Shown here: piece by piece, positions 1-64,000 of the stretch
How the letters are laid out: every line of letters begins with the position of its first letter
Numbering within the stretch: the stretch's first letter is position 1
Assembly: GCA_964291315.2 (NCBI GenBank)
Contig: OZ219750.1
Location: forward strand, 320,001-384,000
Length of the DNA: 64,000 nucleotides
Origin: Candidatus Poribacteria bacterium
GTDB taxonomy: Bacteria; Poribacteria; WGA-4E; WGA-3G
Reading direction: 5' to 3'
Notes under the pieces: generated by a model
Told to the model about the DNA's origin: nothing
The model's input: only the letters and a program-made list of their open reading frames with translations
Databases searched by the model: none
Position numbers and translations under genes: made by a program

Positions 1-1996
1 TTCGACCAAAAACTGATTAATCTTCTCGAAACCAACCCTAACTTTGTTGATGATAGCGGAGCACTCCATCGCCCGAGCGTCAGGCAACGGGCTTGGAAAC
101 TCGACCCCGAGCTCATTCGGACCCTGTGTACCGACGAAGAAATCGCGGCGAAGTTCTTCAAAGAGATAGCAGGACGCTGGATCTTCGATAACAACGCCTT
201 CGTTGATTATATCACGGATAAGAACTTCTTCGCCGACTCCTACACCCAGTTCCGCAATAGAATCGGCTTGAACATTGATGGCAAGTATCTGCGCGAGCGC
301 GGGGAAGTCGCACTCGTCTGGCCCTATAAGGATTGTGTATTAGAAGGCGGTCAGACGCGCGAAGAGGAGAGGCGTGAAGAGATATTTTTCAACGAGGTTC
401 TGGCGCCGGATGAGATAGATCGTATGTTTGATGCGAAGGTTCTGACGTGTTGGGAGCGTCATGCTATTAGGGCGATGGGAGGAGAGGTTGATAAGAGCGG
501 GGGGGGTAATCTGTGATAAGCACATAGAAAGTGGAACCCTCGAACTGAAGCGAGATGACGCTGGCGTTATTCGTGAGAACCTTGTCATCAAAGGCAACAA
601 CCTGATTGTCCTGCACACCCTTAAAGAGCAATTTCGCGGGCAGGTCAAGCTCATTTGCATCGACCCGCCGTATAATACAGGTGGAGAAGCAAATATTTTC
701 ACTTATAACAACACTTTCAACCATTCCAGTTGGCTGACCTTTATGAAAAATAGGTTGGATATAGCAAAACAATTGTTGAGAGATGATGGGTTTATCGCAA
801 TTTCCATAGATCAATATGAGCTTTTATACTTAGGAACGTTAGCTGACGAAATTTTTGGGAGGGATAACCGTATTTCGGTGCTAACCATCGTTCATCATCC
901 GGCGGGTAAGACCAACAACAATTTTTTCGCAACAACAAACGAATTTATGATAGTGTATGCTAAGAATAGGGAGCTTGCAAAGCTAAGCTTTTTCGAGATG
1001 TCTGAAAAGACTGAGAGGAGCTACCAGCACGTAGATGAGGTTTCACGATACAAACTAGAAAATCTGATGCGAAAGGGGGAAACAAGGAACGCTCGCCGAG
1101 AAGATAGACCGAAACAATTTTATCCCATTTATATCTCTAAGGACCTAAAACAGATTTCTTTGACAAAAGAGGACAACTATTATGAAGTTCTCCCAACAGA
1201 AAATGGGAGAGAATGGGTATGGTCAAATTCACCTTCAACTTTGCAGAAAAAAATAGATAATAACGAAATAGCTGTCAAAAAGCATAAAGATGGATACATT
1301 CAGGTCTTTTTTAAACGAAGAATCACGGATTATCCGGGAGAGCGTCCGAAGAGCACTTGGATTGGTAAAAAGTATAATGCTACGGAACATGGCACCAAAC
1401 TGTTGGAGCGTATATTGGGGAAAAAATCTTTTTCATATCCAAAGTCGTTATACACGATCGTAGACATCATAAAAATTACGACAGAGCCTGGCGATATTGT
1501 GCTGGATTTCTTTGCGGGCTCAGGCACTACAGGACATGCGGTGTTAGAGCTGAATAAAGAGGACGGTGGCAATCGGCAGTTTATCCTTGTAGAACAGTTG
1601 GACAAGCACATAGCCGTTTGTAAAGAACGGCTTCGGAAAGTTATGGAAAAAGAGGGGCTTCTCGGAGCACATTTCGTCTCGTGTGAGCTGATGCCTTACA
1701 ACGAAGTCTTCATGGAACGGATCCACTCGGCGAACACCTCTGCCGAGCTACTGGACATCTGGCACGATATGTCAGAAGATTCCGCACTCAATTGGTACGT
1801 CACCCCGGAGCGTCCAGAGGCGGCAGAGGCACACTTTATCGCTATCAACGACGTTGTGGGACAGAAGCGGCTATTAGCCGAGTTATTGGATAAGAACCAG
1901 CTGTATGTGCATCTCTCTGAAATAGAGGACGAAACATTTCAGGTCAGCGCGGCAGATAAGACGTTGAATAAGGCATTTTATGGTAATCTTATATGA
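1..1996 (+). CDS. mod: Type III RM methyltransferase (Mod) allele A; 5' end lies before the window; frameshifted at a G8 tract (499-506)
   Basis: The N-terminal frame ends at 516 (KSGGGNL*). Frame 461-1996 carries IDPPY (motif IV) and DFFAGSGTTG (motif I). G7 or G10 would fuse the two frames. Nt 1-~680 match 4055-~4735 closely. Confidence 0.9.
499..506 (+). repeat. Poly-G (G8) simple sequence repeat, putative phase-variation switch in mod A
   Basis: AGC GGGGGGGG TAATC lies exactly at the junction of the two overlapping mod frames. Confidence 0.85.
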
Positions 1997-2025
1997 ACTA
2001 CCTGAAGCTATCAGTATATGGATAG

Positions 2026-3486
2026 TTAAACACCAAAAAATTCCGAAATACCCTTAATAAGCTTTGAGTAAATACTCAAAGCTCCAGATGTTGTGGACAT
2101 AAGATCAACTGGGGTTTTTCGTGAATTTGAAACATGAAATATGGCATTTCGGTGCATTTTGAGTTTTCGCATTTCTTTAGAAGACGTGAATGTATCCAAT
2201 TTTCTATTGGCTAGTGAAGGATCCTCTTTTGATACAGCATAGTAGATTCTCAGAAGCTCATAAAAAAGAGCTATGTTAACCCTATATGGGGCAATCCACT
2301 CGTCACAATCTTGAAGGCTAAAACTGTTAGGGATGTCTTTACAGATGCAAGATAATTCTTCCTTACTGATTAAAGGATACTGTTTATTTTTTTCCAAAAG
2401 ACTCATATTAACTGAATTTCTTTCGTAAAGAAATTCATTCCACAGTACAACACTAGTCATTAGAATGCGCATGTAGCCTCCTATATTCTCCTTTAGATGG
2501 GTTGCATGCTCCCGGCTACCAAGAAAATTTGATATTTGCCTTCCAGATATCAACATAGCAATTATATGATGTCGCATTGCCGTTTGTTTCTCTACTAGCT
2601 CAGTAGATTGTCCATCAATAATAATAGAGGTTTCTCCTGTTAAGTATTGTGGAATGAAGTGCACTTTAGGCAAAGCCTGATCCAACTCGTTCATGCATTC
2701 TGCAATACAATAGGCTATCTTTATTTGTGTTTGGTTCGGTAACCAGGATTGAATGTTCTCTGGCAATATTTTTATTTTTCGCTTTAGTTCTGGTAACTGA
2801 TCCACACACCACTTCATGCCTGATAGGTTGTGATCAAGTTTCATTTGCTCCATCTTGACTGTTAGAAAGCTATATAGGCAATACAATTTCTGGATTTCCG
2901 GTAGGCAATTAAGAGTGTTTGACAGATAATTGGATAATTTGTCCTGCAGCCTTTGTAGGTATCCATCGAATTTGCATTGCAGGATTGGAGCTAGGTTATG
3001 AGAAGGCTTAACTTGTAAAAATTGACGTTCAGCAGAGAGACTGTCTTTATTCGGATGCAGGAAAGAATCTCGGAATTTCTTTAACCTATCAACCCACTGT
3101 TTGTTGGTTTTCAAATAAGAATCCAGTTCATCATCCCGGTAGATGTTGTGGGTTTTCTTTAATTTTTCGAAAGATTCAATTTCAGCGTAGAACAAAGCAA
3201 GGTACAGTTGAAGCGGATAAACCGTTGCATATTCGATACCAGTTCGATTAGTCTCATTATTTTCTAATCCTTGATCGTTCAGCATCTTCGATTGAATGTC
3301 TTCTATTGTTACCTCGCCTTCGTTTCTATTTTGGCAATACTCAGATGCTTCTGTAAAGTGGATCATATTACGAAATGCTATTTTACGTATGCGCTCAAGA
3401 ATGACTGTCCTATGGTAAAGTAAATTCTTATAAGGGTTAACTATGGATTGTATATTGACAATATCTAGTTTTTCAAGATCTGTCAC
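2026..3486 (-). CDS. AT-rich 486-aa protein with two repeated HEPN-like (RxxxxH) units; putative defence RNase
   Basis: Long ORF with GTG start and GGAGG RBS (~3495-3499). RDSFLH (aa139-144) and RNAIFH (aa446-451) both follow an ALFY...LD...LK pattern. Confidence 0.7.
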   Translation of the reverse strand: MTDLEKLDIVNIQSIVNPYKNLLYHRTVILERIRKIAFRNMIHFTEASEYCQNRNEGEVTIEDIQSKMLNDQGLENNETNRTGIEYATVYPLQLYLALFYAEIESFEKLKKTHNIYRDDELDSYLKTNKQWVDRLKKFRDSFLHPNKDSLSAERQFLQVKPSHNLAPILQCKFDGYLQRLQDKLSNYLSNTLNCLPEIQKLYCLYSFLTVKMEQMKLDHNLSGMKWCVDQLPELKRKIKILPENIQSWLPNQTQIKIAYCIAECMNELDQALPKVHFIPQYLTGETSIIIDGQSTELVEKQTAMRHHIIAMLISGRQISNFLGSREHATHLKENIGGYMRILMTSVVLWNEFLYERNSVNMSLLEKNKQYPLISKEELSCICKDIPNSFSLQDCDEWIAPYRVNIALFYELLRIYYAVSKEDPSLANRKLDTFTSSKEMRKLKMHRNAIFHVSNSRKTPVDLMSTTSGALSIYSKLIKGISEFFGV

Positions 3487-3586
3487 TTCAATTTCCTCCG
3501 TATTTGCCAGTTGATGTTTTATCCACTACAAATTGCAAATAACATAAGGTGGACTATATAGTTATCGATAATCTTATTTTGGGTAT

Positions 3587-3615
3587 AGTATAGCACAATT
3601 AAATAGGGAAATCAA
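3587..3615 (-). promoter_or_regulatory. Sigma70-type promoter for the dual-HEPN gene
   Basis: TTGATT-17 nt-TATACT on the minus strand with extended -10 TG. Confidence 0.55.
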
Positions 3616-4039
3616 ATTTCGACCGGGGGTATTTAGTTTTAAAATTTCTCACTGACTGTATGATTTTAACATTAGGTGATTGTTAAACAAAAAAAAGATC
3701 CTTCGTGGTCTTGACCATTGTAACAGTTTATACAGTTTAGGGGCAATCTGAGTTATGTCTAGAAAAATGTCCGATAAATCGGCACGTGAAAAAGCAAGCT
3801 GGCTCTGCTTAGGTCAAAAATAATAAATGTAAAAAAAATAGGCGAAGAAATACAGATACCTGCTCATAAGAGAAAAAAGTCGTTTATTTCGCAGAAAAGT
3901 GTTATAATCTATTATGAGGATTTCTTTTGGAACAACATTTGATGGCTTTATTTTACCACAAAGTTCTCTTTGGACAACATTGTTAATTCTCTATCAATTC
4001 ACATTACCTCACACATGAAGACAAAAAGGACACACCTGT

Positions 4040-6053
4040 ATGTCAAAGAAAAGTTTCGACCAAAAACTGATTAATCTTCTCGAAACCAACCCTAACTTTG
4101 TTGATGATAGCGGAGCACTCCATCGCCCGAGCGTCAGGCAACGGGCTTGGAAACTCGACCCCGAGCTCATTCGGACCCTGTGTACCGACGAAGAAATCGC
4201 GGCGAAGTTCTTCAAAGAGATAGCGGGGCGTTGGATCTTCGATAACAACACCTTCGTTGATTATATCACGGATAAGAACTTCTTCGCCGACTCCTACACC
4301 CAGTTCCGCAATAGAATCGGCTTGAACATTGATGGCAAGTATCTGCGCGAGCGCGGGGAAGTCGCCCTGGTCTGGCCGTATAAGGATTGCGTATTAGAAG
4401 GCGGTCAGACGCGCGAAGAGGAGAGGCGTGAAGAGATATTTTTCAACGAGGTTCTGGCGCCGGATGAGATAGATCGTATGTTTGATGCGAAGGTTCTGAC
4501 GTGTTGGGAGCGTCATGCTGTTAGGAGTATGGGAGGAGAGGTTGATAAGAGCGGGGGGGGTAATCTGTGATAAGCATATAGAAAACGGAAGCCTCGAACT
4601 GAATAGAGATGATGCTGGCGTTATTCGTGAGAACCTTGTCATCAAAGGCAACAACCTGATTGTCCTGCACACCCTTAAAGAACAATTTCGCGGGCGGGTC
4701 AAACTTATTTACATCGATCCACCGTATAATACCAAAGGAGATGCTAACATTTTTGGATATAACAATTCTTTCAATCACTCAAGTTGGTTGACATTTATGA
4801 AAAACAGACTTGATATTGCTCAAGATATGTTATCAGAAAATGGAGTAATAGTTGTTACCATAGATGATTATGAATATGCTCACCTTAAATTGCTATGTGA
4901 TGAGGTTTTCGGCATAAACAATTATATTGGAACTATAGTAATCCAAAACAAGCCAGGTGGTAGGACAATAAACCCCCATTTTGCTACCTGTCACGAATAC
5001 GCTTTATTTTACGCGAAAGCTATTGATAATATAAAAACAAACCTTGTCAAACTCACTAAACAACAAGAGCTGAGCTTCAACTTTAAGGATCAGATTGGCA
5101 GATATCAACTTTCACCATTTAGGCGGGGTGGAGGCTATTCAACACCTGAAGAGAGACCTAATTCTTTCTATCCGATTTACTATAATCCACATGGAAATGA
5201 ATTTTCTCTTAAGAAAAAGGAAGGATTTTTTCAAATTCTCCCCAAAGATTCACACGGGAAAAACCGAGTTTGGCGGCAGACAAAACCCTCTTTTGAAAAA
5301 TTAGTGGAGAAAGGGGAAATCGTCTGTAAAAAGTCTAAAGGCAAATGGAGCTTGTACATAAAGGATCGGATGCCAGAAGGACGGAAAACTAAAACGATAT
5401 GGACTGATTCAAAATATGACGCGTCAGCACATGGAACAATACTTCTTAAAAAGATGTTTGATGGTGAGAAAGTCTTCAGTTATCCTAAATCGATTCATGC
5501 CGTAAAAGATACTATTAATCTTCTAACTCAGCCCAACGATAAAGATATTGTGCTGGATTTCTTTGCGGGTTCAGGCACTACAGGGCATGCGGTGTTAGAG
5601 CTGAATAAAGAGGACGGTGGCGCTCGGCAGTTTATACTTGTAGAACAATTGGACAAGCACATAGCTGTTTGTAAAGAACGACTTGAGAAAGTCATTGAAA
5701 AAGAGGGGCTCCTCGGAGCAAATTTTGTCTCGTGTGAGCTGATGCCTTACAACGAAGTCTTCATGGAACGGATCCAGTCGGCGAACACCTCTGCCGAGCT
5801 ATTGAACATCTGGCACGATATGTCAGAAGATTCCGCTCTCAATTGGTACGTCACCCCGGAGCATCCAGAGGCGGCAGAGGCACACTTTATCGCTATCAAC
5901 GACGTTGAGGGACAGAGGCGGCTATTAGCCGAGCTGTTGGATAAGAACCAGTTGTATGTGCATCTCTCTGAAATAGAGGACGAAACATTTCAGGTCAGTG
6001 AAGCAGACAAAACACTCAATAAGAATTTTTATGAAGGAGATCACGATGCCTAA
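4040..6053 (+). CDS. mod: Type III RM methyltransferase (Mod) allele B, frameshifted at a G8 tract (4553-4560)
   Basis: ORF 4040-4570 plus overlapping +1 ORF 4515-6053 with IDPPY and DFFAGSGTTG. Its stop overlaps the res start (ATGCCTAA). Confidence 0.92.
4553..4560 (+). repeat. Poly-G (G8) phase-variation tract in mod B
   Basis: AGC GGGGGGGG TAATC; G7 gives the in-frame S-G-G-V-I-C-D-K. Confidence 0.85.
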
Positions 6054-8649
6054 CCTATTTCTCCATGAAGAACTCGACATCGCATTTAGCTACGGGGTAC
6101 CTAAACCTGAAATACCTGATAGCATTCTTCAAAACCTGAATCCTGCGTTTGAGCTTCGACCTTATCAAGTAGAGGCGTTTGCGAGGTCTATTCACTGTTT
6201 GAACGGAGATCTTCAGGCTAAGCAAAATCCGTCACATCTGCTGTTTAATATGGCAACCGGCAGCGGTAAGACGCTTATTATGGCGGGGCTGATCCTCTAT
6301 CTCTATGAACAAGGCTACCGGAATTTTCTCTTTTTCGTCAATGCCGACAATATCATTGAAAAAACAAAGGATAATTTTCTCAATTCGGGGTCCTCAAAAT
6401 ACCTTTTCAATGCGGACATCTATATCAAAGGCGACAGAGTTAAGGTGACAGAAGTAGAGAATTTTGAAGGAGTCAACGCAAACGACATTAACATCCGATT
6501 TGCGACAATTCAGAAGTTACACAGCGATTTGATGACAGAAAAAGAGAACGCTTTAACCTTTGATAATTTTGAGAAAGAGAGAATCGTTCTTTTGGCTGAC
6601 GAAGCGCACCACCTGAACGTCGCTGCGAGGGCACAACAGATCCAATTGGCTCTCAGCACGAAGAATTCAAAATTGGCTGGGAAGCCGACATGGGAGAACA
6701 CTGTTGAAAAGATATTTAACGCGAACGCCGGCAACTTGTTGCTGGAATTCACAGCTACGTTTGATGACAAAACCCCTGCAATTGTAGAAAAGTATCGGGA
6801 TAAAATCATCTATCGCTATGATTTAGTTCAATTTCGGAACGACAAATATTCAAAGGACATAGAGATTGTGAGGTCTGATTTCAGTCTGGAGGACCGTATT
6901 TTGCAAGCTGTTATTCTTCATTATTACAAGCAGGCAGTTGCTGCAAAACACACGATCCAGCTGAAACCGGTCATTCTGTTTAAGGGAAAAACAATACCGG
7001 ATTCCAAAAAAAATAAAGCGGATTTCCATAAACTTATGGAAAGGCTCACAAAAAATGATATTGAAAGGATTCGGAGGTCTGAAGTTGAAATTATTAAACG
7101 GGCGTTTCGCTTTTTTGATAATCATAAGATCAGTTCCGAGCAGTTGACTCGATCGCTCAAAACGGTCTTCCAGGAAAAATATTGTCTCGCTGTTAACTCG
7201 AAGATAGAGAGAGAGAAGTATCAGGTACAGGTAAACAGACTTGAGGAAAGAGACAATCCCATCCGCGCTATTTTCGCAGTGCAAATGCTCAGCGAAGGAT
7301 GGGATGTGCTGAATCTGTTCGACATCGTCCGCTGTTATGATACCGGTAGCACAGGGCATAACAAAATTGGGAAAGCGACAATTGCGGAGGCACAGCTTAT
7401 TGGGCGTGGGGCGCGTTATTATCCGTTCGCTCTGTCAGGGTACGCGGATAAATACAGGCGCAAATTTGACGAAGACATTGAACATGAACTTCGTGTGCTT
7501 GAGGAACTACATTATCACAGCATTAATGACTCGCCTTACATCACTGAAATCCGAAAGGCCCTGGTCGAGCAAGGGTTGATAGACAAAGAGACTGTGACTC
7601 GAGAGCTTAAATTGAAGGAGAAATTTAAGAAAACGGACCTTTACAAGTACGGTGTTATCTATTTGAATAAACAGGTGTCCAGAGACTATCAATATGTCAA
7701 ATCTTTTGCGGATTTGGCATCCTTGAGTGTGAAAAAGAAATGGCATGAGCATACGATTCACGAAAGCACGGGAGGGATGACGAAGATGATAGGAAAAAAA
7801 CAGACTTATGCCGTGCGGAACACAACTAGCCAAGACATAGCGATGGTCCATATTGAGCGCAATATTGTCCAAACTGCCCTCGCGCGGAATCCATTTTTCC
7901 GGTTTGCATCACTTAAGCGATATTTTCCGCAGTTGAGATCCATGAATGAATTTAGGACATCACCTGACTTTTTGGGGGGCTTGTCAATCACTTTCAAAGG
8001 AGATTTTTCCCAATTGGAAGACAGAGCATCAGAAAAACTGAAGGCGTGTTGCGATCTTTTGAAAAGAATAGAAACCGAACTTCGCCAACAAATTACCGAA
8101 TCTGAAGGTACGAAGTCCTTTCATAAGGAGCAAATCCACGCTATTTTCAAGGACAAGGCCCTGAAGTTCGATGCTAAGAACCCTCGGGCCGATGAGGATC
8201 ACGATGCTGAGCGTCTCGCGAAAGCGGAGAAATGGTTTGCTTTTGATGGGCTATACGGCACCAGCGAAGAAAAAGCCTTCGTACAATTTCTACATACACA
8301 TCTTGAAACATTAGAGGAAACCTACAGCGATATTTATCTGATCCGTAACGAGAGACATTTTTCTATTTATAATTTCCGTGACGGTCGAGCGTTCCAACCC
8401 GATTTTGTCCTCTTCTTAGGAAAGGAAGGCGGAGAAACATTGAGCTATCAACTTTTTATTGAACCGAAAGGTGAACACATTGCAGATTTTGACAGATGGA
8501 AAGAGGGCTTTCTGAAAGAAATTGATAGTGAACATAAGACTGAACTCATAATAGAGGATAAGAAATACCGTATTATCGGTCTACCGTTTTATCAGGAGAG
8601 AAAACAGAATGAATTCCGCGTTGCCCTTGATAAAGCACTGCAATTATAA
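6046..8649 (+). CDS. res: Type III restriction endonuclease subunit (Res), SF2 helicase plus PD-(D/E)xK nuclease
   Basis: MATGSGKT Walker A, DEAH, LSEGWD, QLIGRGAR, and C-terminal PDF...IEPKG. ATG at 6046 follows a GAAGGAG RBS. Confidence 0.93.
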   Translation: MPNLFLHEELDIAFSYGVPKPEIPDSILQNLNPAFELRPYQVEAFARSIHCLNGDLQAKQNPSHLLFNMATGSGKTLIMAGLILYLYEQGYRNFLFFVNADNIIEKTKDNFLNSGSSKYLFNADIYIKGDRVKVTEVENFEGVNANDINIRFATIQKLHSDLMTEKENALTFDNFEKERIVLLADEAHHLNVAARAQQIQLALSTKNSKLAGKPTWENTVEKIFNANAGNLLLEFTATFDDKTPAIVEKYRDKIIYRYDLVQFRNDKYSKDIEIVRSDFSLEDRILQAVILHYYKQAVAAKHTIQLKPVILFKGKTIPDSKKNKADFHKLMERLTKNDIERIRRSEVEIIKRAFRFFDNHKISSEQLTRSLKTVFQEKYCLAVNSKIEREKYQVQVNRLEERDNPIRAIFAVQMLSEGWDVLNLFDIVRCYDTGSTGHNKIGKATIAEAQLIGRGARYYPFALSGYADKYRRKFDEDIEHELRVLEELHYHSINDSPYITEIRKALVEQGLIDKETVTRELKLKEKFKKTDLYKYGVIYLNKQVSRDYQYVKSFADLASLSVKKKWHEHTIHESTGGMTKMIGKKQTYAVRNTTSQDIAMVHIERNIVQTALARNPFFRFASLKRYFPQLRSMNEFRTSPDFLGGLSITFKGDFSQLEDRASEKLKACCDLLKRIETELRQQITESEGTKSFHKEQIHAIFKDKALKFDAKNPRADEDHDAERLAKAEKWFAFDGLYGTSEEKAFVQFLHTHLETLEETYSDIYLIRNERHFSIYNFRDGRAFQPDFVLFLGKEGGETLSYQLFIEPKGEHIADFDRWKEGFLKEIDSEHKTELIIEDKKYRIIGLPFYQERKQNEFRVALDKALQL

Positions 8650-8675
8650 ACATCAAATGTATCAGGAGGGGTACG

Positions 8676-9527
8676 ATGGTAACACGTGAGCAGACCGACT
8701 TTTTTCACGAAAACGGATATGTCAAGTTTGGCAGGGTTTTAGATAACGATGGCGTTGAAGCGATGCGGGCAGGATTGGATGCAGTCATTCAGCTGGAGCT
8801 TGCTGCAGGCGATGATTCGTCCCCGGAGTTCAAGTACGGGCATGATCGCGGCGGAGATAGACTTAATCGAGGGGGTGGGCACCCGCGGGCGATTCACCAA
8901 TACATTAATATGTGGAAGCGTGATCCGCGCTATGAGGCAGCTATTCACCATCCGCTCATTGCAGGTACAGCCCGCGCCTTGTTAGATACTCCGGAGGTCC
9001 GCCTTTGGCACGATCAGGTTATCTCCAAGCCGCCTCACGACAACGGGCACTTCGGATTCCATCACGATTTTTTCTTTTGGCCCCTCAGCCCACCGAACAT
9101 TGTCAGCTGCTGGCTAGCGCTTGATGACGCAACAGTTGATAGTGGTTGTATGCACGTTATGCCGGGGAGCCATAAAGACCAACGTTTCTCTGTCGCAGCA
9201 CGAGCGACAGCAGAAGCGGCAGCGGTGAAAGCGCGCGAAGAAGGACGTGAACTGCCGGTCGACCCGTGGGCGGAAAGACGAAATTTGGACATCAGCCACG
9301 GGATTCCCGTAGAATTGGAGGCAGGCGAATGCATGTTCCACCACTGTCTGAATTTCCACGGCACGCCGCCGAATGTCACAGCGCGTCAACGGCGCGCGTT
9401 CGTTATGATTTTCATGGCTCAGGATGTCTGCTTTAACAAGGTGCAGTCACCGAACCATGTGCTTGTTCCAACAATAACGGTTGCGGATGGAGAACCGCTT
9501 GTCGGAGACGGATTTCCGGTAGCCTAG
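8676..9527 (+). CDS. Phytanoyl-CoA dioxygenase (PhyH) family protein
   Basis: F.ENGY start, HHD (HxD), WLALDDA..DSGCM.V.PGSH, and distal H..P.N...R. Confidence 0.9.
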   Translation: MVTREQTDFFHENGYVKFGRVLDNDGVEAMRAGLDAVIQLELAAGDDSSPEFKYGHDRGGDRLNRGGGHPRAIHQYINMWKRDPRYEAAIHHPLIAGTARALLDTPEVRLWHDQVISKPPHDNGHFGFHHDFFFWPLSPPNIVSCWLALDDATVDSGCMHVMPGSHKDQRFSVAARATAEAAAVKAREEGRELPVDPWAERRNLDISHGIPVELEAGECMFHHCLNFHGTPPNVTARQRRAFVMIFMAQDVCFNKVQSPNHVLVPTITVADGEPLVGDGFPVA

Positions 9528-9561
9528 CTTTGTAACGGATTTCCGGTAGCCTAGCTTTGTA
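9508..9561 (+). repeat. Perfect 27-bp tandem duplication spanning the phyH stop codon
   Basis: ACGGATTTCCGGTAGCCTAGCTTTGTA at 9508-9534 and 9535-9561. Confidence 0.9.
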
Positions 9562-9619
9562 CAGGATCTGTGTTACAAACCGCATCTACAGCACAGGAAG
9601 CGAGGCGAGAGGTGATCAG

Positions 9620-10825
9620 ATGAAAGATTCAACGTTTATAACAAGGGTTCAACTGAAAAATTATAAGAGTATCGCGGCATGTGATGTGCAGATGCGGTCT
9701 TTGACGTTCCTTGTAGGGCGCAACGGTTCAGGGAAAAGTAATTTTCTTGATGCCCTACGTTTCGTTGCCGATGCGTTGAATCTATCACTGGACCACGCTG
9801 TACGCGACCGAGGTGGTATTAGCGATGTGCGCCGTCGCTCTCGTGGGCACCCAAATCATTTCAATATTCGTCTTGAATTTGCTCTGCCTGAAGGCTCTAC
9901 GGGCCACTACACTTTTCAAATCAGGACGCGTTCACCTGGCGGTTACAAGGTCCAAGCTGAAGAGTGTAAGATTCAGAACAAGCTGTCCCTTATGCCGGAG
10001 GAATACTTTTTTGTTGATGAGGGTACCGTGACGCGCAAAAGTGTTGATGTAGCCCCGGCGGCGGCTACTGATAGACTGTATTTGGTAAACGCTTCTGGTT
10101 TGCCCGAATTTCGCCCTGTCTATGAAGCGTTCTCTCAAATGGGATTTTATAGTCTCAACCCCGAGAAGATTCGTGATCTGCAGGCACCAGATTCCGGCGA
10201 TATGCTCCTTCGTGACGGGAGTAACTTAACAAGTGTGCTTACTCGGCTTTCGCCCACCGTAAAGAGGGACATTGAACGATATCTTGCACGAATTGTTCCT
10301 GGGGTTCATACGGTAGATGTCAAAAATTTTGGACCGAGGGAGACATTGGAGTTCAGACAAGTTGTCACGGGGGACAAACACCCCTGGAAATTTCTTGCGA
10401 ATAATATGTCTGCCGGTACACTCCGCGTATTCGGAATTCTGGTAGCACTATTTCAAGGGCGGTGTGATGTCCAAAAGCATGTACCCCTTGTCGGCATTGA
10501 GGAACCAGAGCTGGCCCTCCATCCGGCAGCTGCAGGGGTGCTGCTTGAGGTACTTCAGGATGCTGCTCGCAAGACGCAAGTTATCGTCACCAGTCACAGT
10601 CCGGATTTGCTCGATGATAAACACTTGGATCTGGAATCGATTCTTGCAGTCGAGGCGCATGAGGGAAATACGGCAATCGCTCCTATAGACGAAGTAGGGA
10701 GGTCTGTATTGCACGATCGACTCTATACAACAGGGGAACTCCTTCGGCTTGATGAGCTACGACCTGATCCAACTCGGGCATCTATAGGTGATAAGGCGGC
10801 CGGAAAGCAGCTTGATTTGTTCTAG
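9620..10825 (+). CDS. AAA_21/AbiEii-like ABC-type ATPase, putative defence component
   Basis: LKNYKSI, GRNGSGKSN Walker A, MSAGT signature, IEEPE..LHP Walker B, and TSHS H-loop. ATG at 9620 follows GAGGTG. Confidence 0.88.
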   Translation: MKDSTFITRVQLKNYKSIAACDVQMRSLTFLVGRNGSGKSNFLDALRFVADALNLSLDHAVRDRGGISDVRRRSRGHPNHFNIRLEFALPEGSTGHYTFQIRTRSPGGYKVQAEECKIQNKLSLMPEEYFFVDEGTVTRKSVDVAPAAATDRLYLVNASGLPEFRPVYEAFSQMGFYSLNPEKIRDLQAPDSGDMLLRDGSNLTSVLTRLSPTVKRDIERYLARIVPGVHTVDVKNFGPRETLEFRQVVTGDKHPWKFLANNMSAGTLRVFGILVALFQGRCDVQKHVPLVGIEEPELALHPAAAGVLLEVLQDAARKTQVIVTSHSPDLLDDKHLDLESILAVEAHEGNTAIAPIDEVGRSVLHDRLYTTGELLRLDELRPDPTRASIGDKAAGKQLDLF

Positions 10826-10867
10826 GCTGGTAAAGCGGAGTCAAATCGAGCGTAAAGGAAATATTGA

Positions 10868-11506
10868 GTGGCGGTGAAAATTAGTTGCATTGTTGAAGGG
10901 GATAGTGAATTGGAATCTGTACCTGTCCTGATTAGGCGGGTCTCAGCGATGTGTTATCCTGGTGTGGCGCTTGTCATCCCACGACCTATCCGCATTCCCA
11001 GAAATCGGGTTATTAAAATCGGTGAACTTGAACGAGCAGTTGAGTTGGCTGCTCGGAAGATCCGGAGGCAGGGAGCTATATTTATCATCCTTGATTCTGA
11101 TCGTGATTGCCCGGCGCACTTAGGACCGAAGCTGCTTCAACGGGTTTTACGAACTCATCGAAATCTGCCGGTTGCCGTTGTGCTTGCAAAGTGCGAATTT
11201 GAGGCATGGTTCCTCGCAGCAGCTGAGTCCCTTCGTGGACAAAGAGGGTTAAGAAGCAATATCTACGCGCCGAACGATCCGGAGGCGATCTGTGGGGCAA
11301 AGGAATGGTTAAGTCAGCATATGCAAAATGGGAAAACTTACAAATCAAAGCGCGACCAACCCGCACTCGCAGCGATTTTTGATATAGAGCAGGCGCGTCG
11401 ATCCAATTCGTTTGACAAGTGCTACCGGGAGATCGTTCGTCTCCTCGGCGAGCTGCGAGAACCAGTTAAAATAACCAGTAAATCAATAAGGCAGCTAACA
11501 AAGTAA
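10868..11506 (+). CDS. DUF4276-like TOPRIM-type protein, partner of the ATPase
   Basis: IVEGDSE, LDSD.DCP and EFEAWFLA motifs; directly downstream of the ATPase. Confidence 0.8.
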   Translation: MAVKISCIVEGDSELESVPVLIRRVSAMCYPGVALVIPRPIRIPRNRVIKIGELERAVELAARKIRRQGAIFIILDSDRDCPAHLGPKLLQRVLRTHRNLPVAVVLAKCEFEAWFLAAAESLRGQRGLRSNIYAPNDPEAICGAKEWLSQHMQNGKTYKSKRDQPALAAIFDIEQARRSNSFDKCYREIVRLLGELREPVKITSKSIRQLTK

Positions 11507-11524
11507 CCAGATGGAGAGTTTAAT

Positions 11525-12928
11525 ATGGAAAACAGACCGAACGTCATTTTTGTTCTAACTGATGATCAGGGCCCTTGGGCTGCTGGATGCTGTGGCAACG
11601 ATGAGGTGAGGACCCCTCATTTAGATCGATTGGCATCGGAAGGCACTCGGTTCTCAAATTTTTTCTGCACAAGCCCTGTCTGCTCGCCTGCACGCGCCAG
11701 TCTTATGACGGGGCGTATTCCCTCAGCACACGGCGTACACGATTGGATTCGGGACGGAAATATGCCTCCCGATCGTGCGCGATATCTGGATGGGCTCACC
11801 TGTTATACCGATGTTTTAGCCGATAATCATTATAAGGTCGGATTGAGCGGGAAATGGCACCTTGGCGATAGTTTGACACCACAACACGGTTTCAGCCACT
11901 GGTTTGCTTTACCGACCGGCGGCAGCAAATACAACGACGCAGATATGATCCGAGAGGGAGAGGTTGAGATGCAACCTGGCTACCTCACTGATGTCATCAC
12001 CGATGACGCGTTGGATTTTATCTCGACCAACAAGGATGGCCCGTTCTATCTCAGTGTCAACTACAACGCGCCGCATACCCCTTTCACGGGGCACCCGCAA
12101 GACATCGTTGACTCTTATGACGATTGTCCTTTTAAAACGTGTCCACAAGAGGCACTGCATCCGTGGGCGGTGCAGGGGGCAGCTGTTCATATGGGGAACC
12201 GTGAGTCATTGAAAGGCTATTTTGCAGCGATAACAGCGCTTGATTTAAACGTTGGGCGGATTCTTGATAGATTGGCGGAGCTCGGGATCCGTGAGAATAC
12301 CCTTGTTGTTTTCAGTAGTGACAACGGTTACTCGTGTGGACATCACGGGTTTTGGCATAAAGGGAACGGAACGTTTCCGTTGAATATGTATGAGAACTCG
12401 GTTAAAGTCCCGTTTATTGTAAGTCAACCGGGTAGGATTCCAGAGGGACGCGTCAGTGAGTCGATGGTTAGCCAGTATGACTTCATGCCGACACTCCTAG
12501 GTTATCTCGGTCTGCCTGATCCGAATGACGATATGTCCCCGGGCAGAAGTTTCGTTCCGGCGCTTTCTGGAGAAACAGACGAAGCGCAAGCCGAGATCGT
12601 CATTTATGATGAATACGGTCCTGTCCGTATGATTCGTACGCAAGAGTGGAAATATGTGCATAGGTACCCGTACGGCCCCCATGAGCTCTATGATCTCATG
12701 AACGACCCGGGTGAACGAAAAAATCTCATAGATGAAAAGTCACAGAGCTCACGGATAACCGACATGCGGCAACAGATGGGGGCATGGTTCCAGCGATATG
12801 TCTTGCCTGAATTAGACGGGGCAAGATGTTCTGTTAGCGGCGGTGGACAGGCTGCGAGAATTGAAGAAGGACAGTGTAGCGAGGGTGCGTTCCATCCAAG
12901 GTATGCACCCCCTCAGCGCAATGTGTAG
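11525..12928 (+). CDS. Sulfatase (formylglycine-dependent)
   Basis: PNVIFVLTDDQG, CSPARASLMTG, GKWHLG, SDNG. Confidence 0.95.
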   Translation: MENRPNVIFVLTDDQGPWAAGCCGNDEVRTPHLDRLASEGTRFSNFFCTSPVCSPARASLMTGRIPSAHGVHDWIRDGNMPPDRARYLDGLTCYTDVLADNHYKVGLSGKWHLGDSLTPQHGFSHWFALPTGGSKYNDADMIREGEVEMQPGYLTDVITDDALDFISTNKDGPFYLSVNYNAPHTPFTGHPQDIVDSYDDCPFKTCPQEALHPWAVQGAAVHMGNRESLKGYFAAITALDLNVGRILDRLAELGIRENTLVVFSSDNGYSCGHHGFWHKGNGTFPLNMYENSVKVPFIVSQPGRIPEGRVSESMVSQYDFMPTLLGYLGLPDPNDDMSPGRSFVPALSGETDEAQAEIVIYDEYGPVRMIRTQEWKYVHRYPYGPHELYDLMNDPGERKNLIDEKSQSSRITDMRQQMGAWFQRYVLPELDGARCSVSGGGQAARIEEGQCSEGAFHPRYAPPQRNV

Positions 12929-12995
12929 CAGCGTTTTGTTAGGCGGGTGCTACTATAATCGATAGCTGGCAGCCAATAGATACGAAAGGAGTGAA

Positions 12996-13883
12996 ATGGC
13001 AAGAGCATTTGCCCCTGGTAACATCTCTTGTGTTTTCAAGGTTATTCCGCACCACGATGCTACCCGTATGCACTCGCTCGGCATGGGCTTCACGGTTACA
13101 GAGGGTGTAGATGTTGCTGTTTCTAATCATCGTAAAACAGAGATTCTGTTTAATGGGAAGGACATTAAGTTTCCCACGGTGCGCGCTGTTGTCGAACGAT
13201 TGGTTCAGAACACAGATCTAGCAGGCATAAGAGTAGCTATTGTTTCTACTTTGCCGCTCGGTTGTGGCTTCGGACTTAGCGGGGCTGCTGCGCTTGCAAC
13301 AGCTTACGCGCTCAATGAACTCTTGCATCTAGGCAAAGATACGGAGTGGCTCGCGATGATAGCACATGTCGCGGAGGTTGAAAATCGTACCGGACTCGGA
13401 GATGTATGTTCACAATATCACGGGGGCTGTCTTGTTAAGTTGAAAGAGGGTGCACCTTTGGTTGCCGATAGATTGCCGATTGCGGAACAACCTATCTATT
13501 ATCGTTATTTTGGTCCTATTCAGACAAGTGAAGTGCTTGGCGACAGAAAACAGACCTTGCGTATTAATCGTGCTGCCGATGTTGCCTTAAACACTCTGCG
13601 AACGCTTACACACGTCACTGCTAGGGGGTACCTAACGGACAGTGTACGGGGCAGTATCGGACTCTTTAACGCCTGTTTTGCTGCCTCAAAGCAGTTTTCA
13701 GTGGAGAGTGGTTTGCTCAGGGATACCCGGGTAATTGACACAATTGCGCAGATTGAGTCAGAAGGTGGTGTTGCATCGATGATTATGTTAGGAAACGGCG
13801 TTTTTAGCACGCATCCGTTTGCAGGGGCAAAGCAGACACGATTGGCTAACAATCCGGCACGTCTTGCAGGTGTGAGGCAGTAA
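12996..13883 (+). CDS. GHMP kinase, archaeal pantoate-kinase-like
   Basis: N-terminal AFAPG.IS..F, PLGCGFGLSGAAAL GHMP motif, AH.AEV...TGLGDV, and MIMLGNGVF. Confidence 0.75.
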   Translation: MARAFAPGNISCVFKVIPHHDATRMHSLGMGFTVTEGVDVAVSNHRKTEILFNGKDIKFPTVRAVVERLVQNTDLAGIRVAIVSTLPLGCGFGLSGAAALATAYALNELLHLGKDTEWLAMIAHVAEVENRTGLGDVCSQYHGGCLVKLKEGAPLVADRLPIAEQPIYYRYFGPIQTSEVLGDRKQTLRINRAADVALNTLRTLTHVTARGYLTDSVRGSIGLFNACFAASKQFSVESGLLRDTRVIDTIAQIESEGGVASMIMLGNGVFSTHPFAGAKQTRLANNPARLAGVRQ

Positions 13884-13912
13884 CATCGGTTTCTACTGCT
13901 GGAGTAGACAAA

Positions 13913-15802
13913 ATGAGAATTCTGCTTTGTCTTTTGCTTTTTTCCGTATCTGTTGCTTTCGGTGCGGTGGAAATTGAAAATGTAACGTTCGGATTCAGTG
14001 ACGGCTACAAAACAGGTACCTGGGCCCCCTTAACTGTTACCGTCCGAAACCAAAATGAGTTAAGCGTATTTGTTGGAGAATTGGCGGTAGAGGTCCGCAA
14101 TTTTTCTTCGGATATCCCTCTTGAACGGTACATCACTCCGCTCCGGCTAGGTCCAACTGAGCGCCAACAGAGCCCCCTTTCTGTCTATTGCTCGAAGAGT
14201 GCCACACGACTTGTTATCGAACTCCGCCCTCGAACAGCTGGGCAAGGCGTTTACAACCCGGTTGCGTTCCAGGAGATACTACTGCCGACCCCTATCGCAC
14301 GCAAAGATTATTTTTTGTTGATGTTGGTACCGAGCGGGGACAAGCTAAAACAGCTTATTGATAAAAAAGTGTTAAAGGCTTCTGACGATGCCCAGGTACA
14401 TATTAAGTACCTTCCGAATCGGGAAGCTTTGCGCCACTACTGGATCGATTACAGCGCTGTTGATGTTCTTGTTATCCGTGAAACCTTTTTAACAGAAAGA
14501 CATGTGCCTAAAGCGAAACAGACAGCGTTGCTTGATTGGGTGCGGCGTGGGGGCACTCTTATTATGTCCGGAGGCGGCAGCTTTAACGCCGTGAGAGCGG
14601 GTTTTGTAGAACCCTATCTCCCTGTTGAATTGAAAGGTTTAAAGAGGGTAGATACATTTTCGGATGCCTTGTATGCGCAGCTCGGTTTGCAGTTTGTCAA
14701 CGGCGATGGAATTTTGTTTGAGCGTATTGATTTCGCGCCTAGAGCAGAATGTGAAACGTTAATCGGTACCGATGAACAGATTTACGTCGCCAAACGTGAC
14801 TTTGGGGATGGACAAATTCTTTGTCTCAGCTTTGATTACAACGTTTCGCAGTTCTCGGAGCAAGAGATAGGTGAAGCTTTTTGGCAACACTTGCTGGGTA
14901 AGTACGGTAAATCTCCGCGGCATCTTGCGGATCGTGCAGCGTTTTTTCGTCAGCATGAGGAGAAGATTTATAGACAATTTCTGTCTAAAATGCCAACACA
15001 GGTTCCACTCATTAAACTGCTTGCTGTTGTTTTACCGGTATACCTTCTCGTTTTTGGCGGTTTCTTGCTCTGTTTTAGGAGGTTTAAACAGAAGTCGTCT
15101 ATCTATTGGATGGGTGGCTGTCTCTTTATCCTAATTGCAACGAGTACAATTGCGGTGGCAAGACACATCTTTCCTAATGACATGGTGGTAGACCGCTTCT
15201 CAATTTTGTCTGTTTATCCTGAGCAGCGGGCACATCTACAGAGTTTTGTTTTTATCAGGTCTACTACGCGGACGAAAACATTCATCGAGTTTCCGGAGGG
15301 TACTTTTATCCGCCAGCAGGAAATAGGATTGTCTCAACCGACTAGAACGTTGATTCAAGGTTCGCGTGCTCAACTACAAGATGTCTTTTTGGACCCTTGG
15401 AGTCCTACAGTTTATGTAAGAGAAGCGTTCACACAACACCGACCGGTTAGATTGGAAAACGCGTGGCGTATCACAAATAAGGATATAACTTACTTAGGCG
15501 ATATCGGTCTAAGAGCACAATATCTGTTTGGAACAGAAAACCGGATTCCAATTGGTGTGAACATGAGGCGACAGTCCTTAAAAATACCGCCTGATAAAGA
15601 ATTGAAAGACGCTCGAAAGATATTTGCACGTATTCTGCAACAAGAGGGTGTATTGCAATATCTGACAACGGGAACGAATTTGGACCAAGAACCCTGCATT
15701 ATTGGATGGACTTCTCAAGAATTTGCTGATATGGTAACGGATGGAAGTGTGCACACGAATGATGAAACTCTGGTAATTTTTCGATCTGGGCCCAGTCTCT
15801 AA
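13913..15802 (+). CDS. Exported/membrane hypothetical protein with a glutamine-amidotransferase-like fold segment
   Basis: Signal peptide, G.YK.G.W.PL.V, LLDWVRRGGTLIMSGG, and two TM helices. Confidence 0.65.
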   Translation: MRILLCLLLFSVSVAFGAVEIENVTFGFSDGYKTGTWAPLTVTVRNQNELSVFVGELAVEVRNFSSDIPLERYITPLRLGPTERQQSPLSVYCSKSATRLVIELRPRTAGQGVYNPVAFQEILLPTPIARKDYFLLMLVPSGDKLKQLIDKKVLKASDDAQVHIKYLPNREALRHYWIDYSAVDVLVIRETFLTERHVPKAKQTALLDWVRRGGTLIMSGGGSFNAVRAGFVEPYLPVELKGLKRVDTFSDALYAQLGLQFVNGDGILFERIDFAPRAECETLIGTDEQIYVAKRDFGDGQILCLSFDYNVSQFSEQEIGEAFWQHLLGKYGKSPRHLADRAAFFRQHEEKIYRQFLSKMPTQVPLIKLLAVVLPVYLLVFGGFLLCFRRFKQKSSIYWMGGCLFILIATSTIAVARHIFPNDMVVDRFSILSVYPEQRAHLQSFVFIRSTTRTKTFIEFPEGTFIRQQEIGLSQPTRTLIQGSRAQLQDVFLDPWSPTVYVREAFTQHRPVRLENAWRITNKDITYLGDIGLRAQYLFGTENRIPIGVNMRRQSLKIPPDKELKDARKIFARILQQEGVLQYLTTGTNLDQEPCIIGWTSQEFADMVTDGSVHTNDETLVIFRSGPSL

Positions 15803-15819
15803 TTGTAAGAGGGTAAACT

Positions 15820-16746
15820 ATGGATGTACTGTCGCTCGGTATTTATGTTGTTGATGTCTTAGGACGGCCGATAGATCAATTTCCTGAGAAGGGAAAATTA
15901 GTGCTCTTTGATGAACTTGAGATCCATACCGGGGGTTGTGCTAACAATGTGGCTATTGCGCTCGCGCGCCTTGGTATCTCGGCCGGTGCGATCGGTAAAG
16001 TGGGGATGGATTCTTTTGGTGGCTTAATGCTGCAGACACTCACAGACAACGGTGTTAACACGGTCGGCATGCGGCGGGAGGCCAATGCTAACACCTCATT
16101 TACGTTTGTCGCCGTTGCCTCCGATGGGGAACGAACTTTTTGTCACTATATTGGTGCAAATGGTGAGTTCTGTGAGACAGACCTTAATTGGGAACTCATC
16201 AAAACCGTCAAAATTTTGCACATCGCCGGTGCGCTCGTCATGCCGGGTTTTGATGGTTTACCGATGGCAAATGTTCTTCGAAGGGCGAAGGCGTTGGGCA
16301 TAACCACGTCACTTGACACGGCATATGATGCCACGGGAAAATGGATGGAGGTACTCGAACCGTGCTTGCCTTACGTAGACATGTTTATGCCGAGTATCCT
16401 TGAGGCGCAACATCTCACGGGTCTATCTGAATACAGAGAGATCACGCGGTTTTTACGAGACAACTACGGGATCCATACTATTGTTATTAAGATGGGTGAA
16501 AACGGCAGTTACGCCTCGACACCGGAATCGGAGTATTTATCTCCTGTATATCCTATGAATGTTGTTGACGCAACGGGCGCAGGTGATGCTTACGTCGCAG
16601 GTTTTCTTGCAGGGACGATCATGAATTGGGATCTAAAATCAACTGCGGAATTAGCGTCTGCCACCGGGGCTGCGTGTGTTACTGCTGTTGGCGCGACTGC
16701 GGGCATCCAGAATCTGGAAAAAACCTTGGAGATTATCAGGCAATAG
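15820..16746 (+). CDS. PfkB/ribokinase family carbohydrate kinase
   Basis: GGCANNVAIALARLG and VVDATGAGDAY signatures. Confidence 0.95.
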   Translation: MDVLSLGIYVVDVLGRPIDQFPEKGKLVLFDELEIHTGGCANNVAIALARLGISAGAIGKVGMDSFGGLMLQTLTDNGVNTVGMRREANANTSFTFVAVASDGERTFCHYIGANGEFCETDLNWELIKTVKILHIAGALVMPGFDGLPMANVLRRAKALGITTSLDTAYDATGKWMEVLEPCLPYVDMFMPSILEAQHLTGLSEYREITRFLRDNYGIHTIVIKMGENGSYASTPESEYLSPVYPMNVVDATGAGDAYVAGFLAGTIMNWDLKSTAELASATGAACVTAVGATAGIQNLEKTLEIIRQ

Positions 16747-16863
16747 TCAGGGGTTAGGGGTTAACGGGGCATTTGGTGCGAAACGCCTCTACAAATAGGG
16801 TACTGATGCCTGAGGTTGGCGTGAATCGGAACGCCCAGGCAGCAACCGATAGCAATAAAAAAC

Positions 16864-17826
16864 ATGGAAAACACGGTGATCGTTCAAACAGAGAACCTAT
16901 CCAAATGGTACGGTGAGGTCATGGGTGTGAATGGTGTGACGCTGACAGTTCACCCCGGAATAACCGGCTTACTCGGGCCAAATGGCGCGGGCAAAACAAG
17001 TCTGATCAAACTCATGACAGGCCAACTCAAACCTAACCAAGGGGAAGTGAAGGTACTGGGCCAACCGGTATGGAATAACCTTGACTTGACTCGGCAGGTG
17101 GGCTACTGTCCGGATATAGAACTAGCGTATCAATTCATGAGCGGTTTCGAGTTTGTCACTTTTTTCGCGATCTTAAGCGGATACGACACAGCGGAGGTTG
17201 AATCCCGGAGTCTACAGGTTCTGGAAAGGGTCGGGATGCTTGAAGCAAAGCATCGGCCTATCGGTTCTTATAGCAAGGGGATGCGCCAGCGAATCAAACT
17301 TGCCCAGGCGTTGGTACATGAGCCTGAACTCCTTTTCCTTGATGAACCGCTCACAGGCTTGGATCCGAATGGGAGGCGTTATGTTCTCACATTATTGCGG
17401 GAACTTGCTGATAAAGATGTGAGCATTGTGGTTTCGAGTCATATTCTCTATGAGATCGAGGCGTTAACAGAAAGCATTCTGCTTATTCATCAGGGCCGTA
17501 TCCTCGCCGAAGGCACTATCTCCGATATCCGAGAGCTAATTGACGAACACCCGCATAAGGTCTACCTAAGCACTGATGAGCCGCGCCGTTTAGCGCAGGT
17601 CTGCCTTTCGTTTGAGGACATCCTCAGTGTAACGTTTGTTGATTGCCATGGTTCTGTAGACGAGCCAGAAACGGGTGAAGCAGGCGATATTATCATTGAA
17701 ACAGCGAAACCCGATGCTTTCTATGCTCGCCTCCCTCAGCTTCTTGTCGAAAATGAGTTGGATGTTTCTCAACTTTACTCCCCTGATGATAATCTCTCTT
17801 CTGTATTTAAGTATTTGGTTGGCTAG
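16864..17826 (+). CDS. ABC transporter ATP-binding protein
   Basis: GPNGAGKT, YSKGMRQR, LFLDEP, SSH. Confidence 0.95.
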   Translation: MENTVIVQTENLSKWYGEVMGVNGVTLTVHPGITGLLGPNGAGKTSLIKLMTGQLKPNQGEVKVLGQPVWNNLDLTRQVGYCPDIELAYQFMSGFEFVTFFAILSGYDTAEVESRSLQVLERVGMLEAKHRPIGSYSKGMRQRIKLAQALVHEPELLFLDEPLTGLDPNGRRYVLTLLRELADKDVSIVVSSHILYEIEALTESILLIHQGRILAEGTISDIRELIDEHPHKVYLSTDEPRRLAQVCLSFEDILSVTFVDCHGSVDEPETGEAGDIIIETAKPDAFYARLPQLLVENELDVSQLYSPDDNLSSVFKYLVG

Positions 17827-17831
17827 GTATT

Positions 17832-19007
<1,176 letters not shown>

Positions 19008-19195
19008 TCAAGCCGCTGGCAGTTAGCGCTTAACGAGCACGGATTTCCAAATTCGGACTTATTTCTATACCTTGCACATTGAGAATTATAGAAAGCCCGA
19101 AAACTCAAGGTACCTGCTGCTAACTATTTGTTATTGTTTTTTTATACGAGATTTGCTAAAATGTCTACAGAGATTTAGATTAAGGAAATAACGCG

Positions 19196-19603
19196 ATGGA
19201 TTGTATTTTTTGTGAAATTGTTGCTGGTAACATTCCAGCATCTACAGTCTACGAAGATGATCACGTTTTGGCTTTTATGGATATTGCCCCTGCAAATCCT
19301 GGGCATACGCTTGTTATACCTAAGCAGCACTATAGAAACATCTTCGATATGCCCATGGAGGTTGGCAGTAAGATTATGCAAACCGCGATTCCAATCGCGA
19401 ATGCTATCAGGACAGCATTGAATCCTGATGGACTTAACCTATTTCAGTCGAGCGAAGCAGCAGGATTTCAGACCGTATTCCATTTCCATCTCCATCTGAT
19501 TCCGCGTTGGGAAGGGGACTCGTTGCGATTACCTTGGCGACCCAGCGATGGAAATATGGAGGAGATCGGCAAGGTTGCCACAAAAATTCGAGGAGTTTTG
19601 TAA
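19196..19603 (+). CDS. HIT family protein
   Basis: DCIFCEI and HFHLHLIPR histidine triad. Confidence 0.95.
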   Translation: MDCIFCEIVAGNIPASTVYEDDHVLAFMDIAPANPGHTLVIPKQHYRNIFDMPMEVGSKIMQTAIPIANAIRTALNPDGLNLFQSSEAAGFQTVFHFHLHLIPRWEGDSLRLPWRPSDGNMEEIGKVATKIRGVL

Positions 19604-19627
19604 GGATAGGTCAGAGAAAGGAGTTTT

Positions 19628-20335
19628 ATGAACATCTTGATTACCTCTGCTGGTTCTGAACTGGCACGTAATGTGGCTGAAGCATTGGCGGAAACTCATA
19701 CGCTCCGCTTAACAGAACTGCATCCTGTCGAAAATGTTATAGGGACTTTCATTCAAAGCGGACTGGGACACGACGAGGCGACTGATGAACTCGTCCGCGG
19801 TATAGATGCTATTATCCATATTGCTGAAGTGCCTCGGCAATCTCTTGCTGAAGCCGATCAACCTGATAATTACGTTATTGACTATCAGACGCGTTGCACT
19901 TATAACTTGCTAATGGCAGCGTCGGCAGTAGGCGTGAGGCATGTCATTTACGCAAGTACGCTCCGCCTCTTTGAACAACACGACGAAAACTGGACGGTTA
20001 CGGAGAGTTGGCGGCCTCGCCCTTCTGTTGGTAGCTTCGTACTCTCAAAGCACCTTGGTGAATTCACGTGTAGAGAATTTGCACGGGAACGGAAACTTGA
20101 CGTAACCTGTTTCCGCCTCGGCAATCTTGTTACCGCAGAGGCGGCATCGACCTCTGAATATGATTCGATGTGGCTGGAGATGAACGATGCAGTTGCTGCT
20201 TTCCGATGTGGACTAAATGCTTCTGCGCCGTGGCGGATTTTTCATATTCAGTCAGAGTTCCCCGGCTCTCGCTTCTCAATTGGGAAAGCTAAGTCGCATC
20301 TGGGCTTCAATCCGACATTCGTGCCATCGCGCTAA
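19628..20335 (+). CDS. NAD-dependent epimerase/dehydratase family protein (degenerate motifs)
   Basis: Rossmann-like start ILIT, DAIIHIA, and TYNLL.AA. The YxxxK motif is degenerate (FVLSK). Confidence 0.75.
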   Translation: MNILITSAGSELARNVAEALAETHTLRLTELHPVENVIGTFIQSGLGHDEATDELVRGIDAIIHIAEVPRQSLAEADQPDNYVIDYQTRCTYNLLMAASAVGVRHVIYASTLRLFEQHDENWTVTESWRPRPSVGSFVLSKHLGEFTCREFARERKLDVTCFRLGNLVTAEAASTSEYDSMWLEMNDAVAAFRCGLNASAPWRIFHIQSEFPGSRFSIGKAKSHLGFNPTFVPSR

Positions 20336-20369
20336 TAAATCGCAACCTTTTTCTTAAGGAGGCCTATCA

Positions 20370-21095
20370 ATGAAAGTCCTCGTTTTAGGCGGGAACGGTT
20401 ACCTGGGGCCACATGTCGTTAAAGCCTTAGAACCTTACTATACACTGCGCGTCACGGATGTCAACGAGGTTGAAACCAAACATGAATCAATGCACATTGA
20501 TGTCAGTTCGCTTGATCAAGTGATGCGGGCAGCCGAGGGCATGGATGCAATACTCAATTGTTCTGTGCTTCGACACGATCGCCGGTTGGCATTTGATGTC
20601 AGTACGCGTGGGTGTTATAATACCATGTGCGCAGCTGTTAAACACGGGATCCGGCGTGTTATCAATACGGGACCACATTTTACCATTCAAGGCGACAGTT
20701 ATACCATTTTTGACTATGAAATTAACCCTGATGTCCCACCGCATACCAGCACTGGGCTCTATCCACTCACCAAGGGCCTCGGACAGGAGATCTGCAAAGT
20801 CTTCACCGAGCATTACGACATCTATGTCCTCTGTTACCTGTTTTTGAGTTTCCGTGAACATGAAGATCAATCGGAAGGCACCGATCTCAATCCGTTTTCG
20901 GTCAGTTGGCGAGACGCGGGCGAAGCGTTCCGACTCGGTTTAGAAATCCAACTCGAAAAGTTACCCTCGCGTTGTGAGGTTTTTAATATCTTTGCGGATC
21001 TACCACATCAGCAGTTCTCCAATGTCAAAACGAAACGGATCTTAGGGTTCAAACCACAGGATAATTTTGAGCAGATGTGGCATAAGAAAAATTAG
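20370..21095 (+). CDS. NAD-dependent epimerase/dehydratase family protein
   Basis: GGNGYLG and YPLTK catalytic motif. Confidence 0.85.
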   Translation: MKVLVLGGNGYLGPHVVKALEPYYTLRVTDVNEVETKHESMHIDVSSLDQVMRAAEGMDAILNCSVLRHDRRLAFDVSTRGCYNTMCAAVKHGIRRVINTGPHFTIQGDSYTIFDYEINPDVPPHTSTGLYPLTKGLGQEICKVFTEHYDIYVLCYLFLSFREHEDQSEGTDLNPFSVSWRDAGEAFRLGLEIQLEKLPSRCEVFNIFADLPHQQFSNVKTKRILGFKPQDNFEQMWHKKN

Positions 21096-21180
21096 GGCTA
21101 AGCGTATGAGTTAGTTCTTGTTTTATATTGATGTTTTGAGGTTTTCAGAAGTCTGTGTTAGGTAAATTGACCTGTATTTT

Positions 21181-21951
21181 ATGAAGATTCAACTCCTTGC
21201 ACATCGGGGCGGTATGGGCCGCGCACCAGAAAATACACTTACCTCCTTTAAACAAGCATTAGCAGATGGTGCTGATGGTTACGAATGTGATGTATGTCTC
21301 ACCCAAGATGAAGAGCCCGTATTGATTCATGTCCACTTTAACAAAAACAATATTCGGAAGGTCACTGGGTGTCGAACGCCACTGAATCAGCTCACTTGGA
21401 AAGATGTACAGAAGCTAAAAGTAGAGGCTTCCGGCGAGCCTGTGGCACATCTTGACGATGCCCTTGAGTTTACAAGAGAAAACCGAATGCCGTGCTTTGT
21501 TGAACCAAAAGCGGATGCACCGGCATTGCTCCGTATTGTTATAGAACGGATCCGGCATTTCGAGGTACTTCATCTTGTCAGTTTACTCACTTTTTATATG
21601 AACAAGCAGCTGCTTGTGGATGCTAAAAGACTAGAGCCGAGGTTGCAAACGAGCGCGATTCTCATCAACCCTATGGCGAACTTCTCCAAGGCAGCCGATG
21701 CTATTAAGGCAGATCGTATCATTTTAGGTTGGAGCAAAATTAATCATTTTCAGATTTATAACACGCTGACCATGGGGGCTGTTAAACGTAAGGTCAAGAG
21801 GCTACGCGCAAGCGGGATTGCTGTGGAGGCTGGATTTATTCAAACGGCAAAGGACGTGGCTTGGGCGACCTCGCTCCATGAGTCTGGTGGCGTTGATGGT
21901 TTGTGGGTAGACGATGTGCCTTACATCAGACAACACCTCCAGAAAATTTAG
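21181..21951 (+). CDS. Glycerophosphodiester phosphodiesterase family protein
   Basis: AHRG...APENTL.SF and E.DV.LT.D. Confidence 0.9.
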   Translation: MKIQLLAHRGGMGRAPENTLTSFKQALADGADGYECDVCLTQDEEPVLIHVHFNKNNIRKVTGCRTPLNQLTWKDVQKLKVEASGEPVAHLDDALEFTRENRMPCFVEPKADAPALLRIVIERIRHFEVLHLVSLLTFYMNKQLLVDAKRLEPRLQTSAILINPMANFSKAADAIKADRIILGWSKINHFQIYNTLTMGAVKRKVKRLRASGIAVEAGFIQTAKDVAWATSLHESGGVDGLWVDDVPYIRQHLQKI

Positions 21952-21990
21952 CTTCGATCAAACTACTGCAGTTTCGGTGACCTTAGGAAT

Positions 21991-23256
21991 ATGAATATTA
22001 CTGTCTGCAATCCGTTGTTGAGAACCCCATTGTCCCTTATTGTTGACGATTCGTGTCCGGTAATCAACCTCACGTATTATTGGATACACCAGCGACACGC
22101 TTGGAAATCACGTCACCAGCCCGGCGTTCCACCAGAACGTTGGGAGGGCGCTGCTGCTCAACTGAAAAAGATACCCCCCTCAATCCCCGCTGATTTTGCT
22201 TATGAGTGGGCGGAATGGTGTTGGGAAAACGGTGTAAAAGGCAAATTTAGTCTCGTTCCATATCCTGCCGGGGTCGGACGTGTCGATGAAGGGTTCCCCG
22301 ATTTCCCAGCATACGAGTATCAGGCATGGCTGCGGATTTACCGAGAGATCATCTGGCCAAACTTCGATTTAACGCCGGAGATGCTTACCCATACTGCTGT
22401 CGTTGATCTGGATACATTCACGCTCACCGATGCGTGGGAACAGGTGGAATGGGTAGATCCGCCGGTTGATAACAGACTGACGGACTACATCATCACAGCG
22501 ATGGAAATGCTTGATAATGTCGGTATTCCTTGTGAGGGCGTAACGAGTCCCGGGGCGTTCGGAAAACGCCAAGAGGCTGCGTATGCGAAAGCTGTGCTAA
22601 CTGCTTCACAACACGTCAATAATAACCCGCGTCCGTTCTATTTTCTCTGGCTCAAACATGATGAACTTCCGGATATCCCTATCTGGTATGCTGAAAAAGA
22701 GAAAGGCATCGCTATTGCTAGTGTTGTTTCGTGTGCGGGCGACTGGTTCGGCGGTTGGACGGGCTACGATTTGGGCGATGCTGACCGATTCATTACCGAA
22801 GACGGACAAGGCGGCCGGCTGCCACCGATCCTCGAAAAGGAACTTCCGTGTGTCCTTGTCGGACACTGGCCAGGGTTCTATTTCAACGGTGAAAAAAGTG
22901 GATTTGAGGTGCTGAAGACCGTTAAAGCACGACTCGATAATTATGATCCGGACAGCACCAAAACAATCTGGATGAAACCCTCGGAGATCGCTCACTATTG
23001 GATGGCACGCCAACTCACTGATATTAAGACGCTTGAGCCTCCAACGCGGATTGACCTCTCCACGCAATTCCCGACAGAAAATTTCACACTGGCTATCGAG
23101 GCACGCCTCCGACATATCCGAATCAACGGTTGGGACCTGCGCCAAGTATATGCTCTACGTGACTTTCAGAAAGATACTTTTCTGCATGACGGGCAGCAGA
23201 CATTCGTCGCCTTTGACTTGGAAGTCGGGGATACGATTCTTGAGTTGATACTATAG
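21991..23256 (+). CDS. Conserved hypothetical protein (possible deacetylase-like fold)
   Basis: 421-aa ORF; SLIVDD, KGKFS.VP, PEM.TH and HWPG motifs. Confidence 0.6.
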   Translation: MNITVCNPLLRTPLSLIVDDSCPVINLTYYWIHQRHAWKSRHQPGVPPERWEGAAAQLKKIPPSIPADFAYEWAEWCWENGVKGKFSLVPYPAGVGRVDEGFPDFPAYEYQAWLRIYREIIWPNFDLTPEMLTHTAVVDLDTFTLTDAWEQVEWVDPPVDNRLTDYIITAMEMLDNVGIPCEGVTSPGAFGKRQEAAYAKAVLTASQHVNNNPRPFYFLWLKHDELPDIPIWYAEKEKGIAIASVVSCAGDWFGGWTGYDLGDADRFITEDGQGGRLPPILEKELPCVLVGHWPGFYFNGEKSGFEVLKTVKARLDNYDPDSTKTIWMKPSEIAHYWMARQLTDIKTLEPPTRIDLSTQFPTENFTLAIEARLRHIRINGWDLRQVYALRDFQKDTFLHDGQQTFVAFDLEVGDTILELIL

Positions 23257-23353
23257 CGGTCTTTGTATTCCTGTTTATAGGACGAGAGGCGTTTATTACC
23301 TGTTTGGTCTGCATATTGGCAACGGAGATCGGGATACTGGCTGCCGACAGCTC

Positions 23354-24103
23354 TTAGGGAATAAGGAGGCGTCCCCCGCTTGCGATCACCGTCGAGCCGG
23401 TCATATAACTCGACTCCTCGCTTAAGAGGAACACGATAACGTCGGCCATCTCTTGCGGTTCACCCAGTCTGCCCAGGGGCGTGGTGGACCGAAGCTGCTC
23501 CACCATTTCTGGCGACACCTCACTTAACATGTCCGTTGCAATTGCGCCCGGTGCCACCGAATTGATGCGGATGTTATGGCGTGCTAGCGGTCCGCAACAG
23601 GATTTCGTGAGAGAGATAATTCCGGCTTTCGCCGCTGCGTAAGGCAGTTGATCCGGGCGAACTGCCAAGGCAGCGATAGAGGAAACATTAACGATACGTC
23701 CAAACTGCTGTGCGATCATCCCGGGTTTAACTGCCCATAGCACATTGAAGGGCCCCGTCAGGTTAATCGCGATAATCCGATCCCAGTGTTCAGGGGTGAG
23801 CTCTTCAAACTCTATATCGCCCACATCCCCGGCATTGTTCACTAATACATCTATCTGTCCAAATTCTTGGGTCACTGTTGTGACCATCTTGTTCACGGCT
23901 TCTCTATCGGCAATATCTGCCTGCACCGGTAGTGTCTGTTGTCCGAGGTCTCGGATCTGCTCACAGACCTCTTCTGCTTTGGCAGCTGAGCGTGAGTAGT
24001 GGACAGCAACCGTCGCGCCTTCCGCTGCCAGTTTAAGTGCTGTCGCCTTTCCGATACCCCGACTTCCGCCGGTTACCAACGCGACCCTTCCCTGGAATTT
24101 CAT
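23354..24103 (-). CDS. SDR family oxidoreductase (FabG-like)
   Basis: TGGSRGIG, NNAG, YAAAK. Confidence 0.93.
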   Translation of the reverse strand: MKFQGRVALVTGGSRGIGKATALKLAAEGATVAVHYSRSAAKAEEVCEQIRDLGQQTLPVQADIADREAVNKMVTTVTQEFGQIDVLVNNAGDVGDIEFEELTPEHWDRIIAINLTGPFNVLWAVKPGMIAQQFGRIVNVSSIAALAVRPDQLPYAAAKAGIISLTKSCCGPLARHNIRINSVAPGAIATDMLSEVSPEMVEQLRSTTPLGRLGEPQEMADVIVFLLSEESSYMTGSTVIASGGRLLIP

Positions 24104-24152
24104 CGGCCCTCACCAACCCTCCGTATGATAACATTTTGATTTGCGTTCTTTA

Positions 24153-24181
24153 AATATACCGCAAGCGCCAACGCAAGTCAA
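24153..24181 (-). promoter_or_regulatory. Sigma70 promoter for the SDR gene
   Basis: TTGACT-17-TATATT on the minus strand. Confidence 0.55.
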
Positions 24182-24394
24182 TATCTAAACATGTCAAACC
24201 GGGTATACAGTTTTTGATTGAGGTGTGCTTGCCAGAAGTGCCGCATTGTGGCATAACCTGTTGGGTTGTGCTTCTTCCTGATTCAGAGAGTCTGTTTCTA
24301 AACTATTACCCACCTCTTTGCCAATTTCTTAAAAAAAGCAAATTTTTTTTGCCTCGATGACCTTTTCTGTCATTTTCAAGGTCTTGTTGTATGA

Positions 24395-24952
24395 ATGGAC
24401 GCAAAAGACCTTGAAAACATCTCAGATAACGTTTTACTCGCCCGGATTCAAAACGGAGATGATGATGCACTTGTAGCCCTCATTGAAAAATATGAGCGGC
24501 TCCTCAAGACTATTATCTACTATGAAATCGGTAATCCCGAGGAAAAAGCGGATATTTATCAAGAGACCGTCCTCGCGATTGTGCGGCGGATCCGCAGGCA
24601 AGCAGAGGGAATTCGTTCTGTTAAACAGTGGGTAAAACAGATAGCGCGTAGTAAGTGCAAGGCATTCCTAGTAGATGCCAAGAAACGTGGCATCGTCAGG
24701 GACTGGGCTGAAGATTACTATGCCCTCAGGACTGATCAGCAGGAACAAAAGTCTGAAAACGTTGATCAAATTTTAGACGTGGTCGAGGAGATGGGTTCCA
24801 TTTATGTAGAGGTTGTTGAGTTGTGGGCGGACGGACTGACGGAGGCTGAATCAGCAGAAGTGCTGAATATTTCGCCAAACACCGTAAAGTCTCGGCGGAA
24901 CAAGATACGAAAGGTCGCCCGTGAACGTTTCGGTGTGTCGGTTTCCAAGTAA
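24395..24952 (+). CDS. ECF-type RNA polymerase sigma factor
   Basis: Region 2 (GD.DA...L..KY, DIYQE, WV..IA) and region 4 HTH (E.AEVLNIS.NTVKSR). Confidence 0.88.
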   Translation: MDAKDLENISDNVLLARIQNGDDDALVALIEKYERLLKTIIYYEIGNPEEKADIYQETVLAIVRRIRRQAEGIRSVKQWVKQIARSKCKAFLVDAKKRGIVRDWAEDYYALRTDQQEQKSENVDQILDVVEEMGSIYVEVVELWADGLTEAESAEVLNISPNTVKSRRNKIRKVARERFGVSVSK

Positions 24953-24954
24953 TT

Positions 24955-25133
24955 TGGTTGTACCGTGACTCAACTGAATAAACATTGACTAGATTTTAAG
25001 ATTGACAATTTTTCTATAAGGTGTTAACCTAATTGGCAACCTCGCTTTTTTATTTCTGATTAGGTTGGCATCCTATTTTACATAGGTGTGAGCTTTTTCG
25101 GTTCGCCCCTTATATCACAATAAGCGGATTGCT
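24955..25133 (+). repeat. Copy 1 of a conserved promoter plus structured-leader element
   Basis: TTGACA(25002-7)-17-TAACCT(25025-30); matches 30196-30370 and 33684-33814. Confidence 0.85.
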
Positions 25134-25206
25134 AGCGAAGGCAAAATTTTCCTTTTTACCATCTGATAGCAATTCCTTTAAAGATAAAATGTTAGGAGAC
25201 CTTCCA

Positions 25207-25590
25207 ATGATCAGAAGAAAAAGAAACATTCTTGTATCGCATCTTCTATTGCTTGTTTTGTTCAGCACCCCTTTTCTAATGATTTGCTCGATACAAGAGG
25301 CGGATGCTTGGTTCATGCACCAGACCAATTGTAGGTCGGAATTCGAAATCGGGGCTTCTGCCGGTGCTGAAATCGATAAATTTGGGCCTAAGGCCAAAGC
25401 TGAAGCCAAAGTGAGTTTTAAGGTTGTGTGTGATACGGAGTTTCACTGGAGTCCCTTCCCACACGGCGACGATGATGATGACTCCTCTTCCGGAAGTTGC
25501 GACGATGACTCCTCCGGGAATTACAGCACGTCTCCGTGGTGCCTTAGATGCAGCGGTTCGATACACGTGGGACGATGTCCGGAGTTTTAG
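25207..25590 (+). CDS. Small secreted Cys-containing, Asp/Ser-rich peptide (127 aa)
   Basis: AGGAG RBS, basic and hydrophobic signal peptide ending EADA, DDDDDSSSG/DDDSSG repeat, C-terminal CxxC..H...C. Confidence 0.7.
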   Translation: MIRRKRNILVSHLLLLVLFSTPFLMICSIQEADAWFMHQTNCRSEFEIGASAGAEIDKFGPKAKAEAKVSFKVVCDTEFHWSPFPHGDDDDDSSSGSCDDDSSGNYSTSPWCLRCSGSIHVGRCPEF

Positions 25591-25670
25591 TATTCCTCCA
25601 AAGGAGATTGGTGTATATACTGTGAGGAGGAACATTGGAGCTGTAATTTCGGTACCGGTTTGGTAACGCC

Positions 25671-25692
25671 GGTGAAATGGATTCACCTTTTT
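25671..25692 (+). terminator. Intrinsic terminator-like hairpin after the peptide gene; a second longer hairpin lies at ~25697-25731
   Basis: GGTGAA-atgga-TTCACC-TTTTT, then CTCGGAGCGTTTCCT...AGGAACGTTCCGAG. Confidence 0.5.
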
Positions 25693-25780
25693 CAGCCTCG
25701 GAGCGTTTCCTTGAAACAGGAACGTTCCGAGATCACAACGACAACAGTATGTTAGCGTTTTTTATTTTTTATCTGAGTTT

Positions 25781-25915
25781 ATGAGCGAGATAGATCTGTT
25801 CCTACAGAGATTAGATGACCTTCTCATCTTCCTCTCCATTGTCTTTGGAGGGTTTATCATAGGTTTTTTCCTCCTCGTGTGGCTGGTTTTATGGTTCTAT
25901 AAGAAACGTAGGTAA
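25781..25915 (+). CDS. 44-aa single-TM peptide (below the ORF track cutoff)
   Basis: MSEIDLFLQRLDDLLIFLSIVFGGFIIGFFLLVWLVLWFYKKRR*; acidic N-terminus, TM helix, basic C-tail. Confidence 0.5.
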   Translation: MSEIDLFLQRLDDLLIFLSIVFGGFIIGFFLLVWLVLWFYKKRR

Positions 25916-26008
25916 AACGTCTATGCGGGAAATCGCAATATTTTGACAGAAAAGGAGGAAGACTGTCTTTGGTTGAGTCAATTCAATATGGACAGTCCCA
26001 AAATGTAA

Positions 26009-26860
26009 ATGAGATTTCTAAATGTGTGTCTATTCATTTTTATGCTTTGTGGTATTGGTCTCTATGCGGTTCACCCGCATGCAGATCATTCTGCTACATC
26101 TGGTGATCATACCGTGCTCTATAAAGGTTCCTCCGCCCCTTGGCAAACAGAGCTGCAAGCGTTTCAGAAACTTCTGAAGACGGACGCTTCCGCTGCGAGG
26201 GCCGAACTTCATGCCTTTGCTGAAAGAATCTTTGGAGACCATGCACTCGTTGAAGAATGGGTGCCCCTCTACTTCCGGATCCGAAAAGACGGTACCACCC
26301 ATCTTTCTGATCTCAAGCGTGTCTCGGAACTCGAAATTCGCATGCTGGAGCGTATTGATCCGGAAAAATATGCCGAGCAGATACAGCATCACCAAAAAAA
26401 GATCAAACGTTCGAGTGTTTCTCGTCAGAAGGGAAACGAGTCTGCTCCAACGGGAGCCCTCAAAGGCCAATGGAGTTCTCCTACCCTGACGGCATTTGAA
26501 AGTGGCGGTGAATTTTTCATCAACTTTGTTAACTTGTTGACTACGGACCTGAAAGCCGCGCGCGCCGAACTCAACAAGTATGCGTCTCAGCGATATGGAG
26601 ACCATCCGCACAAGGCAGAATGGACTGAACTTGTCTTTCGCAACTTCCGCGACAAAAAATCCAAGATTTTGGACTTGATGCGGCTGTATGAGTTGGAAAA
26701 GCAGATGCTGACAGACATTGACCCTGAAAAGCATGCCGATGGAATAAAAAATCTTGAGCGAATCATTAAAATCCACGAACGTCTGCAAAGAAATTTTGAA
26801 CGTCAAGGGACACCTAACCCAACCATCGGTGTTGAGTTTAATCTAACAACAGAAGATTGA
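26009..26860 (+). CDS. Exported hypothetical protein with two copies of a ~90-aa helical domain
   Basis: Signal peptide; internal repeat AARAEL...GDH...W...ML..IDPEK. Confidence 0.75.
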   Translation: MRFLNVCLFIFMLCGIGLYAVHPHADHSATSGDHTVLYKGSSAPWQTELQAFQKLLKTDASAARAELHAFAERIFGDHALVEEWVPLYFRIRKDGTTHLSDLKRVSELEIRMLERIDPEKYAEQIQHHQKKIKRSSVSRQKGNESAPTGALKGQWSSPTLTAFESGGEFFINFVNLLTTDLKAARAELNKYASQRYGDHPHKAEWTELVFRNFRDKKSKILDLMRLYELEKQMLTDIDPEKHADGIKNLERIIKIHERLQRNFERQGTPNPTIGVEFNLTTED

Positions 26861-26877
26861 GAAAAAAGGAGTCAGAG

Positions 26878-27612
26878 ATGAAATCTATGACCACACTCTT
26901 CCGCGTCGGTAGTGTGATAGTGCTTATTTGCATAGGGGTTTGGCTTTACGTCGAGTGGGATCTGAAACGGTTTAGGGAATCGCTACCCTCCTCGTCTCAG
27001 AGAACTGACGAACGCTCGCTTGAACACTTCGCACCCGCCGTCTCCGAAGGAGAACGGAATGGAACAGGAGCCGCTTCATCCGCCGAACTTGACACAGCGC
27101 CTATAGACCGAGACACCGGGGTACTTGAAAGCGAAAGCCGCGTTGCTAGCACTGAGACAGATGTGCTTTTTGATACAGATCCACAATTCAGAGAAGCCCT
27201 TCTTCCCGATGCGGACCTCCCGGAGGTGTCCAATGGAGATGGACCCCGTGAGGCCCCGTACGACTTGATGTTCGTCAAGGCGGGATATGCAGATTACAAC
27301 GCCTATCTGAATACTGATCCCGAATATGCTTACCGAAGGCTTGACGATGCGTTCCGCGAACAATTCGGTGATTCCCCCGATGTTGACATTCTGCTTGAAA
27401 GCGTTCGCCGCTACAATGAAGGCCCCGTGCCAATAGACACGGCAATTCGGTTCGCGGAGGCACAGTTACGACTTCTCTCCAAGTTCGGGTATCCTGAACC
27501 TATAGCAGTACTCCAAGATCACATTGAGATGCTTCGAGAAACGCGGCAATACGGCTTGGAATCTGGGGAGGAAGTTCTCTATCAGAATAACTACCGCTTT
27601 GTATCGGAGTGA
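26878..27612 (+). CDS. N-anchored hypothetical protein with an acidic linker and one divergent copy of the same helical domain
   Basis: AAGGAG RBS, N-terminal TM helix, TDPEYAYRRL...FGDSP. Confidence 0.7.
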   Translation: MKSMTTLFRVGSVIVLICIGVWLYVEWDLKRFRESLPSSSQRTDERSLEHFAPAVSEGERNGTGAASSAELDTAPIDRDTGVLESESRVASTETDVLFDTDPQFREALLPDADLPEVSNGDGPREAPYDLMFVKAGYADYNAYLNTDPEYAYRRLDDAFREQFGDSPDVDILLESVRRYNEGPVPIDTAIRFAEAQLRLLSKFGYPEPIAVLQDHIEMLRETRQYGLESGEEVLYQNNYRFVSE

Positions 27613-27615
27613 CGG

Positions 27616-27975
27616 ATGAAACGTTTGTTTGTTTTTTTGAGTTTAGTGCTTTGCGTGGCGGGTGTCGTTTTTTACTTACCGCTGCGTGACTCTGCTCCCT
27701 CAAAAATTGCACCCCTGTCAAATCAAGATAAGAGAGACATCCTCGAAAATCAGACGACACCTTCCCAGGAAAAGGAATGTGCGTGCTGCCAATCCACATT
27801 AGAGAAGATAAAACGTAAGCGGCAGGCACTAGAAATGTGGGCTCGGGAGAGGATCAACATGTATGGGTACGAAGAAGGAATGAAGCGCATCTCGGAGAAA
27901 TCGGCTACATTGGCAAAACGGATGCAAACCCTCCTTGAAAAAGAAAAAGATGCTAACGGATTCCCCGCTCCGTAG
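27616..27975 (+). CDS. Small N-anchored hypothetical protein (CACC motif)
   Basis: 119-aa ORF in the operon; a paralogous fragment lies at ~31248-31306. Confidence 0.65.
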   Translation: MKRLFVFLSLVLCVAGVVFYLPLRDSAPSKIAPLSNQDKRDILENQTTPSQEKECACCQSTLEKIKRKRQALEMWARERINMYGYEEGMKRISEKSATLAKRMQTLLEKEKDANGFPAP

Positions 27976-30022
27976 AGAAAAAACGTCCCTGTTTAGGGGC
28001 ACATTTTTTTTCATGAGCGCATGGGTGTTGATCTTTGCTGTTCTAATGCTCGCCTTCTGGATCCGTATCCAAGGCGTAGCGCAGCTACCGGAGGGTCAAT
28101 TCACCGAGACCGATGCCTATTTCTACTACTGGCAGGCAGAGCTTATTTCAGAACACGGGCACCTCCCTGCCCGCGATATGCACCGCTGGCTGCCCGTCGG
28201 TAGAGATTTAGGGCAGACGCTGAATCTCTACGGTTACGTCCTTGCTTATGCTCATAAAGCTGTTGCAGCGGTTTTTTCGAAGGTCACGCTCTACCATGTG
28301 ACTGTGTATTTGCCAGTTATCTGCTTTTGCGTCGGGCTCGCGGGGCTCTGTCTTTTTCTTTACCACATCTACGGTCCCCTCTTTTCGAGTGTCGTTGGTG
28401 TGCTTTTGGCAACGCTACCTGGCAGTATAGAACGCAGTGCTGCCGGTTTCGGGGACCGGGACGCTTTTTGTCTGATGCTCGGCCTCCTTGCTGTCCTTTC
28501 ATATCTTGCCGCGCGACACGCCGAAACGCGACGCAGTCGCCTGATTTGGACCCTTACCAGCGGATGTTTTGTCTTTTTAGGCGGCATCAGTTGGGAAGGG
28601 TTCGGTGTCTTTACCAGCATCATAATTCTCGTTGAGATATGGCGTTTTCTCACATCCGAAAGAGAAGAAGAGTTCGGTCTGTACGCCCTATGGGTGCTCC
28701 TCTTCGTTCCAACCCTGTACCTTGTCTCTCCAGCCTATCGGAACGGATATGGTTTCGCAGAACACCTCTTTGCGTTTGTGCTTGTGCCTCCGGTTGTGCT
28801 TCTGGGTCTCCGCGCACTCCGAAAACAGCTGCTTGTCAGATCGGAAAAACTCCGATCACATGCCCCGACTTTGTCCCTCGTTTTGATACTTGCTAGTCTT
28901 GCAATTACACTCGTCTATGTTTGGGGTCAATTGGACACCTTCGCCGATACCACTGTCCCGCTGAGTAAGAAACCTGTCATGCAGGCGATGACAGAACTCC
29001 GGGCACCGCATGCCCGTTATTGGACTGCTCGTTATGGCTGCGTGTTTATTGTAGGAAGTCTCGGCTTTGTCCTTATACCATTTTCGCTCTGGAAAAAGCG
29101 GGGTCTCTTCTTGTCTATACCGCTAGCACTCTTTACGGCTACTTCCTTCTACCGTGCCTCGTTGGAGAACGTGTGGGGGGAATCTTTTGGGAATGCCCTC
29201 TTCGGTAGTGCTATTGTGGTATGTCTACTCATACTTATGTTTTTCCCGTGGCAGCGAAAAAACAGTGAAGGCCCGTCAGAACTTGTTTCTATTGCCTTCA
29301 CAGTGTGGTTTATTGCTTGGGTCGCGCTTTCCCGCGATGCAAAACGTTATGACTTCTTTATCGGGGTTGCCCTTGCCTTCGGAGCAGCAACGTTCATAGG
29401 AACGTTTTCAAAAATCGTTCTCAATAAAATCAGAGTGCGAACGAAGTATCCACACTCTCTGCGTTACCTAAGAGGCAGCATCACAGCTTTGTTACTCATC
29501 GTTGTTATGTTCTTTCCTTCGCCTTTCGGGCATGCCAATCGGTCAATATATGCAGCAACTCGGATGCGAAAGGCTCTCCCTGGCAGGACAGTGATTGCAG
29601 AAGCCTTCCGTTGGATGAACTCAAATCTGCCGCGTGATGCTATTGTCGCAGCAGATTGGCGTTACGGCAGCCAACTCAACGTACTCGCCGGTGTCAAAAC
29701 TATTATAGATCAAGACACCTACATACAAGACTGGATACATCTTTACCATAAACATGTTGTCTATTCGAGGACCCAACGCGAGGCTTTGGAATTCTTGAAA
29801 ACCCACGGAGCAACACATCTGATGTTAGTCGGACAACATCCTGCGAAGCATTTCCTCAGGGGGCACCCCGGCGATGCGTTCGTTCCAGTCTATCCAAGAA
29901 ACAACTTTTCTGGTGCAACACTAAACCTCTGGGAGCTCCACTATCCCCCGGACATCCAAACCGATCCGAAATACCTGAAAACCGGTTTCCAAGAGATAGA
30001 TGCAGCATTACAACGACACTGA
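27950..30022 (+). CDS. STT3/AglB/PglB-like oligosaccharyltransferase (GT-C) with a variant catalytic motif
   Basis: Many TM segments; E.DAY.YY, ..RS.AGFGD.D, and W+..NLP.DA.V...W.YG.Q (DWRYG in place of WWDYG). Confidence 0.75.
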   Translation: MLTDSPLRREKTSLFRGTFFFMSAWVLIFAVLMLAFWIRIQGVAQLPEGQFTETDAYFYYWQAELISEHGHLPARDMHRWLPVGRDLGQTLNLYGYVLAYAHKAVAAVFSKVTLYHVTVYLPVICFCVGLAGLCLFLYHIYGPLFSSVVGVLLATLPGSIERSAAGFGDRDAFCLMLGLLAVLSYLAARHAETRRSRLIWTLTSGCFVFLGGISWEGFGVFTSIIILVEIWRFLTSEREEEFGLYALWVLLFVPTLYLVSPAYRNGYGFAEHLFAFVLVPPVVLLGLRALRKQLLVRSEKLRSHAPTLSLVLILASLAITLVYVWGQLDTFADTTVPLSKKPVMQAMTELRAPHARYWTARYGCVFIVGSLGFVLIPFSLWKKRGLFLSIPLALFTATSFYRASLENVWGESFGNALFGSAIVVCLLILMFFPWQRKNSEGPSELVSIAFTVWFIAWVALSRDAKRYDFFIGVALAFGAATFIGTFSKIVLNKIRVRTKYPHSLRYLRGSITALLLIVVMFFPSPFGHANRSIYAATRMRKALPGRTVIAEAFRWMNSNLPRDAIVAADWRYGSQLNVLAGVKTIIDQDTYIQDWIHLYHKHVVYSRTQREALEFLKTHGATHLMLVGQHPAKHFLRGHPGDAFVPVYPRNNFSGATLNLWELHYPPDIQTDPKYLKTGFQEIDAALQRH

Positions 30023-30195
30023 GCAGGCGGCAAACATCATATCAGAGCCATTCAATTGTTGATACTGGTTTTTTGAATGATGTTGAGGGGGTTCCCTGGA
30101 TGTGCGCAAGCAAATCGTCATAAATTTTTGCGATGTGCGTATGGTCAGAGCCGCAGGAGCGTGAGGGTGGTATTGCGTAAAGCTGCCGTCACTTG

Positions 30196-30370
30196 TGGTT
30201 GTACTGCGCCTCAGCGAAATAAACATTGATTAGATTTTAAGATTGACAATTTTTCTATAAGGTGTTAACCTGATTCGCAACCCTCTTTGTGACGTTTTTA
30301 GGTTGGCATCCTATCTTACTATTTGCGGGCTTTTTCGGTTCGCCCCTTATATCACAATAAGCGGATTGCT
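30196..30370 (+). repeat. Copy 2 of the promoter plus structured-leader element
   Basis: TTGACA(30243-8)-17-TAACCT(30266-71); the 3' block GCTTTTTCGGTTCGCCCCTTATATCACAATAAGCGGATTGCT is identical to copy 1. Confidence 0.85.
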
Positions 30371-30476
30371 TGTCTCTCCTTTGGATTTTCCAATTTTCCA
30401 TCAGTGTAAACTGTCACTATAAGTTGAATCCGATTCGACACAAACGTGTGTCGAAAGGGATAAAGGAGCATATCTA

Positions 30477-31142
30477 ATGCTAAGAAAAAAGTTTTACATT
30501 CCAATCGGACTCGGGATCCTTGCGATAGCTGCGATAGGTTTCCTGTCTCTACGCTCGGATGTGTCAGATGGACTAGTTAAGGTTTACAAAGCAACCAAGC
30601 CCGTTGCTAGATCATCGGGTTCATCCTCCGCTGCCACCGTAAAAACGTCATTTTCTGCATCGCCTCCACTAGATACTTATGAAGCAGGACACGAGACACC
30701 CCTGTCTGGGAGTGCGTCTGATACTTATACAGATAGTGAACCGCAGGGTAACGAGGAGATCGAGATTGAACAGTTGCGGGCTGAGGTAGCTGATTTGAAA
30801 AAGATTATCGCAGAAAAGCGTGCAATCCTTACAGAGGTTAAGAACTTTAATGCGTGGGTAGAACGAGTGGATCTACGGTCTTCTTTCTCGGAGCTTTTGT
30901 CTTTACGTTCTTTACCTACAGAGGAGATTCGCGAGAAGTACTCTGCGGCGGAATTTCGGGCGATTGCCGTTGATAATGCCTCGCGCTTCAATGCGATTCG
31001 CGACGAGTTTTTGACTCGCGTTGAAAATTACTCACCCGGGGCAAGAGCTATCATTTATGAGCAGATTCATTCGGACCCGGTGTCGAGTCAGATCTACCGT
31101 GATTATATTGAAAACCCATGGGTAGATGGGGTACCGAAATGA
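30477..31142 (+). CDS. N-anchored hypothetical protein with a Ser-rich linker and coiled coil
   Basis: AAGGAG RBS, N-terminal TM helix, V.VYK motif shared with the 34148 protein. Confidence 0.7.
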   Translation: MLRKKFYIPIGLGILAIAAIGFLSLRSDVSDGLVKVYKATKPVARSSGSSSAATVKTSFSASPPLDTYEAGHETPLSGSASDTYTDSEPQGNEEIEIEQLRAEVADLKKIIAEKRAILTEVKNFNAWVERVDLRSSFSELLSLRSLPTEEIREKYSAAEFRAIAVDNASRFNAIRDEFLTRVENYSPGARAIIYEQIHSDPVSSQIYRDYIENPWVDGVPK

Positions 31143-31310
31143 AAATTCTTTGGAAATCCGCTATCCTATTATCTTTGGCGTTTTTGATAGTTTGCTTCTC
31201 TGCTTCAGAGGCGGATGAGGAGGTTGAGATATTGAAACGGGACCTTAAGAGCAGATAAGACGTAAGCAGCGGGCACTCGAAATGTGGGCTCGGGAGAGGA
31301 TCAACTTCAT
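31139..31310 (+). pseudogene. Degenerate remnant that includes a paralog of 27616-27975
   Basis: Signal-peptide ORF MKILWKSAILL... stops early. An out-of-frame EQIRRKQRALEMWARERIN matches EKIKRKRQALEMWARERIN. Confidence 0.6.
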
Positions 31311-31331
31311 AGGGGTCTTTTTCGAGACGTT

Positions 31332-31750
31332 TTACTTCGTCGGTCTCGGTAAAAACAGTTCAAAGTCGAGGGACACTTTTACTTTCTCGGTTTCAAGAGA
31401 TCCTTGTTTTTTGAGTAGTTTCTCGAGGCTCTTGAATTGTTTCAAAGTGTTTTCGGTGGCTTGAATCTGTTCTTTATATGTTTCGGCATCTGTTTGCTTC
31501 ATTAACTGAAGGTGCAGCGTTGTGAACGCAATCGTATCTGGATAGGTGGCCATTTCCTGAGTGGCGACTTTCAACAAAGCATCGACGAATGATTCGGCGA
31601 GCGGGTTGTTGTTGTATTGCTTTGCGACGTGTTTGATGAGTAGTTTGCGCGCGGCATCGGGATCGCGTGCGTAAAATGCTTTAAAATCGTTTTCTTGAGG
31701 GTTGCCGCGGCTTTTATGAGAAAAACAGCGTGGAAACCCGCAGTTTGAGA
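31332..31750 (-). pseudogene. 5'-disrupted paralog of the 26009 helical-domain protein
   Basis: Frame is open upstream of the listed ORF: DFKAFYARDPDAARKLL...YNNNPL...LMKQTDAETYKEQIQ. No in-frame start precedes the stop at 31752-54. Confidence 0.6.
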
Positions 31751-32004
31751 TCTAACTATTTTATCAAGCTCATGTTATAAGTAGGAATGACAAGACTTGC
31801 ATTCGTTTGGATGTTCTCCTAAATGTCGTCCGTTTTTGACAGGTTTCTTTTTTGGACCTGAAGTGTAATGATGCTTTCCTCTCAGGCCGATTGGAAGCTT
31901 AGTCGAAATACCAACTCTATAAAAACGTGAGTTGGTTTATAAATGACTGAGAAGAGAGGGGTTTCAACAGTTGTATCCCGACTGTAGGCAGCGGGTTTTG
32001 CCCA

Positions 32005-33345
32005 TCACAAGACATCAATAGAGGCACCTATTGCTTTGAGTTTCTCAGGCACATTCGCATACCCGCGTTCTATATAATTAATGCCCCTGACGTCACTGAC
32101 TCCTTCTGCTATTAACGCAGCAATAATATATGCGAACCCTGCGCGTAAATCCGGAATCGTAATGGTCTGCCCTTCGAGGTGTGTGGGACCTCGGACGATA
32201 CAACTGTGTAATTGATTTTTATCCCGAAATCGACACGGTTTAGTGCCCAGGCATGATTTAGATAAATCAATATCAGCTCCCATAGCACCTAGCAGGTGAG
32301 TATAACCAAATCTATCCTCATATACAGTCTCATGTATAACAGAAACCCCATTCGCTTGTGTAAGCAAAACCACAAAAGGTTGTTGCCAGTCGGTCATGAA
32401 TCCTGGGTGGACATCCGTTTCGATGTAGCTACCATACAATTCACGGTTCTGTCGAAAGAATGTAATCCCATTGGTGTCAACCTGCATTTCCCCTCCGACT
32501 TTCCGCAGCTCATTGAGGAATGTAATCATGTCGGCTTGATTGGCATTCTTTACGGTAACACGTCCATCTGTGGCAACGGCGGCAGTCGCGAGTGATGCCA
32601 CTTCAATCCTATCACTCATTGTGTGATGCGTAGCCCCGTGGAGCTGATTAACCCCTTCAATTATAATCTGTCTATCGACATCGAGGGTAATCAAAGCTCC
32701 CATTTTCTGCAGGAAAAGAACTGTATCAATAATTTCCGGCTCTATCGCTGCGTTAATAATAACAGTCGTTCCTTCAGCCAGTGTCGCTGCCATTAATATA
32801 TTTTCTGTTGCTCCTACACTCGGATAGGGTAATTCCACCACAGTTCCCTGTAATTTTCCGCTCCGGGCTATGTAATACTCATCGTGAATTTCGACGTTGG
32901 CGCCCATTGCCTCTAATCCCGTGATATGAAAATCAATAGGACGCTCTCCTATTCTACACCCGCCAACCGTCGGCACTTTTACTTCGTCTGCTCGATGTAG
33001 AAGCGGACCAATGAGCAAGATCGGAATACGGTTGAACCCCGAATATATTTCACTCACTGTTGCCCGCGCAAGTTTAGGCGTTTGAATGACCAATGTCCCC
33101 TCGTCCAACCATTCATAGATCGTCCCTACCTCTGAGAGCATATCAAGAATTGCGTCAATTTCGGTAATACGAGGCACATTCGTAAAAGTACAAGGTGCCT
33201 CTGTTAATATGGAGGCAACGATTTGTTTACTGATAGCGTTTTTCGCTGCATCAACCTCAACAACCCCTTCAAGTTTATAGCCGCCATCTATAAGATAATG
33301 TTTTTCCGTTGTTTCCTGCTGAACAACTTCTTTGCGTTTCGCCAT
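32005..33345 (-). CDS. murA: UDP-N-acetylglucosamine 1-carboxyvinyltransferase
   Basis: AKNA, GGCRIG.RP, SVGATEN, PGF.TD.Q, DLRAG, RGY. Confidence 0.97.
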   Translation of the reverse strand: MAKRKEVVQQETTEKHYLIDGGYKLEGVVEVDAAKNAISKQIVASILTEAPCTFTNVPRITEIDAILDMLSEVGTIYEWLDEGTLVIQTPKLARATVSEIYSGFNRIPILLIGPLLHRADEVKVPTVGGCRIGERPIDFHITGLEAMGANVEIHDEYYIARSGKLQGTVVELPYPSVGATENILMAATLAEGTTVIINAAIEPEIIDTVLFLQKMGALITLDVDRQIIIEGVNQLHGATHHTMSDRIEVASLATAAVATDGRVTVKNANQADMITFLNELRKVGGEMQVDTNGITFFRQNRELYGSYIETDVHPGFMTDWQQPFVVLLTQANGVSVIHETVYEDRFGYTHLLGAMGADIDLSKSCLGTKPCRFRDKNQLHSCIVRGPTHLEGQTITIPDLRAGFAYIIAALIAEGVSDVRGINYIERGYANVPEKLKAIGASIDVL

Positions 33346-33683
33346 GTTTTTCTCCCGATCAGTTCATACAGTCCGCTCCAAAGAGCCACGGTTTGCCCCA
33401 TTCCTTCGCTGTACACAAGAAAGAGATTTACCAATAGAAAGCCAGGTTTCGTGAAAAACGGATGGATTGTCTCCCCGGATCGCTGATCCCCGTAGACAAT
33501 GTAGATCACGAGATTTTCAATCATAGTGTACTTAGAAACAACGTTGAAATTGTTTTTATGGTTTCTAGATGAACGTAGACGGAAGGTTATCCATTTTTCT
33601 CTCCCAAGTTCAACGTATTGTTCTGGGCAACAGCGACAGCCTCCTTTTTCGTGGCGTTTACGACGACAGCATTAGTTCCTTTG

Positions 33684-33814
33684 TGGTTGTACCGCGAGTC
33701 AACTGAATAAAAGTTGGTTAGATTTTAATATTGACAATTTTTCTATAAGGTGTTAGCTTAAGTGGCAAACCTCTTTGTTTACGAGCTTTTTAGGTTTACA
33801 TCGTATAGTACGAT
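33684..33814 (+). repeat. Copy 3 (shorter, more diverged) of the promoter plus structured-leader element
   Basis: TTGACA(33731-6)-17-TAGCTT(33754-9) with an identical spacer ATTTTTCTATAAGGTGT. Confidence 0.8.
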
Positions 33815-33830
33815 AATAGGAGCACTCCAC

Positions 33831-34010
33831 ATGAAAAAAGCGGTTAAAAGCGCGATAGATCTTTGCAAATATGCTCGACAGCGACATATCAACTACCTCC
33901 AGAATTTGAGCAGCCGCGAGAGGAATATAGTGGCAGTTGTGAAAATAGTGTCCATTGTGTTGCTATTTGTGTCTCTATTCCTTATGGTATATGTCTATTT
34001 GTATCTTTAA
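33831..34010 (+). CDS. 59-aa C-terminally anchored membrane peptide
   Basis: AGGAG RBS before ATG 33831; hydrophobic C-terminus. Confidence 0.55.
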   Translation: MKKAVKSAIDLCKYARQRHINYLQNLSSRERNIVAVVKIVSIVLLFVSLFLMVYVYLYL

Positions 34011-34147
34011 TGCTAATATAGTGTTTGGGTTGAGAGGCGCCGGGTTCTCATTTTGAAGTTGCCTCGGAGGTATCCAACCCCTCGGCGGACACGCTAACGC
34101 GAATATTTATGAGCATCTGTCGTTTAAAAAAAGAGGAGATATATGAA

Positions 34148-34801
34148 ATGACTAAAAACGTCAGCGTCCTATTCATTTTCTGCTTCATTTCTGCCGTTGG
34201 TGCGTTTTGGTATTTCGGACATCATCGTCCTGCTCAAGAAATACAACGAGCGGAGCCCGTGGAGATTTATAAGCCAACGCTCTCTGAACCGCGTCGAGTG
34301 AAAGAACCTTCCCCTGTTACGGAAACGCCTCCACCCTCAGAAACAGAGCGTAACGAGTTCTCTGACACTTCCACACAGTCGGACATAACGGGTGAGGGTT
34401 TCGACGACAACGCCCTGCCTGCCTCTGATCCGGGCGCGCCCGCTGTCGGGACAGCTGAAGTGTCGACTGCCCCCGAACAATCAGAGGGATTTCTAGGCGA
34501 TCACCCGCCTCATGAGCATAACGACTCAGCGAAATCAGAGCTCAGGGAGGAAGTGGCTGCGGCATTGGCATCAGCTGAAAGAACCATGGAAAAGGGGATG
34601 GTGGCGCTGGTTCAGATACTCAAGTCCAAACCGGTAGAAGAACAACGTATCATGTGGAAGGCCATGAAAGAGAGTGCTTTCACTACCAAAAATCCTGTCA
34701 CACAAGAGCAGTTAACGCCTGAGCAAGCTGAAGAGGTATGGCAGATGATGGTCAATATCATAAAAAGCACCGGGTATGTTCTGCCGGAAGGAGTGGAGTG
34801 A
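34148..34801 (+). CDS. N-anchored hypothetical protein with a Pro/Glu-rich linker
   Basis: GAGGAG RBS, N-terminal TM helix, EPVEIYK motif. Confidence 0.7.
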   Translation: MTKNVSVLFIFCFISAVGAFWYFGHHRPAQEIQRAEPVEIYKPTLSEPRRVKEPSPVTETPPPSETERNEFSDTSTQSDITGEGFDDNALPASDPGAPAVGTAEVSTAPEQSEGFLGDHPPHEHNDSAKSELREEVAAALASAERTMEKGMVALVQILKSKPVEEQRIMWKAMKESAFTTKNPVTQEQLTPEQAEEVWQMMVNIIKSTGYVLPEGVE

Positions 34802-34970
34802 TGAAACGGTTGCCTTTTCTTGTATGGCGTGGGTATCCTTGTTCTCACGGGTTTTTTTATTGCATCCTTTGAGTCTGTTACAAGGCGGGGGAACGCATCG
34901 AGAAAACGCAAACAGCGAGGGTGAGAAAAAAGAAGAAGCTAAGAGATTCGCCTTTCCTAGAAGGAAACAC

Positions 34971-35657
34971 ATGAGAACGAGTCTTCAAAACGTCAGAGAT
35001 ATCTTCGTAAACCCGAGACAGGCCTTCGTGCATCTTAAAGATGATCCCAAATGGCTGTTGGCGTTTGCTCTCCATTGCCTCAGCTTTGTTGTTGTGGCAT
35101 GGGTAACTGATCCTTTTGAAGCCCACCTCTCTTCCGCAAATATTTCAGAGGAAGGGGGTGCCTCTGACAGCGTGAGAGATACCTATCCCATCATATATTT
35201 AGTTACTGCTGTGCTGGGTGGCAGTTTTATAATGTTAATGTTTGCTCTATTGAGTGGGTTTCTCTGGACGGTAGCGCGCCTCTTCCGAATAAATCGGAGT
35301 ATCCTCAAATTTAGTCACATCTATGTATGCCTTCTACACATCACGCTTATTACTGTTTGCGAAGAGCTTCTTAATACAGTATTGCTTCTCATTTTTAGAA
35401 CTCCCCAGGATGTATATACAAGGATAGACCTGCAGCTGATTCCGGGATTACACGATCTGTTAGGTTTTGTACAGAATGAGAAGCTGCTAATGTTTCTGAG
35501 CAGTTACAATCTCTTCAGTGTGTGGGAAATCGTTCTTACGGTAATTGCCGTTGTCGTTTTGATAGGGGTGGATAGATTGCGGGCGATTTTGATAGCGTTG
35601 TGCCTATCGCTTGTTATGGCAGTTCCGTTTCTTATCTATGCCTTATATTTGTTGTAA
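34971..35657 (+). CDS. Yip1-domain membrane protein
   Basis: IFVNPRQAF..LK..PKW N-terminal signature, ~5 TM segments, NLFSVW. Confidence 0.75.
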   Translation: MRTSLQNVRDIFVNPRQAFVHLKDDPKWLLAFALHCLSFVVVAWVTDPFEAHLSSANISEEGGASDSVRDTYPIIYLVTAVLGGSFIMLMFALLSGFLWTVARLFRINRSILKFSHIYVCLLHITLITVCEELLNTVLLLIFRTPQDVYTRIDLQLIPGLHDLLGFVQNEKLLMFLSSYNLFSVWEIVLTVIAVVVLIGVDRLRAILIALCLSLVMAVPFLIYALYLL

Positions 35658-35668
35658 CATTTTACTAA

Positions 35669-35980
35669 ATGATGACTCAACTCCGAAAGCGCAGTCTACT
35701 TCTTAATGCGTTCACAATGATCATGGTATTTGTAATAACAATGTTTGTATCATTTCCGCAATTTCTCGAAACAGGATTTGCAGATTGGAGAGACATTGGA
35801 GGCCCTGCTGTGGCATGTGTGGGTGCAGTAGTAACAGGGACCGCTGCGGTTGCTGTTCTTGGGGTGTCTGCTCCGGTGTGGGTCCCGGCGGTTGCATTTG
35901 GCGGTTCAGTTGTAGGGTTGATCGGCACCGGAATAACGCTTTGGGACGCTATAGATGGTGCCGATGCTCCGTTCTATTAG
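35669..35980 (+). CDS. Sec-secreted Gly/Ala/Val-rich bacteriocin-like peptide
   Basis: RKR plus hydrophobic leader ending GFA; mature part of about 65 aa is hydrophobic with small-residue zipper motifs. Confidence 0.6.
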   Translation: MMTQLRKRSLLLNAFTMIMVFVITMFVSFPQFLETGFADWRDIGGPAVACVGAVVTGTAAVAVLGVSAPVWVPAVAFGGSVVGLIGTGITLWDAIDGADAPFY

Positions 35981-36738
35981 ATAACCGCTATGTCTTTTAG
36001 ATATTGCAGCGAATCTGCCACTCTTGCTTGCACGCCTGCCTCGTCAAGGTTCTCGCCTTCGATTCCTTCCAATTCCATTGTGAAAGGTCCATAGAAACCG
36101 TTAGCGTTCAATTCTTGGAATAGTGCCTTGAAATCGACTACACCTTCTCCGAGTGTCGGGAAATGCCACGTTCTATAGCCCCCGTTTGTATCCTTGAGGT
36201 GAACTGCGCCAACGTGTGGAAGAACCTTCTGAACTTCCGAAACAGCCGTCACATTGTGATTGTAATAATAGACGTTGCCAGTGTCAAAATTGATGCAGAT
36301 ATTCGGATGGTTGACGGCTTTCATCGTTTCCAATGCGATATTTCCGTTCTGTGCCATATCTGGATGGGTCTCCAAGCAGACCTTAATGCCAGCCGGGGCA
36401 GCGTTCTCGCCAATGGCGCGAAGTCGATCGCAGGCAACGTTTCGGTCTGTATCGCCAGCGTGGACACTAACGAAGATGATTTGCACGTCCATCTGGGCCG
36501 CGATATTTAGGGTTGTTTGGAAGTCAGTAACAACCGTTTCAGAGGCAATATTGCATCCGCCGAGTAGACTGGTAGCGGTCAGTCCGTATGCGTCTAATTC
36601 TGACTGGAGTGCATCCACAGATTCAGTCGAAGGCACCCCGATTTCCACATTCGTCAGGCCGATTTCTGCTAGGTGTGCATACGCGCCCGCTCGAAACTGC
36701 CCATAACTCCCTAAATTACATGCGATAATGTTTTTCAT
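35977..36738 (-). CDS. Sugar phosphate isomerase/epimerase (xylose-isomerase-like TIM barrel)
   Basis: LETH, NFDTGN, HLKD, LGEG.VDF, ELE. Confidence 0.9.
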   Translation of the reverse strand: MKNIIACNLGSYGQFRAGAYAHLAEIGLTNVEIGVPSTESVDALQSELDAYGLTATSLLGGCNIASETVVTDFQTTLNIAAQMDVQIIFVSVHAGDTDRNVACDRLRAIGENAAPAGIKVCLETHPDMAQNGNIALETMKAVNHPNICINFDTGNVYYYNHNVTAVSEVQKVLPHVGAVHLKDTNGGYRTWHFPTLGEGVVDFKALFQELNANGFYGPFTMELEGIEGENLDEAGVQARVADSLQYLKDIAVI

Positions 36739-36815
36739 GTTTGTCTCCCTATTCAATATTATTGTGATAAGTTTAGAATTAACTCAGAACTATTCAGTTT
36801 TCCTAGACACCTATT

Positions 36816-37823
36816 CTACGGAATTTTTCGTAGCACTGTATTGCTCAATAATATTTCTATTCCTAATAATAACGCTGTAGGTATCAGGAAGTAGGGTGCT
36901 AGCTCTTTGTGCTCGACGACGGTAGTGACTTCGAATTTTGTTTTCTCAAATAGGTTAATTTCCGCGTAAATTTGCTGTAACGACTGTGTGTCTGTGGCGC
37001 GAAAGTAGCGGCCTCCTGTTATGCTTGCGATGCGCCTCAGCGTATCTTCGTCGAGGTAGGTTAGGACCTCGCGGTATCGTTTCCCGAAGGTGGTATCTGC
37101 GTACGGGATACGCGCACCGTCCTCTTTCCCCATTCCGATGGTATAGACTTTAATCCCGAAGGATTGGGCCAGAGAGGCTGCTGTTTCTGGCTCGATAGTG
37201 CCGGCGTTGTTTTCACCGTCGCTCAAGAGGATGACAATCTGGGTGTCGGATTCCGATAACTGCAGCCGGTGAGTAGCGGTTGCAAGCGCATCACCGATTG
37301 CTGTGCCGTCTTCCAACTGACCCACTTCTATACCCCGGAGCAACTCCATCAGTACCGAATAGTCGAGCGTAAGTGGGCAGAGCGTAAAACTTTCACCACT
37401 AAATATAACTAGACCGATGCGATCATTTTCGCGGCGGGCTAGAAAATCGTTAATGACCGATTTCGCAGTTTGAATACGATTCGCTCCTTCGAAATCCTCT
37501 GCTCGCATGCTCTCCGAGATGTCGAGTGCTAATAGGATATCTATTCCCTCTAAAAATCTATGCTCACGGCTTTGGGAAAGTTGGGGGCGAGCTAGTGTAA
37601 AGATTAGAAGCCCGAGAACGATAAACCTCAGGATGCGAAGTATTGGTAGTGCTTTGACCGAGGTGGCCTCCTGCATCTGTTGAATGCTTGCCCTGAATCC
37701 GTGTCTGAAGTCGGAAAAATATATGACGGGGACGATTGACTGTTTGCGGAGCCAGCGTAACGCAAATATTAGGATTGGCAAAACGAGCAGCAGAGCAAGG
37801 AAAATAGGTGAAGCGAGCTTCAT
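36816..37823 (-). CDS. BatA-like VWA domain protein
   Basis: LARPQ, MIDAS DISESM, CPLTLD, GTAIGD, LSDGENN, TGG.YFRA. Confidence 0.9.
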   Translation of the reverse strand: MKLASPIFLALLLVLPILIFALRWLRKQSIVPVIYFSDFRHGFRASIQQMQEATSVKALPILRILRFIVLGLLIFTLARPQLSQSREHRFLEGIDILLALDISESMRAEDFEGANRIQTAKSVINDFLARRENDRIGLVIFSGESFTLCPLTLDYSVLMELLRGIEVGQLEDGTAIGDALATATHRLQLSESDTQIVILLSDGENNAGTIEPETAASLAQSFGIKVYTIGMGKEDGARIPYADTTFGKRYREVLTYLDEDTLRRIASITGGRYFRATDTQSLQQIYAEINLFEKTKFEVTTVVEHKELAPYFLIPTALLLGIEILLSNTVLRKIP

Positions 37824-37849
37824 GCTTGCTAACTCCTTTCTGACCGTGG

Positions 37850-38842
37850 TTACCACCCGCTGCCGGGAATGGATGAGATATTTCTGTGTGGATTTTGTTG
37901 GAACATTCTGCTGATGCTGCTCAGCAAACATAATCCGATGCTCATAGCGTTGACAAGGAGAAACGTCACCCAGTCAATATATGGCAGTGCTGTCGCCATA
38001 AAGTAGAGTATGTAACTGAAGACTATGCCGAGTGGTCTCAGTCGTCCTGAAAAGATCGTGCTACCGAGCGTGAGAAAAATTGCTGTTTTTCCAAAGACTG
38101 CCAGTGGCACCAAGAGTGCTAATACTAACAACATAAACGGTACCCCGATTATTGAGAGGGTCAGTAGCGTCAGGAGCAGCGGTATTGTGGGCAACATCAA
38201 GCCCCCAAATAGAATACTACCTATGGGTCTACGTGCCAGCAAATTGCTCATTGCATTTATCGGTTTTAAAAATAAGAGTGCGATTAACAGATACATCAAA
38301 AGAGAGAGCCCGGACTTTAGCAGCGTCGATCGTAAATTCCAGTCTCTGTCGATGGTTCTTGAGAAAATATAGGGGTGCATTGCGATTTTTACTGCAGCAG
38401 GTACCATTTCCCAGCGATTGCTCACTCTGATATTCGCTGCGCCGTCTATATTCCCGGATACTTGTCCACCGATAACCTCGAGGGTCCCATCCACTCGCGA
38501 TCCATTTGTGAGTACAACGTCTCCGCCGAGTACCAACATATTTCCAGTGACAGCTCCTTGTAGCCTGGCATTTCCACCAATCATGATGAGTGTCGTTATG
38601 GTTTCATCGGCTGTTAACTCATAGTCGTTGGCAATTCTTAAGACTCGCCGATTCTGTTCAGGTAATGTCTGCTTTGTTGCCGCTGTTCCATCGTCTCTTG
38701 GATTGTCGGTTCCTGTTTCCGTTTCTGTTAGTAGTTTTCCGGAGTTCTCGTCTGAAACTTGGGGTTCGCTAATTGAGATTTCCCCAAACACCGGCAGTAC
38801 GTTAAAGATTAAAAGTAAAGAAATGAGTCCTACGTTCTTCAT
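37850..38842 (-). CDS. Membrane protein with a short beta-helix (polymer-forming-like) repeat and multiple TMs
   Basis: Signal peptide; repeats IGG.A.L.G.V.G...VLGG.V; C-terminal TM bundle. Confidence 0.65.
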   Translation of the reverse strand: MKNVGLISLLLIFNVLPVFGEISISEPQVSDENSGKLLTETETGTDNPRDDGTAATKQTLPEQNRRVLRIANDYELTADETITTLIMIGGNARLQGAVTGNMLVLGGDVVLTNGSRVDGTLEVIGGQVSGNIDGAANIRVSNRWEMVPAAVKIAMHPYIFSRTIDRDWNLRSTLLKSGLSLLMYLLIALLFLKPINAMSNLLARRPIGSILFGGLMLPTIPLLLTLLTLSIIGVPFMLLVLALLVPLAVFGKTAIFLTLGSTIFSGRLRPLGIVFSYILYFMATALPYIDWVTFLLVNAMSIGLCLLSSISRMFQQNPHRNISSIPGSGW

Positions 38843-38877
38843 ATTGCTCTTTTTGTGTCAAAAGGAATGTATGGTAA

Positions 38878-38906
38878 ATTATAGACTGAACCCTGTTTCT
38901 TGTCAA
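38878..38906 (-). promoter_or_regulatory. Consensus sigma70 promoter
   Basis: TTGACA-17-TATAAT on the minus strand upstream of 38842. Confidence 0.75.
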
Positions 38907-38940
38907 TGTTTTTCCCAAGTAACTTAGGGGAATTCAGTTT

Positions 38941-41900
38941 TCAGTAATCTCTCAAGCCCATCCTATATTTGATGTCGTAGTTGATGATGAAGTCTAATTC
39001 CTCGTCCGTGAAGCCGTAGTGTTTTGCGAGGACGCGGTCTATTTCGTCTATAATGTGCTTGGAATGCCGCGGATAAAACTCATCGTAGATGACCTGTCCA
39101 GTGGTCTTATAGGACGCTTTCTTGCGTTGTGAGTGATGTTTGAGATCTACCATCAAGTCCTCGCACAGCTGGGAGAGGCTCTGCTTGATTTGCCGCTCCA
39201 TATCATCTATCCCAATCGGAAAACTTCTAATTTCACGCAAATTGACGTGCCGGCAATCGGAAAGCACAACAAACCACCAGTAGAAAAGCGAGCTGTTCAA
39301 GCTTGCGGCGGCGACATAAGCGTCTAATTGGGTTCTAAAGTGCAGCGGTTTCATCTGAGTTGAGATTTTCTCACCATCTCGCTCGTTCCAAAAGTAGGGA
39401 ACAAAGTTCATTGCTCGAATCCAATAGCCCGGGGCGTTATGGTAGTATATTGTGTAGGGGGCCCGCTTCGTATCAAGGTGTTTGCCTAAAGCTGAGAACT
39501 GAGATAATCTCTTCCACACATTTTGTTCGATCTCGCTCCGGACTTTCGGCACAGAATTTTGAAATGAGATATGCGTAACCTCTGCGTATTCTGCGACACT
39601 GAAGAGATATTCGCGAAATATCTCGTTCCATCTGTTATAGCCGGATGTATACAACAGATTGGATGCCTTTGAACTCTGTTGAAGAATATAGATCGCCAGT
39701 CGTTGACCTGCTCCGACAAATAATTTTGATGGGATCATAGCATATGTTTGTATCCACGCAGCGTGTTTATGGCGCTGGAATAAATGTTGGAGGGGCGCCA
39801 TTCTATCCGTGCAGTATGCGGAATGCGGGATTATCATTGATTTCCACCCATTCTTTTGAAGCAGCCGAAAGCTCCTTTCAAACACAAAGGCGTATAAATT
39901 GCCGCACGTTTCGGTTTCGTATCCTTTTACTGTGTAATCCTTTTTGACTTTGCTATATTCTATGTAGGGCGGGTTTCCGATGATGACATCAAATCCGCCG
40001 TCTTTGAGGATGCCGTAGAAAGCGATGAACCAGTGGAAGGGCTTATGCGTGTCAAGCCATTTGTGGTAATCCGTGATTACCCCCCCCCGCTTATTGCGTG
40101 TGAAGTGTCTATTCCATACTCACCCGCAAGATAGGTATTCAACTCGGCTTCTAAAGTATCCAGTCTGCTCTGTAATGCCTGCTTATCCGCACGCGTCACG
40201 ACCCCGCCTAACGCCGTCTGTTGCCTGCGAAACGCTTGGAACAACGCATCCACATCCTCTGCCTTCTCCCGAAGCCGCCGCATCGTGTCGTCAAAGTCCA
40301 GCTTGCCCGTCACCGCACGCTCTACCGCATCATACGTTGAGAACCCGACGAGACTATTCCCCGACTGGATGTTGAAGTCGATGTCTGGCAACGGCTCTAT
40401 CTGTCGCACATCTTCAATCTGTGAGACCATCTTCAGGAAGAGCCGGAGCTTACAGATTTCAATCGCCTCCGCCATGATGTCCACACCGTAGAGGTTATTT
40501 ATCACAATAGACTTGAGAATAAAATAGGCTCTGTTCGGATGCTGCTCGATACGCTTAAGCGTCTCTCGGAAGTCGGTGTATCTTCTGCCACCTGTTCCAG
40601 GGCGTGCGTCAGCATCGTTGAGGAAGGCTTGCATTCGGTCGAGACACGCCTCATAGAGCGGCACGAGGATATTCACAGCAGCGAAGAGGAACGCTCCGAG
40701 CCACACGTCGGATCCAGGATGCTGATGTGTCTGATCGCCTGCCAAAACGCACGCAGCAGCTCGGGGCCTTCACATCCCGCGATTACATCCTGTGCGAACT
40801 GACGGATATCCAAGTTGTAGGTAATCAGATCGTTGATGCTCCCGACGTCTCCGTTCACCAGCTTCGCACGCAGCGTCTCGTAGCGTTGTCGTCTTGCAAC
40901 GACTTCCCGCCATATCTCTGTCGGCAAGGCATACTCGGAAGGCGCAACGGTGTTCCAATCCGTGCGCTTAGAGACATCCGCAACCCCCGCAGCGATGTTA
41001 GGCGGCAGCTCTAATTCAGTCCCTTTGCTCACAGCCGGGTAGATATAGCGCTCCGGGGCATCTCGCAGCAATTGCCACACCGCACCACCCGCCGCAAACG
41101 CTATCTCACACGACCGACGCGCCGCATCAAAGAGAAACGGAATAATCGTGTTTTTGCTGATATACTCGGTGATGTCTTCCTTAGTATAATAAGCACCCAT
41201 CTGCTTCTGGTTGATGTATTTCTCAAAGATATATCCCAGCACATCCGGGTTGATCTCCGTGTCGTTTTTCAACGGGCGATCGTCCAAATGCCACTGATAC
41301 GCATCAAAGAAGCCGAAGAGCTGCTCAAACGCCGCATCCGGGATCTCAATACGCTCCCCGTGATGCGTCTCTATGGCGTGCTGCTCAAAGATACCACCGT
41401 TGAGATACGGCACATCCCCGAGGAGCCCGACCACGGCTCTGCTCCGCTCTGCCTCCGGCTTTGCGAACCCTTCAAAGAACAGCGGACAGAGAAACGCTCT
41501 ATAGTATCGGTCGCTGCCACTCTTTTGCGTCTCCGTCAACGTGTGCCGCAGATAGTCTGGGTCATTGTTGAGGAACCCCTTTTTCTGAATGAAGTAGATG
41601 AACATCAGCCGATTCAGCAGGATAGAGACATATGCGCGCTGCACCTCGGCATCCGGGATGCCCGTGAGGAACGATAAGAACGCCGTCTGCTCTCGCTTGA
41701 AGCGATCGTAAAACTTCTTGGTCACCCGCTCCGCATAGAACGCACTCCCGACACGCCCTGTCACGTCAGAGAGCGTCAGTTCGGCTTCTTCGTCAAGACT
41801 GAAGGCGATCGGCTCTAACTTTTGTATCAGCGACTCCCCCGATTGTGCCGTGTGATACCGGTGTTCTCGGCAGACATCTGGCTTGCCCGGCTCTCGTCTG

Positions 41901-42211
41901 ACCCACTGCCAGAGATGCGTTGTCCTCTCGGCATCCGTGTAGATGATAATATGCTCATGCGCAGAGCGGGCCACCTGCTGCTGGATCTTCCGGCGCAGCG
42001 CATAATCGGGGAGTTGTCCGGCCGTGTCTGTTGCGTGGCATTCAAAGACGATCATGCCGCGTTTCTCTGCGACTGCGGAGAGGTGCCACTCGGTGGTGTC
42101 TACGCTGATATTTAGTGCTTGTGTGTAGTGCTCCCACCCGAGTGCTTGGGTGAAGAGGGCGCTAAAGTTAGCAGATCTGAGATAGTCAAGGATTCGTTCT
42201 CGATGAAGCAT
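38941..42211 (-). pseudogene. Type IIG / Eco57I-like methyltransferase-specificity gene in three frames (1-nt deletion at ~40697 and a G9 tract at 40080-40088)
   Basis: YLNGG.F, LGYIFE, GAYYT, DPTCGS|GAFL split, LYGVDI, PLPDIDFNI..GNSL. After the tract the frame continues FHW...F...GGFDVIIGNPPY into ORF 38941-39885 (TRD). Confidence 0.88.
40080..40088 (-). repeat. Poly-G (G9) tract, putative phase-variation switch
   Basis: Minus strand reads AGC GGGGGGGGG TAATC; G7 or G10 restores the frame. Confidence 0.8.
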
Positions 42212-42512
42212 GGACGTTTTTTCCTATTCATTCGTTTTCACACATTATACACGATAACGAGATGGCTTTCAACACAGTTTTTCGGAGGTTGGGGCCGGGT
42301 AGGTTATTGCAGCTAAAAAAGGGGATATCCCTCCGAACGGGGAAATTGTGCTATGGAAGCACAGGAAACCAACAGGTTATGCTACAAGTGCTCCTGCACA
42401 GGCTAATAGGTTATGGTCAGCTATTTATCACCCCACCTTACGTTATACGCAAAAAGCGCGGGACAGGCACGACAGTACCGGAATACAGAATGTCTTCAAA
42501 CGTTATTTTTTG

Positions 42513-42541
42513 TTGACATCTACCGTTAAATCTGATACGAT
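42513..42541 (+). promoter_or_regulatory. Sigma70 promoter for the LamG gene
   Basis: TTGACA-17-TACGAT with extended -10 TG. Confidence 0.65.
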
Positions 42542-42657
42542 AAATACATGTGATATCGAGTGGTGATTTGTGCGTTATCACAATCGAGTGCCCTATAAGT
42601 TCACTATAAGTGAATGTATAAGGGCTTTGAACTAGTAATATCTAACTGGAGGTAAAA

Positions 42658-43470
42658 ATGAAACTTAATATTGCTTTTTCCGGTAAGTTTTGGCTTACAT
42701 GTTTAGTCTTTGTTTTCAGTGTTTGGGGGACCTCTATCGTCTCTGCCGCAATCGATCCCGAGAATGTTGTCGGGTTGTGGCTTTTTGACGAAGGCAAAGG
42801 GAACGTCGCAACCGATGCATCCGAGAACGGATTGGACGGCGAATTCAAAGGGAGTCCGAAGTGGATTGATGATAAATTCGGGAAAGGACTTGAGTTAGAT
42901 GGTAAGTCCGCTTATGTTCAGATTCCGGCGCACGATAACCCGAATGACGCAATCACCGTTTCAATCTGGGTTAAAAGCCTGAGCCCGACTTGGAACGAAA
43001 ACGGCTGGATGGTTGAAAAGAGACCCGCATATATCATTCATCCTAACTCAGGAACCCAAAATGTTTCTTGGCCGGTTTGTAATGGGGGCTGTTGGAATAA
43101 ACCCGGAGAGTGGCGCGACGGCGAAATCGGTCCGGGGGATATTGAAGAGTGGCACATGTACACCACTACTTTTGATAGTGAAAGCGGCGAGTGGTATATC
43201 TATATCGATGGAAAAATGGCGAGCGATATGAAGATCGCCAAAAATCCGCTGGATGCAGACAGCGGCCCCGTCAATATTGGGTTTGACGACTGCTGTGGTG
43301 GTACACGATATGGTTCCGCACTCGTCGATGAAGTCGTCATTTTAGATGTTGCTTTGGAAGAAGCTGACATTCAAGAAATGTATGACCAAGGCCTCTATTT
43401 GTCGGTACTGGCAGTTGAGCCTGCCGACAAGATGACGACGACTTGGTCGAACGTAAAAATTAAGTACTAA
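42658..43470 (+). CDS. Secreted LamG/concanavalin-like domain protein with a C-terminal AVEP..K.TTTW tail
   Basis: Signal peptide, W.FDEG.G...D.S.NG.DG, GK.LE.DG, YIDG, DEV.I. Confidence 0.9.
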   Translation: MKLNIAFSGKFWLTCLVFVFSVWGTSIVSAAIDPENVVGLWLFDEGKGNVATDASENGLDGEFKGSPKWIDDKFGKGLELDGKSAYVQIPAHDNPNDAITVSIWVKSLSPTWNENGWMVEKRPAYIIHPNSGTQNVSWPVCNGGCWNKPGEWRDGEIGPGDIEEWHMYTTTFDSESGEWYIYIDGKMASDMKIAKNPLDADSGPVNIGFDDCCGGTRYGSALVDEVVILDVALEEADIQEMYDQGLYLSVLAVEPADKMTTTWSNVKIKY

Positions 43471-43681
43471 AATAGGTCGCAAGTTGTCTAATATTGAAGT
43501 ATTGAAGTTGTGTGGCGAACGGGCATCCTCGTAGGGCCCAGTGTGTGGGCCGTTCGCCTACATGTGCCGTTGGATACCGCGCCTTATCCTAAGCTTCTGC
43601 TATGGATTCAACACGACCATGAATTGCAGATTTGCTGTACACAATACGGTGTGGTGTAAAAAGTAGGTAACGGAGGAACAG

Positions 43682-44281
43682 ATGTTATTTGACTACGACA
43701 AAGTAGATGGATTTGATGATGAACCACGGGATTTATTGTTAGAGGTAGAAGGGGATCCTGTTAACGTTGACGATGAATTGTTTGAAGATGAAGATTTTCT
43801 TAAAGCAGAACCCGATAGAGTAGATAGAAAAGACGGTGATGGTGATGACAACGATGAGTCCACTTCGGATGACCGAATTGTGCAAATGTGGGGTGGTGAC
43901 AAGTTGAAAGAGGTTGTCTCATCATCTGTGGCTATAGCGGTGCAGCGGAACGCGCTTTTTCAAAGTTATGAACGGAACAACCATGCTTATGCAAATGCTG
44001 TTATAGCCTATTATGAGGAGAAGAATTATCAGCGTGCGATCGAAAAATTTGACGAAGCCATCAAGGATGCGTTCGAACGGACAGTGCACGATCTGACCGA
44101 GGAGCAAGCCGACGAGATCATCGCGAAATCAATGTACTGGCAGGCGGAGGCTTACATCAAAACGCAAGATGTTCCGAAAGCACTTGAGATTTTCAGGTCC
44201 CTCGTTCAAGATTGTCAGGGGCATTATCTTGCGTTGGCTGCACAACGCAGAGTAGACGAGTTGAGTGCTAAGGACTCTTAA
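43682..44281 (+). CDS. TPR-containing protein with an acidic N-terminus
   Basis: Y..A...Y....Y..AI..F and YWQAEAY...A...F TPR patterns. Confidence 0.75.
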   Translation: MLFDYDKVDGFDDEPRDLLLEVEGDPVNVDDELFEDEDFLKAEPDRVDRKDGDGDDNDESTSDDRIVQMWGGDKLKEVVSSSVAIAVQRNALFQSYERNNHAYANAVIAYYEEKNYQRAIEKFDEAIKDAFERTVHDLTEEQADEIIAKSMYWQAEAYIKTQDVPKALEIFRSLVQDCQGHYLALAAQRRVDELSAKDS

Positions 44282-44346
44282 ACCTTAGCAGGTCTTAGTG
44301 CATCGTTCACAGTCCAACATACAAAGAAAAAGGATTAACGAAATCT

Positions 44347-46197
44347 GTGGATACTTTGAAAAACACACTTAAACAAAAGGCAACTAATTTACGGATACAT
44401 TCTATTGCCTCCACATCGGAGGCGGGTTCGGGGCACCCGACTACATGTCTCTCTGCTGCAGATATTGTCTCTGCGCTCTTTTTTCATGTTATGCGCTATG
44501 ACGTTACCGATGCGCAGAATCCGAATAACGATAGATTCATATTATCCAAGGGACACGCCGCTCCTCTTCTTTATGCCGCTTATGCGGAGGCGGGTATCCT
44601 CCCGGCTGACAGACTACACACGCTGCGGCAAATTGATAGTATTTTGGAAGGGCATCCAACGCCTCGGTTTGAATGGACGGAAGTGGCGACAGGGTCCCTC
44701 GGACAAGGCTTATCTCTTGGACTCGGCATGGCTCTCAACGGCAAATGTTTGGAAGCGTCTGATTACCGCGTTTACGTCCTCCTCGGAGATGGCGAGACTG
44801 CTGAAGGCGGAGTCTGGGAAGCGGCGGCTTTAGCATCCCACTACCAGCTCAATAATTTGATTGGAATCATTGATGTCAACGCCCTTGGGCAAAGCCAGCG
44901 GACTATGTACGCCTTTGATATTGATACGTACTGCCGTCGTTTTGAGGCGTTTGGATGGCAAACGATCGGTATTGATGGACACGATTTTGATGAAATTCTA
45001 CCCGCGTTTGCCAAAGCTAAAGCCTCAGTGGATAGTCCGACAATGATAGTTGCTAAAACCTTTAAGGGCAAAGGAGTTTCATTTCTCGAAAACGCAGACA
45101 ATTGGCATGGAAAGGCAGTTGCTAAAGGCGAGGATCTTGATAAAGCGTTAGCGGAGCTCGGCCCCCTGCGTGCAGATGTTCCGCTTCAGATTCAGTCGCC
45201 TCATCTGATAAGAGTAAAGTCAGACAGTGCGATTCCGACTGAGTGTGAGGCCCCAGACTATTTGCCGGGCGAAGCAGTCGCGACGCGTAGCGGATACGGA
45301 ACTGGACTTGCTAAACTTGGTACTGTGAACCGGAATGTCGTTGCCCTCGACGCTGATACGAAAAACTCTACCTATGCAGAGCAATTTATGGCGCTCCATC
45401 CTGACCGGTACTTTGAGATGTTTATCGCAGAACAGAATTTGGTCGGAGCAGGTATCGGTTTAGCGAAACGTGGGAGAATTCCATTTGTTTCTACATTCGC
45501 TGCGTTTTTATCGCGGGCCTACGATCAGATCCGGATGTCCGCTATCTCCCAGGCCAATATTAAATATGTTGGATCCCACTGTGGAGTGTCAATTGGCGAG
45601 GATGGTCCCTCACAGATGGGTTTAGAGGACATCGCAATGTTCCGGGCAATACCGGGGGCAGCCGTGCTCTATCCGAGTGACGCGGTTTCTGCGGAGCGTC
45701 TGGTTACAGAAGCTGCTGCACACCAAGGCATTGTTTACCTCCGCATATCACGTCCAACAACCCCGATTCTCTATGATGCTAATGAAACTTTTCCGATTGG
45801 CAAGTCTAAGATCCTGCGTAGAAGTGATGCAGACAAAGTGACCGTCATAGCTGCGGGTGTAACCGTTCATGAGACCCTTAAAGCGCATGAAATACTTTCG
45901 AGAGAAGGCGTTGCTATTCGCGTGCTTGACCTCTACTCTATAAAGCCGGTTGACAAAGAAGCATTACAGTCGGCAGCATCTGAGACGAATAATATCTTAA
46001 TCACTGTTGAGGACCATTATCCGGAGGGCGGGCTGGGAGATGCGGTGTTGGATGCTGTCGCCTCTGACGGTGTTTGTGTCCATAAGCTTGCGGTTACAGG
46101 AATACCACGCTCCGGAAAACCTGAGGAACTCTTGGAACGCCACGGTATTAGTGCAAACGCTATTGTGCAGAAGGTAAAACAGATCTGCTCACTATAG
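44347..46197 (+). CDS. tkt: Transketolase (~620-aa type)
   Basis: SGHP, SKGHAAP, TGSLGQG, GDGE..EG..WEA, IAEQN, GEDG.SQ. Confidence 0.95.
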   Translation: MDTLKNTLKQKATNLRIHSIASTSEAGSGHPTTCLSAADIVSALFFHVMRYDVTDAQNPNNDRFILSKGHAAPLLYAAYAEAGILPADRLHTLRQIDSILEGHPTPRFEWTEVATGSLGQGLSLGLGMALNGKCLEASDYRVYVLLGDGETAEGGVWEAAALASHYQLNNLIGIIDVNALGQSQRTMYAFDIDTYCRRFEAFGWQTIGIDGHDFDEILPAFAKAKASVDSPTMIVAKTFKGKGVSFLENADNWHGKAVAKGEDLDKALAELGPLRADVPLQIQSPHLIRVKSDSAIPTECEAPDYLPGEAVATRSGYGTGLAKLGTVNRNVVALDADTKNSTYAEQFMALHPDRYFEMFIAEQNLVGAGIGLAKRGRIPFVSTFAAFLSRAYDQIRMSAISQANIKYVGSHCGVSIGEDGPSQMGLEDIAMFRAIPGAAVLYPSDAVSAERLVTEAAAHQGIVYLRISRPTTPILYDANETFPIGKSKILRRSDADKVTVIAAGVTVHETLKAHEILSREGVAIRVLDLYSIKPVDKEALQSAASETNNILITVEDHYPEGGLGDAVLDAVASDGVCVHKLAVTGIPRSGKPEELLERHGISANAIVQKVKQICSL

Positions 46198-46251
46198 CAA
46201 CAAACAGGCGACTATAAACGCGGTTGGAGATCGCGATGAGTGTGTATCTAT

Positions 46252-46614
46252 ATGCGGAACACAATTGTTTGGATTGTGGTCTTAGGGAGCATCCTGCTTG
46301 TAGGCATCGGGATGATTTACGCGCTACGAGTTTCACGTATCGCCCCCAAAACTTATCCAGCTGATAAGGGCCCTAACTTCATTGATGTTACCGACTATCC
46401 GCCTAAAATGCAAGAGTCTTACGAGCTCTTTACCCGTAAGTGTAGTCGGTGCCATACTGTTGCGCGTCCAATTAACGCCAGATTTGCATCAGAAGAATGG
46501 CGGAAATATGTATATAAAATGATGAAGAAGCCAGGATCAGGGCTTACACTGAAAACAGCTGATCGGATAATTGAGTTCCTTGTCTACGATTCACAAAATA
46601 GAGAAAAGAAATGA
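46252..46614 (+). CDS. Small membrane-anchored c-type cytochrome
   Basis: N-terminal TM helix, CSRCH heme motif, distal W..YV..M. Confidence 0.75.
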   Translation: MRNTIVWIVVLGSILLVGIGMIYALRVSRIAPKTYPADKGPNFIDVTDYPPKMQESYELFTRKCSRCHTVARPINARFASEEWRKYVYKMMKKPGSGLTLKTADRIIEFLVYDSQNREKK

Positions 46615-47750
46615 ACATTGCAACATGGAATTACAAAAATCGTTATGCCCTGATGTTTTTAACGTTTACAGTATTGTTCTGCGGGATAGGCTTGCAAATG
46701 GGGAACACCCAAGAGGATGCTATGAAACGCGCCGGTTTTCAGATGTCAATAGATAGTCAGCTTGTGTTATTTACTGCCCCTCCTGTCTTAAAAGAGGGGG
46801 TCTGGTTAGTACCTTTAGAGCGTTTTGCGAAGCAGCTTGCGTTAAAAGTAGAGTATTCCGGGGAGAAGGAGATAGTAACTCTCTGCGGCGGGGAGGAGTC
46901 TGAGCGCTGTGTACTGCTTCGATTTCAAGATGGCATTAACGGGGTTTGGGATATTGATGGTATAACTTATGTTCGACCAGCGACCGTTACAGAACCTTTT
47001 GGTTTTGAAATTTACGAATTCTCACTAAACCGGCTGGAGGTTCTCCGGACCTCACACCTCGCTCCAGAGTTTACGCTCCCGGATCTTCAGAATACCGCTA
47101 GGCGTTTGCGAGATTTTCGCGGAAAAAAGACCTTTCTTTATGTTTGGGGTTCTTGGTGAGGGTGTCGTGAGCAGCTGCCAGGCTGGCAGGAATTTTACGC
47201 CAAACACAAGGAGAAGCTAAACCTTGTCTCTATCGCCCTTGATGCACAAGGTGCCTCTGTCGTCCGTCCTTGGCATGATGCAGCGAACGCTGATTTCGTC
47301 ACGCTTGTTGATTCACAGAATATATTCGGCACTCATTATGCCCTCAAAGCTGTTCCGTACGGTGTCATGATTGATGAGGTTGGACGTCTGGTTAAGGCTC
47401 CTTTCAACGTCAATATTAAGGATGAAGCGACCCTTGTTATGCTTGAAAAATGGCTTTCCGACCCGCACTATAATGCAGTACTGCTTCGTAATTCGAAACG
47501 CTCAGATGATTGGGTTGACCAGACTATCAGTGAAGTTGATGCTCGTTTTCAACTCGGCCTTGTCTTGCTCAAAAGCGGAAAAAAACAGGAAGCGATGGAA
47601 GAGTGGCGAAAGGCACTTGCCTTGGATCCGCACAACTGGATTATTCATAAGCAAATTTGGGCGGTTGAGCACCCTGAAAAATTCTATGAAGGAGCTGTGG
47701 ATTATCAGTGGCAGAAGGCGCAGTTGGCTGAAGAAAAAGGTAAGGAGTAA
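46611..47750 (+). CDS. Selenoprotein: exported ResA/TlpA-like redoxin (W-U-G-C) with a C-terminal TPR, 379 aa by UGA read-through
   Basis: APEFTLPDL...L.DFRGK...WGSW-TGA(47157-9)-GCREQLP continues in frame into ORF 47367-47750. Confidence 0.88.
47160..47189 (+). promoter_or_regulatory. Bacterial SECIS-like hairpin
   Basis: CTGCCA-GGC-TGGCAG at 47175-47189, starting 16 nt after UGA, with G in the apical loop. Confidence 0.65.
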
Positions 47751-48214
47751 AGAAGGCTTCAGGGGGCGCTCTTCTTTTGGGAAAAGCGATTCCCTGTTAA
47801 GTTGGAATATTTTTGCTGGTTTTGTGCCGGTGTTTTTGAGTTTTGTAGATATTTTGTGTATATGGAAGTATTTTTGTTTTAACCGTTGCTGTTGTGACCC
47901 TAGCGGAAATCAGTAAAACAGAAGCGGCTCTTACAGCGATAATCATTTGGGTATTGAGAGCCTGCATCCATGTTGTTTTCCAAGTTGGAGCTGCTTCTTA
48001 GGAACAGATATGTAAGAGAAGTGTAATTGTTAGGAAGCATCTATAAACCTTAGAATTCGTTGCCCACTCAGCTGGCGACAGGAGAAAACTGCATCTACCG
48101 GATTTCAGCAAACGTCCGGATCGAAACTAATAACTATACTAACTGCTGAATGTGGAGTACAGCAGAACGCCCTGACAGAAACCGATTGCTATATAATGTA
48201 GATGGAGGAAAACG

Positions 48215-51200
48215 ATGAACACAAGAGAAGGGTATGCAGAATTACGAGCAAGAATTTTGAATGCACAACGTGTCTGGAAACGCAGCATCTTCTGGACAGG
48301 GGCTGCTATTGTTTTGACAGGTGTTCTGGCTTTGTTTACCGGTGAAGCTATCGTTGATTGGTTGATGCCGCTCCCAAGTTCTGTGCGCATTGCCTTATTA
48401 ATAATGGGTGTAGGTATTACCGGTTATCTGTTGTATAAATACCTTATTCAGCCGCTCCGGGCGTCGCTCACGCTCCGTGATGTTGCCTTGAATGTTGAAC
48501 AGAACCATCCTAACCTGGAAGATAGATTAGTGAGTGCAATCGAATTCGGAAACCGTGAATCCTCTGATCCGATTGAAACGCATATGCTTCAACGTCTGCT
48601 TGAAGATACCACACAGCTGACGAATGGTATTGATTTCAAAGCGACCATTAATCACAGCCGCACCCGCAAACATGTCGGTATAGCGGCTCTGGTTTTTGTG
48701 GGTTGCTGTGTACTCTCGCTCTTATTTCCGAAAGAGATACATACCAGTCTCCTCCGTATGTTCACGCCTTGGGAGAAAACTGATCCGATTTTGGCAACAA
48801 AGCTCACGGTTGAGCCCGGAAATGCTCGTATCCTCCGCGGCAAGAGTCTGCCTATTCACGTCACTGTTACGGGTAAGTCTACTGAAAAGGTTGTTCTAGC
48901 TTATAAAGATACACGGGAACCGAATGCGACAGCCGAACAACAGATTAATATGCCGCAAAATCCGGACGACAAACGTGGATTTGCTTATGAAATTTTCAAT
49001 ATTACTGCGGATATGGAGTACTATGTCGTTGCGAACGAAGTTGTTTCAGAACGCTACACGGTTGAAGTGTTTGATATGCCGCGGGTGACTGAAATATCTG
49101 TTGATTATACCTATCCAACGTATACCGGTCTAAAGTCTGTTGTGCAAACAGGGACAGGCGATATTCAGGCTGTTGTCGGTACATTGGCGGAACTCAGACT
49201 CGTAACAAATAAAGCGATTCAAACGGCGACATTCATTCTCAAAGGGGACACAGGAGTGGAGAAGCCGGAAACTGAGGCAGCGCAAATGGTTATCTCTGAT
49301 GGCAGAACGCTGACAACAACTGTAGATGTTCTTGAGGATGGGACGTATACTATTGAGCTTCTATGTATTGATGGTTTCAATAACGAGATACCGATTGAAT
49401 ATACTGTTAAGGCTATTCCGGATGCTGTACCTGAAGTGGTAATCAAAGAGCCTGGGCGCGATATCAAATCCACAAAATTGGGCGAAGTGGGAATTACTGC
49501 TGAAGCAACAGATGACTATGGTATTGCGGAGCTAAAACTTATATACCGTGTCGGTGCCGGCGAATTACAAGAAATTGCCCTTAGTTCCAATGAGTCACCT
49601 GTTGGTACGGTTGAAGATGGAGCAATAGGCGGTTCATCTGCGCCACGCTTTGTAGATGGCAGTTATACCTTCTATCTCGAGGAGTTTGATGTAGAACCCG
49701 GGGATGTTATCTCTTACTATGCTCATGCTATGGATAATAATAGACGCACAGGGCCCGGTGAAGCTAGCAGTGACATTTATTTCATTGAGATCCGACCTTT
49801 TAATGAAGATTTTCACGAAGGTGAAGCCGAACAAGCACAGGCTGAACCGAATCCCCTCTTAGAGATCGTTGCTTCTCAGAAGCAGATTATTCGAGAGACT
49901 TGGAAGCATACTAATGCTCAACCTACTCCTAGTGAAGAATATGAGTCGGCTGTCAAGCAAACTGCTAAAAAGCAGTCTGATTTAAAAAATAAGACGCAAA
50001 GGTTTGTAGATGAATTGAGCGTAGCTATACAAACAACTGCGCAAGTCTCGCCTGAGATTTTGATGAACTTAGAGGACGCGGTGGCCAATATGCGGCAGGC
50101 GGTTGATAGCCTGAACGTGCTTCGGCCGTCTGAGGCGATACCTCCGGAACAAAATGCTCTTGAGCTCCTCATCAAAGTCAGCCTTGAGCTTCCTAAAGTG
50201 CTCATGCAGATGCGGGACAGTAATCCGCAAATTGCCGAGGACTTGGAACTTGAAATGGAGGATCTTCAAAGTGAACTTGAGAATCAGCAGAATGAGCTTG
50301 ATATGGAAGTGCAGGAACAAACACAGGAGATGTTAGACCAAGCTCGCCAAATGTTAGGGGAGCAACAGCAGTTGAACCAGCAAAGCCAGCAGTTAGGGCG
50401 TGAAGGTCAACCTTCCCCTAGCGAGATGCAGCAGAATAGTCAACAGCAGGGGCAGTTGTCTCGGCAGGCGCAACAAATGGCACAGCAGCTTGGCACTATG
50501 CAGCAGAATGGGCAGGGGACGCAAGGGGAGCGCCTGCATCAAGCTGGTCAAGCGATGCAACAGGCGGGCCAACAGATGCAGGAAGCCTCGCGAAACATGC
50601 AGCAGGAACAACCGCAACTCAGTGCTGCCAAGGGTCAAAAAGCGGAGGAGGGGCTTGAAGAGGCTATTGAACAGTTGGAGAAGGTCGCTGCGGAATTCAC
50701 AGAGGACGCGCTTGATAGGGCCTCCGAACAACTTCAACGGTTGACAGCGGGGCAGACTGATGTCCAGCAAGAGACACACGAACTCAGGAACCGCTCCCAA
50801 CAAGCGGAAATGCGTCCCGAGAATTTCCAACAAGCGTCTGAACTCGCTAACCAGCAGCGGGAACTTCAGCGAGAGTTGGAAACGCTTCAGCGCGCACTGG
50901 GAAACCTTCAGACGCAACTCCACCAAGAAAACCCGGAAGCAGCCCGAAGTGTATCGGATGCCACAAGACACCTCGCGGAAGAACAGACATTGGAAGATAT
51001 GTCAACTGCGCAACGCGCTTTGCAATGGCGGAGTTTCCGCGCAGCAGATCAGAAACAACAAGAGGTGCTGGATGCTTTAAATCAGGCACAGGCGGATCTC
51101 CAGCAGGCACAAGCCAATATGGCAAACACTGAGGAAGAACAACTCGAAGCTGTGCTTCAGCAACTTCAACAAGCCAGAGAACAGATGGAAGATATCCAAC

Positions 51201-51643
51201 GTGAACTTCAATCGATGGAGGGGCAGGAAGAGACAGAAGAACAGCAGCACCGTCAGCAACGACTTGCAGAACAACAACAACAGATCCAAGAACGGATGCA
51301 ACGGGCACGACAGGCGATGCAAAGGCAAAATAATCAGCAATCTGGGCAAGAGGGTGAAACTGAAGACCGAGAGGCACGCGTTGGAGGTAGGGAATCTGAC
51401 CGGGAAATTGATGAACTCTGGCTCGGTATGCTGGATATGATGGACTACCGCCCTGGGAATCGTTCTAACCCCTTTCCTAACTATGAGTTCGTTATTCGTG
51501 ACTTAAATAGGCTTGAAACCGCTTTTGAAGAACGGCTTGATGCTCTTCAGGAGAAAAAGCGACTCACGCAAGTTACTAAGGAGGATGTTCCACCTGAATA
51601 CCGAAGAATCGTTGATAGCTACTACGAATCTTTATCGCAATAA
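48215..51643 (+). CDS. DUF4175-like membrane protein with Ig-like domains and a Gln-rich coiled coil
   Basis: N-terminal TMs, L.DRL.SA.EF, YP.YTG, A.DDYG, and C-terminal VPPEYR..V..YYE.L. Confidence 0.8.
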   Translation: MNTREGYAELRARILNAQRVWKRSIFWTGAAIVLTGVLALFTGEAIVDWLMPLPSSVRIALLIMGVGITGYLLYKYLIQPLRASLTLRDVALNVEQNHPNLEDRLVSAIEFGNRESSDPIETHMLQRLLEDTTQLTNGIDFKATINHSRTRKHVGIAALVFVGCCVLSLLFPKEIHTSLLRMFTPWEKTDPILATKLTVEPGNARILRGKSLPIHVTVTGKSTEKVVLAYKDTREPNATAEQQINMPQNPDDKRGFAYEIFNITADMEYYVVANEVVSERYTVEVFDMPRVTEISVDYTYPTYTGLKSVVQTGTGDIQAVVGTLAELRLVTNKAIQTATFILKGDTGVEKPETEAAQMVISDGRTLTTTVDVLEDGTYTIELLCIDGFNNEIPIEYTVKAIPDAVPEVVIKEPGRDIKSTKLGEVGITAEATDDYGIAELKLIYRVGAGELQEIALSSNESPVGTVEDGAIGGSSAPRFVDGSYTFYLEEFDVEPGDVISYYAHAMDNNRRTGPGEASSDIYFIEIRPFNEDFHEGEAEQAQAEPNPLLEIVASQKQIIRETWKHTNAQPTPSEEYESAVKQTAKKQSDLKNKTQRFVDELSVAIQTTAQVSPEILMNLEDAVANMRQAVDSLNVLRPSEAIPPEQNALELLIKVSLELPKVLMQMRDSNPQIAEDLELEMEDLQSELENQQNELDMEVQEQTQEMLDQARQMLGEQQQLNQQSQQLGREGQPSPSEMQQNSQQQGQLSRQAQQMAQQLGTMQQNGQGTQGERLHQAGQAMQQAGQQMQEASRNMQQEQPQLSAAKGQKAEEGLEEAIEQLEKVAAEFTEDALDRASEQLQRLTAGQTDVQQETHELRNRSQQAEMRPENFQQASELANQQRELQRELETLQRALGNLQTQLHQENPEAARSVSDATRHLAEEQTLEDMSTAQRALQWRSFRAADQKQQEVLDALNQAQADLQQAQANMANTEEEQLEAVLQQLQQAREQMEDIQRELQSMEGQEETEEQQHRQQRLAEQQQQIQERMQRARQAMQRQNNQQSGQEGETEDREARVGGRESDREIDELWLGMLDMMDYRPGNRSNPFPNYEFVIRDLNRLETAFEERLDALQEKKRLTQVTKEDVPPEYRRIVDSYYESLSQ

Positions 51644-51754
51644 TGATTACCGACTGTCGGTTTTTGACCAAAGAGTGTTGTGGCAGGTGAGGACGTTTGC
51701 GATTGCTACATTGGTTACCGACAGTCGACGGCTGAGAGTCGAAACCTCTAAAAA

Positions 51755-52567
51755 ATGGAATTTAACGTTAAAAATATTGTTATACCGGGTGAATGCGTCA
51801 GTTTGGCGGATTACCCTCCTGAATATACTGGAACTTACGAGAAAAAGGATCAGACGAAAAAAAGGCTCCGAGAATTACATAAGCAGCTTCTGAAACTTCA
51901 GGCACTGCTTTATGCTGAAAACAGGCGTGCGCTTCTCATCATTCTACAGGGCATGGATACGTGTGGTAAAGATGGCACCATTCGGCGGGTAATGGCTGGT
52001 GTTAACGTTCAAGGATGTGATGTCGTTAATTTCAAAGCTCCAAACGCGGATGAGCTTTCTCGGGATTTCTTGTGGCGTGCCCATAAGTCTGTGCCATCGA
52101 AGGGGAAAATTGGCATTTTTAACCGTTCGCATTATGAAGATGTTCTTGTTGTCCGGGTGCATAATCTTGTACCAGAACAGATCTGGTCGCGGCGTTATCA
52201 GCAGATTAACGACTTTGAAAAGATGCTCGTTGAAAATGGAACGATTGTCTTGAAGTTTTTTCTTCACATCTCAAAGGATGAACAGAAAGAGCGCCTGGAA
52301 TCTCGGATTAACGATCCAACGAAGCATTGGAAAGTCGAAGCCTCCGATATTCGAGAACGCGCCTATTGGGAGGATTACATGCGGGCTTACGAAGTGATGC
52401 TCCAAAAATGTAGCACCGATTGGGCACCTTGGTATATAATTCCGGCAAATAAGAAGTGGTATCGGAACCTTGTTATCACAGAATGTATTGTTGATACACT
52501 TAGGAAACTCGACATGACGTATCCTGAACCGGCTATTGATGTTACTACACTCAAGATAGACGACTGA
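51755..52567 (+). CDS. ppk2: Polyphosphate kinase 2 family (class III-like)
   Basis: QGMDTCGKDGTI, FNRSHYEDVL, APWYIIPAN.KW. Confidence 0.93.
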   Translation: MEFNVKNIVIPGECVSLADYPPEYTGTYEKKDQTKKRLRELHKQLLKLQALLYAENRRALLIILQGMDTCGKDGTIRRVMAGVNVQGCDVVNFKAPNADELSRDFLWRAHKSVPSKGKIGIFNRSHYEDVLVVRVHNLVPEQIWSRRYQQINDFEKMLVENGTIVLKFFLHISKDEQKERLESRINDPTKHWKVEASDIRERAYWEDYMRAYEVMLQKCSTDWAPWYIIPANKKWYRNLVITECIVDTLRKLDMTYPEPAIDVTTLKIDD

Positions 52568-52648
52568 AGGACACTAGACCTGTGGAAGAATGTCCGCGGT
52601 TCCTATTCTGTTTGACCTTCTAACCAACCGCAACACCAGGGAGAAAAT

Positions 52649-53428
52649 ATGCTTTCAGAGCAGCAACTCACACAATTTGAAGAGCAAGGTTATCTACTAC
52701 TTTCTGGTTTGATTTCACAAGAGGTCGTTGAAAAAGCAGAAGCCGCGATATGGCACCTGATGGGCATGGATGCGGATAATTCGAATTCGTGGAAACACTT
52801 CAAACCTCCTCCGCTTGCGGGGTTTTACATGGAGCAGATGTCAAATGGAAACCGCCTTGAACTGTTCGGCGTTACCCATCCAGATGTCTTAGGGTGTTGT
52901 ACTCGTGACTACCTTACCGTTCTGAAGCAACTTGCTTCCGAATATCCAGAAATTCCACACTGTGAAAGTGAGCAGCCAGACGGGGTTTGGGCGCTCAATC
53001 AGTTTCCTGTTTCAGGCGAGTGGGAAACCCCGTCTCCGCACTTAGATGGCGATTTTCGAGATTTTCGATTGGAGCCCGGGACGTTCCGGGCAACCAGTTT
53101 GACCTACCTCACCGATGCGAAATCGCACGGTGGCACGACCGTAATATGGCCCGAGGGACCGCAACGGATTCGTGAATTTCGGGAGAAAAACCCAGAATTT
53201 TCCAACCATGTCCGTGATGTACGCGCGCTATTTCCAGAAATAGATTTGGGTGAACCGATAGAGGTTGTTGCGAAACAGGGGGATACGCTATTTTTCCACC
53301 ATCTACTGCCACATTCTGGGGCGGTAAATGTCGGAAATTCCGCGCGCTTCGCAATTCGGTTCATGTGCTTGTGTCTTGCCTGCCGCAAATGGGCCAAGAA
53401 AGGAGAGTGGAATATCTGGATGCCGTGA
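52649..53428 (+). CDS. Phytanoyl-CoA dioxygenase family protein
   Basis: F.EQGY, HLD, YLTD...GGT, GD..F.H.L.PH....N. Confidence 0.85.
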   Translation: MLSEQQLTQFEEQGYLLLSGLISQEVVEKAEAAIWHLMGMDADNSNSWKHFKPPPLAGFYMEQMSNGNRLELFGVTHPDVLGCCTRDYLTVLKQLASEYPEIPHCESEQPDGVWALNQFPVSGEWETPSPHLDGDFRDFRLEPGTFRATSLTYLTDAKSHGGTTVIWPEGPQRIREFREKNPEFSNHVRDVRALFPEIDLGEPIEVVAKQGDTLFFHHLLPHSGAVNVGNSARFAIRFMCLCLACRKWAKKGEWNIWMP

Positions 53429-53453
53429 TCCACGTTTGATAAGGGAGTAAAAG

Positions 53454-54203
53454 ATGGCTCAGGATAAACAGATGACCTTTTGTAGATATTTCCTATTAAT
53501 GCTCGTTGTCGTTTTGAACTTTGTGATTGTGAGCGCTACAGTCGCGCAAGAAGTCTATATCCAAACAGGATTTGAAGAATTCGCTGTTGGTGTCCCACCT
53601 AAAGACTGGCAAACAACCGGGGGGGACTTTGAAGTTACTAAAGACACTGTCAAAACCGACGAACAAGCACTCGCTATCTTGGGCGGTGCGGATGGCGATG
53701 GGCTCGGTTTGCCTGTAGAAACCGATAATCCGATTCTCTCTGTCGAATTTTGGATTTATGTTGAAAGTGGCGGACGCTCTTTGAATGTCAAAGTTGCTTC
53801 TGCTGACAATATCGCTGAAAACAGTGGGGGCCCTTATATCAATTGGGATGCAGAGATGGTTCGTTTCTACGACGGTGCTGCCTGGCAACCTATTGCGGAC
53901 TTTGAGGCTGATACATGGAAGTACGTTCGTATCGTCGCTGATTTCGATAAGAGTGAATTCGGATTCACTTCAGGCGATAACAGAAACGATGCCTTGAATG
54001 CTAGAGCTGAAGACGGACTTGCTTTTCGGAATCCTGCACTCGCTCCTACTGCTAAATGGGTCGTCTTCTATCTGTGGGGCATGGCATCTCCAGCTTACGT
54101 TGATGATTTACTCGTTTATCAGGGCGCAGATCCGCTCGATCTTGCCGTTGATCCGAGTCAAAAACTGACCACATTTTGGAGCCAGGTTAAGCGAGAATTG
54201 TAA
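53454..54203 (+). CDS. Secreted beta-sandwich protein with a C-terminal AVDP..KLTT.W tail
   Basis: Signal peptide, GFE, YVDD, and tail LAVDPSQKLTTFWSQVK. Confidence 0.75.
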   Translation: MAQDKQMTFCRYFLLMLVVVLNFVIVSATVAQEVYIQTGFEEFAVGVPPKDWQTTGGDFEVTKDTVKTDEQALAILGGADGDGLGLPVETDNPILSVEFWIYVESGGRSLNVKVASADNIAENSGGPYINWDAEMVRFYDGAAWQPIADFEADTWKYVRIVADFDKSEFGFTSGDNRNDALNARAEDGLAFRNPALAPTAKWVVFYLWGMASPAYVDDLLVYQGADPLDLAVDPSQKLTTFWSQVKREL

Positions 54204-54564
54204 GTGTGATCTCTTAATCTTGACGGTAAAAAATGAAAGACAGTGAGGCAATTTGCCTGATGCCTGTACAACGGTTACGTTTTGATGACCTCTGCGATTT
54301 TGTATTGTTAGAGGGCGTTCTCACGGCGGCGAAATTGAACGCATGAAAAGCTCACTCTACAAAATGATGTCTTTGGAATTTAATTTTCTGTCTATTGTCA
54401 AAATAGGATAGCACGTATCAGGTTTTGCCGCGAAGTCAAGCGTACCTAATGTCTTTGTACCTTTTTTGTTGATTTGACATACTGTCTCCGCCTTGTCGAC
54501 CTACCATTTCGCTGTTTTAGGGTAAAGAAAAGATCGCTCTGTCTTTACCGCGGATACATGCCAT

Positions 54565-56076
54565 TTATGCCCCGGCAGTTCGCGGCATCCATAAAGGTTC
54601 TTTCCCCATTTCCGCGAAGAGCAGCTTCGTCGTTAAATCTGCTTTCAGCTCGGCGTGTTCATTGGAATTCCATAGGTTATGGATTTCTCCAGGATCCGCT
54701 TTTAGATCAAATAATTCACCATATGCTTGGTTGTAATAGACGGTCAGTTTATAACGGGCGTCAACGTAGGTTTTGACGTGTACTGTTGTCGGTTCATGAC
54801 GGTTTTCAACAGTGATATGGTCGCGGGCCTGTTCTTCTTGTCCGTACCAGACCGGAGTCTGATCCACGCCGGTCATCGGGCGTGGAATGTCAATACCGGT
54901 GGCGCTGAGGAACGAGGGGGCTAAGTCGACCAAGGTTTGCAACGCTTCTGATTGTCGCCCGGCAGGCACAACTCCCGGATACCGTACGATAAACGGAACA
55001 CGGATGACATCTTCGTAGTGAAAGGCTCCTTTGGCTACGAGTCCATGCTGTCCATAAAAGTGTCCGTGGTCGGAAGTGAACACTACGAGCGTGTTGTCTG
55101 CTAGTCCAAGCTGGTCTAGTTTTGCCAAGATTTTTCCGATATATTTATCCATGAGACTCACCATTCCGTAATAGATGGCAATATCTTTGGCGAGTTCATC
55201 TCGATCGCGTAGATGTGAGTTGAATCCGTGGATCCCTTGTCCACTTTCTCGCCAAGCGGAGAAATCAGGTTTTTCTTGCTGTGTTAGTTGAAAATGCGGT
55301 GGGTTATTAGCATGTTCCCCTCTTGTCACAGAAGGCACCGTCAATTCTGTTGGGTTGTACATGGTGTCCCACGGTTCTGGCACGAGGTACTTCGGATGCG
55401 GATCGAAGAAACTTGCCCAGAGAAAAAAGTTTTCACCGTTCTGCTGGTATGTTTCCATGAGGGCGTTGGTGCGTTCAGCGATCCATGTGTCGTAATGGTA
55501 TTCCTCCGGAATAAGCCACTTCCGAAATTGCCCACGCGCGTTCCCCGTTGGTGGTGCAAAATAATCACGCCAATTAGTCAAGTTGTTTTCTTCCATCCAG
55601 ATGGCATAATGCTGTCCAACATGGGCCTCATCGGCATGATTACGCGCAAGTTCGACGTGTTCAAACCCGTAAAATGGTTCATTGAAACTTCGCCAGAAGT
55701 CCAAATCTTGGAGGATAGGATAGGATTCAAGAGATGGAAATTCCTCAGTGCCATGAAGCGGTTGAAAATGTGCTTTTCCGACGAGGGCGGTACGGTAACC
55801 CGCATTTGTCAAATCTTCACCGACGGTATGTTCGTCTTCAGAGAGTTTTGTTCCCAGGGACCAAGCCCCATGTTGGCTCGGATACTTCCCGGTGATGATT
55901 GACGCGCGTGTCGGAGTGCAGGTAGGATTAGGGCAATAGGCTCTATTGAAGAGCATGCCTTGATCTGCCAATGCGTCGAGATGCGGAGTCTGAAGTTCCG
56001 AGTTGAGGCACCCCAAGGTGTTCCAATGCTGCTGGTCGCTGGTAATAAGTAAGATATTAGGTCTGCTTCTAGTCAT
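54565..56076 (-). CDS. Sulfatase
   Basis: PNILLITSDQ, CTPTRASIITG, GKAH, SDHG. Confidence 0.95.
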   Translation of the reverse strand: MTRSRPNILLITSDQQHWNTLGCLNSELQTPHLDALADQGMLFNRAYCPNPTCTPTRASIITGKYPSQHGAWSLGTKLSEDEHTVGEDLTNAGYRTALVGKAHFQPLHGTEEFPSLESYPILQDLDFWRSFNEPFYGFEHVELARNHADEAHVGQHYAIWMEENNLTNWRDYFAPPTGNARGQFRKWLIPEEYHYDTWIAERTNALMETYQQNGENFFLWASFFDPHPKYLVPEPWDTMYNPTELTVPSVTRGEHANNPPHFQLTQQEKPDFSAWRESGQGIHGFNSHLRDRDELAKDIAIYYGMVSLMDKYIGKILAKLDQLGLADNTLVVFTSDHGHFYGQHGLVAKGAFHYEDVIRVPFIVRYPGVVPAGRQSEALQTLVDLAPSFLSATGIDIPRPMTGVDQTPVWYGQEEQARDHITVENRHEPTTVHVKTYVDARYKLTVYYNQAYGELFDLKADPGEIHNLWNSNEHAELKADLTTKLLFAEMGKEPLWMPRTAGA

Positions 56077-56424
56077 AATTTCCCCGTAGTTTGCAAGCGG
56101 GAGCTTCCTCTACAAAAAGCCTTCGTGTTGTATTTGTTGATAACGTCAGCATAGCAGTTTACGCGGAATAATTCAAGAAGAATCTTGGAGATGCAATTTC
56201 CTGATTGCTCGTTTATGTGGTCATTATACATGGATCTTTTTGAAAGGCTTACTTGTTGTTGTTACTTTTTCTGGAAAGGAAGACTAGGATAGGGTTTTAT
56301 CAGTCGAAGGGTGCTGGGAGCTTCCAAATCAGAACGCAGTCGAGGTTACCAATGATCTCTTCAGTCTCATCAATAGACCGTCCTTCTGAAATTTTAAAGC
56401 AGGGAATCGCAGTGTTAAAAGACG

Positions 56425-56454
56425 CTGGGGGTGAAACATACGTTCCGCCCCCAG
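56425..56454 (-). terminator. Terminator-like hairpin after the distal surface-protein gene
   Basis: CTGGGGGCGGAAC-gtat-GTTTCACCCCCAG followed by CGTCTTTT. Confidence 0.6.
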
Positions 56455-56505
56455 AATTCAGTTGATTAGTAAGTTTCTTTTCTTTCTGTTTAACCACTGT
56501 GTCTG

Positions 56506-59310
56506 CTATTTATCAGCCGATTTGAGCTTACCCCACCGCGTTGTGAGTTTACCGCTTGCAGAGACCTCTCCCCGCAGATGCGTTGTCTGTAAAGTGGTGC
56601 GCACCCCGTCCATAGAGACATCTTCTATTTGATAGTAATAGATGGCATTCGGCTTCGCAGTGGTATCTGTGTAGGTATAGACGTGCTTCTCGGATGTCGT
56701 GCCGTGCCCCGCAATCAGACCTTTGGTGTTGATAACCGAAAAGTCTCCTGTCTTGCTCTCACTGCGTAGGATATTGAACCCTGCGTTATTGAGTTCGGAC
56801 TGTGTTATCCAGGTAATCTCAACGTGTCCTGTTGTGGTGTTGCGCACCGGGCGGAAACTCGAGAGCGAAACGGGTAGCGGTCCGCCGAGGCGGTAGCCGG
56901 GTGTGCCGACATCGTTGCGATGCCCGTAGAAGGTCAGCGCGTTCCCCATAAGGTCAGACTGCCGCCAAGAGGCTTCCATGAGCCCGGGATCCGCATCATG
57001 CGGTCCGGCGCCCATTGCCTTCTTGTTCATGTCGTTGAAGACCCCGCCATAGGTTCGCACAATAGATGTGCGCACCTCACCGCGTTCGGGCAGCTTCCAC
57101 GCTTGCATGCGCGTAGCGCCCTCTATCTCAACATTGCCGGCTTCGTCCACAATCGTCATCCCCGACTCCCCGGCTTCGTTGACTTTTGCCCGCAGCTCCA
57201 GATGAAAACCCTCCGCACTCAGCAACCGGCGCCCGCGCGTCGTCAATCCGAGATCGCTCTGGTGTTTTTCTTGTAGGTTGTAGACGTAGTTATCTGCCAC
57301 ATCGCTGGCACCGCTACCGGAGACCAGCAGCAATGTCTGATTCGGCGGGATATACGTTCCTGCGTCAAACGTGAGCGCTGCATCCACATACGCCTCTATG
57401 CTTGTGTCCTCGTTGCGGATTTCGAGTTCCCAGCCCTCAAGGTTTATGGTTTCAGTCATAGAGCTGTTGTAGAGTTCTATCCACTGCGCCAAGTTCCAGC
57501 GTGGCCCTGCGTCATACATAATCTCGCTGATACTGACCTTCCCGTCGAAGGCGTAGTCGTCAGCAGTGGATGCGGTATCTTTATCATCAGCGATTGTATT
57601 CACAGCCGTGTTGGGGTACCCCGGCGTGCCAGGGGAAGCGACTGTGTCAACGGATTTAGCGAGCCCGCGGTCGTAGCCGGCCCCCATGAACCCGAAGGTC
57701 TTCCAATCGTTTTTGTGAACGCGGTTCGCTTGTGACTTTGCCCAATACTTGCCTTGTGCGTTCAAGGCGACATCCCGCCCGAACGACATGGTTCGCGAGG
57801 CGAAAGTATTCGTACCGCCGAAGTCGTTATCATCAACGTCTCCCGGCTTCGTCCATCCCACGAACGGCCAGACATATGTATTGAACTTATTGTCTTCCAC
57901 TCGCTTGAAGAACCCGTTGCCGGCATAATCTTTGATATTTGTCGGCTTGCCAACGTCATCGGCGCTATCGCGCGTGCGCAGCAGGATCAGGAACTTCCCT
58001 TCAGCAGGTAGGTTCAGGTTCTTAGCGACCACATACTTGTGGGAGGCCCCTTTGTTGATGTCGGTTTTGTCCAAGAGGTCCTGGACGTTTTTACCCACAG
58101 CGAGGTCAACGTTCCTCTGGGGGTCTCGGTTATAGACGACGAGATACTCGCCGGGATTCATCTGATATTCAGGCAGCACGGCGAGGCTGGTGTCCGTGAA
58201 GTTGGCATCGCCTGACTCGTGATAACCGCTGCCGTCGTCCTTCATCTTGCCCATGACGAGGCTCAGCTCATAGTTCTTTATATTCACAGCGGCATCCGAG
58301 GCATTCTCGCTATTATAGAAGAGCTCTATCCAATCCAAGTTCGCACTTGACGTATCGTTGCGTACTTCGTTGATGATGATACCGGTAGGAGAGATAGAGG
58401 CAGGGTTCATAGCAAACCCTACTCCCGGCCCGCCAGGACCAGCCGAGTGAACAGCCCCCGGACTCCCTTTGTAATTGCCCTGGCCGTAATTATGCCGATA
58501 CTTAGAGGCTTCCCAGGAGGCTTCTGCGCTGCCGTCCCCGAGTCCCTTCAGTTTTCCGCCTTCGACTTTATATGCCTTGCCTGTGGCATCCAGCTCGATC
58601 TTCCGGTACATGGAGACCATATCCGTGGGAGCCGCACCTGTATCCGCGTCCCCGTCGGTATCACCGTCTGCCCCTTTCAGTTCCCATGCTTTGCCAAAAC
58701 GATCGATCGTGGCCACACGATCCATAACGACATACTTGCGTGCATCGGTATTCTCATTATCATCATCGTCCCACATAAACGTCTTACCCGGTTCGGGGAC
58801 AACGGCGGGATCCAACTGGCTATGGGTGCGATGCCTGATATAATCACTGACTTTCAAAGCACCGGTGTTATAGAGTTCAAGCCATTGGGCACTTGTTCTG
58901 TGCGGGGAATCCGTTCCCCAATTTACCTCGGTGATGATGACGCGGTGCTTCAGTGCCTTCAGATCGGCATCTGACGCGTCGGCTTTTAGGGTATAGTTGG
59001 CGGCGTTTTCGCCAATTTCGGTTGCTGTCGGCACGCGCATTGAAATTGTGATAGCACCGCCGCGCGTCAGTAACGCCTTCAGGTCCGCTAAATTAGTGTC
59101 AAGCTTCGCGTACACAGAGTTACTTATGAAAATATCCTCTTTCTCGAAAGACTTCATAATGAGCTCAAAACCTTTGTCTTTCTTGAGTTGAGTCCAAATA
59201 TAAAAGTCGTTGCTCTGACTGGCCAGACCGGACACAGCAAAAGCTTGTGTGGTTGCAAAGATAAAGGTGAGTCCTAAGACTACAAAAATCCTGATTTTAT
59301 CCCATAACAT
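56506..59310 (-). CDS. Large secreted lamin-tail-domain (LTD) surface protein, distal copy
   Basis: Signal peptide; three I.I.E....WIEL.N modules; GTPG; LPVSLSSF Ig-like domain; KLTTRWG.LK tail. Confidence 0.88.
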   Translation of the reverse strand: MLWDKIRIFVVLGLTFIFATTQAFAVSGLASQSNDFYIWTQLKKDKGFELIMKSFEKEDIFISNSVYAKLDTNLADLKALLTRGGAITISMRVPTATEIGENAANYTLKADASDADLKALKHRVIITEVNWGTDSPHRTSAQWLELYNTGALKVSDYIRHRTHSQLDPAVVPEPGKTFMWDDDDNENTDARKYVVMDRVATIDRFGKAWELKGADGDTDGDADTGAAPTDMVSMYRKIELDATGKAYKVEGGKLKGLGDGSAEASWEASKYRHNYGQGNYKGSPGAVHSAGPGGPGVGFAMNPASISPTGIIINEVRNDTSSANLDWIELFYNSENASDAAVNIKNYELSLVMGKMKDDGSGYHESGDANFTDTSLAVLPEYQMNPGEYLVVYNRDPQRNVDLAVGKNVQDLLDKTDINKGASHKYVVAKNLNLPAEGKFLILLRTRDSADDVGKPTNIKDYAGNGFFKRVEDNKFNTYVWPFVGWTKPGDVDDNDFGGTNTFASRTMSFGRDVALNAQGKYWAKSQANRVHKNDWKTFGFMGAGYDRGLAKSVDTVASPGTPGYPNTAVNTIADDKDTASTADDYAFDGKVSISEIMYDAGPRWNLAQWIELYNSSMTETINLEGWELEIRNEDTSIEAYVDAALTFDAGTYIPPNQTLLLVSGSGASDVADNYVYNLQEKHQSDLGLTTRGRRLLSAEGFHLELRAKVNEAGESGMTIVDEAGNVEIEGATRMQAWKLPERGEVRTSIVRTYGGVFNDMNKKAMGAGPHDADPGLMEASWRQSDLMGNALTFYGHRNDVGTPGYRLGGPLPVSLSSFRPVRNTTTGHVEITWITQSELNNAGFNILRSESKTGDFSVINTKGLIAGHGTTSEKHVYTYTDTTAKPNAIYYYQIEDVSMDGVRTTLQTTHLRGEVSASGKLTTRWGKLKSADK

Positions 59311-59441
59311 TACGTTCGTTCTCCTCTATTATATTGACTAATGTTAAGTGTTAAAAGACGCTGGCGGTGAAACATACGTTCCGTCCCCAGAATTCAGTTG
59401 ATTAGTAAGTTTCTTTTCTTTCTGTTTAACCACTGTGTCTG

Positions 59442-62321
59442 CTATTTATCAGCCGATTTGAGCTCACCCCACCGCGTAGTGAGTTTACCGCTTGCAGAGA
59501 CCTCTCCCCGCAGATGCGTCGTCTGTAAAGTGGTGCGCACCCCGTCCATAGAGATGTCTTCTATCTGATAGTAATAGATGGCATTCGGCTTCGCAGTGGT
59601 ATCTGTGTAGGTATAGACGTGCTTCTCGGATGTCGTGCCGTGCCCCGCAATCAGACCTTTGGTGTTGATAACCGAAAAGTCTCCTGTCTTGCTCTCACTG
59701 CGTAGGATATTGAACCCTGCGTTATTGAGTTCAGACTGTGTTATCCAGGTAATCTCAACGTGTCCTGTTGTGGTGTTGCGCACAGGCCGGAAGCTTGAGA
59801 GCGAAACGGGTAGCGGACCGCCGAGGCGGTAGCCGGGTGTGCCGACATCGTTGCGATGCCCGTAGAAGGTCAGCGCGGTCCCCATAAGGTCAGACTGTCG
59901 CCAAGAGGCTTCCATGAGCCCGGGATCCGCATCATGCGGTCCGGCGCCCATTGCCTTCTTGTTCATGTCGTTGAAGACCCCGCCATAGGTTCGCATAATA
60001 GATGTGCGCACCTCACCGCGTTCGGGCAGCTTCCACGCTTGCGTGCGTGTAGCGCCTTCTATCTCAACATTGCCGGCTTCGTCCACAATCGTCATCCCCG
60101 ACTCCCCGGCTTCGTTGACTTTTGCCCGCAGCTCCAGATGAAAACCCTCCGCACTCAGCAACCGGCGCCCGCGCGTCGTCAATCCGAGATCGCTCTGGTG
60201 TTTTTCTTGTAGGTTGTAGACGTAGTTATCTGCCACATCGCTGGCACCGCTACCGGAGACCAGCAGCAGCGTCTGATTCGGCGGGATATACGTTCCTGCG
60301 TCAAACGTGAGCGCTGCATCCACATACGCCTCTATGCTTGTGTCCTCGTTGCGGATTTCGAGTTCCCAGCCCTCAAGGTTTATGGTTTCAGTCATAGAGC
60401 TGTTGTAGAGTTCTATCCACTGCGCCAAGTTCCAGCGTGGCCCTGCGTCATACATAATCTCGCTGATACTGACCTTCCCGTCGAAGGCGTAGTCGTCAGC
60501 AGTGGATGCGGTATCTTTATCATCAGCGATTGTATTCACAGCCGTGTTGGGGTACCCCGGCGTGCCAGGGGAAGCGACTGTGTCAACGGATTTAGCGAGC
60601 CCGCGGTCGTAGCCGGCCCCCATGAACCCGAAGGTCTTCCAATCGTTTTTGTGAACGCGGTTCGCTTGTGACTTTGCCCAATACTTGCCTTGTGCGTTCA
60701 AGGCGACATCCCGTCCGAACGACATGGTTCGCGAGGCGAAAGTATTCGTACCGCCGAAGTCGTTATCATCAACGTCTCCCGGCTTCGTCCATCCCACGAA
60801 CGGCCAGACATATGTATTGAACTTATTGTCTTCCAGTCGCCTGAAGAACCCGTTGCCGGCGTAATCTTTGATATTTGTCGGCTTGCCAACGTCATCGGCG
60901 CTATCGCGCGTGCGCAGCAGGATCAGGAACTTCCCTTCAGCAGGTAGGTTCAGGTTCTTAGCGACCACATACTTGTGGGAGGCCCCTTTGTTGATGTCGG
61001 TTTTGTCCAAGAGGTCCTGGACGTTTTTGCCCATAGCGAGGTCAACGGTTGTCCGAGGGTCTCGGTTATAGACGACGAGATACTCGCCGGGATTCATTTG
61101 ATATTCAGGCAGCACGGCGAGGCTGGTGTCCGTGAAGTTGGCATCGCCCGACTCGTGATAACCGCTGCCGTCGTCCTTCATCTTGCCCCTGACGAGGCTC
61201 AGCTCATAGTTCTTTATATTCACGGCGGCATCCGAGGCATTATCGCTATTGTAGAAGAGCTCTATCCAATCCAAGTTCGCACTTGACGTATCGTTGCGTA
61301 CTTCGTTGATGATGATACCGGTAGGCGAGATAGAGGCAGGGTTCATAGCAAACCCTACTCCCGGCCCACCAGGACCAGTCGAGTGAACACCCCCCGGACT
61401 CCCTTTGTAATTGCCCGCGTGGTACTTATGCCGATACTTAGAGGCTTCCCAGGAGCTTTCTGCGCTGCCTTCCCCGAGTCCCTTCAGTTTTCCGTTTTCA
61501 TAGGCATACGCCTTGCCTGTGGCATCCAGCTCGATCTTCCGATACATAGAGGTCATGGCATTGTCAGGATCATTTGTATCCCTATCGGTAGGTCGATCAA
61601 TGGCAGTGGTAGAGGGATCAGCATCGGGCTCACCATCGGCGGTATCACCATCTGCCCCTTTCAGTTCCCAGTGCTTGCCAAAACGATCGATCGTCGCGAC
61701 ACGATCCAAAACAACAAACTTGCGGTCAGGTGTGTTCTCATTATTATCAGCGTCCCACATGAACGTCTTACCCGGTTCGGGGACAACGGCGGGGTCTAAA
61801 CTGGGATGTGTGCGCCACCTGATATAATCCTTGGATTTCAAAGTGCCTGCGTTATAGAGTTCAAACCATTGGGCACCGGTTCTGTGCGGGTAATCCGTTC
61901 CCCAATTCACCTCGGTGATGACGACGCGGTGCTTCATTGCCTTCAGATCGGCATCTGATGCGTCGGCTTTCAGGCTATGGTTGTCAGCTCCATCGGTGGT
62001 AATTTCGGCTGCTAGCGGCACTCGCATTGAGATTGTGATGGCACCGCCGCGCATCAGTAACGCCTTCAGGTCTGGCAAATCATCGATCTGCCGTCCCGTT
62101 ACACTGTTAAATAGACGTTCATTACTGGCAGGGGGCGAAGACTTACCGATAACAAGATTGATATGTTTCATAATGAGCGAAAAGCCTTTGGCTTTCCTGA
62201 GGGTGGGCCAATATTGATAATCTAAGGGATTCGTAAATGAAGTGATACCGAAAGCTTGTGTGGTTGCAAAGACAAACATGAAGCCTAAGACCACAAAAAT
62301 TCTGATTTTATTCCATGACAT
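59442..62321 (-). CDS. Large secreted LTD surface protein, promoter-proximal copy
   Basis: Same architecture as the distal copy; GAGGAG RBS. Confidence 0.88.
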   Translation of the reverse strand: MSWNKIRIFVVLGFMFVFATTQAFGITSFTNPLDYQYWPTLRKAKGFSLIMKHINLVIGKSSPPASNERLFNSVTGRQIDDLPDLKALLMRGGAITISMRVPLAAEITTDGADNHSLKADASDADLKAMKHRVVITEVNWGTDYPHRTGAQWFELYNAGTLKSKDYIRWRTHPSLDPAVVPEPGKTFMWDADNNENTPDRKFVVLDRVATIDRFGKHWELKGADGDTADGEPDADPSTTAIDRPTDRDTNDPDNAMTSMYRKIELDATGKAYAYENGKLKGLGEGSAESSWEASKYRHKYHAGNYKGSPGGVHSTGPGGPGVGFAMNPASISPTGIIINEVRNDTSSANLDWIELFYNSDNASDAAVNIKNYELSLVRGKMKDDGSGYHESGDANFTDTSLAVLPEYQMNPGEYLVVYNRDPRTTVDLAMGKNVQDLLDKTDINKGASHKYVVAKNLNLPAEGKFLILLRTRDSADDVGKPTNIKDYAGNGFFRRLEDNKFNTYVWPFVGWTKPGDVDDNDFGGTNTFASRTMSFGRDVALNAQGKYWAKSQANRVHKNDWKTFGFMGAGYDRGLAKSVDTVASPGTPGYPNTAVNTIADDKDTASTADDYAFDGKVSISEIMYDAGPRWNLAQWIELYNSSMTETINLEGWELEIRNEDTSIEAYVDAALTFDAGTYIPPNQTLLLVSGSGASDVADNYVYNLQEKHQSDLGLTTRGRRLLSAEGFHLELRAKVNEAGESGMTIVDEAGNVEIEGATRTQAWKLPERGEVRTSIMRTYGGVFNDMNKKAMGAGPHDADPGLMEASWRQSDLMGTALTFYGHRNDVGTPGYRLGGPLPVSLSSFRPVRNTTTGHVEITWITQSELNNAGFNILRSESKTGDFSVINTKGLIAGHGTTSEKHVYTYTDTTAKPNAIYYYQIEDISMDGVRTTLQTTHLRGEVSASGKLTTRWGELKSADK

Positions 62322-62571
62322 TACGTTCGTTCTCCTCTATTATATTAACTAAGGTGATTGATGGCAGCAGAAACTGCAGATCTATTATCTCTTACTTACA
62401 AGTCAAGTTTACGCTTGTGTTGATAACTGAGGCCGCCCAGAGACTCGTAGGTTTCCAATTTCGCGAAATCAGTATTAAAAAGTATCAAAAACCGTTGTTA
62501 TAGGCGTGAGTATCACGCCTGCTATCTTCCACATGCTGTTGGACTAAATGGAACAAACTGAATAAAATATA

Positions 62572-62600
62572 ATTATACTTTAAACCGCAGATCATGTCAA
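62572..62600 (-). promoter_or_regulatory. Perfect consensus sigma70 promoter with a ~245-nt leader
   Basis: TTGACA-17-TATAAT; leader hairpin AGGCGTGA-gta-TCACGCCT at 62502-62520. Confidence 0.8.
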
Positions 62601-62794
62601 GTCTTTTTTCTTTTTAACCAGAGTCACTCAATTGTCGTTTATATACTTTTCATGATGCTCGACACTGACGGGGATCCGCTATACCGTTAGTTGTAATTCT
62701 GAGGGCTAGTTAGCTTGAGGCACACCATCCAAGTTAGCGAAAATTCTACTACCACTTGGTCCTCTACATTGTAAATATTATCTTTTCCTAAAAT

Positions 62795-64000
62795 TCAAGA
62801 GAGGTTCCTGAGCGCTTCAGTATAGACGTGTTGGAGCGGGATGTTATTTCGTTCGGCGACCCGCTTGCAATCTTCATATTCCGGAACTGTTTTGATAACC
62901 GTACCGTTGAGGGACCCGCGTTTTGCTTGGATTACGCCCCACTGCGTTTTGACTTTTACAAGCTCGCGAGCGAGTTTAATGCGATCGGCAGTAGAGAATC
63001 TAACCCCAAAAGTTGTAGTTTCTGTGAGCAGGAGTTCGACGAGTTTATCGCGCTGGTCGGTTGGACAGAGCACGGTAATCTGGGTTGCGGGTCTCCCTTT
63101 TTTCATGAGGATGGGTGTCAAAAACACATCCAGTGCGCCGTTTGCGAGGAGTTGTGTGGTGACGTAGCCGATAATTTCGGGTGACATATCGTCTACATTT
63201 GTTTCGAGGATGTCGACGTTATCAGTTTCAGTGTACTGCTGTTTTTTTTGTAAGGTGCTGTCGGCTGTTTTTTCACCGAGGCAGAGCCGGAGGAGGTTGG
63301 GGCGTTGTTCAAGGTCTCGGGTTCCAGCACCATATCCGACGCGGTCCAGGTTCATCTGCGGCATAACCCCAAATTTTTGTGAGAGTGTCGTAATGAGGGC
63401 TGCTCCTGTCGGCGTAACTAATTCTTTCGGAATGTCGGTTTGTTGTATAGGTAAGCCTTGTAGGAGTTCCATTGTGCTAGGGACAGGGACGGGCATGAGA
63501 CCGTGCGCACATCGGACGAAACCGCTGCCGAGAGAGAGCGGTGATGCATAGACTGCATCTATTTCCAGATATGCTAAACCGATGACTGATCCAACGATAT
63601 CCACGATTGAATCAATTCCGCTGACCTCGTGGAGATGAACGTTTTCTTTAGGGGTATTATGGACCTTCGCTTCTGCCTCAGCGAGGTTATCAAAGACGCG
63701 TTTTGCGGTATCTCGAATTTCCGAATCTAACGTACTCTCGTCGAGCAGTTTGAAGATATCGGAGAGATGCCGATGGGGTCCGTGCTTGTGGTGCGATTTA
63801 GCGAAATTTTCCTGTGTAGAGAGATCCTCGGCGTGAAGTGTGTGGGCTGGGTGTACTTCTACGATGGCTTTGGTACCGGTAATACCGTGTTTTGCCGCTT
63901 TCTCAAAATGTAAGCTGAATTCAGTTTCAAGTTTGAGAGATGCTAATCTGGTTTTTAGGAATTCTGGCGGTACGCCTGCATCAACAAGGGCTCCGAGTGT
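62795..64000 (-). CDS. larC: Nickel pincer cofactor biosynthesis protein LarC (5' end beyond the window)
   Basis: Frame is open to the window edge: LGALVDAG, His-rich segment, AEAKVH...VH.HEV..DSIVDIVG, HG..PVP.P, ETNVDD, MKKGRP, PEYED. Confidence 0.93.
   Translation of the reverse strand, partial: TLGALVDAGVPPEFLKTRLASLKLETEFSLHFEKAAKHGITGTKAIVEVHPAHTLHAEDLSTQENFAKSHHKHGPHRHLSDIFKLLDESTLDSEIRDTAKRVFDNLAEAEAKVHNTPKENVHLHEVSGIDSIVDIVGSVIGLAYLEIDAVYASPLSLGSGFVRCAHGLMPVPVPSTMELLQGLPIQQTDIPKELVTPTGAALITTLSQKFGVMPQMNLDRVGYGAGTRDLEQRPNLLRLCLGEKTADSTLQKKQQYTETDNVDILETNVDDMSPEIIGYVTTQLLANGALDVFLTPILMKKGRPATQITVLCPTDQRDKLVELLLTETTTFGVRFSTADRIKLARELVKVKTQWGVIQAKRGSLNGTVIKTVPEYEDCKRVAERNNIPLQHVYTEALRNLS

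What the first reader, a model, noticed from the sequence alone, without database searches (positions are those of the whole stretch)
24955..33814. Triplicated promoter plus leader with compensatory base changes: candidate new cis-regulatory RNA or operator
Seen: three copies (24955-25133, 30196-30370, 33684-33814) share TGGTTGTAC...AATAAA...TAGATTTTAA.ATTGACAATTTTTCTATAAGGTGTTA.C.T. Downstream, stem 1 is CAACCT/AGGTTG in copy 1 and AAACCT/AGGTTT in copy 3, both with a 19-nt variable T-rich loop. Stem 2 is CCTAT/ATAGG in copy 1 and ATCGTA/TACGAT in copy 3. Copies 1 and 2 add an identical ~42-nt block with a CTTAT/ATAAG stem. The downstream genes differ. Inference: a conserved regulatory module co-ordinating variable secreted-protein cassettes. 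Copy 1 starts right at the ECF sigma stop codon.
Basis: partly seen in the sequence, partly recalled or inferred. Interest (0 to 1): 0.75.

Follow-up and report, generated by a model that had tools for sequence, protein, structure and literature searches.

The report
Triplicated promoter with truncated leader RNA
Three nearby copies of one control region each combine a likely promoter with a shortened version of a large folded leader RNA; that RNA appears undescribed, is common in this bacterial family, and sits ahead of genes for small secreted proteins.

Summary
The three copies are real. A 25-base core occurs exactly three times in the window (0 expected) and nowhere else in the genome.

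The core reads TTGACA, 17 bases, TGT-TAACCT (TAGCTT in copy 3). The pattern TTGACA-N13-15-TGYTARCYT recurs 78 more times in 111 related genomes, against 31 control hits. In 59 of all 81 matches the gap is exactly 14. I read it as a lineage-typical extended -10 promoter.

The leader is not a stand-alone novelty. The "42-nt block" of copies 1 and 2 is the 3' part of a roughly 230-nt folded 5' leader RNA:
- It is found in 53 of 65 genus genomes.
- In the order sample it is confined to one bacterial family: 62/103 genomes, against 0/47 in three sister families.
- Rfam has no match.
- Covariation supports its structure.

Copy 1 matches my model of this RNA at 53.6 bits; copies 2 and 3 match only marginally.

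- Stem 1 competes with a 12-16 bp helix that includes the -10.
- Stem 2 is missing in copy 2.
- The CTTAT/ATAAG stem is not conserved in relatives.

No RNA data were available, so the transcription start is unproven.

The parts
24395..24952 (+). ECF-type sigma factor gene, directly upstream of copy 1
   Evidence: Pfam Sigma70_r2 (E=5e-9), Sigma70_ECF and Sigma70_r4_2. Matches at 61-72% identity in 17 other genus genomes.
24955..25001 (+). Copy 1 upstream conserved region: distal box TGGTTGTAC (24955-24963) and an A/T-rich stretch up to the -35
   Evidence: Conserved in all three copies. The box plus AATAAA motif has no other convincing match in the genome. Function is inferred (UP element or activator site) and untested.
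25002..25030 (+). Copy 1 candidate promoter: -35 TTGACA (25002-25007), 17-nt spacer, TG at 25022-25023, -10 TAACCT (25025-25030). Predicted start about 25036-25038.
   Evidence: Read. The same pattern class recurs in the bacterial family with a sharp preference for this spacing. The generic scanner does not list it because the second hexamer matches only 3 of 6.
25019..25074 (+). Copy 1 first hairpin region. Long helix: AGGTGTTAACCTAAT (25019-25033) with ATTAGGTTGGCATCCT (25059-25074).
   Evidence: Fold results (the centroid shows the long helix when the 5' arm is included). Hand pairing. Resembles helix P4 of the leader family.
25086..25178 (+). Copy 1 leader-family module: small hairpin (25086-25094 with 25100-25108), conserved single-stranded block (about 25107-25125), long-range helix GGATTGC (25126-25132) with GCAATTC (25169-25175), and an inner hairpin (about 25140-25160)
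   Evidence: Model R1 with filters off: 53.6 bits, E=5.4e-11 over 12 kb. 54.7 bits for 25021-25178.
25194..25590 (+). Ribosome-binding site AGGAG (25194-25198) and first gene after copy 1 (ATG 25207; 127 aa; N-terminal signal-like segment; Asp/Ser/Cys-rich)
   Evidence: No Pfam family.
26009..30022 (+). Further genes after copy 1: 283-aa, 251-aa and 119-aa proteins without a family, and a 695-aa STT3-like membrane protein
   Evidence: STT3, E=1.9e-13. Paralogous clusters lie elsewhere in the genome. One paralogous cluster, at C4:3100841, is preceded by a full leader.
30196..30370 (+). Copy 2: -35 at 30243-30248; -10 at 30266-30271; long helix 30260-30273 with 30297-30312; small hairpin 30325-30331 with 30337-30343; conserved block and GGATTGC (30363-30369). 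Similarity to copy 1 ends after that.
   Evidence: R1 with filters off: 17.9 bits, E=0.0062.
30477..31142 (+). Gene after copy 2 (221 aa; N-terminal membrane segment; no Pfam family)
33684..33833 (+). Copy 3: -35 at 33731-33736; -10 TAGCTT at 33754-33759; long helix 33749-33762 with about 33788-33802; stem 1 at 33767-33772 with 33792-33797; hairpin 33800-33805 with 33809-33814; AGGAG at 33818-33822; ATG at 33831
   Evidence: R1 with filters off: 19.2 bits, E=0.003.
33831..35980 (+). Genes after copy 3: a 59-aa protein with a C-terminal membrane segment, a 230-aa protein, a Yip1-domain membrane protein, and a 103-aa Gly/Ala/Val-rich protein
   Evidence: Yip1, E=4.2e-9.

Best explanation
Each copy is a paralogous 5' control module with two parts.

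Part 1 is a housekeeping-type promoter of a form common in this lineage. It has a perfect -35 TTGACA, a 17-bp spacer, a TG-extended weak -10 (TAACCT or TAGCTT), and about 47 nt of conserved A/T-rich upstream DNA. Transcription would start near 25037, 30278 and 33766.

Part 2 is a short 5' leader descended from a roughly 230-nt structured leader RNA family specific to this bacterial family.
- Copy 1 keeps the whole 3' module: a small hairpin, a conserved single-stranded block, a long-range helix, and an inner hairpin close to the ribosome-binding site.
- Copy 2 keeps the hairpin, the block and the 5' arm of the long-range helix.
- Copy 3 keeps only a 5' hairpin and a block-like remnant that runs straight into the ribosome-binding site.

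The three modules would give three adjacent cassettes of small secreted or membrane proteins the same transcriptional input.

Inferred, not shown: the leader tunes translation by pairing CCUU-type stretches that resemble the 3' end of 16S rRNA with GGA-containing stretches that resemble ribosome-binding sites.
For: Repeat:
- It is real and unique to this locus.
- Conservation is uneven. About 45 nt around the promoter are almost invariant, while the flanks and downstream genes are unrelated. That argues for selection rather than a recent plain duplication.

Promoter:
- The pattern TTGACA-N13-15-TGYTARCYT has 81 matches in 49 of 112 genomes of the bacterial family, against 31 for the back-to-front control.
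- Gap 14 accounts for 59 of the 81 matches; gap 13 for 13 and gap 15 for 9 (my count).
- Where both lists can be compared (G083 and G069), none of these sites coincides with a leader hit.
- Loci next to orthologous sigma genes carry consensus promoters at the same place that begin TTGAC(A/G)ATTTTT, as here.

Leader family:
- My model R1 hits 53 of 65 genus genomes, with up to 11 hits per genome.
- It hits 62/103 genomes of the same family and 0/11, 0/29 and 0/7 in three sister families.
- 3' half (32 sequences): 86.1% of cells paired against 36-43% when partners are slid; 15 pairs changed on both sides against 8-12; 0 of 500 shuffles reach the observed values.
- 5' half (unfitted MAFFT alignment, 27 sequences): 94.0% paired against 28-55% slid; 9 pairs changed on both sides against 3-6.
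- Copy 1 scores 53.6 bits.

Context:
- 9 of 33 family loci have a sigma-70/ECF-type gene ending 130-350 nt upstream on the same strand, as copy 1 does.
- The downstream genes are mostly small proteins of about 60-150 aa with signal-like N-termini.
Against: - No transcript data exist, so the start sites are predictions.
- The -10 hexamer matches the consensus at only 3 of 6 positions, and the generic scanner does not list these sites.
- In all three copies the -10 region is the 5' arm of a 12-16 bp helix with the downstream AGGTT region. That arm is 12 of 13 identical to the 5' arm of helix P4 of the leader family.
- By my hand count, 8 of 10 differences in this helix keep pairing, mostly as G-U. 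The count covers differences among the copies and against the family consensus. This hints that the arm is, or recently was, transcribed, which would need a start upstream of 25019.
- Copies 2 and 3 match the family model only marginally (17.9 and 19.2 bits).
- The 47 nt conserved upstream of the -35 are unexplained.
- The translation-control mechanism rests on sequence resemblance only.
Confidence: 0.55

Rival explanations
1. Transcription starts upstream of the TTGACA box, from a weak or regulated promoter inside 24955-25000 or by read-through. Candidates are TTGTAC-17-AACATT and TGAATA-16-TAAGAT. The whole invariant core is then RNA. The 12-16 bp helix (25019-25033 with 25059-25074) is the working homologue of family helix P4, and the TTGACA box is either incidental or a second, internal promoter.
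For: - The long helix forms in the folds of all three copies when the 5' arm is included. For copy 2 it is both the minimum-energy and the centroid structure, z=-2.95.
- The arm GTGTTAACCTAAT is 12 of 13 identical to the family P4 arm.
- Changes in the helix are mostly pair-preserving transitions to G-U, which matter only in RNA (hand count).
- Conservation among the copies begins at TGGTTGTAC, which is where a -35 (TTGTAC) would sit.
Against: - The alternative promoters match the consensus at only 6-7 of 12 positions.
- A perfect TTGACA at exactly 17 bp from a TG-extended TAnnnT is unlikely to be incidental, and that promoter class is common in the lineage.
- Including the long helix adds only about 1 bit to the model score of copy 1 (54.7 vs 53.6 bits).
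- Copy 3 has a divergent gene upstream, so read-through cannot supply it.
Confidence: 0.28
2. The invariant core of about 45 nt and the distal TGGTTGTAC box are mainly protein-binding DNA: an operator or activator site, or a target of the adjacent ECF sigma factor. These sites co-regulate the three cassettes, and the hairpins are secondary.
For: - The spacer between -35 and -10 is invariant in all three copies, which promoter function alone does not require.
- Conservation extends 47 nt upstream of the -35.
- Copy 1 abuts an ECF sigma gene, and 9 of 33 family leaders do the same.
Against: - No palindrome typical of a dimeric regulator is present. The only long inverted repeat needs G-T pairs and has a 24-27 nt spacer.
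- The box motif is not found upstream of the sigma gene itself or elsewhere in the genome above background: 22 matches against 12 control matches at one mismatch, and only the three copies match exactly.
- The element was not found in 64 other genus genomes.
Confidence: 0.12
3. The copies are relics of segmental duplication or of a small mobile repeat and have no present function.
For: - There are only three copies, all within 9 kb and in the same orientation.
- The region holds gene fragments and paralogues suggesting local rearrangement. The 31282-31464 reading frame shares 48% identity over 29 aa with the 119-aa protein encoded at 27616-27975.
- Assemblies of other strains replace sequence just after copy 3.
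Against: - Conservation is strongly uneven: the core is nearly invariant while the leader is 60-85% identical.
- Every copy sits at a sensible distance ahead of a ribosome-binding site and a start codon.
- No terminal repeats or target duplications were noticed, though I did not test this systematically.
Confidence: 0.05

Closest known systems
Extended -10 (TGn) sigma-70 promoters (recalled textbook class)
   Same: Perfect -35 TTGACA, 17-bp spacer, TG one base ahead of the -10, and T, A and T at the three most important -10 positions.
   Different: The -10 hexamer is TAACCT or TAGCTT (3 of 6 to consensus). This form seems to be a recurrent local variant in this bacterial family. About 47 further conserved bases lie upstream.
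Riboswitches and other structured 5' leader RNAs with platforms that hide the ribosome-binding site (as curated in Rfam)
   Same: For the parent family: a long conserved 5' untranslated region, several helices with covariation, highly conserved unpaired stretches, a position just ahead of the ribosome-binding site, and two mutually exclusive helices in the 5' domain.
   Different: No Rfam family matches, even at E<=1. No ligand or binding protein is known. The family controls variable small secreted proteins rather than a metabolic pathway. The three window copies lack the 5' domain.
5'-terminal stabilising hairpins of bacterial mRNAs (ompA and aprE leaders; recalled)
   Same: If transcription starts near 25037, stem 1 lies at the very 5' end of the RNA in all three copies.
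   Different: The stem is only 5-6 bp with a loop of about 19 nt. No evidence bears on stability.
Multi-copy gene families with a conserved 5' region and variable coding parts (general concept, recalled)
   Same: The conserved leader, and in relatives a conserved signal peptide (MK.SL.Q.IAIVCIL...), is followed by very variable Cys/His-rich mature parts.
   Different: No recombination or switching machinery was seen. The conservation includes RNA structure with covariation.

Membership tests
Any Rfam 15 family | Covariance-model match at or above the gathering score, or at least E<=1 | tested here: not met
   0 matches in the 64-kb window at gathering score. 0 matches at E<=1 in 9 loci that include the three copies and six full-length relatives.
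Sigma-70-type promoter | -35 hexamer close to TTGACA with a 16-18 bp spacer | tested here: met
   TTGACA matches 6 of 6 and the spacer is 17 nt in all three copies.
Sigma-70-type promoter | -10 hexamer with at least 4 of 6 matches to TATAAT (the scanner's rule) | tested here: not met
   TAACCT and TAGCTT match 3 of 6 (T1, A2, T6). The sites are not listed. A TG motif is present one base upstream. The variant recurs in the lineage with a preferred 14-nt gap.
Sigma-70-type promoter | Transcription actually starts 5-9 nt after the -10 | not testable with these tools
   No RNA run was listed for this organism.
Lineage-specific structured leader RNA (my model R1; helices P4-P7) | Significant match to the covariance model | tested here: met
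   Copy 1: 53.6 bits, E=5.4e-11; 54.7 bits in whole-genome searches.
Lineage-specific structured leader RNA (my model R1; helices P4-P7) | The same match for copies 2 and 3 | tested here: inconclusive
   17.9 bits (E=0.0062) and 19.2 bits (E=0.003) in a 12-kb search with filters off. Neither reached E<=0.01 in the 187-kb search with default filters. Copy 2 shares the conserved block exactly with copy 1.
Lineage-specific structured leader RNA, full-length form | 5' domain: closing helix ATGGCAG/CTGCCAT, hairpin CCTC/GAGG, and a GC-rich hairpin | tested here: not met
   It is absent upstream of all three copies, where the sequence between the distal box and the -35 is A/T-rich and unrelated. It is present in 27 aligned relatives and in the genome's own full copy at C4:238136-238266.
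Intrinsic terminator or attenuator | GC-rich hairpin followed by a run of T | tested here: not met
   None of the hairpins in the copies is listed by the terminator scan. Their 3' flanks lack a consistent T run.
CsrA/RsmA-bound leader | A CsrA gene in the genome | tested here: not met
   PF02599 was not found in the genome, which is 95.2% complete. The control genomes gave hits.

The most novel reading that the evidence does not exclude
The parent RNA is a new class of ligand- or protein-responsive switch of about 230 nt.
- It has a three-way-junction 5' domain.
- In that domain one strand (CTGCCAT) can pair either with the 5' end or with a downstream strand. One species changed all three strands in step.
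- It has a relay of stretches resembling ribosome-binding sites and their complements.
- It would control a large, fast-evolving repertoire of small secreted Cys/His-rich proteins, wired to ECF sigma loci.

On this reading, the three window copies are natural minimal versions in which a promoter has moved into the leader and cut off the sensor. That would make these cassettes constitutive.
Probability: 0.25. Interest if true: 0.8.

Novelty: new variant of a known kind. Interest (0 to 1): 0.6.

Why it matters
On their own, the three copies are an ordinary case of a duplicated promoter and leader. Following them uncovered a large, multi-copy, lineage-restricted structured leader RNA. It has no Rfam entry and sits ahead of variable small secreted proteins, often right after ECF sigma genes.

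If it is a switch, it would be a new regulatory RNA class. It would also offer a handle on how this little-studied lineage controls its secreted-protein repertoire.

The window copies are natural truncations. They could serve as built-in controls for dissecting which parts of the RNA are needed.

The recurrent TGYTAACYT -10 variant is also useful for promoter annotation in this lineage.

Tried and rejected
- **Relatives of the whole element.** blastn of the 179-nt copy against 60 relatives gave only chance-level hits, apart from one 44-nt match (E=3.5e-5) in G032 that led to the family. A 121-nt query against 64 other genus genomes gave no match at E<=0.001. Exact 21-mer scans of metagenome contigs and genome contigs gave 0 hits each.
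- **Naming the organism.** The search for related loci with the sigma protein returned only distant (<=35% over long stretches) sigma factors of other phyla. The protein atlas with MurA gave nothing useful.
- **Expression.** No RNA holder was listed. Contigs of four DNA runs break at the repeats and give no start sites. They show a 4-nt insertion in the copy-2 loop at 30285 and replacement of 33821-33996 in one run.
- **Earlier notes of this scan.** Nothing by place or by sequence.
- **ECF-type or shared upstream motif.** GGTTGTAC-N10-20-AATAAA is not enriched in the genome: 22 matches against 12 control at one mismatch. It is absent upstream of the sigma gene.
- **CsrA hypothesis.** No CsrA gene was found.
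- **Paralogous gene clusters as carriers of the same element.** They lack the triplicated core. One carries a full family leader instead.
It is not kept in most relatives.
- **RNAalifold on a first mixed alignment.** It recovered the structure only partly because MAFFT misaligned divergent members. I then defined the helices by hand.
- **Literature.** One full-text search (listing and abstract starts only) returned general riboswitch papers and nothing on this RNA. This does not show that the RNA is unpublished.


Full report
**1. The observation**

- Aligned, they share TGGTTGTAC, then AATAAA, then an almost invariant stretch of about 45 nt ending in TTGACAATTTTTCTATAAGGTGTTA.
- That 25-mer occurs exactly three times in the window with up to three mismatches allowed, against 0.00 expected.
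- It occurs only at these places in the 4.40-Mb, four-contig genome. blastn and an nhmmer profile find no fourth copy; the next hit has E=0.019.
- Copies 1 and 2 are 87% identical over 179 nt. Copy 3 is 79-80% identical to them over 123-134 nt.
- Copy 1 begins two bases after the stop codon of an ECF-type sigma factor gene at 24395-24952 (Pfam Sigma70_r2, Sigma70_ECF).
- The genes downstream of the three copies are unrelated to one another in all-against-all BLASTP, apart from weak low-complexity hits.

**2. The surrounding genes**

- Copy 1 precedes a 127-aa secreted-looking protein. After a 420-nt gap come three proteins without a family and an STT3-like membrane protein.
- Copy 2 precedes a 221-aa protein with an N-terminal membrane segment.
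- Copy 3 lies in the intergenic region next to a divergent murA. It precedes a 59-aa protein, a 230-aa protein, a Yip1-domain protein and a 103-aa protein.
- Paralogues of the 283-aa, 251-aa and STT3-like proteins form clusters elsewhere in the genome, without the triplicated core.

**3. The core as a promoter**

Read directly, the core is -35 TTGACA, a 17-nt spacer, TG one base before the -10, and -10 TAACCT (TAGCTT in copy 3).

The generic scanner does not list it, because the second hexamer matches only 3 of 6. Three lines of evidence favour a real promoter.

- *Orthologous loci.* The intergenic DNA after orthologous sigma genes in other species carries consensus promoters that start the same way. 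Examples are TTGACAATTTTT..TACAAT, TTGACGATTTTT..TAAAAT and TTGACA-17-TATAAT. The lineage therefore uses canonical -35/-10 promoters.
- *Recurrence.* The pattern TTGACA-N13-15-TGYTARCYT has 81 matches in 49 of 112 genomes of the bacterial family, against 31 for the back-to-front control.
- *Spacing.* By my count from the coordinates, 59 of the 81 matches have the 14-nt gap, against 13 with gap 13 and 9 with gap 15.

Two caveats apply. Many matches are the same promoter in related species, so they are not independent. Gene context was checked only crudely: my rule found an ORF preceded by a ribosome-binding site in 3 of 12 loci, and short leaders are visible by eye in others.

In the two genomes where I compared the lists (G083, G069), none of these sites coincides with a leader hit.

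**4. The leader belongs to a large family**

The only cross-species DNA hit of copy 1 was a 44-nt match of the "42-nt block" in G032. There it also lies after a sigma-like gene and before a small protein.

A degenerate pattern for the block found 17 sites in 14 of 65 genus genomes, against 8 control hits. Their flanks showed a long, conserved leader.

I named its parts as follows:
- P0: ATGGCAG with CTGCCAT.
- P1: CCTC with GAGG.
- P2: a GC-rich hairpin.
- P3: CTGCCATA with TATGACAG. It excludes P0 because both use the same middle strand.
- P4: GYGCTAACCTAA with TTAGGTTAGCAC.
- P5: an inner hairpin within P4.
- J: a conserved unpaired block, CCTTATAYCAGAAYAAGA.
- P6: GGATTGC with GCAATCC.
- P7: an inner hairpin within P6.
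- Then AGGAG and the start codon.

A covariance model of P4-P7 was built from 8 sequences, with none of the window copies in the seed. Its results:
- Genus: matches in 53 of 65 genomes at E<=0.01, with up to 11 per genome. There are 186 matches in all, some of them opposite-strand echoes of the palindromic P4/P5.
- Order sample of 151 genomes: 62 of 103 in the same family (four genera) and 0/11, 0/29 and 0/7 in three sister families.
- Rfam: nothing at E<=1 in six full-length members and the three copies.

**5. Is the family structure real?**

*3' half.* This used 32 matches aligned to the model, so the alignment leans towards the structure.
- 86.1% of cells pair, against 36-43% with partners slid.
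- 15 of 39 pairs change on both sides, against 8-12.
- The covariation score is 0.180, against 0.044-0.067.
- 0 of 500 shuffles reach any observed measure. Strong pairs include column pair 10-54 (UA 19, GC 7, AU 3).

*5' half.* This used a plain MAFFT alignment of 27 sequences.
- P0+P1+P2 give 94.0% paired against 28-55% slid, and 9 of 23 pairs changed on both sides against 3-6.
- Replacing P0 with the alternative P3 also beats its controls, though P3 itself is only 74.8% paired.
- In one species (G033) the middle strand, the P0 partner and the P3 partner changed together, so both helices survive (pairs 10-75 and 75-96).

RNAalifold on the same alignment independently predicted P0 and P2. I regard the family as a well-supported structured RNA. 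The possibility of a switch rests on one lineage only.

**6. Context of the family**

- In 9 of 33 loci examined, a sigma-70-family ORF ends 130-350 nt upstream on the same strand. Pfam found region 2 and/or region 4 in 9 of 11 ORFs submitted; one of the others is a sigma-54 activator and one has no family. Three of the nine loci come from two closely related genomes.
- My simple rule found a downstream ORF in 30 of 33 loci. Most are roughly 60-150 aa with a signal-like N-terminus, often MK.SL.Q.IAIVCIL.., followed by very variable Cys/His/Trp-rich sequence.
- The window's genome has other members:
  - a full one at C4:238136-238266 (79.6 bits);
  - two after sigma-like genes (C4:26423 and C1:216897);
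  - one ahead of a paralogue of the 283-aa protein (C4:3100663).

**7. How the three copies relate to the family**

With filters off:
- Copy 1 matches at 25086-25178 with 53.6 bits. It has a small hairpin in place of P4/P5, then J, P6 and P7.
- Copy 2 scores 17.9 bits. It has the hairpin, J and the P6 5' arm only.
- Copy 3 scores 19.2 bits. It has a P4-like helix, and a J-like stretch runs directly into AGGAG.

Short family members of the copy-3 type exist in other genomes, for example after an ECF sigma gene in G018. There J leads straight to the ribosome-binding site.

None of the three copies has the 5' domain.

In other members the promoter also sits at different depths. In G066 and G087, TTGACA-18-TAAACT overlaps what is P0/P1 elsewhere. 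A promoter moving into the leader therefore has a precedent.

**8. The unresolved conflict**

In all three copies the stretch AGGTGTTAACCTAAT, which contains the TG and the -10, pairs with ATTAGGTTGGCATCCT downstream in a 12-16 bp helix (hand pairing).

The 5' arm is 12 of 13 identical to the family's P4 arm. By my hand count, 8 of 10 differences keep pairing, mostly through G-U. The count covers differences among the copies and against the family consensus.
- If this helix works in RNA, transcription must start before 25019.
- If the TTGACA promoter is the start, the arm is not transcribed and the complementarity is a relic or a by-product.

The arm's resemblance to P4 may also be partly coincidence, because TGYTAACCT is itself the lineage's -10 variant. 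Including the helix adds only about 1 bit to copy 1's score. I favour the promoter reading at about 2 to 1. Only 5' end mapping can settle it.

**9. Mechanism (inferred)**

- The block after P4 (GCACCUUAUA) resembles the 3' end of this genome's 16S rRNA, which reads ..GAUCACCUCCUUUCU.
- The following AAGAGGAUUGC resembles a ribosome-binding site.
- The P6 3' arm, GCAAUCC(U/C), again resembles its complement.
- In short members the block is followed directly by the true ribosome-binding site.

This suggests a relay of pairings that sets access to the ribosome-binding site, with the 5' domain and P4/P5 as a possible sensor. Nothing here tests it. A CsrA-type partner is unlikely, since no CsrA gene was found.

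**10. Verdict**

- The repeat is real and probably functional.
- Its core is best read as a lineage-typical promoter.
- Its leader is a truncated member of a large structured leader RNA family that appears undescribed: Rfam has no match, and one literature search (listing only) found nothing relevant.
The evidence lies in the relatives.

Noticed in passing
G000:C4:3185844 and C4:3187689 (outside the window): Two copies of the 16S rRNA 3' end lie only 1,845 nt apart on the same strand. This could be tandem 16S genes or an assembly oddity.
   Followed up: no
L158 (G086:C1, about 6409179-6409283) and L160 (G030:C82, about 940-962): In two relatives the leader is interrupted between P4 and the conserved block by an insert of about 130-150 nt with its own GC-rich hairpin (..gacgggcggggaaaccccgcccctac..). 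It looks like a small mobile insertion. L157 (G085) has a local tandem duplication at the same spot.
   Followed up: no
L166, L174, L184, L192 (upstream of the leader's 5' domain): One promoter type of the family has an inverted repeat, ATTTCGTC ... GACGAAAT, flanking the -10 (TATAAT). It is a candidate repressor site.
   Followed up: no
window 25503-25602 and 33821-33996: Contigs of other strains (runs X3, X4) replace 98 nt inside the first gene after copy 1 with 20 other letters. One X3 contig replaces the whole 59-aa gene after copy 3 with 39 letters. The cassettes vary between strains while the control modules stay.
   Followed up: partly
window 31282-31577: A 60-aa reading frame shares MWARERIN.. 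with the 119-aa protein encoded at 27616-27975. A minus-strand frame resembles the 283-aa protein. These are probably remnants of a duplicated cassette between copy 2 and murA.
   Followed up: partly
L038-L054 (loci of orthologous sigma genes): Right after the stop codon of the orthologous ECF sigma genes, many species share CCYGCAATTCAAT. This is absent in the window's genome, where copy 1 starts instead.
   Followed up: no
window 25163-25190: The scanner lists a promoter-like site (CTGATA-16-TAAAAT) inside the copy-1 leader, overlapping the P6 3' arm, 17 nt ahead of the start codon. It could be a second, internal start for the first gene.
   Followed up: no

Follow-up and report, generated by a model that had tools for sequence, protein, structure and literature searches.

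A multi-copy Poribacteria gene cassette around a divergent STT3-family membrane transferase

The window analysed here, a stretch of 64,000 nucleotides of DNA from Candidatus Poribacteria, contains one copy of a multi-copy cassette built around a divergent STT3-family membrane transferase. In our survey (80 loci kept of the 165 relatives found), the cassette was seen only in Poribacteria; every kept locus is from this group, bar one labelled "uncultured bacterium." We lean, tentatively, towards a putative active GT-C transferase that uses an acceptor other than N-x-S/T and modifies co-encoded exported proteins; donor, acceptor and chemistry are what we infer for it. The literature searched yielded no publication on this cassette, and going by that literature its STT3-like enzyme is an unreported variant within a known enzyme family.

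Genes were taken as the longest open reading frames (ORFs), and export signals were called by a crude hydrophobicity window only. The predicted gene layout is genuine: all ORFs lie on the + strand, as the earlier note had said of a one-direction cluster, in the order ECF sigma factor, 127-aa secreted Cys-containing protein, hairpins, three N-terminally anchored proteins and STT3-family gene (Table 1). No glycan-assembly gene was found in the cassette, again in agreement with that note. Across the entire 64-kb window, genes for GT2, CDP-alcohol transferase, MacB and C39 were likewise absent, and family searches of the window revealed no exporter, leader peptidase, donor-synthesis gene or recognisable immunity gene.

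Table 1. Features of the cassette and its flanks (positions in the window)
Feature	Position	Strand	Evidence
ECF-type sigma-70 factor, 185 aa	24395..24952	+	Pfam and TIGR02937 matches
Small secreted Cys-containing protein, 127-aa precursor	25207..25590	+	ORF
Two hairpins 3' of the small gene	25671..25731	+	folding
44-aa hydrophobic ORF, gene status doubtful	25781..25915	+	ORF
283-aa protein, hydrophobic N-terminus, two FGDxP domains	26009..26860	+	ORF, internal repeat
251-aa membrane-anchored protein with FGDxP motif	26857..27612	+	ORF, family clustering, alignment A3, AF2 model
119-aa membrane-anchored protein with K-x-C-x-C-C	27616..27975	+	ORF, alignment A2
STT3-family GT-C transferase, 695 aa (TTG 27935) or 669 aa (ATG 28013)	27935..30022	+	Pfam, Foldseek
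221-aa membrane-anchored protein, C11-related	30477..31142	+	hhalign
Decayed, frame-shifted copy of the 119-aa CxCC gene	31118..31370	+	tblastn

The transferase and its acceptor site

The STT3-like ORF begins at a TTG, with an alternative ATG, and overlaps the preceding gene, as first described, by 41 nt. It matched Pfam PF02516 (STT3) over residues 55–298 with 51.2 bits (curated cut-off 24.5; E 1.9e-13), and phmmer against the PDB matched it to STT3A (E 1.6e-10) in an alignment that pairs the D-x-D/E motif, the Asp of EL1 and the region of WWDYG. When its AF2 model (pLDDT 72, pTM 0.77) was compared with the PDB by Foldseek, the best 19 matches were all STT3, AglB or PglB (E 3.8e-13 to 5.6e-8), with DPY19, AftA, ArnT, ALG, PMT and also AftD lower in the list; the C-terminal periplasmic domain of oligosaccharyltransferases (OSTs) is kept. 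The Pfam and Foldseek checks proposed in the earlier note thus came out in favour of STT3: the protein is a true STT3-family GT-C member, and it has the STT3/AglB/PglB fold.

In alignment A1 (23 sequences), D34, R141, D148, D150, E328 and R445 are invariant (numbering of the 669-aa version; motif D148-R-D150). Among 76 STT3-like copies, DRD and the "E-L" Glu occur in all 76 and the first catalytic Asp in 75, the exception being an N-terminally truncated copy. Judged by the functions given for the equivalent PglB residues in passages of PMC7226087, the predicted transferase keeps all OST residues for catalysis, metal binding and lipid-phosphate binding.

The WWDYG region is altered. Human STT3A WWDYG aligns to DWRYG in the window protein, the substitution that the earlier note had reported, and the Asp of WWD is Arg. 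The change extends across the clade: the first Trp is kept in 0/76 copies and the Asp in 1/76; the second Trp and the Gly are the sole remaining WWDYG positions. An exact WWDYG is found in 23 of 70 full-length distant representatives, versus none of the 16 closest relatives. According to the same passages of PMC7226087, this Asp hydrogen-bonds the +2 Ser/Thr of the sequon. The clade has lost WWD, the element by which the +2 Ser/Thr of N-x-S/T is read, and because the binding Asp is absent in 75/76 copies, a classical sequon is not expected as its acceptor.

Sequon counts point the same way. All five sequons named in the earlier note exist (NYS, NES, NLT, NGT and NQT), and each of the four larger exported window proteins has at least one. 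The total is at background, with 5 observed versus 2.9 expected (P = 0.15, 2000 composition-preserving shuffles); cytoplasmic neighbours have equally many (sigma factor 2, a 421-aa protein 3), and 59 related small secreted proteins contain 49 versus 54 expected. These counts are no evidence for N-glycosylation of the cassette proteins. The literal proposal of the earlier note, a standard OST acting on N-x-S/T with the neighbouring exported proteins among its substrates, would account for the STT3 fold, the full catalytic set and the sequons in the larger exported proteins. We nevertheless consider it very unlikely, given the lost Asp and first Trp, the background sequon counts, the lack of lipid-linked-oligosaccharide assembly genes nearby and the several divergent copies per genome, which would be unusual for a housekeeping OST.

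A single candidate for an acceptor feature in common emerged: Cys preceded by three consecutive S/D/E/G residues. It was counted 38 times, versus 6.3 ± 2.5 in shuffles, and 21 of 50 loci have it. Having been defined after the sequences had been inspected, it serves as a lead rather than as a test.

Small secreted and anchored proteins

The 127-aa protein has a basic N-terminus, then a hydrophobic stretch, "EADA" and a part with six Cys, and its acidic, Ser-rich tail contains SGSC; its gene has AGGAG 8 nt 5' of the ATG. The earlier note had called it a secreted Cys-containing peptide. The Cys content and the hydrophobic N-terminus hold, but at 127 aa the precursor counts as a small protein, not a peptide. 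It matched no Pfam or NCBIfam family, a word-indexed protein search returned no homologue, and it has no detectable relative among the 80 related loci. Other loci carry, at the same position, small secreted Cys-rich proteins unrelated to it in sequence, so that it can be equated with them only by where it lies, its size, its Cys content and its export signal. Those proteins (85–165 aa) have conserved N-terminal regions, resembling ordinary Sec signals or anchors and not double-glycine leaders, and highly variable Cys-rich mature parts, notably in the cys15 and cys13 families.

Two hairpins were located after the small gene, at 25671–25687 (with TTTTT immediately after) and 25697–25731, and a T-rich run follows at about 25757–25771; a similar hairpin recurs in other loci. 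The 195-nt spacer after the 127-aa gene folds at z = −2.2. Spacers with z < −2 follow 32 of 45 small secreted genes versus 29 of 104 other upstream cassette genes (Mann-Whitney P 3.6e-7), although this P value, like the locus counts throughout, overstates the support because related loci are not independent. Operons geared to over-production of a structural peptide typically have such a hairpin 3' of the small gene. The 44-aa transmembrane peptide of the earlier note exists as a hydrophobic ORF at 25781–25915, but the 80 loci contain no relative of it, its family matches are all sub-threshold (none below E 0.001) and no Shine-Dalgarno sequence is visible, and it may not be a real gene.

The 283-aa protein contains two tandem helical "FGDxP" domains of ~82 aa (46% identical over 82 aa, E 1e-22) and is weakly related to the profile of the 251-aa (p251) family (hhalign 61%, E 8e-5); no Pfam or NCBIfam match was found, and an Atlas search was without result. 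The 251-aa protein consists of a TM helix, a linker that is disordered and, at the C-terminus, a helical bundle with the FGDxP motif. Residues 147–231 of its AF2 model are at pLDDT above 85, and Foldseek found no PDB match for the model at E ≤ 0.001. The protein clusters with others from 23 of the 80 loci (alignment A3); these are encoded upstream of the STT3-like gene, at a median distance of 116 nt. Position 26878, cited in the earlier note, is an internal ATG of the 251-aa ORF (26857–27612).

The 119-aa protein combines a conserved K-x-C-x-C-C motif with a coiled-coil tail. In alignment A2 (18 sequences), K53, C55 and C58 are invariant and C57 nearly so, and its relatives sit immediately upstream of the STT3-like gene, often with a 16–55 nt overlap. 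Past the transferase, the 221-aa protein matched the profile of C11, a family found upstream of STT3-like genes in other cassettes (hhalign 92% probability, 92 columns). In the decayed CxCC copy, residues 63–96 of the 119-aa protein align to 31249–31368 (tblastn, 52% identity, E 2.4e-7), with an N-terminal hydrophobic ORF in a different frame.

Related loci and the proposed role of the cassette

STT3-like genes occur in at least 3–6 copies per genome among the 80 kept loci (6 loci in one genome, 5 in another, 3–4 in several), in keeping with the specialised OST paralog that the earlier note had supposed. A same-strand gene lies ≤300 nt upstream in 62 of the 74 loci with enough upstream sequence, and 44 of these 62 genes encode an N-terminal hydrophobic segment; in 47/74 loci, at least two such genes lie within 2.5 kb upstream. 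Beside p251, the recurring neighbour families are C1, which includes the CxCC family (27 loci), C11 (10) and small Cys-rich families (12, 11, 8 and 7). Cassettes recurrently start with a regulator, which is an ECF sigma, a sigma-WD40 fusion or a sigma-54 activator. Next come a small secreted Cys-rich protein with a stable hairpin after it, between one and three helical proteins anchored at the N-terminus and then the STT3-like gene, and a CDP-alcohol phosphatidyltransferase often closes the series.

In a 76-tip tree of STT3-like proteins, separate clades are formed by the groups cys15/MacB (AA[REGDS]W[GSN][FYS]G), cys7/C1 (AANWS[FY]G or AA[HD]WN[HY]G), cys8/p251 (A[AT]DWI[HY]G), C39 (AAHWPYG) and cys13/C11 (AAHW[GA]YG). 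Each paralog clade thus has its own motif variant and its own neighbour gene families. Vertical inheritance of duplicated cassettes can explain both the linkage and this clade-cassette match without an enzyme-substrate relation. Locus L020 is syntenic with the window: its flanking genes share 82–86% identity with those of the window and its sigma factor 69%, whereas its STT3-like gene is 53% identical and from a different clade, and the genes between sigma factor and transferase have been replaced; cassette turnover, by this comparison, appears fast.

Two of the three points on which the earlier note had staked its proposal came out in its favour, since the GT-C catalytic acidic residues are intact and homologues share one-direction cassettes with genes for anchored proteins and for small secreted Cys-rich ones; the third, sequon enrichment, failed. 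The observation in that note is thereby confirmed in part and its interpretation partly supported.

The product of the first cassette gene matched Pfam Sigma70_r2 (E 5.1e-9), Sigma70_ECF (E 4.8e-6) and TIGR02937 (53.3 bits, cut-off 42.9), and this ECF sigma factor likely regulates the cassette. Of the 80 loci, 45 encode a sigma-domain protein in the interval −5/+3 kb around the STT3-like gene, with certain of the domains fused to WD40 or BNR propellers, and a sigma-54 activator is present in 21/80. The regulators, linked to the cassette in most loci, and the single-pass membrane proteins encoded 3' of the sigma factor, would suit an ECF sigma/anti-sigma cell-surface unit in which the anchored proteins are anti-sigma factors or sensors and the STT3-like protein a non-catalytic sensor or scaffold. 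We give this very little credence: none of the five downstream proteins has an anti-sigma domain at E ≤ 0.1, their N-termini reach only a few residues into the cytoplasm, and the catalytic and metal-binding residues, strictly invariant in 76 copies, point to an active enzyme.

ECF sigma factors commonly govern envelope functions. It is possible, if rather unlikely, that the acceptor of the transferase is not a protein but, for example, the head group of a membrane lipid, a cell-wall polymer or a surface polysaccharide. An adjacent CDP-alcohol phosphatidyltransferase would then be involved in making the lipid-phosphate donor, and the small secreted and anchored proteins, controlled by the same sigma factor, would have accessory or regulatory roles or be unrelated proteins of the envelope. 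A CDP-alcohol transferase (PF01066) abuts the STT3-like gene in 27/80 loci, its start a median of 3 nt past the STT3-like stop; its best NCBIfam matches, all below cut-offs, are the phospholipid-head-group synthases pgsA, archaetidylinositol phosphate synthase and ClsA. Loss of the peptide-reading WWD fits such an acceptor, as do the lipid- and polymer-acting ArnT, AftA and AftD among the lower Foldseek matches. However, by far the closest structures are protein-modifying enzymes (STT3/AglB/PglB, then DPY19), the second Trp, the Gly and the OST periplasmic domain are retained, and the window copy does without a CDP-alcohol transferase next to it. Clade-specific small Cys-rich families with their hairpin would be left unexplained, as would peptide-export-type genes: MacB/FtsX in 15/80 loci and Peptidase_C39, directly upstream together with DUF1573, in 5/80. 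(An AglJ/PpgS-like GT2 occurs in 5/80.)

These export-type genes, the conserved N-termini with variable mature parts, the hairpin and the cassette replacement at L020 would all fit a bacteriocin- or RiPP-like locus, in which the small Cys-rich protein is a toxin or pheromone matured by the STT3-like enzyme, immunity or peptide handling falls to the anchored proteins or the 44-aa ORF, and diversifying selection within a crowded sponge microbiome accounts for the many divergent copies. We think this improbable. The products exceed most RiPPs in size, their N-termini look like Sec signals or anchors, family searches matched no known bacteriocin family, and the window has neither a C39 peptidase nor an immunity gene; with leader peptidase and exporter also missing, "RiPP-like," the earlier note's term for the layout, is an analogy only.

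In the reading that we tentatively favour, modification of co-encoded exported proteins, the ECF sigma factor would switch the cassette on and the hairpin would hold the small protein in excess of the downstream gene products. The STT3-like enzyme would move a group, most likely a sugar, from a lipid-phosphate donor to one or more of the co-encoded exported proteins, outside the cytoplasmic membrane and at a non-N-x-S/T site. The anchored proteins, including the CxCC protein whose gene overlaps that of the transferase, may serve as accessory or presenting factors, and for the window copy, genes at other sites in the genome would have to supply the donor. The small secreted Cys-rich neighbours may thus be the transferase's targets. 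Compared with STT3, AglB and PglB, the Poribacteria STT3-like clade shares the catalytic set but differs in its altered WWD element.

The transferase and its altered acceptor motif

The large membrane protein of the cassette is a true STT3-family member. It matched Pfam PF02516 over residues 55–298 at 51.2 bits against a cut-off of 24.5 (E 1.9e-13), and many of its relatives already carry a precomputed PF02516 annotation. A single-sequence search of the PDB gave mammalian STT3A as the top match (E 1.6e-10), and told us more than a profile search of PDB sequences with an alignment of 23 sequences (A1), which returned only the yeast Stt3 C-terminal domain (E 6.8e-5). The AF2 model built from 23 homologues (pTM 0.77) has a GT-C fold, with a multi-helix membrane domain and a C-terminal periplasmic mixed alpha/beta domain. 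Its 19 best Foldseek matches in the PDB were all STT3, AglB or PglB, at query-normalised TM-scores of 0.42–0.59, followed by DPY19, AftA, ArnT, ALG12, Pmt4, ALG9 and AftD. The nearest NCBIfam model, TIGR04154 (archaeo_STT3), scored 54.6 bits, far under its cut-off of 450.

Catalysis by oligosaccharyltransferases (OSTs) is ascribed, in the review PMC7226087, to an Asp in EL1, an Arg plus D-x-D/E metal site, a Glu in EL5 and a phosphate-binding Arg. In PglB the same review gives these roles to D56 (human STT3A D49; catalytic), to R147, D154 and D156 (metal), and to E319 in the EL5 TIXE/SVSE motif. D34 of the window protein (669-aa numbering) aligned to the EL1 Asp in EFDPYF of STT3A, and D148-R-D150 with R141 aligned to the STT3A metal motif DNE. 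D34, R141, D148, D150, E328 and R445 are invariant in the 23 homologues of A1. The D34-type Asp is present in 75 of 76 copies, the remaining copy being truncated, and both DRD and E328 (in AMTEL) are kept in all 76. E328 probably corresponds to the EL5 Glu by its position and context, since the alignment to solved OSTs did not reach that loop, and R445 is a conserved Arg placed where phosphate binding would be expected. Where the DK or MxxI motif was sought, which in OSTs supports binding of the +2 Ser/Thr, the stretch DQDTY, conserved in the clade, aligned to DNNTW of STT3A.

In each of life's three domains, OSTs are defined by WWDYG and the N-x-S/T sequon. An earlier note on this DNA had claimed that the motif is changed in the window protein, and the alignment bears this out, with DWRYG opposite the WWDYG of STT3A. 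Among the 76 copies, the first W is found in none, the second in 75, the D in one and the G in all; the Tyr position holds Y, F or H in 74, S in one and D in one. The clade motif is WWDYG reduced to x-W-x-[YFH]-G. An HMM search of 1.84 billion cluster representatives recovered 1188 proteins at E <= 0.001, including 217 at E <= 1e-30. Among the best 150 of these 1188 matches, 70 were full length and 23 of the 70 had an exact WWDYG; all 23 were distant (E 7.6e-94 or weaker), and none of the 16 closest relatives carried it. A homologue search from one of the distant WWDYG-bearing relatives (P0164) returned 22 proteins; the single one with an organism name is from Candidatus Poribacteria and has WWHYG. 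WWDYG persists in distant relatives, whereas the 76 copies lack its first W and, with one exception, its D; the sequences indicate that the clade descends from WWDYG-bearing enzymes and no longer has the element recognising the +2 Ser/Thr. According to PMC7226087, that residue is bound by WWD.

All named close relatives of the transferase come from Candidatus Poribacteria. Relatives sought in one genome per GTDB species numbered 165, of which the best 80 were kept and examined; 79 of these loci are labelled Poribacteria and one "uncultured bacterium." Within this best 80 of 165, VYCT01 has at least six copies and CBDAUI01 at least five; the family is thus multi-copy in single genomes. The loci are phylogenetically related, and counts across them are not independent. 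In the open-access library searched, we found no publication linking Poribacteria with STT3; "Poribacteria" and "oligosaccharyltransferase" occur together in an unrelated paper.

A recurrent cassette that turns over within conserved surroundings

Genes were called as ORFs and export signals judged by a hydrophobicity window. Every credible gene between 24395 and 31142 lies on the + strand.

Features of the cassette, its flank and a syntenic locus
Feature	Position	Strand	Evidence or remark
ECF-type sigma factor	24395-24952	+	Sigma70_r2 E 5.1e-9; TIGR02937 53.3 bits vs cut-off 42.9
127-aa protein	25207-25590	+	basic, hydrophobic N-terminus; six Cys in remainder
Two hairpins, then T-rich run	25671-25687; 25697-25731	+	
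Hydrophobic 44-aa ORF	25781-25915	+	
283-aa protein	26009-26860	+	N-terminal hydrophobic segment
251-aa protein	26857-27612	+	N-terminal hydrophobic segment
119-aa protein	27616-27975	+	N-terminal hydrophobic segment
STT3-like membrane protein	27935-30022	+	695 aa (669 aa if start is ATG 28013)
Anchored 221-aa protein, downstream of transferase	30477-31142	+	match to neighbour family C11, hhalign 92%
Decayed, frame-shifted second copy of 119-aa CxCC gene	31118-31370	+	hydrophobic N-terminal ORF in one frame
Locus L020 (CBDAUI010000001.1)	2257159-2275132		syntenic with window 21991-30022

The ATG of the 127-aa gene is preceded at 8 nt by AGGAG. A word-indexed protein search found no homologue of its product, and an Atlas search found no usable match for the 283-aa protein, in which a helical "FGDxP" domain is duplicated in tandem, the copies being 46% identical over 82 aa. 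This domain is weakly related to the family of the 251-aa protein, a family found in 23 of the 80 loci; the model of the 251-aa protein itself had no Foldseek match at E <= 0.001. The 119-aa protein is one of a small family (alignment A2) in which the motif K-x-C-x-(C)-C is invariant and whose genes abut or overlap the transferase gene. Co-folding of the transferase (A1) with this CxCC protein (A2) scored 0.00 against a mark of 0.32, which counts neither for nor against binding.

Around the start of the 283-aa gene, in the window interval 25953-26106 (+), a TTG at 25969 starts a 45-aa ORF in a frame differing from that of the 283-aa gene and is preceded, at about 8 nt, by a strong Shine-Dalgarno-like AAGGAGGAAGA; no ribosome-binding site is visible at the putative start ATG of the 283-aa gene (26009). 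Nowhere in the window did an Rfam family reach its gathering score, and promoter-like sites carry no weight, because 4 were seen where shuffles gave 9.7.

Downstream of the transferase, a 40-aa stretch at 31249-31368, in the other frame of the decayed CxCC copy, is 52% identical to residues 63-96 of the 119-aa protein, and a convergent murA-like gene follows this remnant. The C11-like gene and the decayed copy look like the remains of a second cassette that lost its transferase. PADLOC assigned none of eight cassette proteins to a defence family, its sole match being of helix-turn-helix type, in the sigma factor.

Elsewhere in the window, the interval 461-11506 (+) looks like a restriction-modification and defence-type island: after two adjacent N6/N4 DNA methylase genes (461-1996 and 4515-6053) come genes for a ResIII helicase/restriction subunit (5998-8649), an ATPase of AAA_21/AAA_15 type (9557-10825) and a protein with DUF4276 (10868-11506). 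The window also has sulfatase genes (11525-12928 and 54565-56076), and 56506-62321 (-) holds two tandem paralogs of about 940 aa with Lamin Tail Domains (PF00932, E ~1e-23 each).

To describe the neighbourhood, ORFs were called in all 80 loci; those between -5 kb and +3 kb were then clustered and given Pfam and NCBIfam labels. Of the 74 loci that offered enough sequence, 62 carry a same-strand gene no more than 300 nt upstream of the transferase; 44 of these 62 genes encode an N-terminal hydrophobic segment, and in 47 of the 74 loci at least two such genes fall within 2.5 kb. The linkage of homologues to small secreted Cys-rich proteins, on which the earlier proposal depended, is borne out over the 80 loci: most cassettes start with one. 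These proteins form four sequence families, of 12, 11, 8 and 7 loci, plus many singletons. The small gene is usually preceded by a regulator, with a sigma domain in 45/80 loci (some fused to WD40/BNR propellers) and a sigma-54 activator in 21/80. A hairpin 3' of the small gene is a general feature of the cassettes: against mononucleotide shuffles, and within these related loci, the spacer after the small gene folds at z < -2 in 32 of 45 cases (median -3.5), whereas spacers after other upstream cassette genes do so in 29 of 104 (median -0.96; Mann-Whitney P 3.6e-7).

Could the cassette be a pure signalling module? The frequent regulators are of the kind such a module would contain. The five proteins downstream of the window's sigma factor, however, gave no match to an anti-sigma domain at E <= 0.1, and each exposes just a few N-terminal residues to the cytoplasm. 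This reading fits the data poorly.

In a tree of the 76 full-length copies, the grouping follows cassette type, and every group has its own version of x-W-x-[YFH]-G. The contents of the cassette turn over faster than its surroundings, as seen at L020: its flanking 421-aa protein and SDR are 82% and 86% identical to those of the window and its sigma factor 69%, whereas its transferase is 53% identical and falls in another clade, and the interval from sigma factor to transferase holds only one unrelated 111-aa Cys-rich secreted protein. This suggests that the cassette was replaced downstream of a conserved sigma gene.

Proteins of about 950-990 aa, which begin with an ECF sigma domain (regions 2 and 4) fused to BNR/Sortilin-type propellers, occur at L019, L026, L044, L049, L050, L060, L062, L064, L065, L067, L068, L071 and others, together with related WD40 proteins of about 650 aa; they adjoin one clade of STT3-like cassettes, where a sigma-54 activator and an SNase-like gene of 94 aa are also found. 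At L054, L056, L069, L073 and L079, the gene directly upstream of the STT3-like gene encodes a sub-branch of the 251-aa family, about 200 aa long, whose N-termini are lipoprotein-like ("SGC") and in which the segment "DDPDNPSPHNPL[IV]K[KR][FY]GDIPEVRTY" is strongly conserved; it goes with an STT3-like clade of about 800 aa having the motif A[AT]DWI[HY]G.

Candidate acceptors and competing readings

The exported proteins of the cassette had been said to carry N-x-S/T sequons. Five do exist, but they are not an enrichment (5 against 2.9 expected, P 0.15), and cytoplasmic neighbours of the cassette are as sequon-rich as the exported proteins. Nor was enrichment found in 59 small secreted proteins of related loci, where 49 sequons were counted, 54 being expected, and the observed number was attained in 795 of 1000 shuffles. 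The reported lack of glycan-synthesis genes was confirmed: genes for assembling or flipping a lipid-linked glycan were absent from the 10 + 40 window ORFs scanned and from tblastn searches with the neighbour families. Ordinary N-glycosylation, for which the STT3 ancestry and the kept catalytic residues would speak, fits these data poorly.

What inspection of the small secreted proteins did bring out is short acidic or Ser-rich runs ending in Cys, such as SGSC in the window's 127-aa protein and SGSCDSGSC, SSDGC and SEEC repeats in other loci. The class "three of S/D/E/G, then C," which was defined post hoc, was counted 38 times where shuffles gave 6.3 +/- 2.5; per 1000 aa, these mutually related proteins have 5.1 such runs and other neighbours 0.13. 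We regard these runs as a candidate acceptor site, a lead and not evidence. In two of the small Cys-rich families (cys15 and cys13), the N-terminal parts are conserved and the Cys-rich C-terminal parts variable; the N-termini, however, resemble export signals or anchors. A type IV pilin-like nature of the small proteins was rejected, as they lack a class III signal of the G-F-T-L-x-E type. The RiPP-like layout that had been proposed found no backing in its exporter or leader-peptidase element, as no C39 ABC transporter or similar was found in the window ORFs. A bacteriocin-like role for the small proteins is a special case of the reading set out next.

The most economical reading has an active GT-C transferase that is tied to its own exported proteins and has ceased to use N-x-S/T peptides as acceptors. 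Under this reading, the tie would have survived repeated rounds of duplication and divergence; the substrate would most likely be the small Cys-rich protein encoded with the transferase, the anchored proteins may be helpers, and the sigma factor may be the switch for the cassette. The main rival is that the transferase modifies an envelope lipid or polymer. Its best argument is the CDP-alcohol phosphatidyltransferase (PF01066) that abuts the transferase in 27/80 loci; other neighbours are MacB/FtsX permeases (15/80), Peptidase_C39 with DUF1573 (5/80) and an AglJ/PpgS-like GT2 near the STT3-like gene (5/80). A tblastn search with the neighbour families found none of these four in the window.

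A fuller version of the exported-protein reading, which we consider rather unlikely, is that Poribacteria possess an undescribed extracytoplasmic protein-modification system. It would be an STT3-derived radiation in which acceptor pockets specific to each clade took the place of the N-x-S/T reader, every transferase being paired with a fast-evolving small Cys-rich protein of its own. The modification would be non-classical, such as the attachment of a sugar or phospho-alcohol to Ser, Cys or Asp in the acidic/Ser-rich Cys motifs, with a donor supplied via the adjacent CDP-alcohol phosphatidyltransferase, making the system a GT-C counterpart of RiPP/glycocin maturation. Such a modification might serve surface variation or dealings with a host or neighbouring microbes. 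If true, this would be an STT3-type radiation that keeps catalysis and varies acceptor reading per clade, with its own candidate substrates, and the limits of retargeting the OST scaffold would become directly testable. It could yield new single-subunit transferases for glyco-engineering, and would give a protein-modification system to an uncultivated phylum that is poorly understood and known in large part from sponge-derived genomes.

Comparison with known systems

Like PglB, AglB and STT3 (GT66), the transferase combines a GT-C fold with a C-terminal periplasmic domain and retains the Asp of EL1 and the metal site made of an Arg and D-x-D, together with a conserved Glu in a putative EL5-like loop and a conserved Arg where phosphate binding would be expected; like PglB and AglB, it appears to be single-subunit. 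In contrast to these enzymes, its WWDYG is reduced, it has no LLO-assembly cluster nearby and no sequon enrichment, and it is set among small Cys-rich proteins, anchored helical proteins and, in other loci, a CDP-alcohol transferase. Several paralogs in one genome are on record for Archaeoglobus fulgidus AglB (PMC3703281).

DPY19, the next-best structural match after the OSTs (E 2.5e-7), and PMT illustrate that an STT3-like scaffold can take a monophosphate-linked single sugar and a non-Asn acceptor, although the sequence family of the window transferase is STT3, not DPY19 or PMT, and no acceptor pattern of WxxW type or rich in Ser/Thr was noticed. Its best NCBIfam match is the archaeosortase-A-associated AglB paralog (TIGR04154), at a score far below cut-off, and the adjacent CDP-alcohol transferases of related loci weakly match NF038086 and related archaetidylserine synthase models, below their cut-offs. 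On the basis of these matches, both systems pair an STT3 homologue with a CDP-alcohol phosphatidyltransferase, in the archaeal case for surface-protein processing; the parallel is a lead only. Unlike in the archaeosortase system, neither an archaeosortase or exosortase nor a PGF-CTERM-like sorting signal was seen in the window.

Glycocins such as sublancin and glycocin F are S- or O-glycosylated bacteriocins in which a small Cys peptide is encoded beside a dedicated glycosyltransferase; their transferases are soluble, cytoplasmic GT2 enzymes that use nucleotide sugars, and the modified residue is not Asn. The cassette likewise encodes a small Cys-containing secreted protein beside a transferase, but this transferase is a membrane-embedded GT-C that would act outside the membrane, and the secreted proteins beside it exceed glycocins in size and have ordinary export signals. 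Ost3 and Ost6 are oxidoreductase subunits of the eukaryotic OST. The CxCC protein has no sequence or fold similarity to them, and family searches found no thioredoxin domain in it, but it too is a small membrane protein with a Cys motif (K-x-C-x-C-C) coded beside the catalytic subunit. This invites comparison of its putative binding role with theirs; by analogy, the CxCC protein could hold Cys-containing substrates by mixed disulfides.
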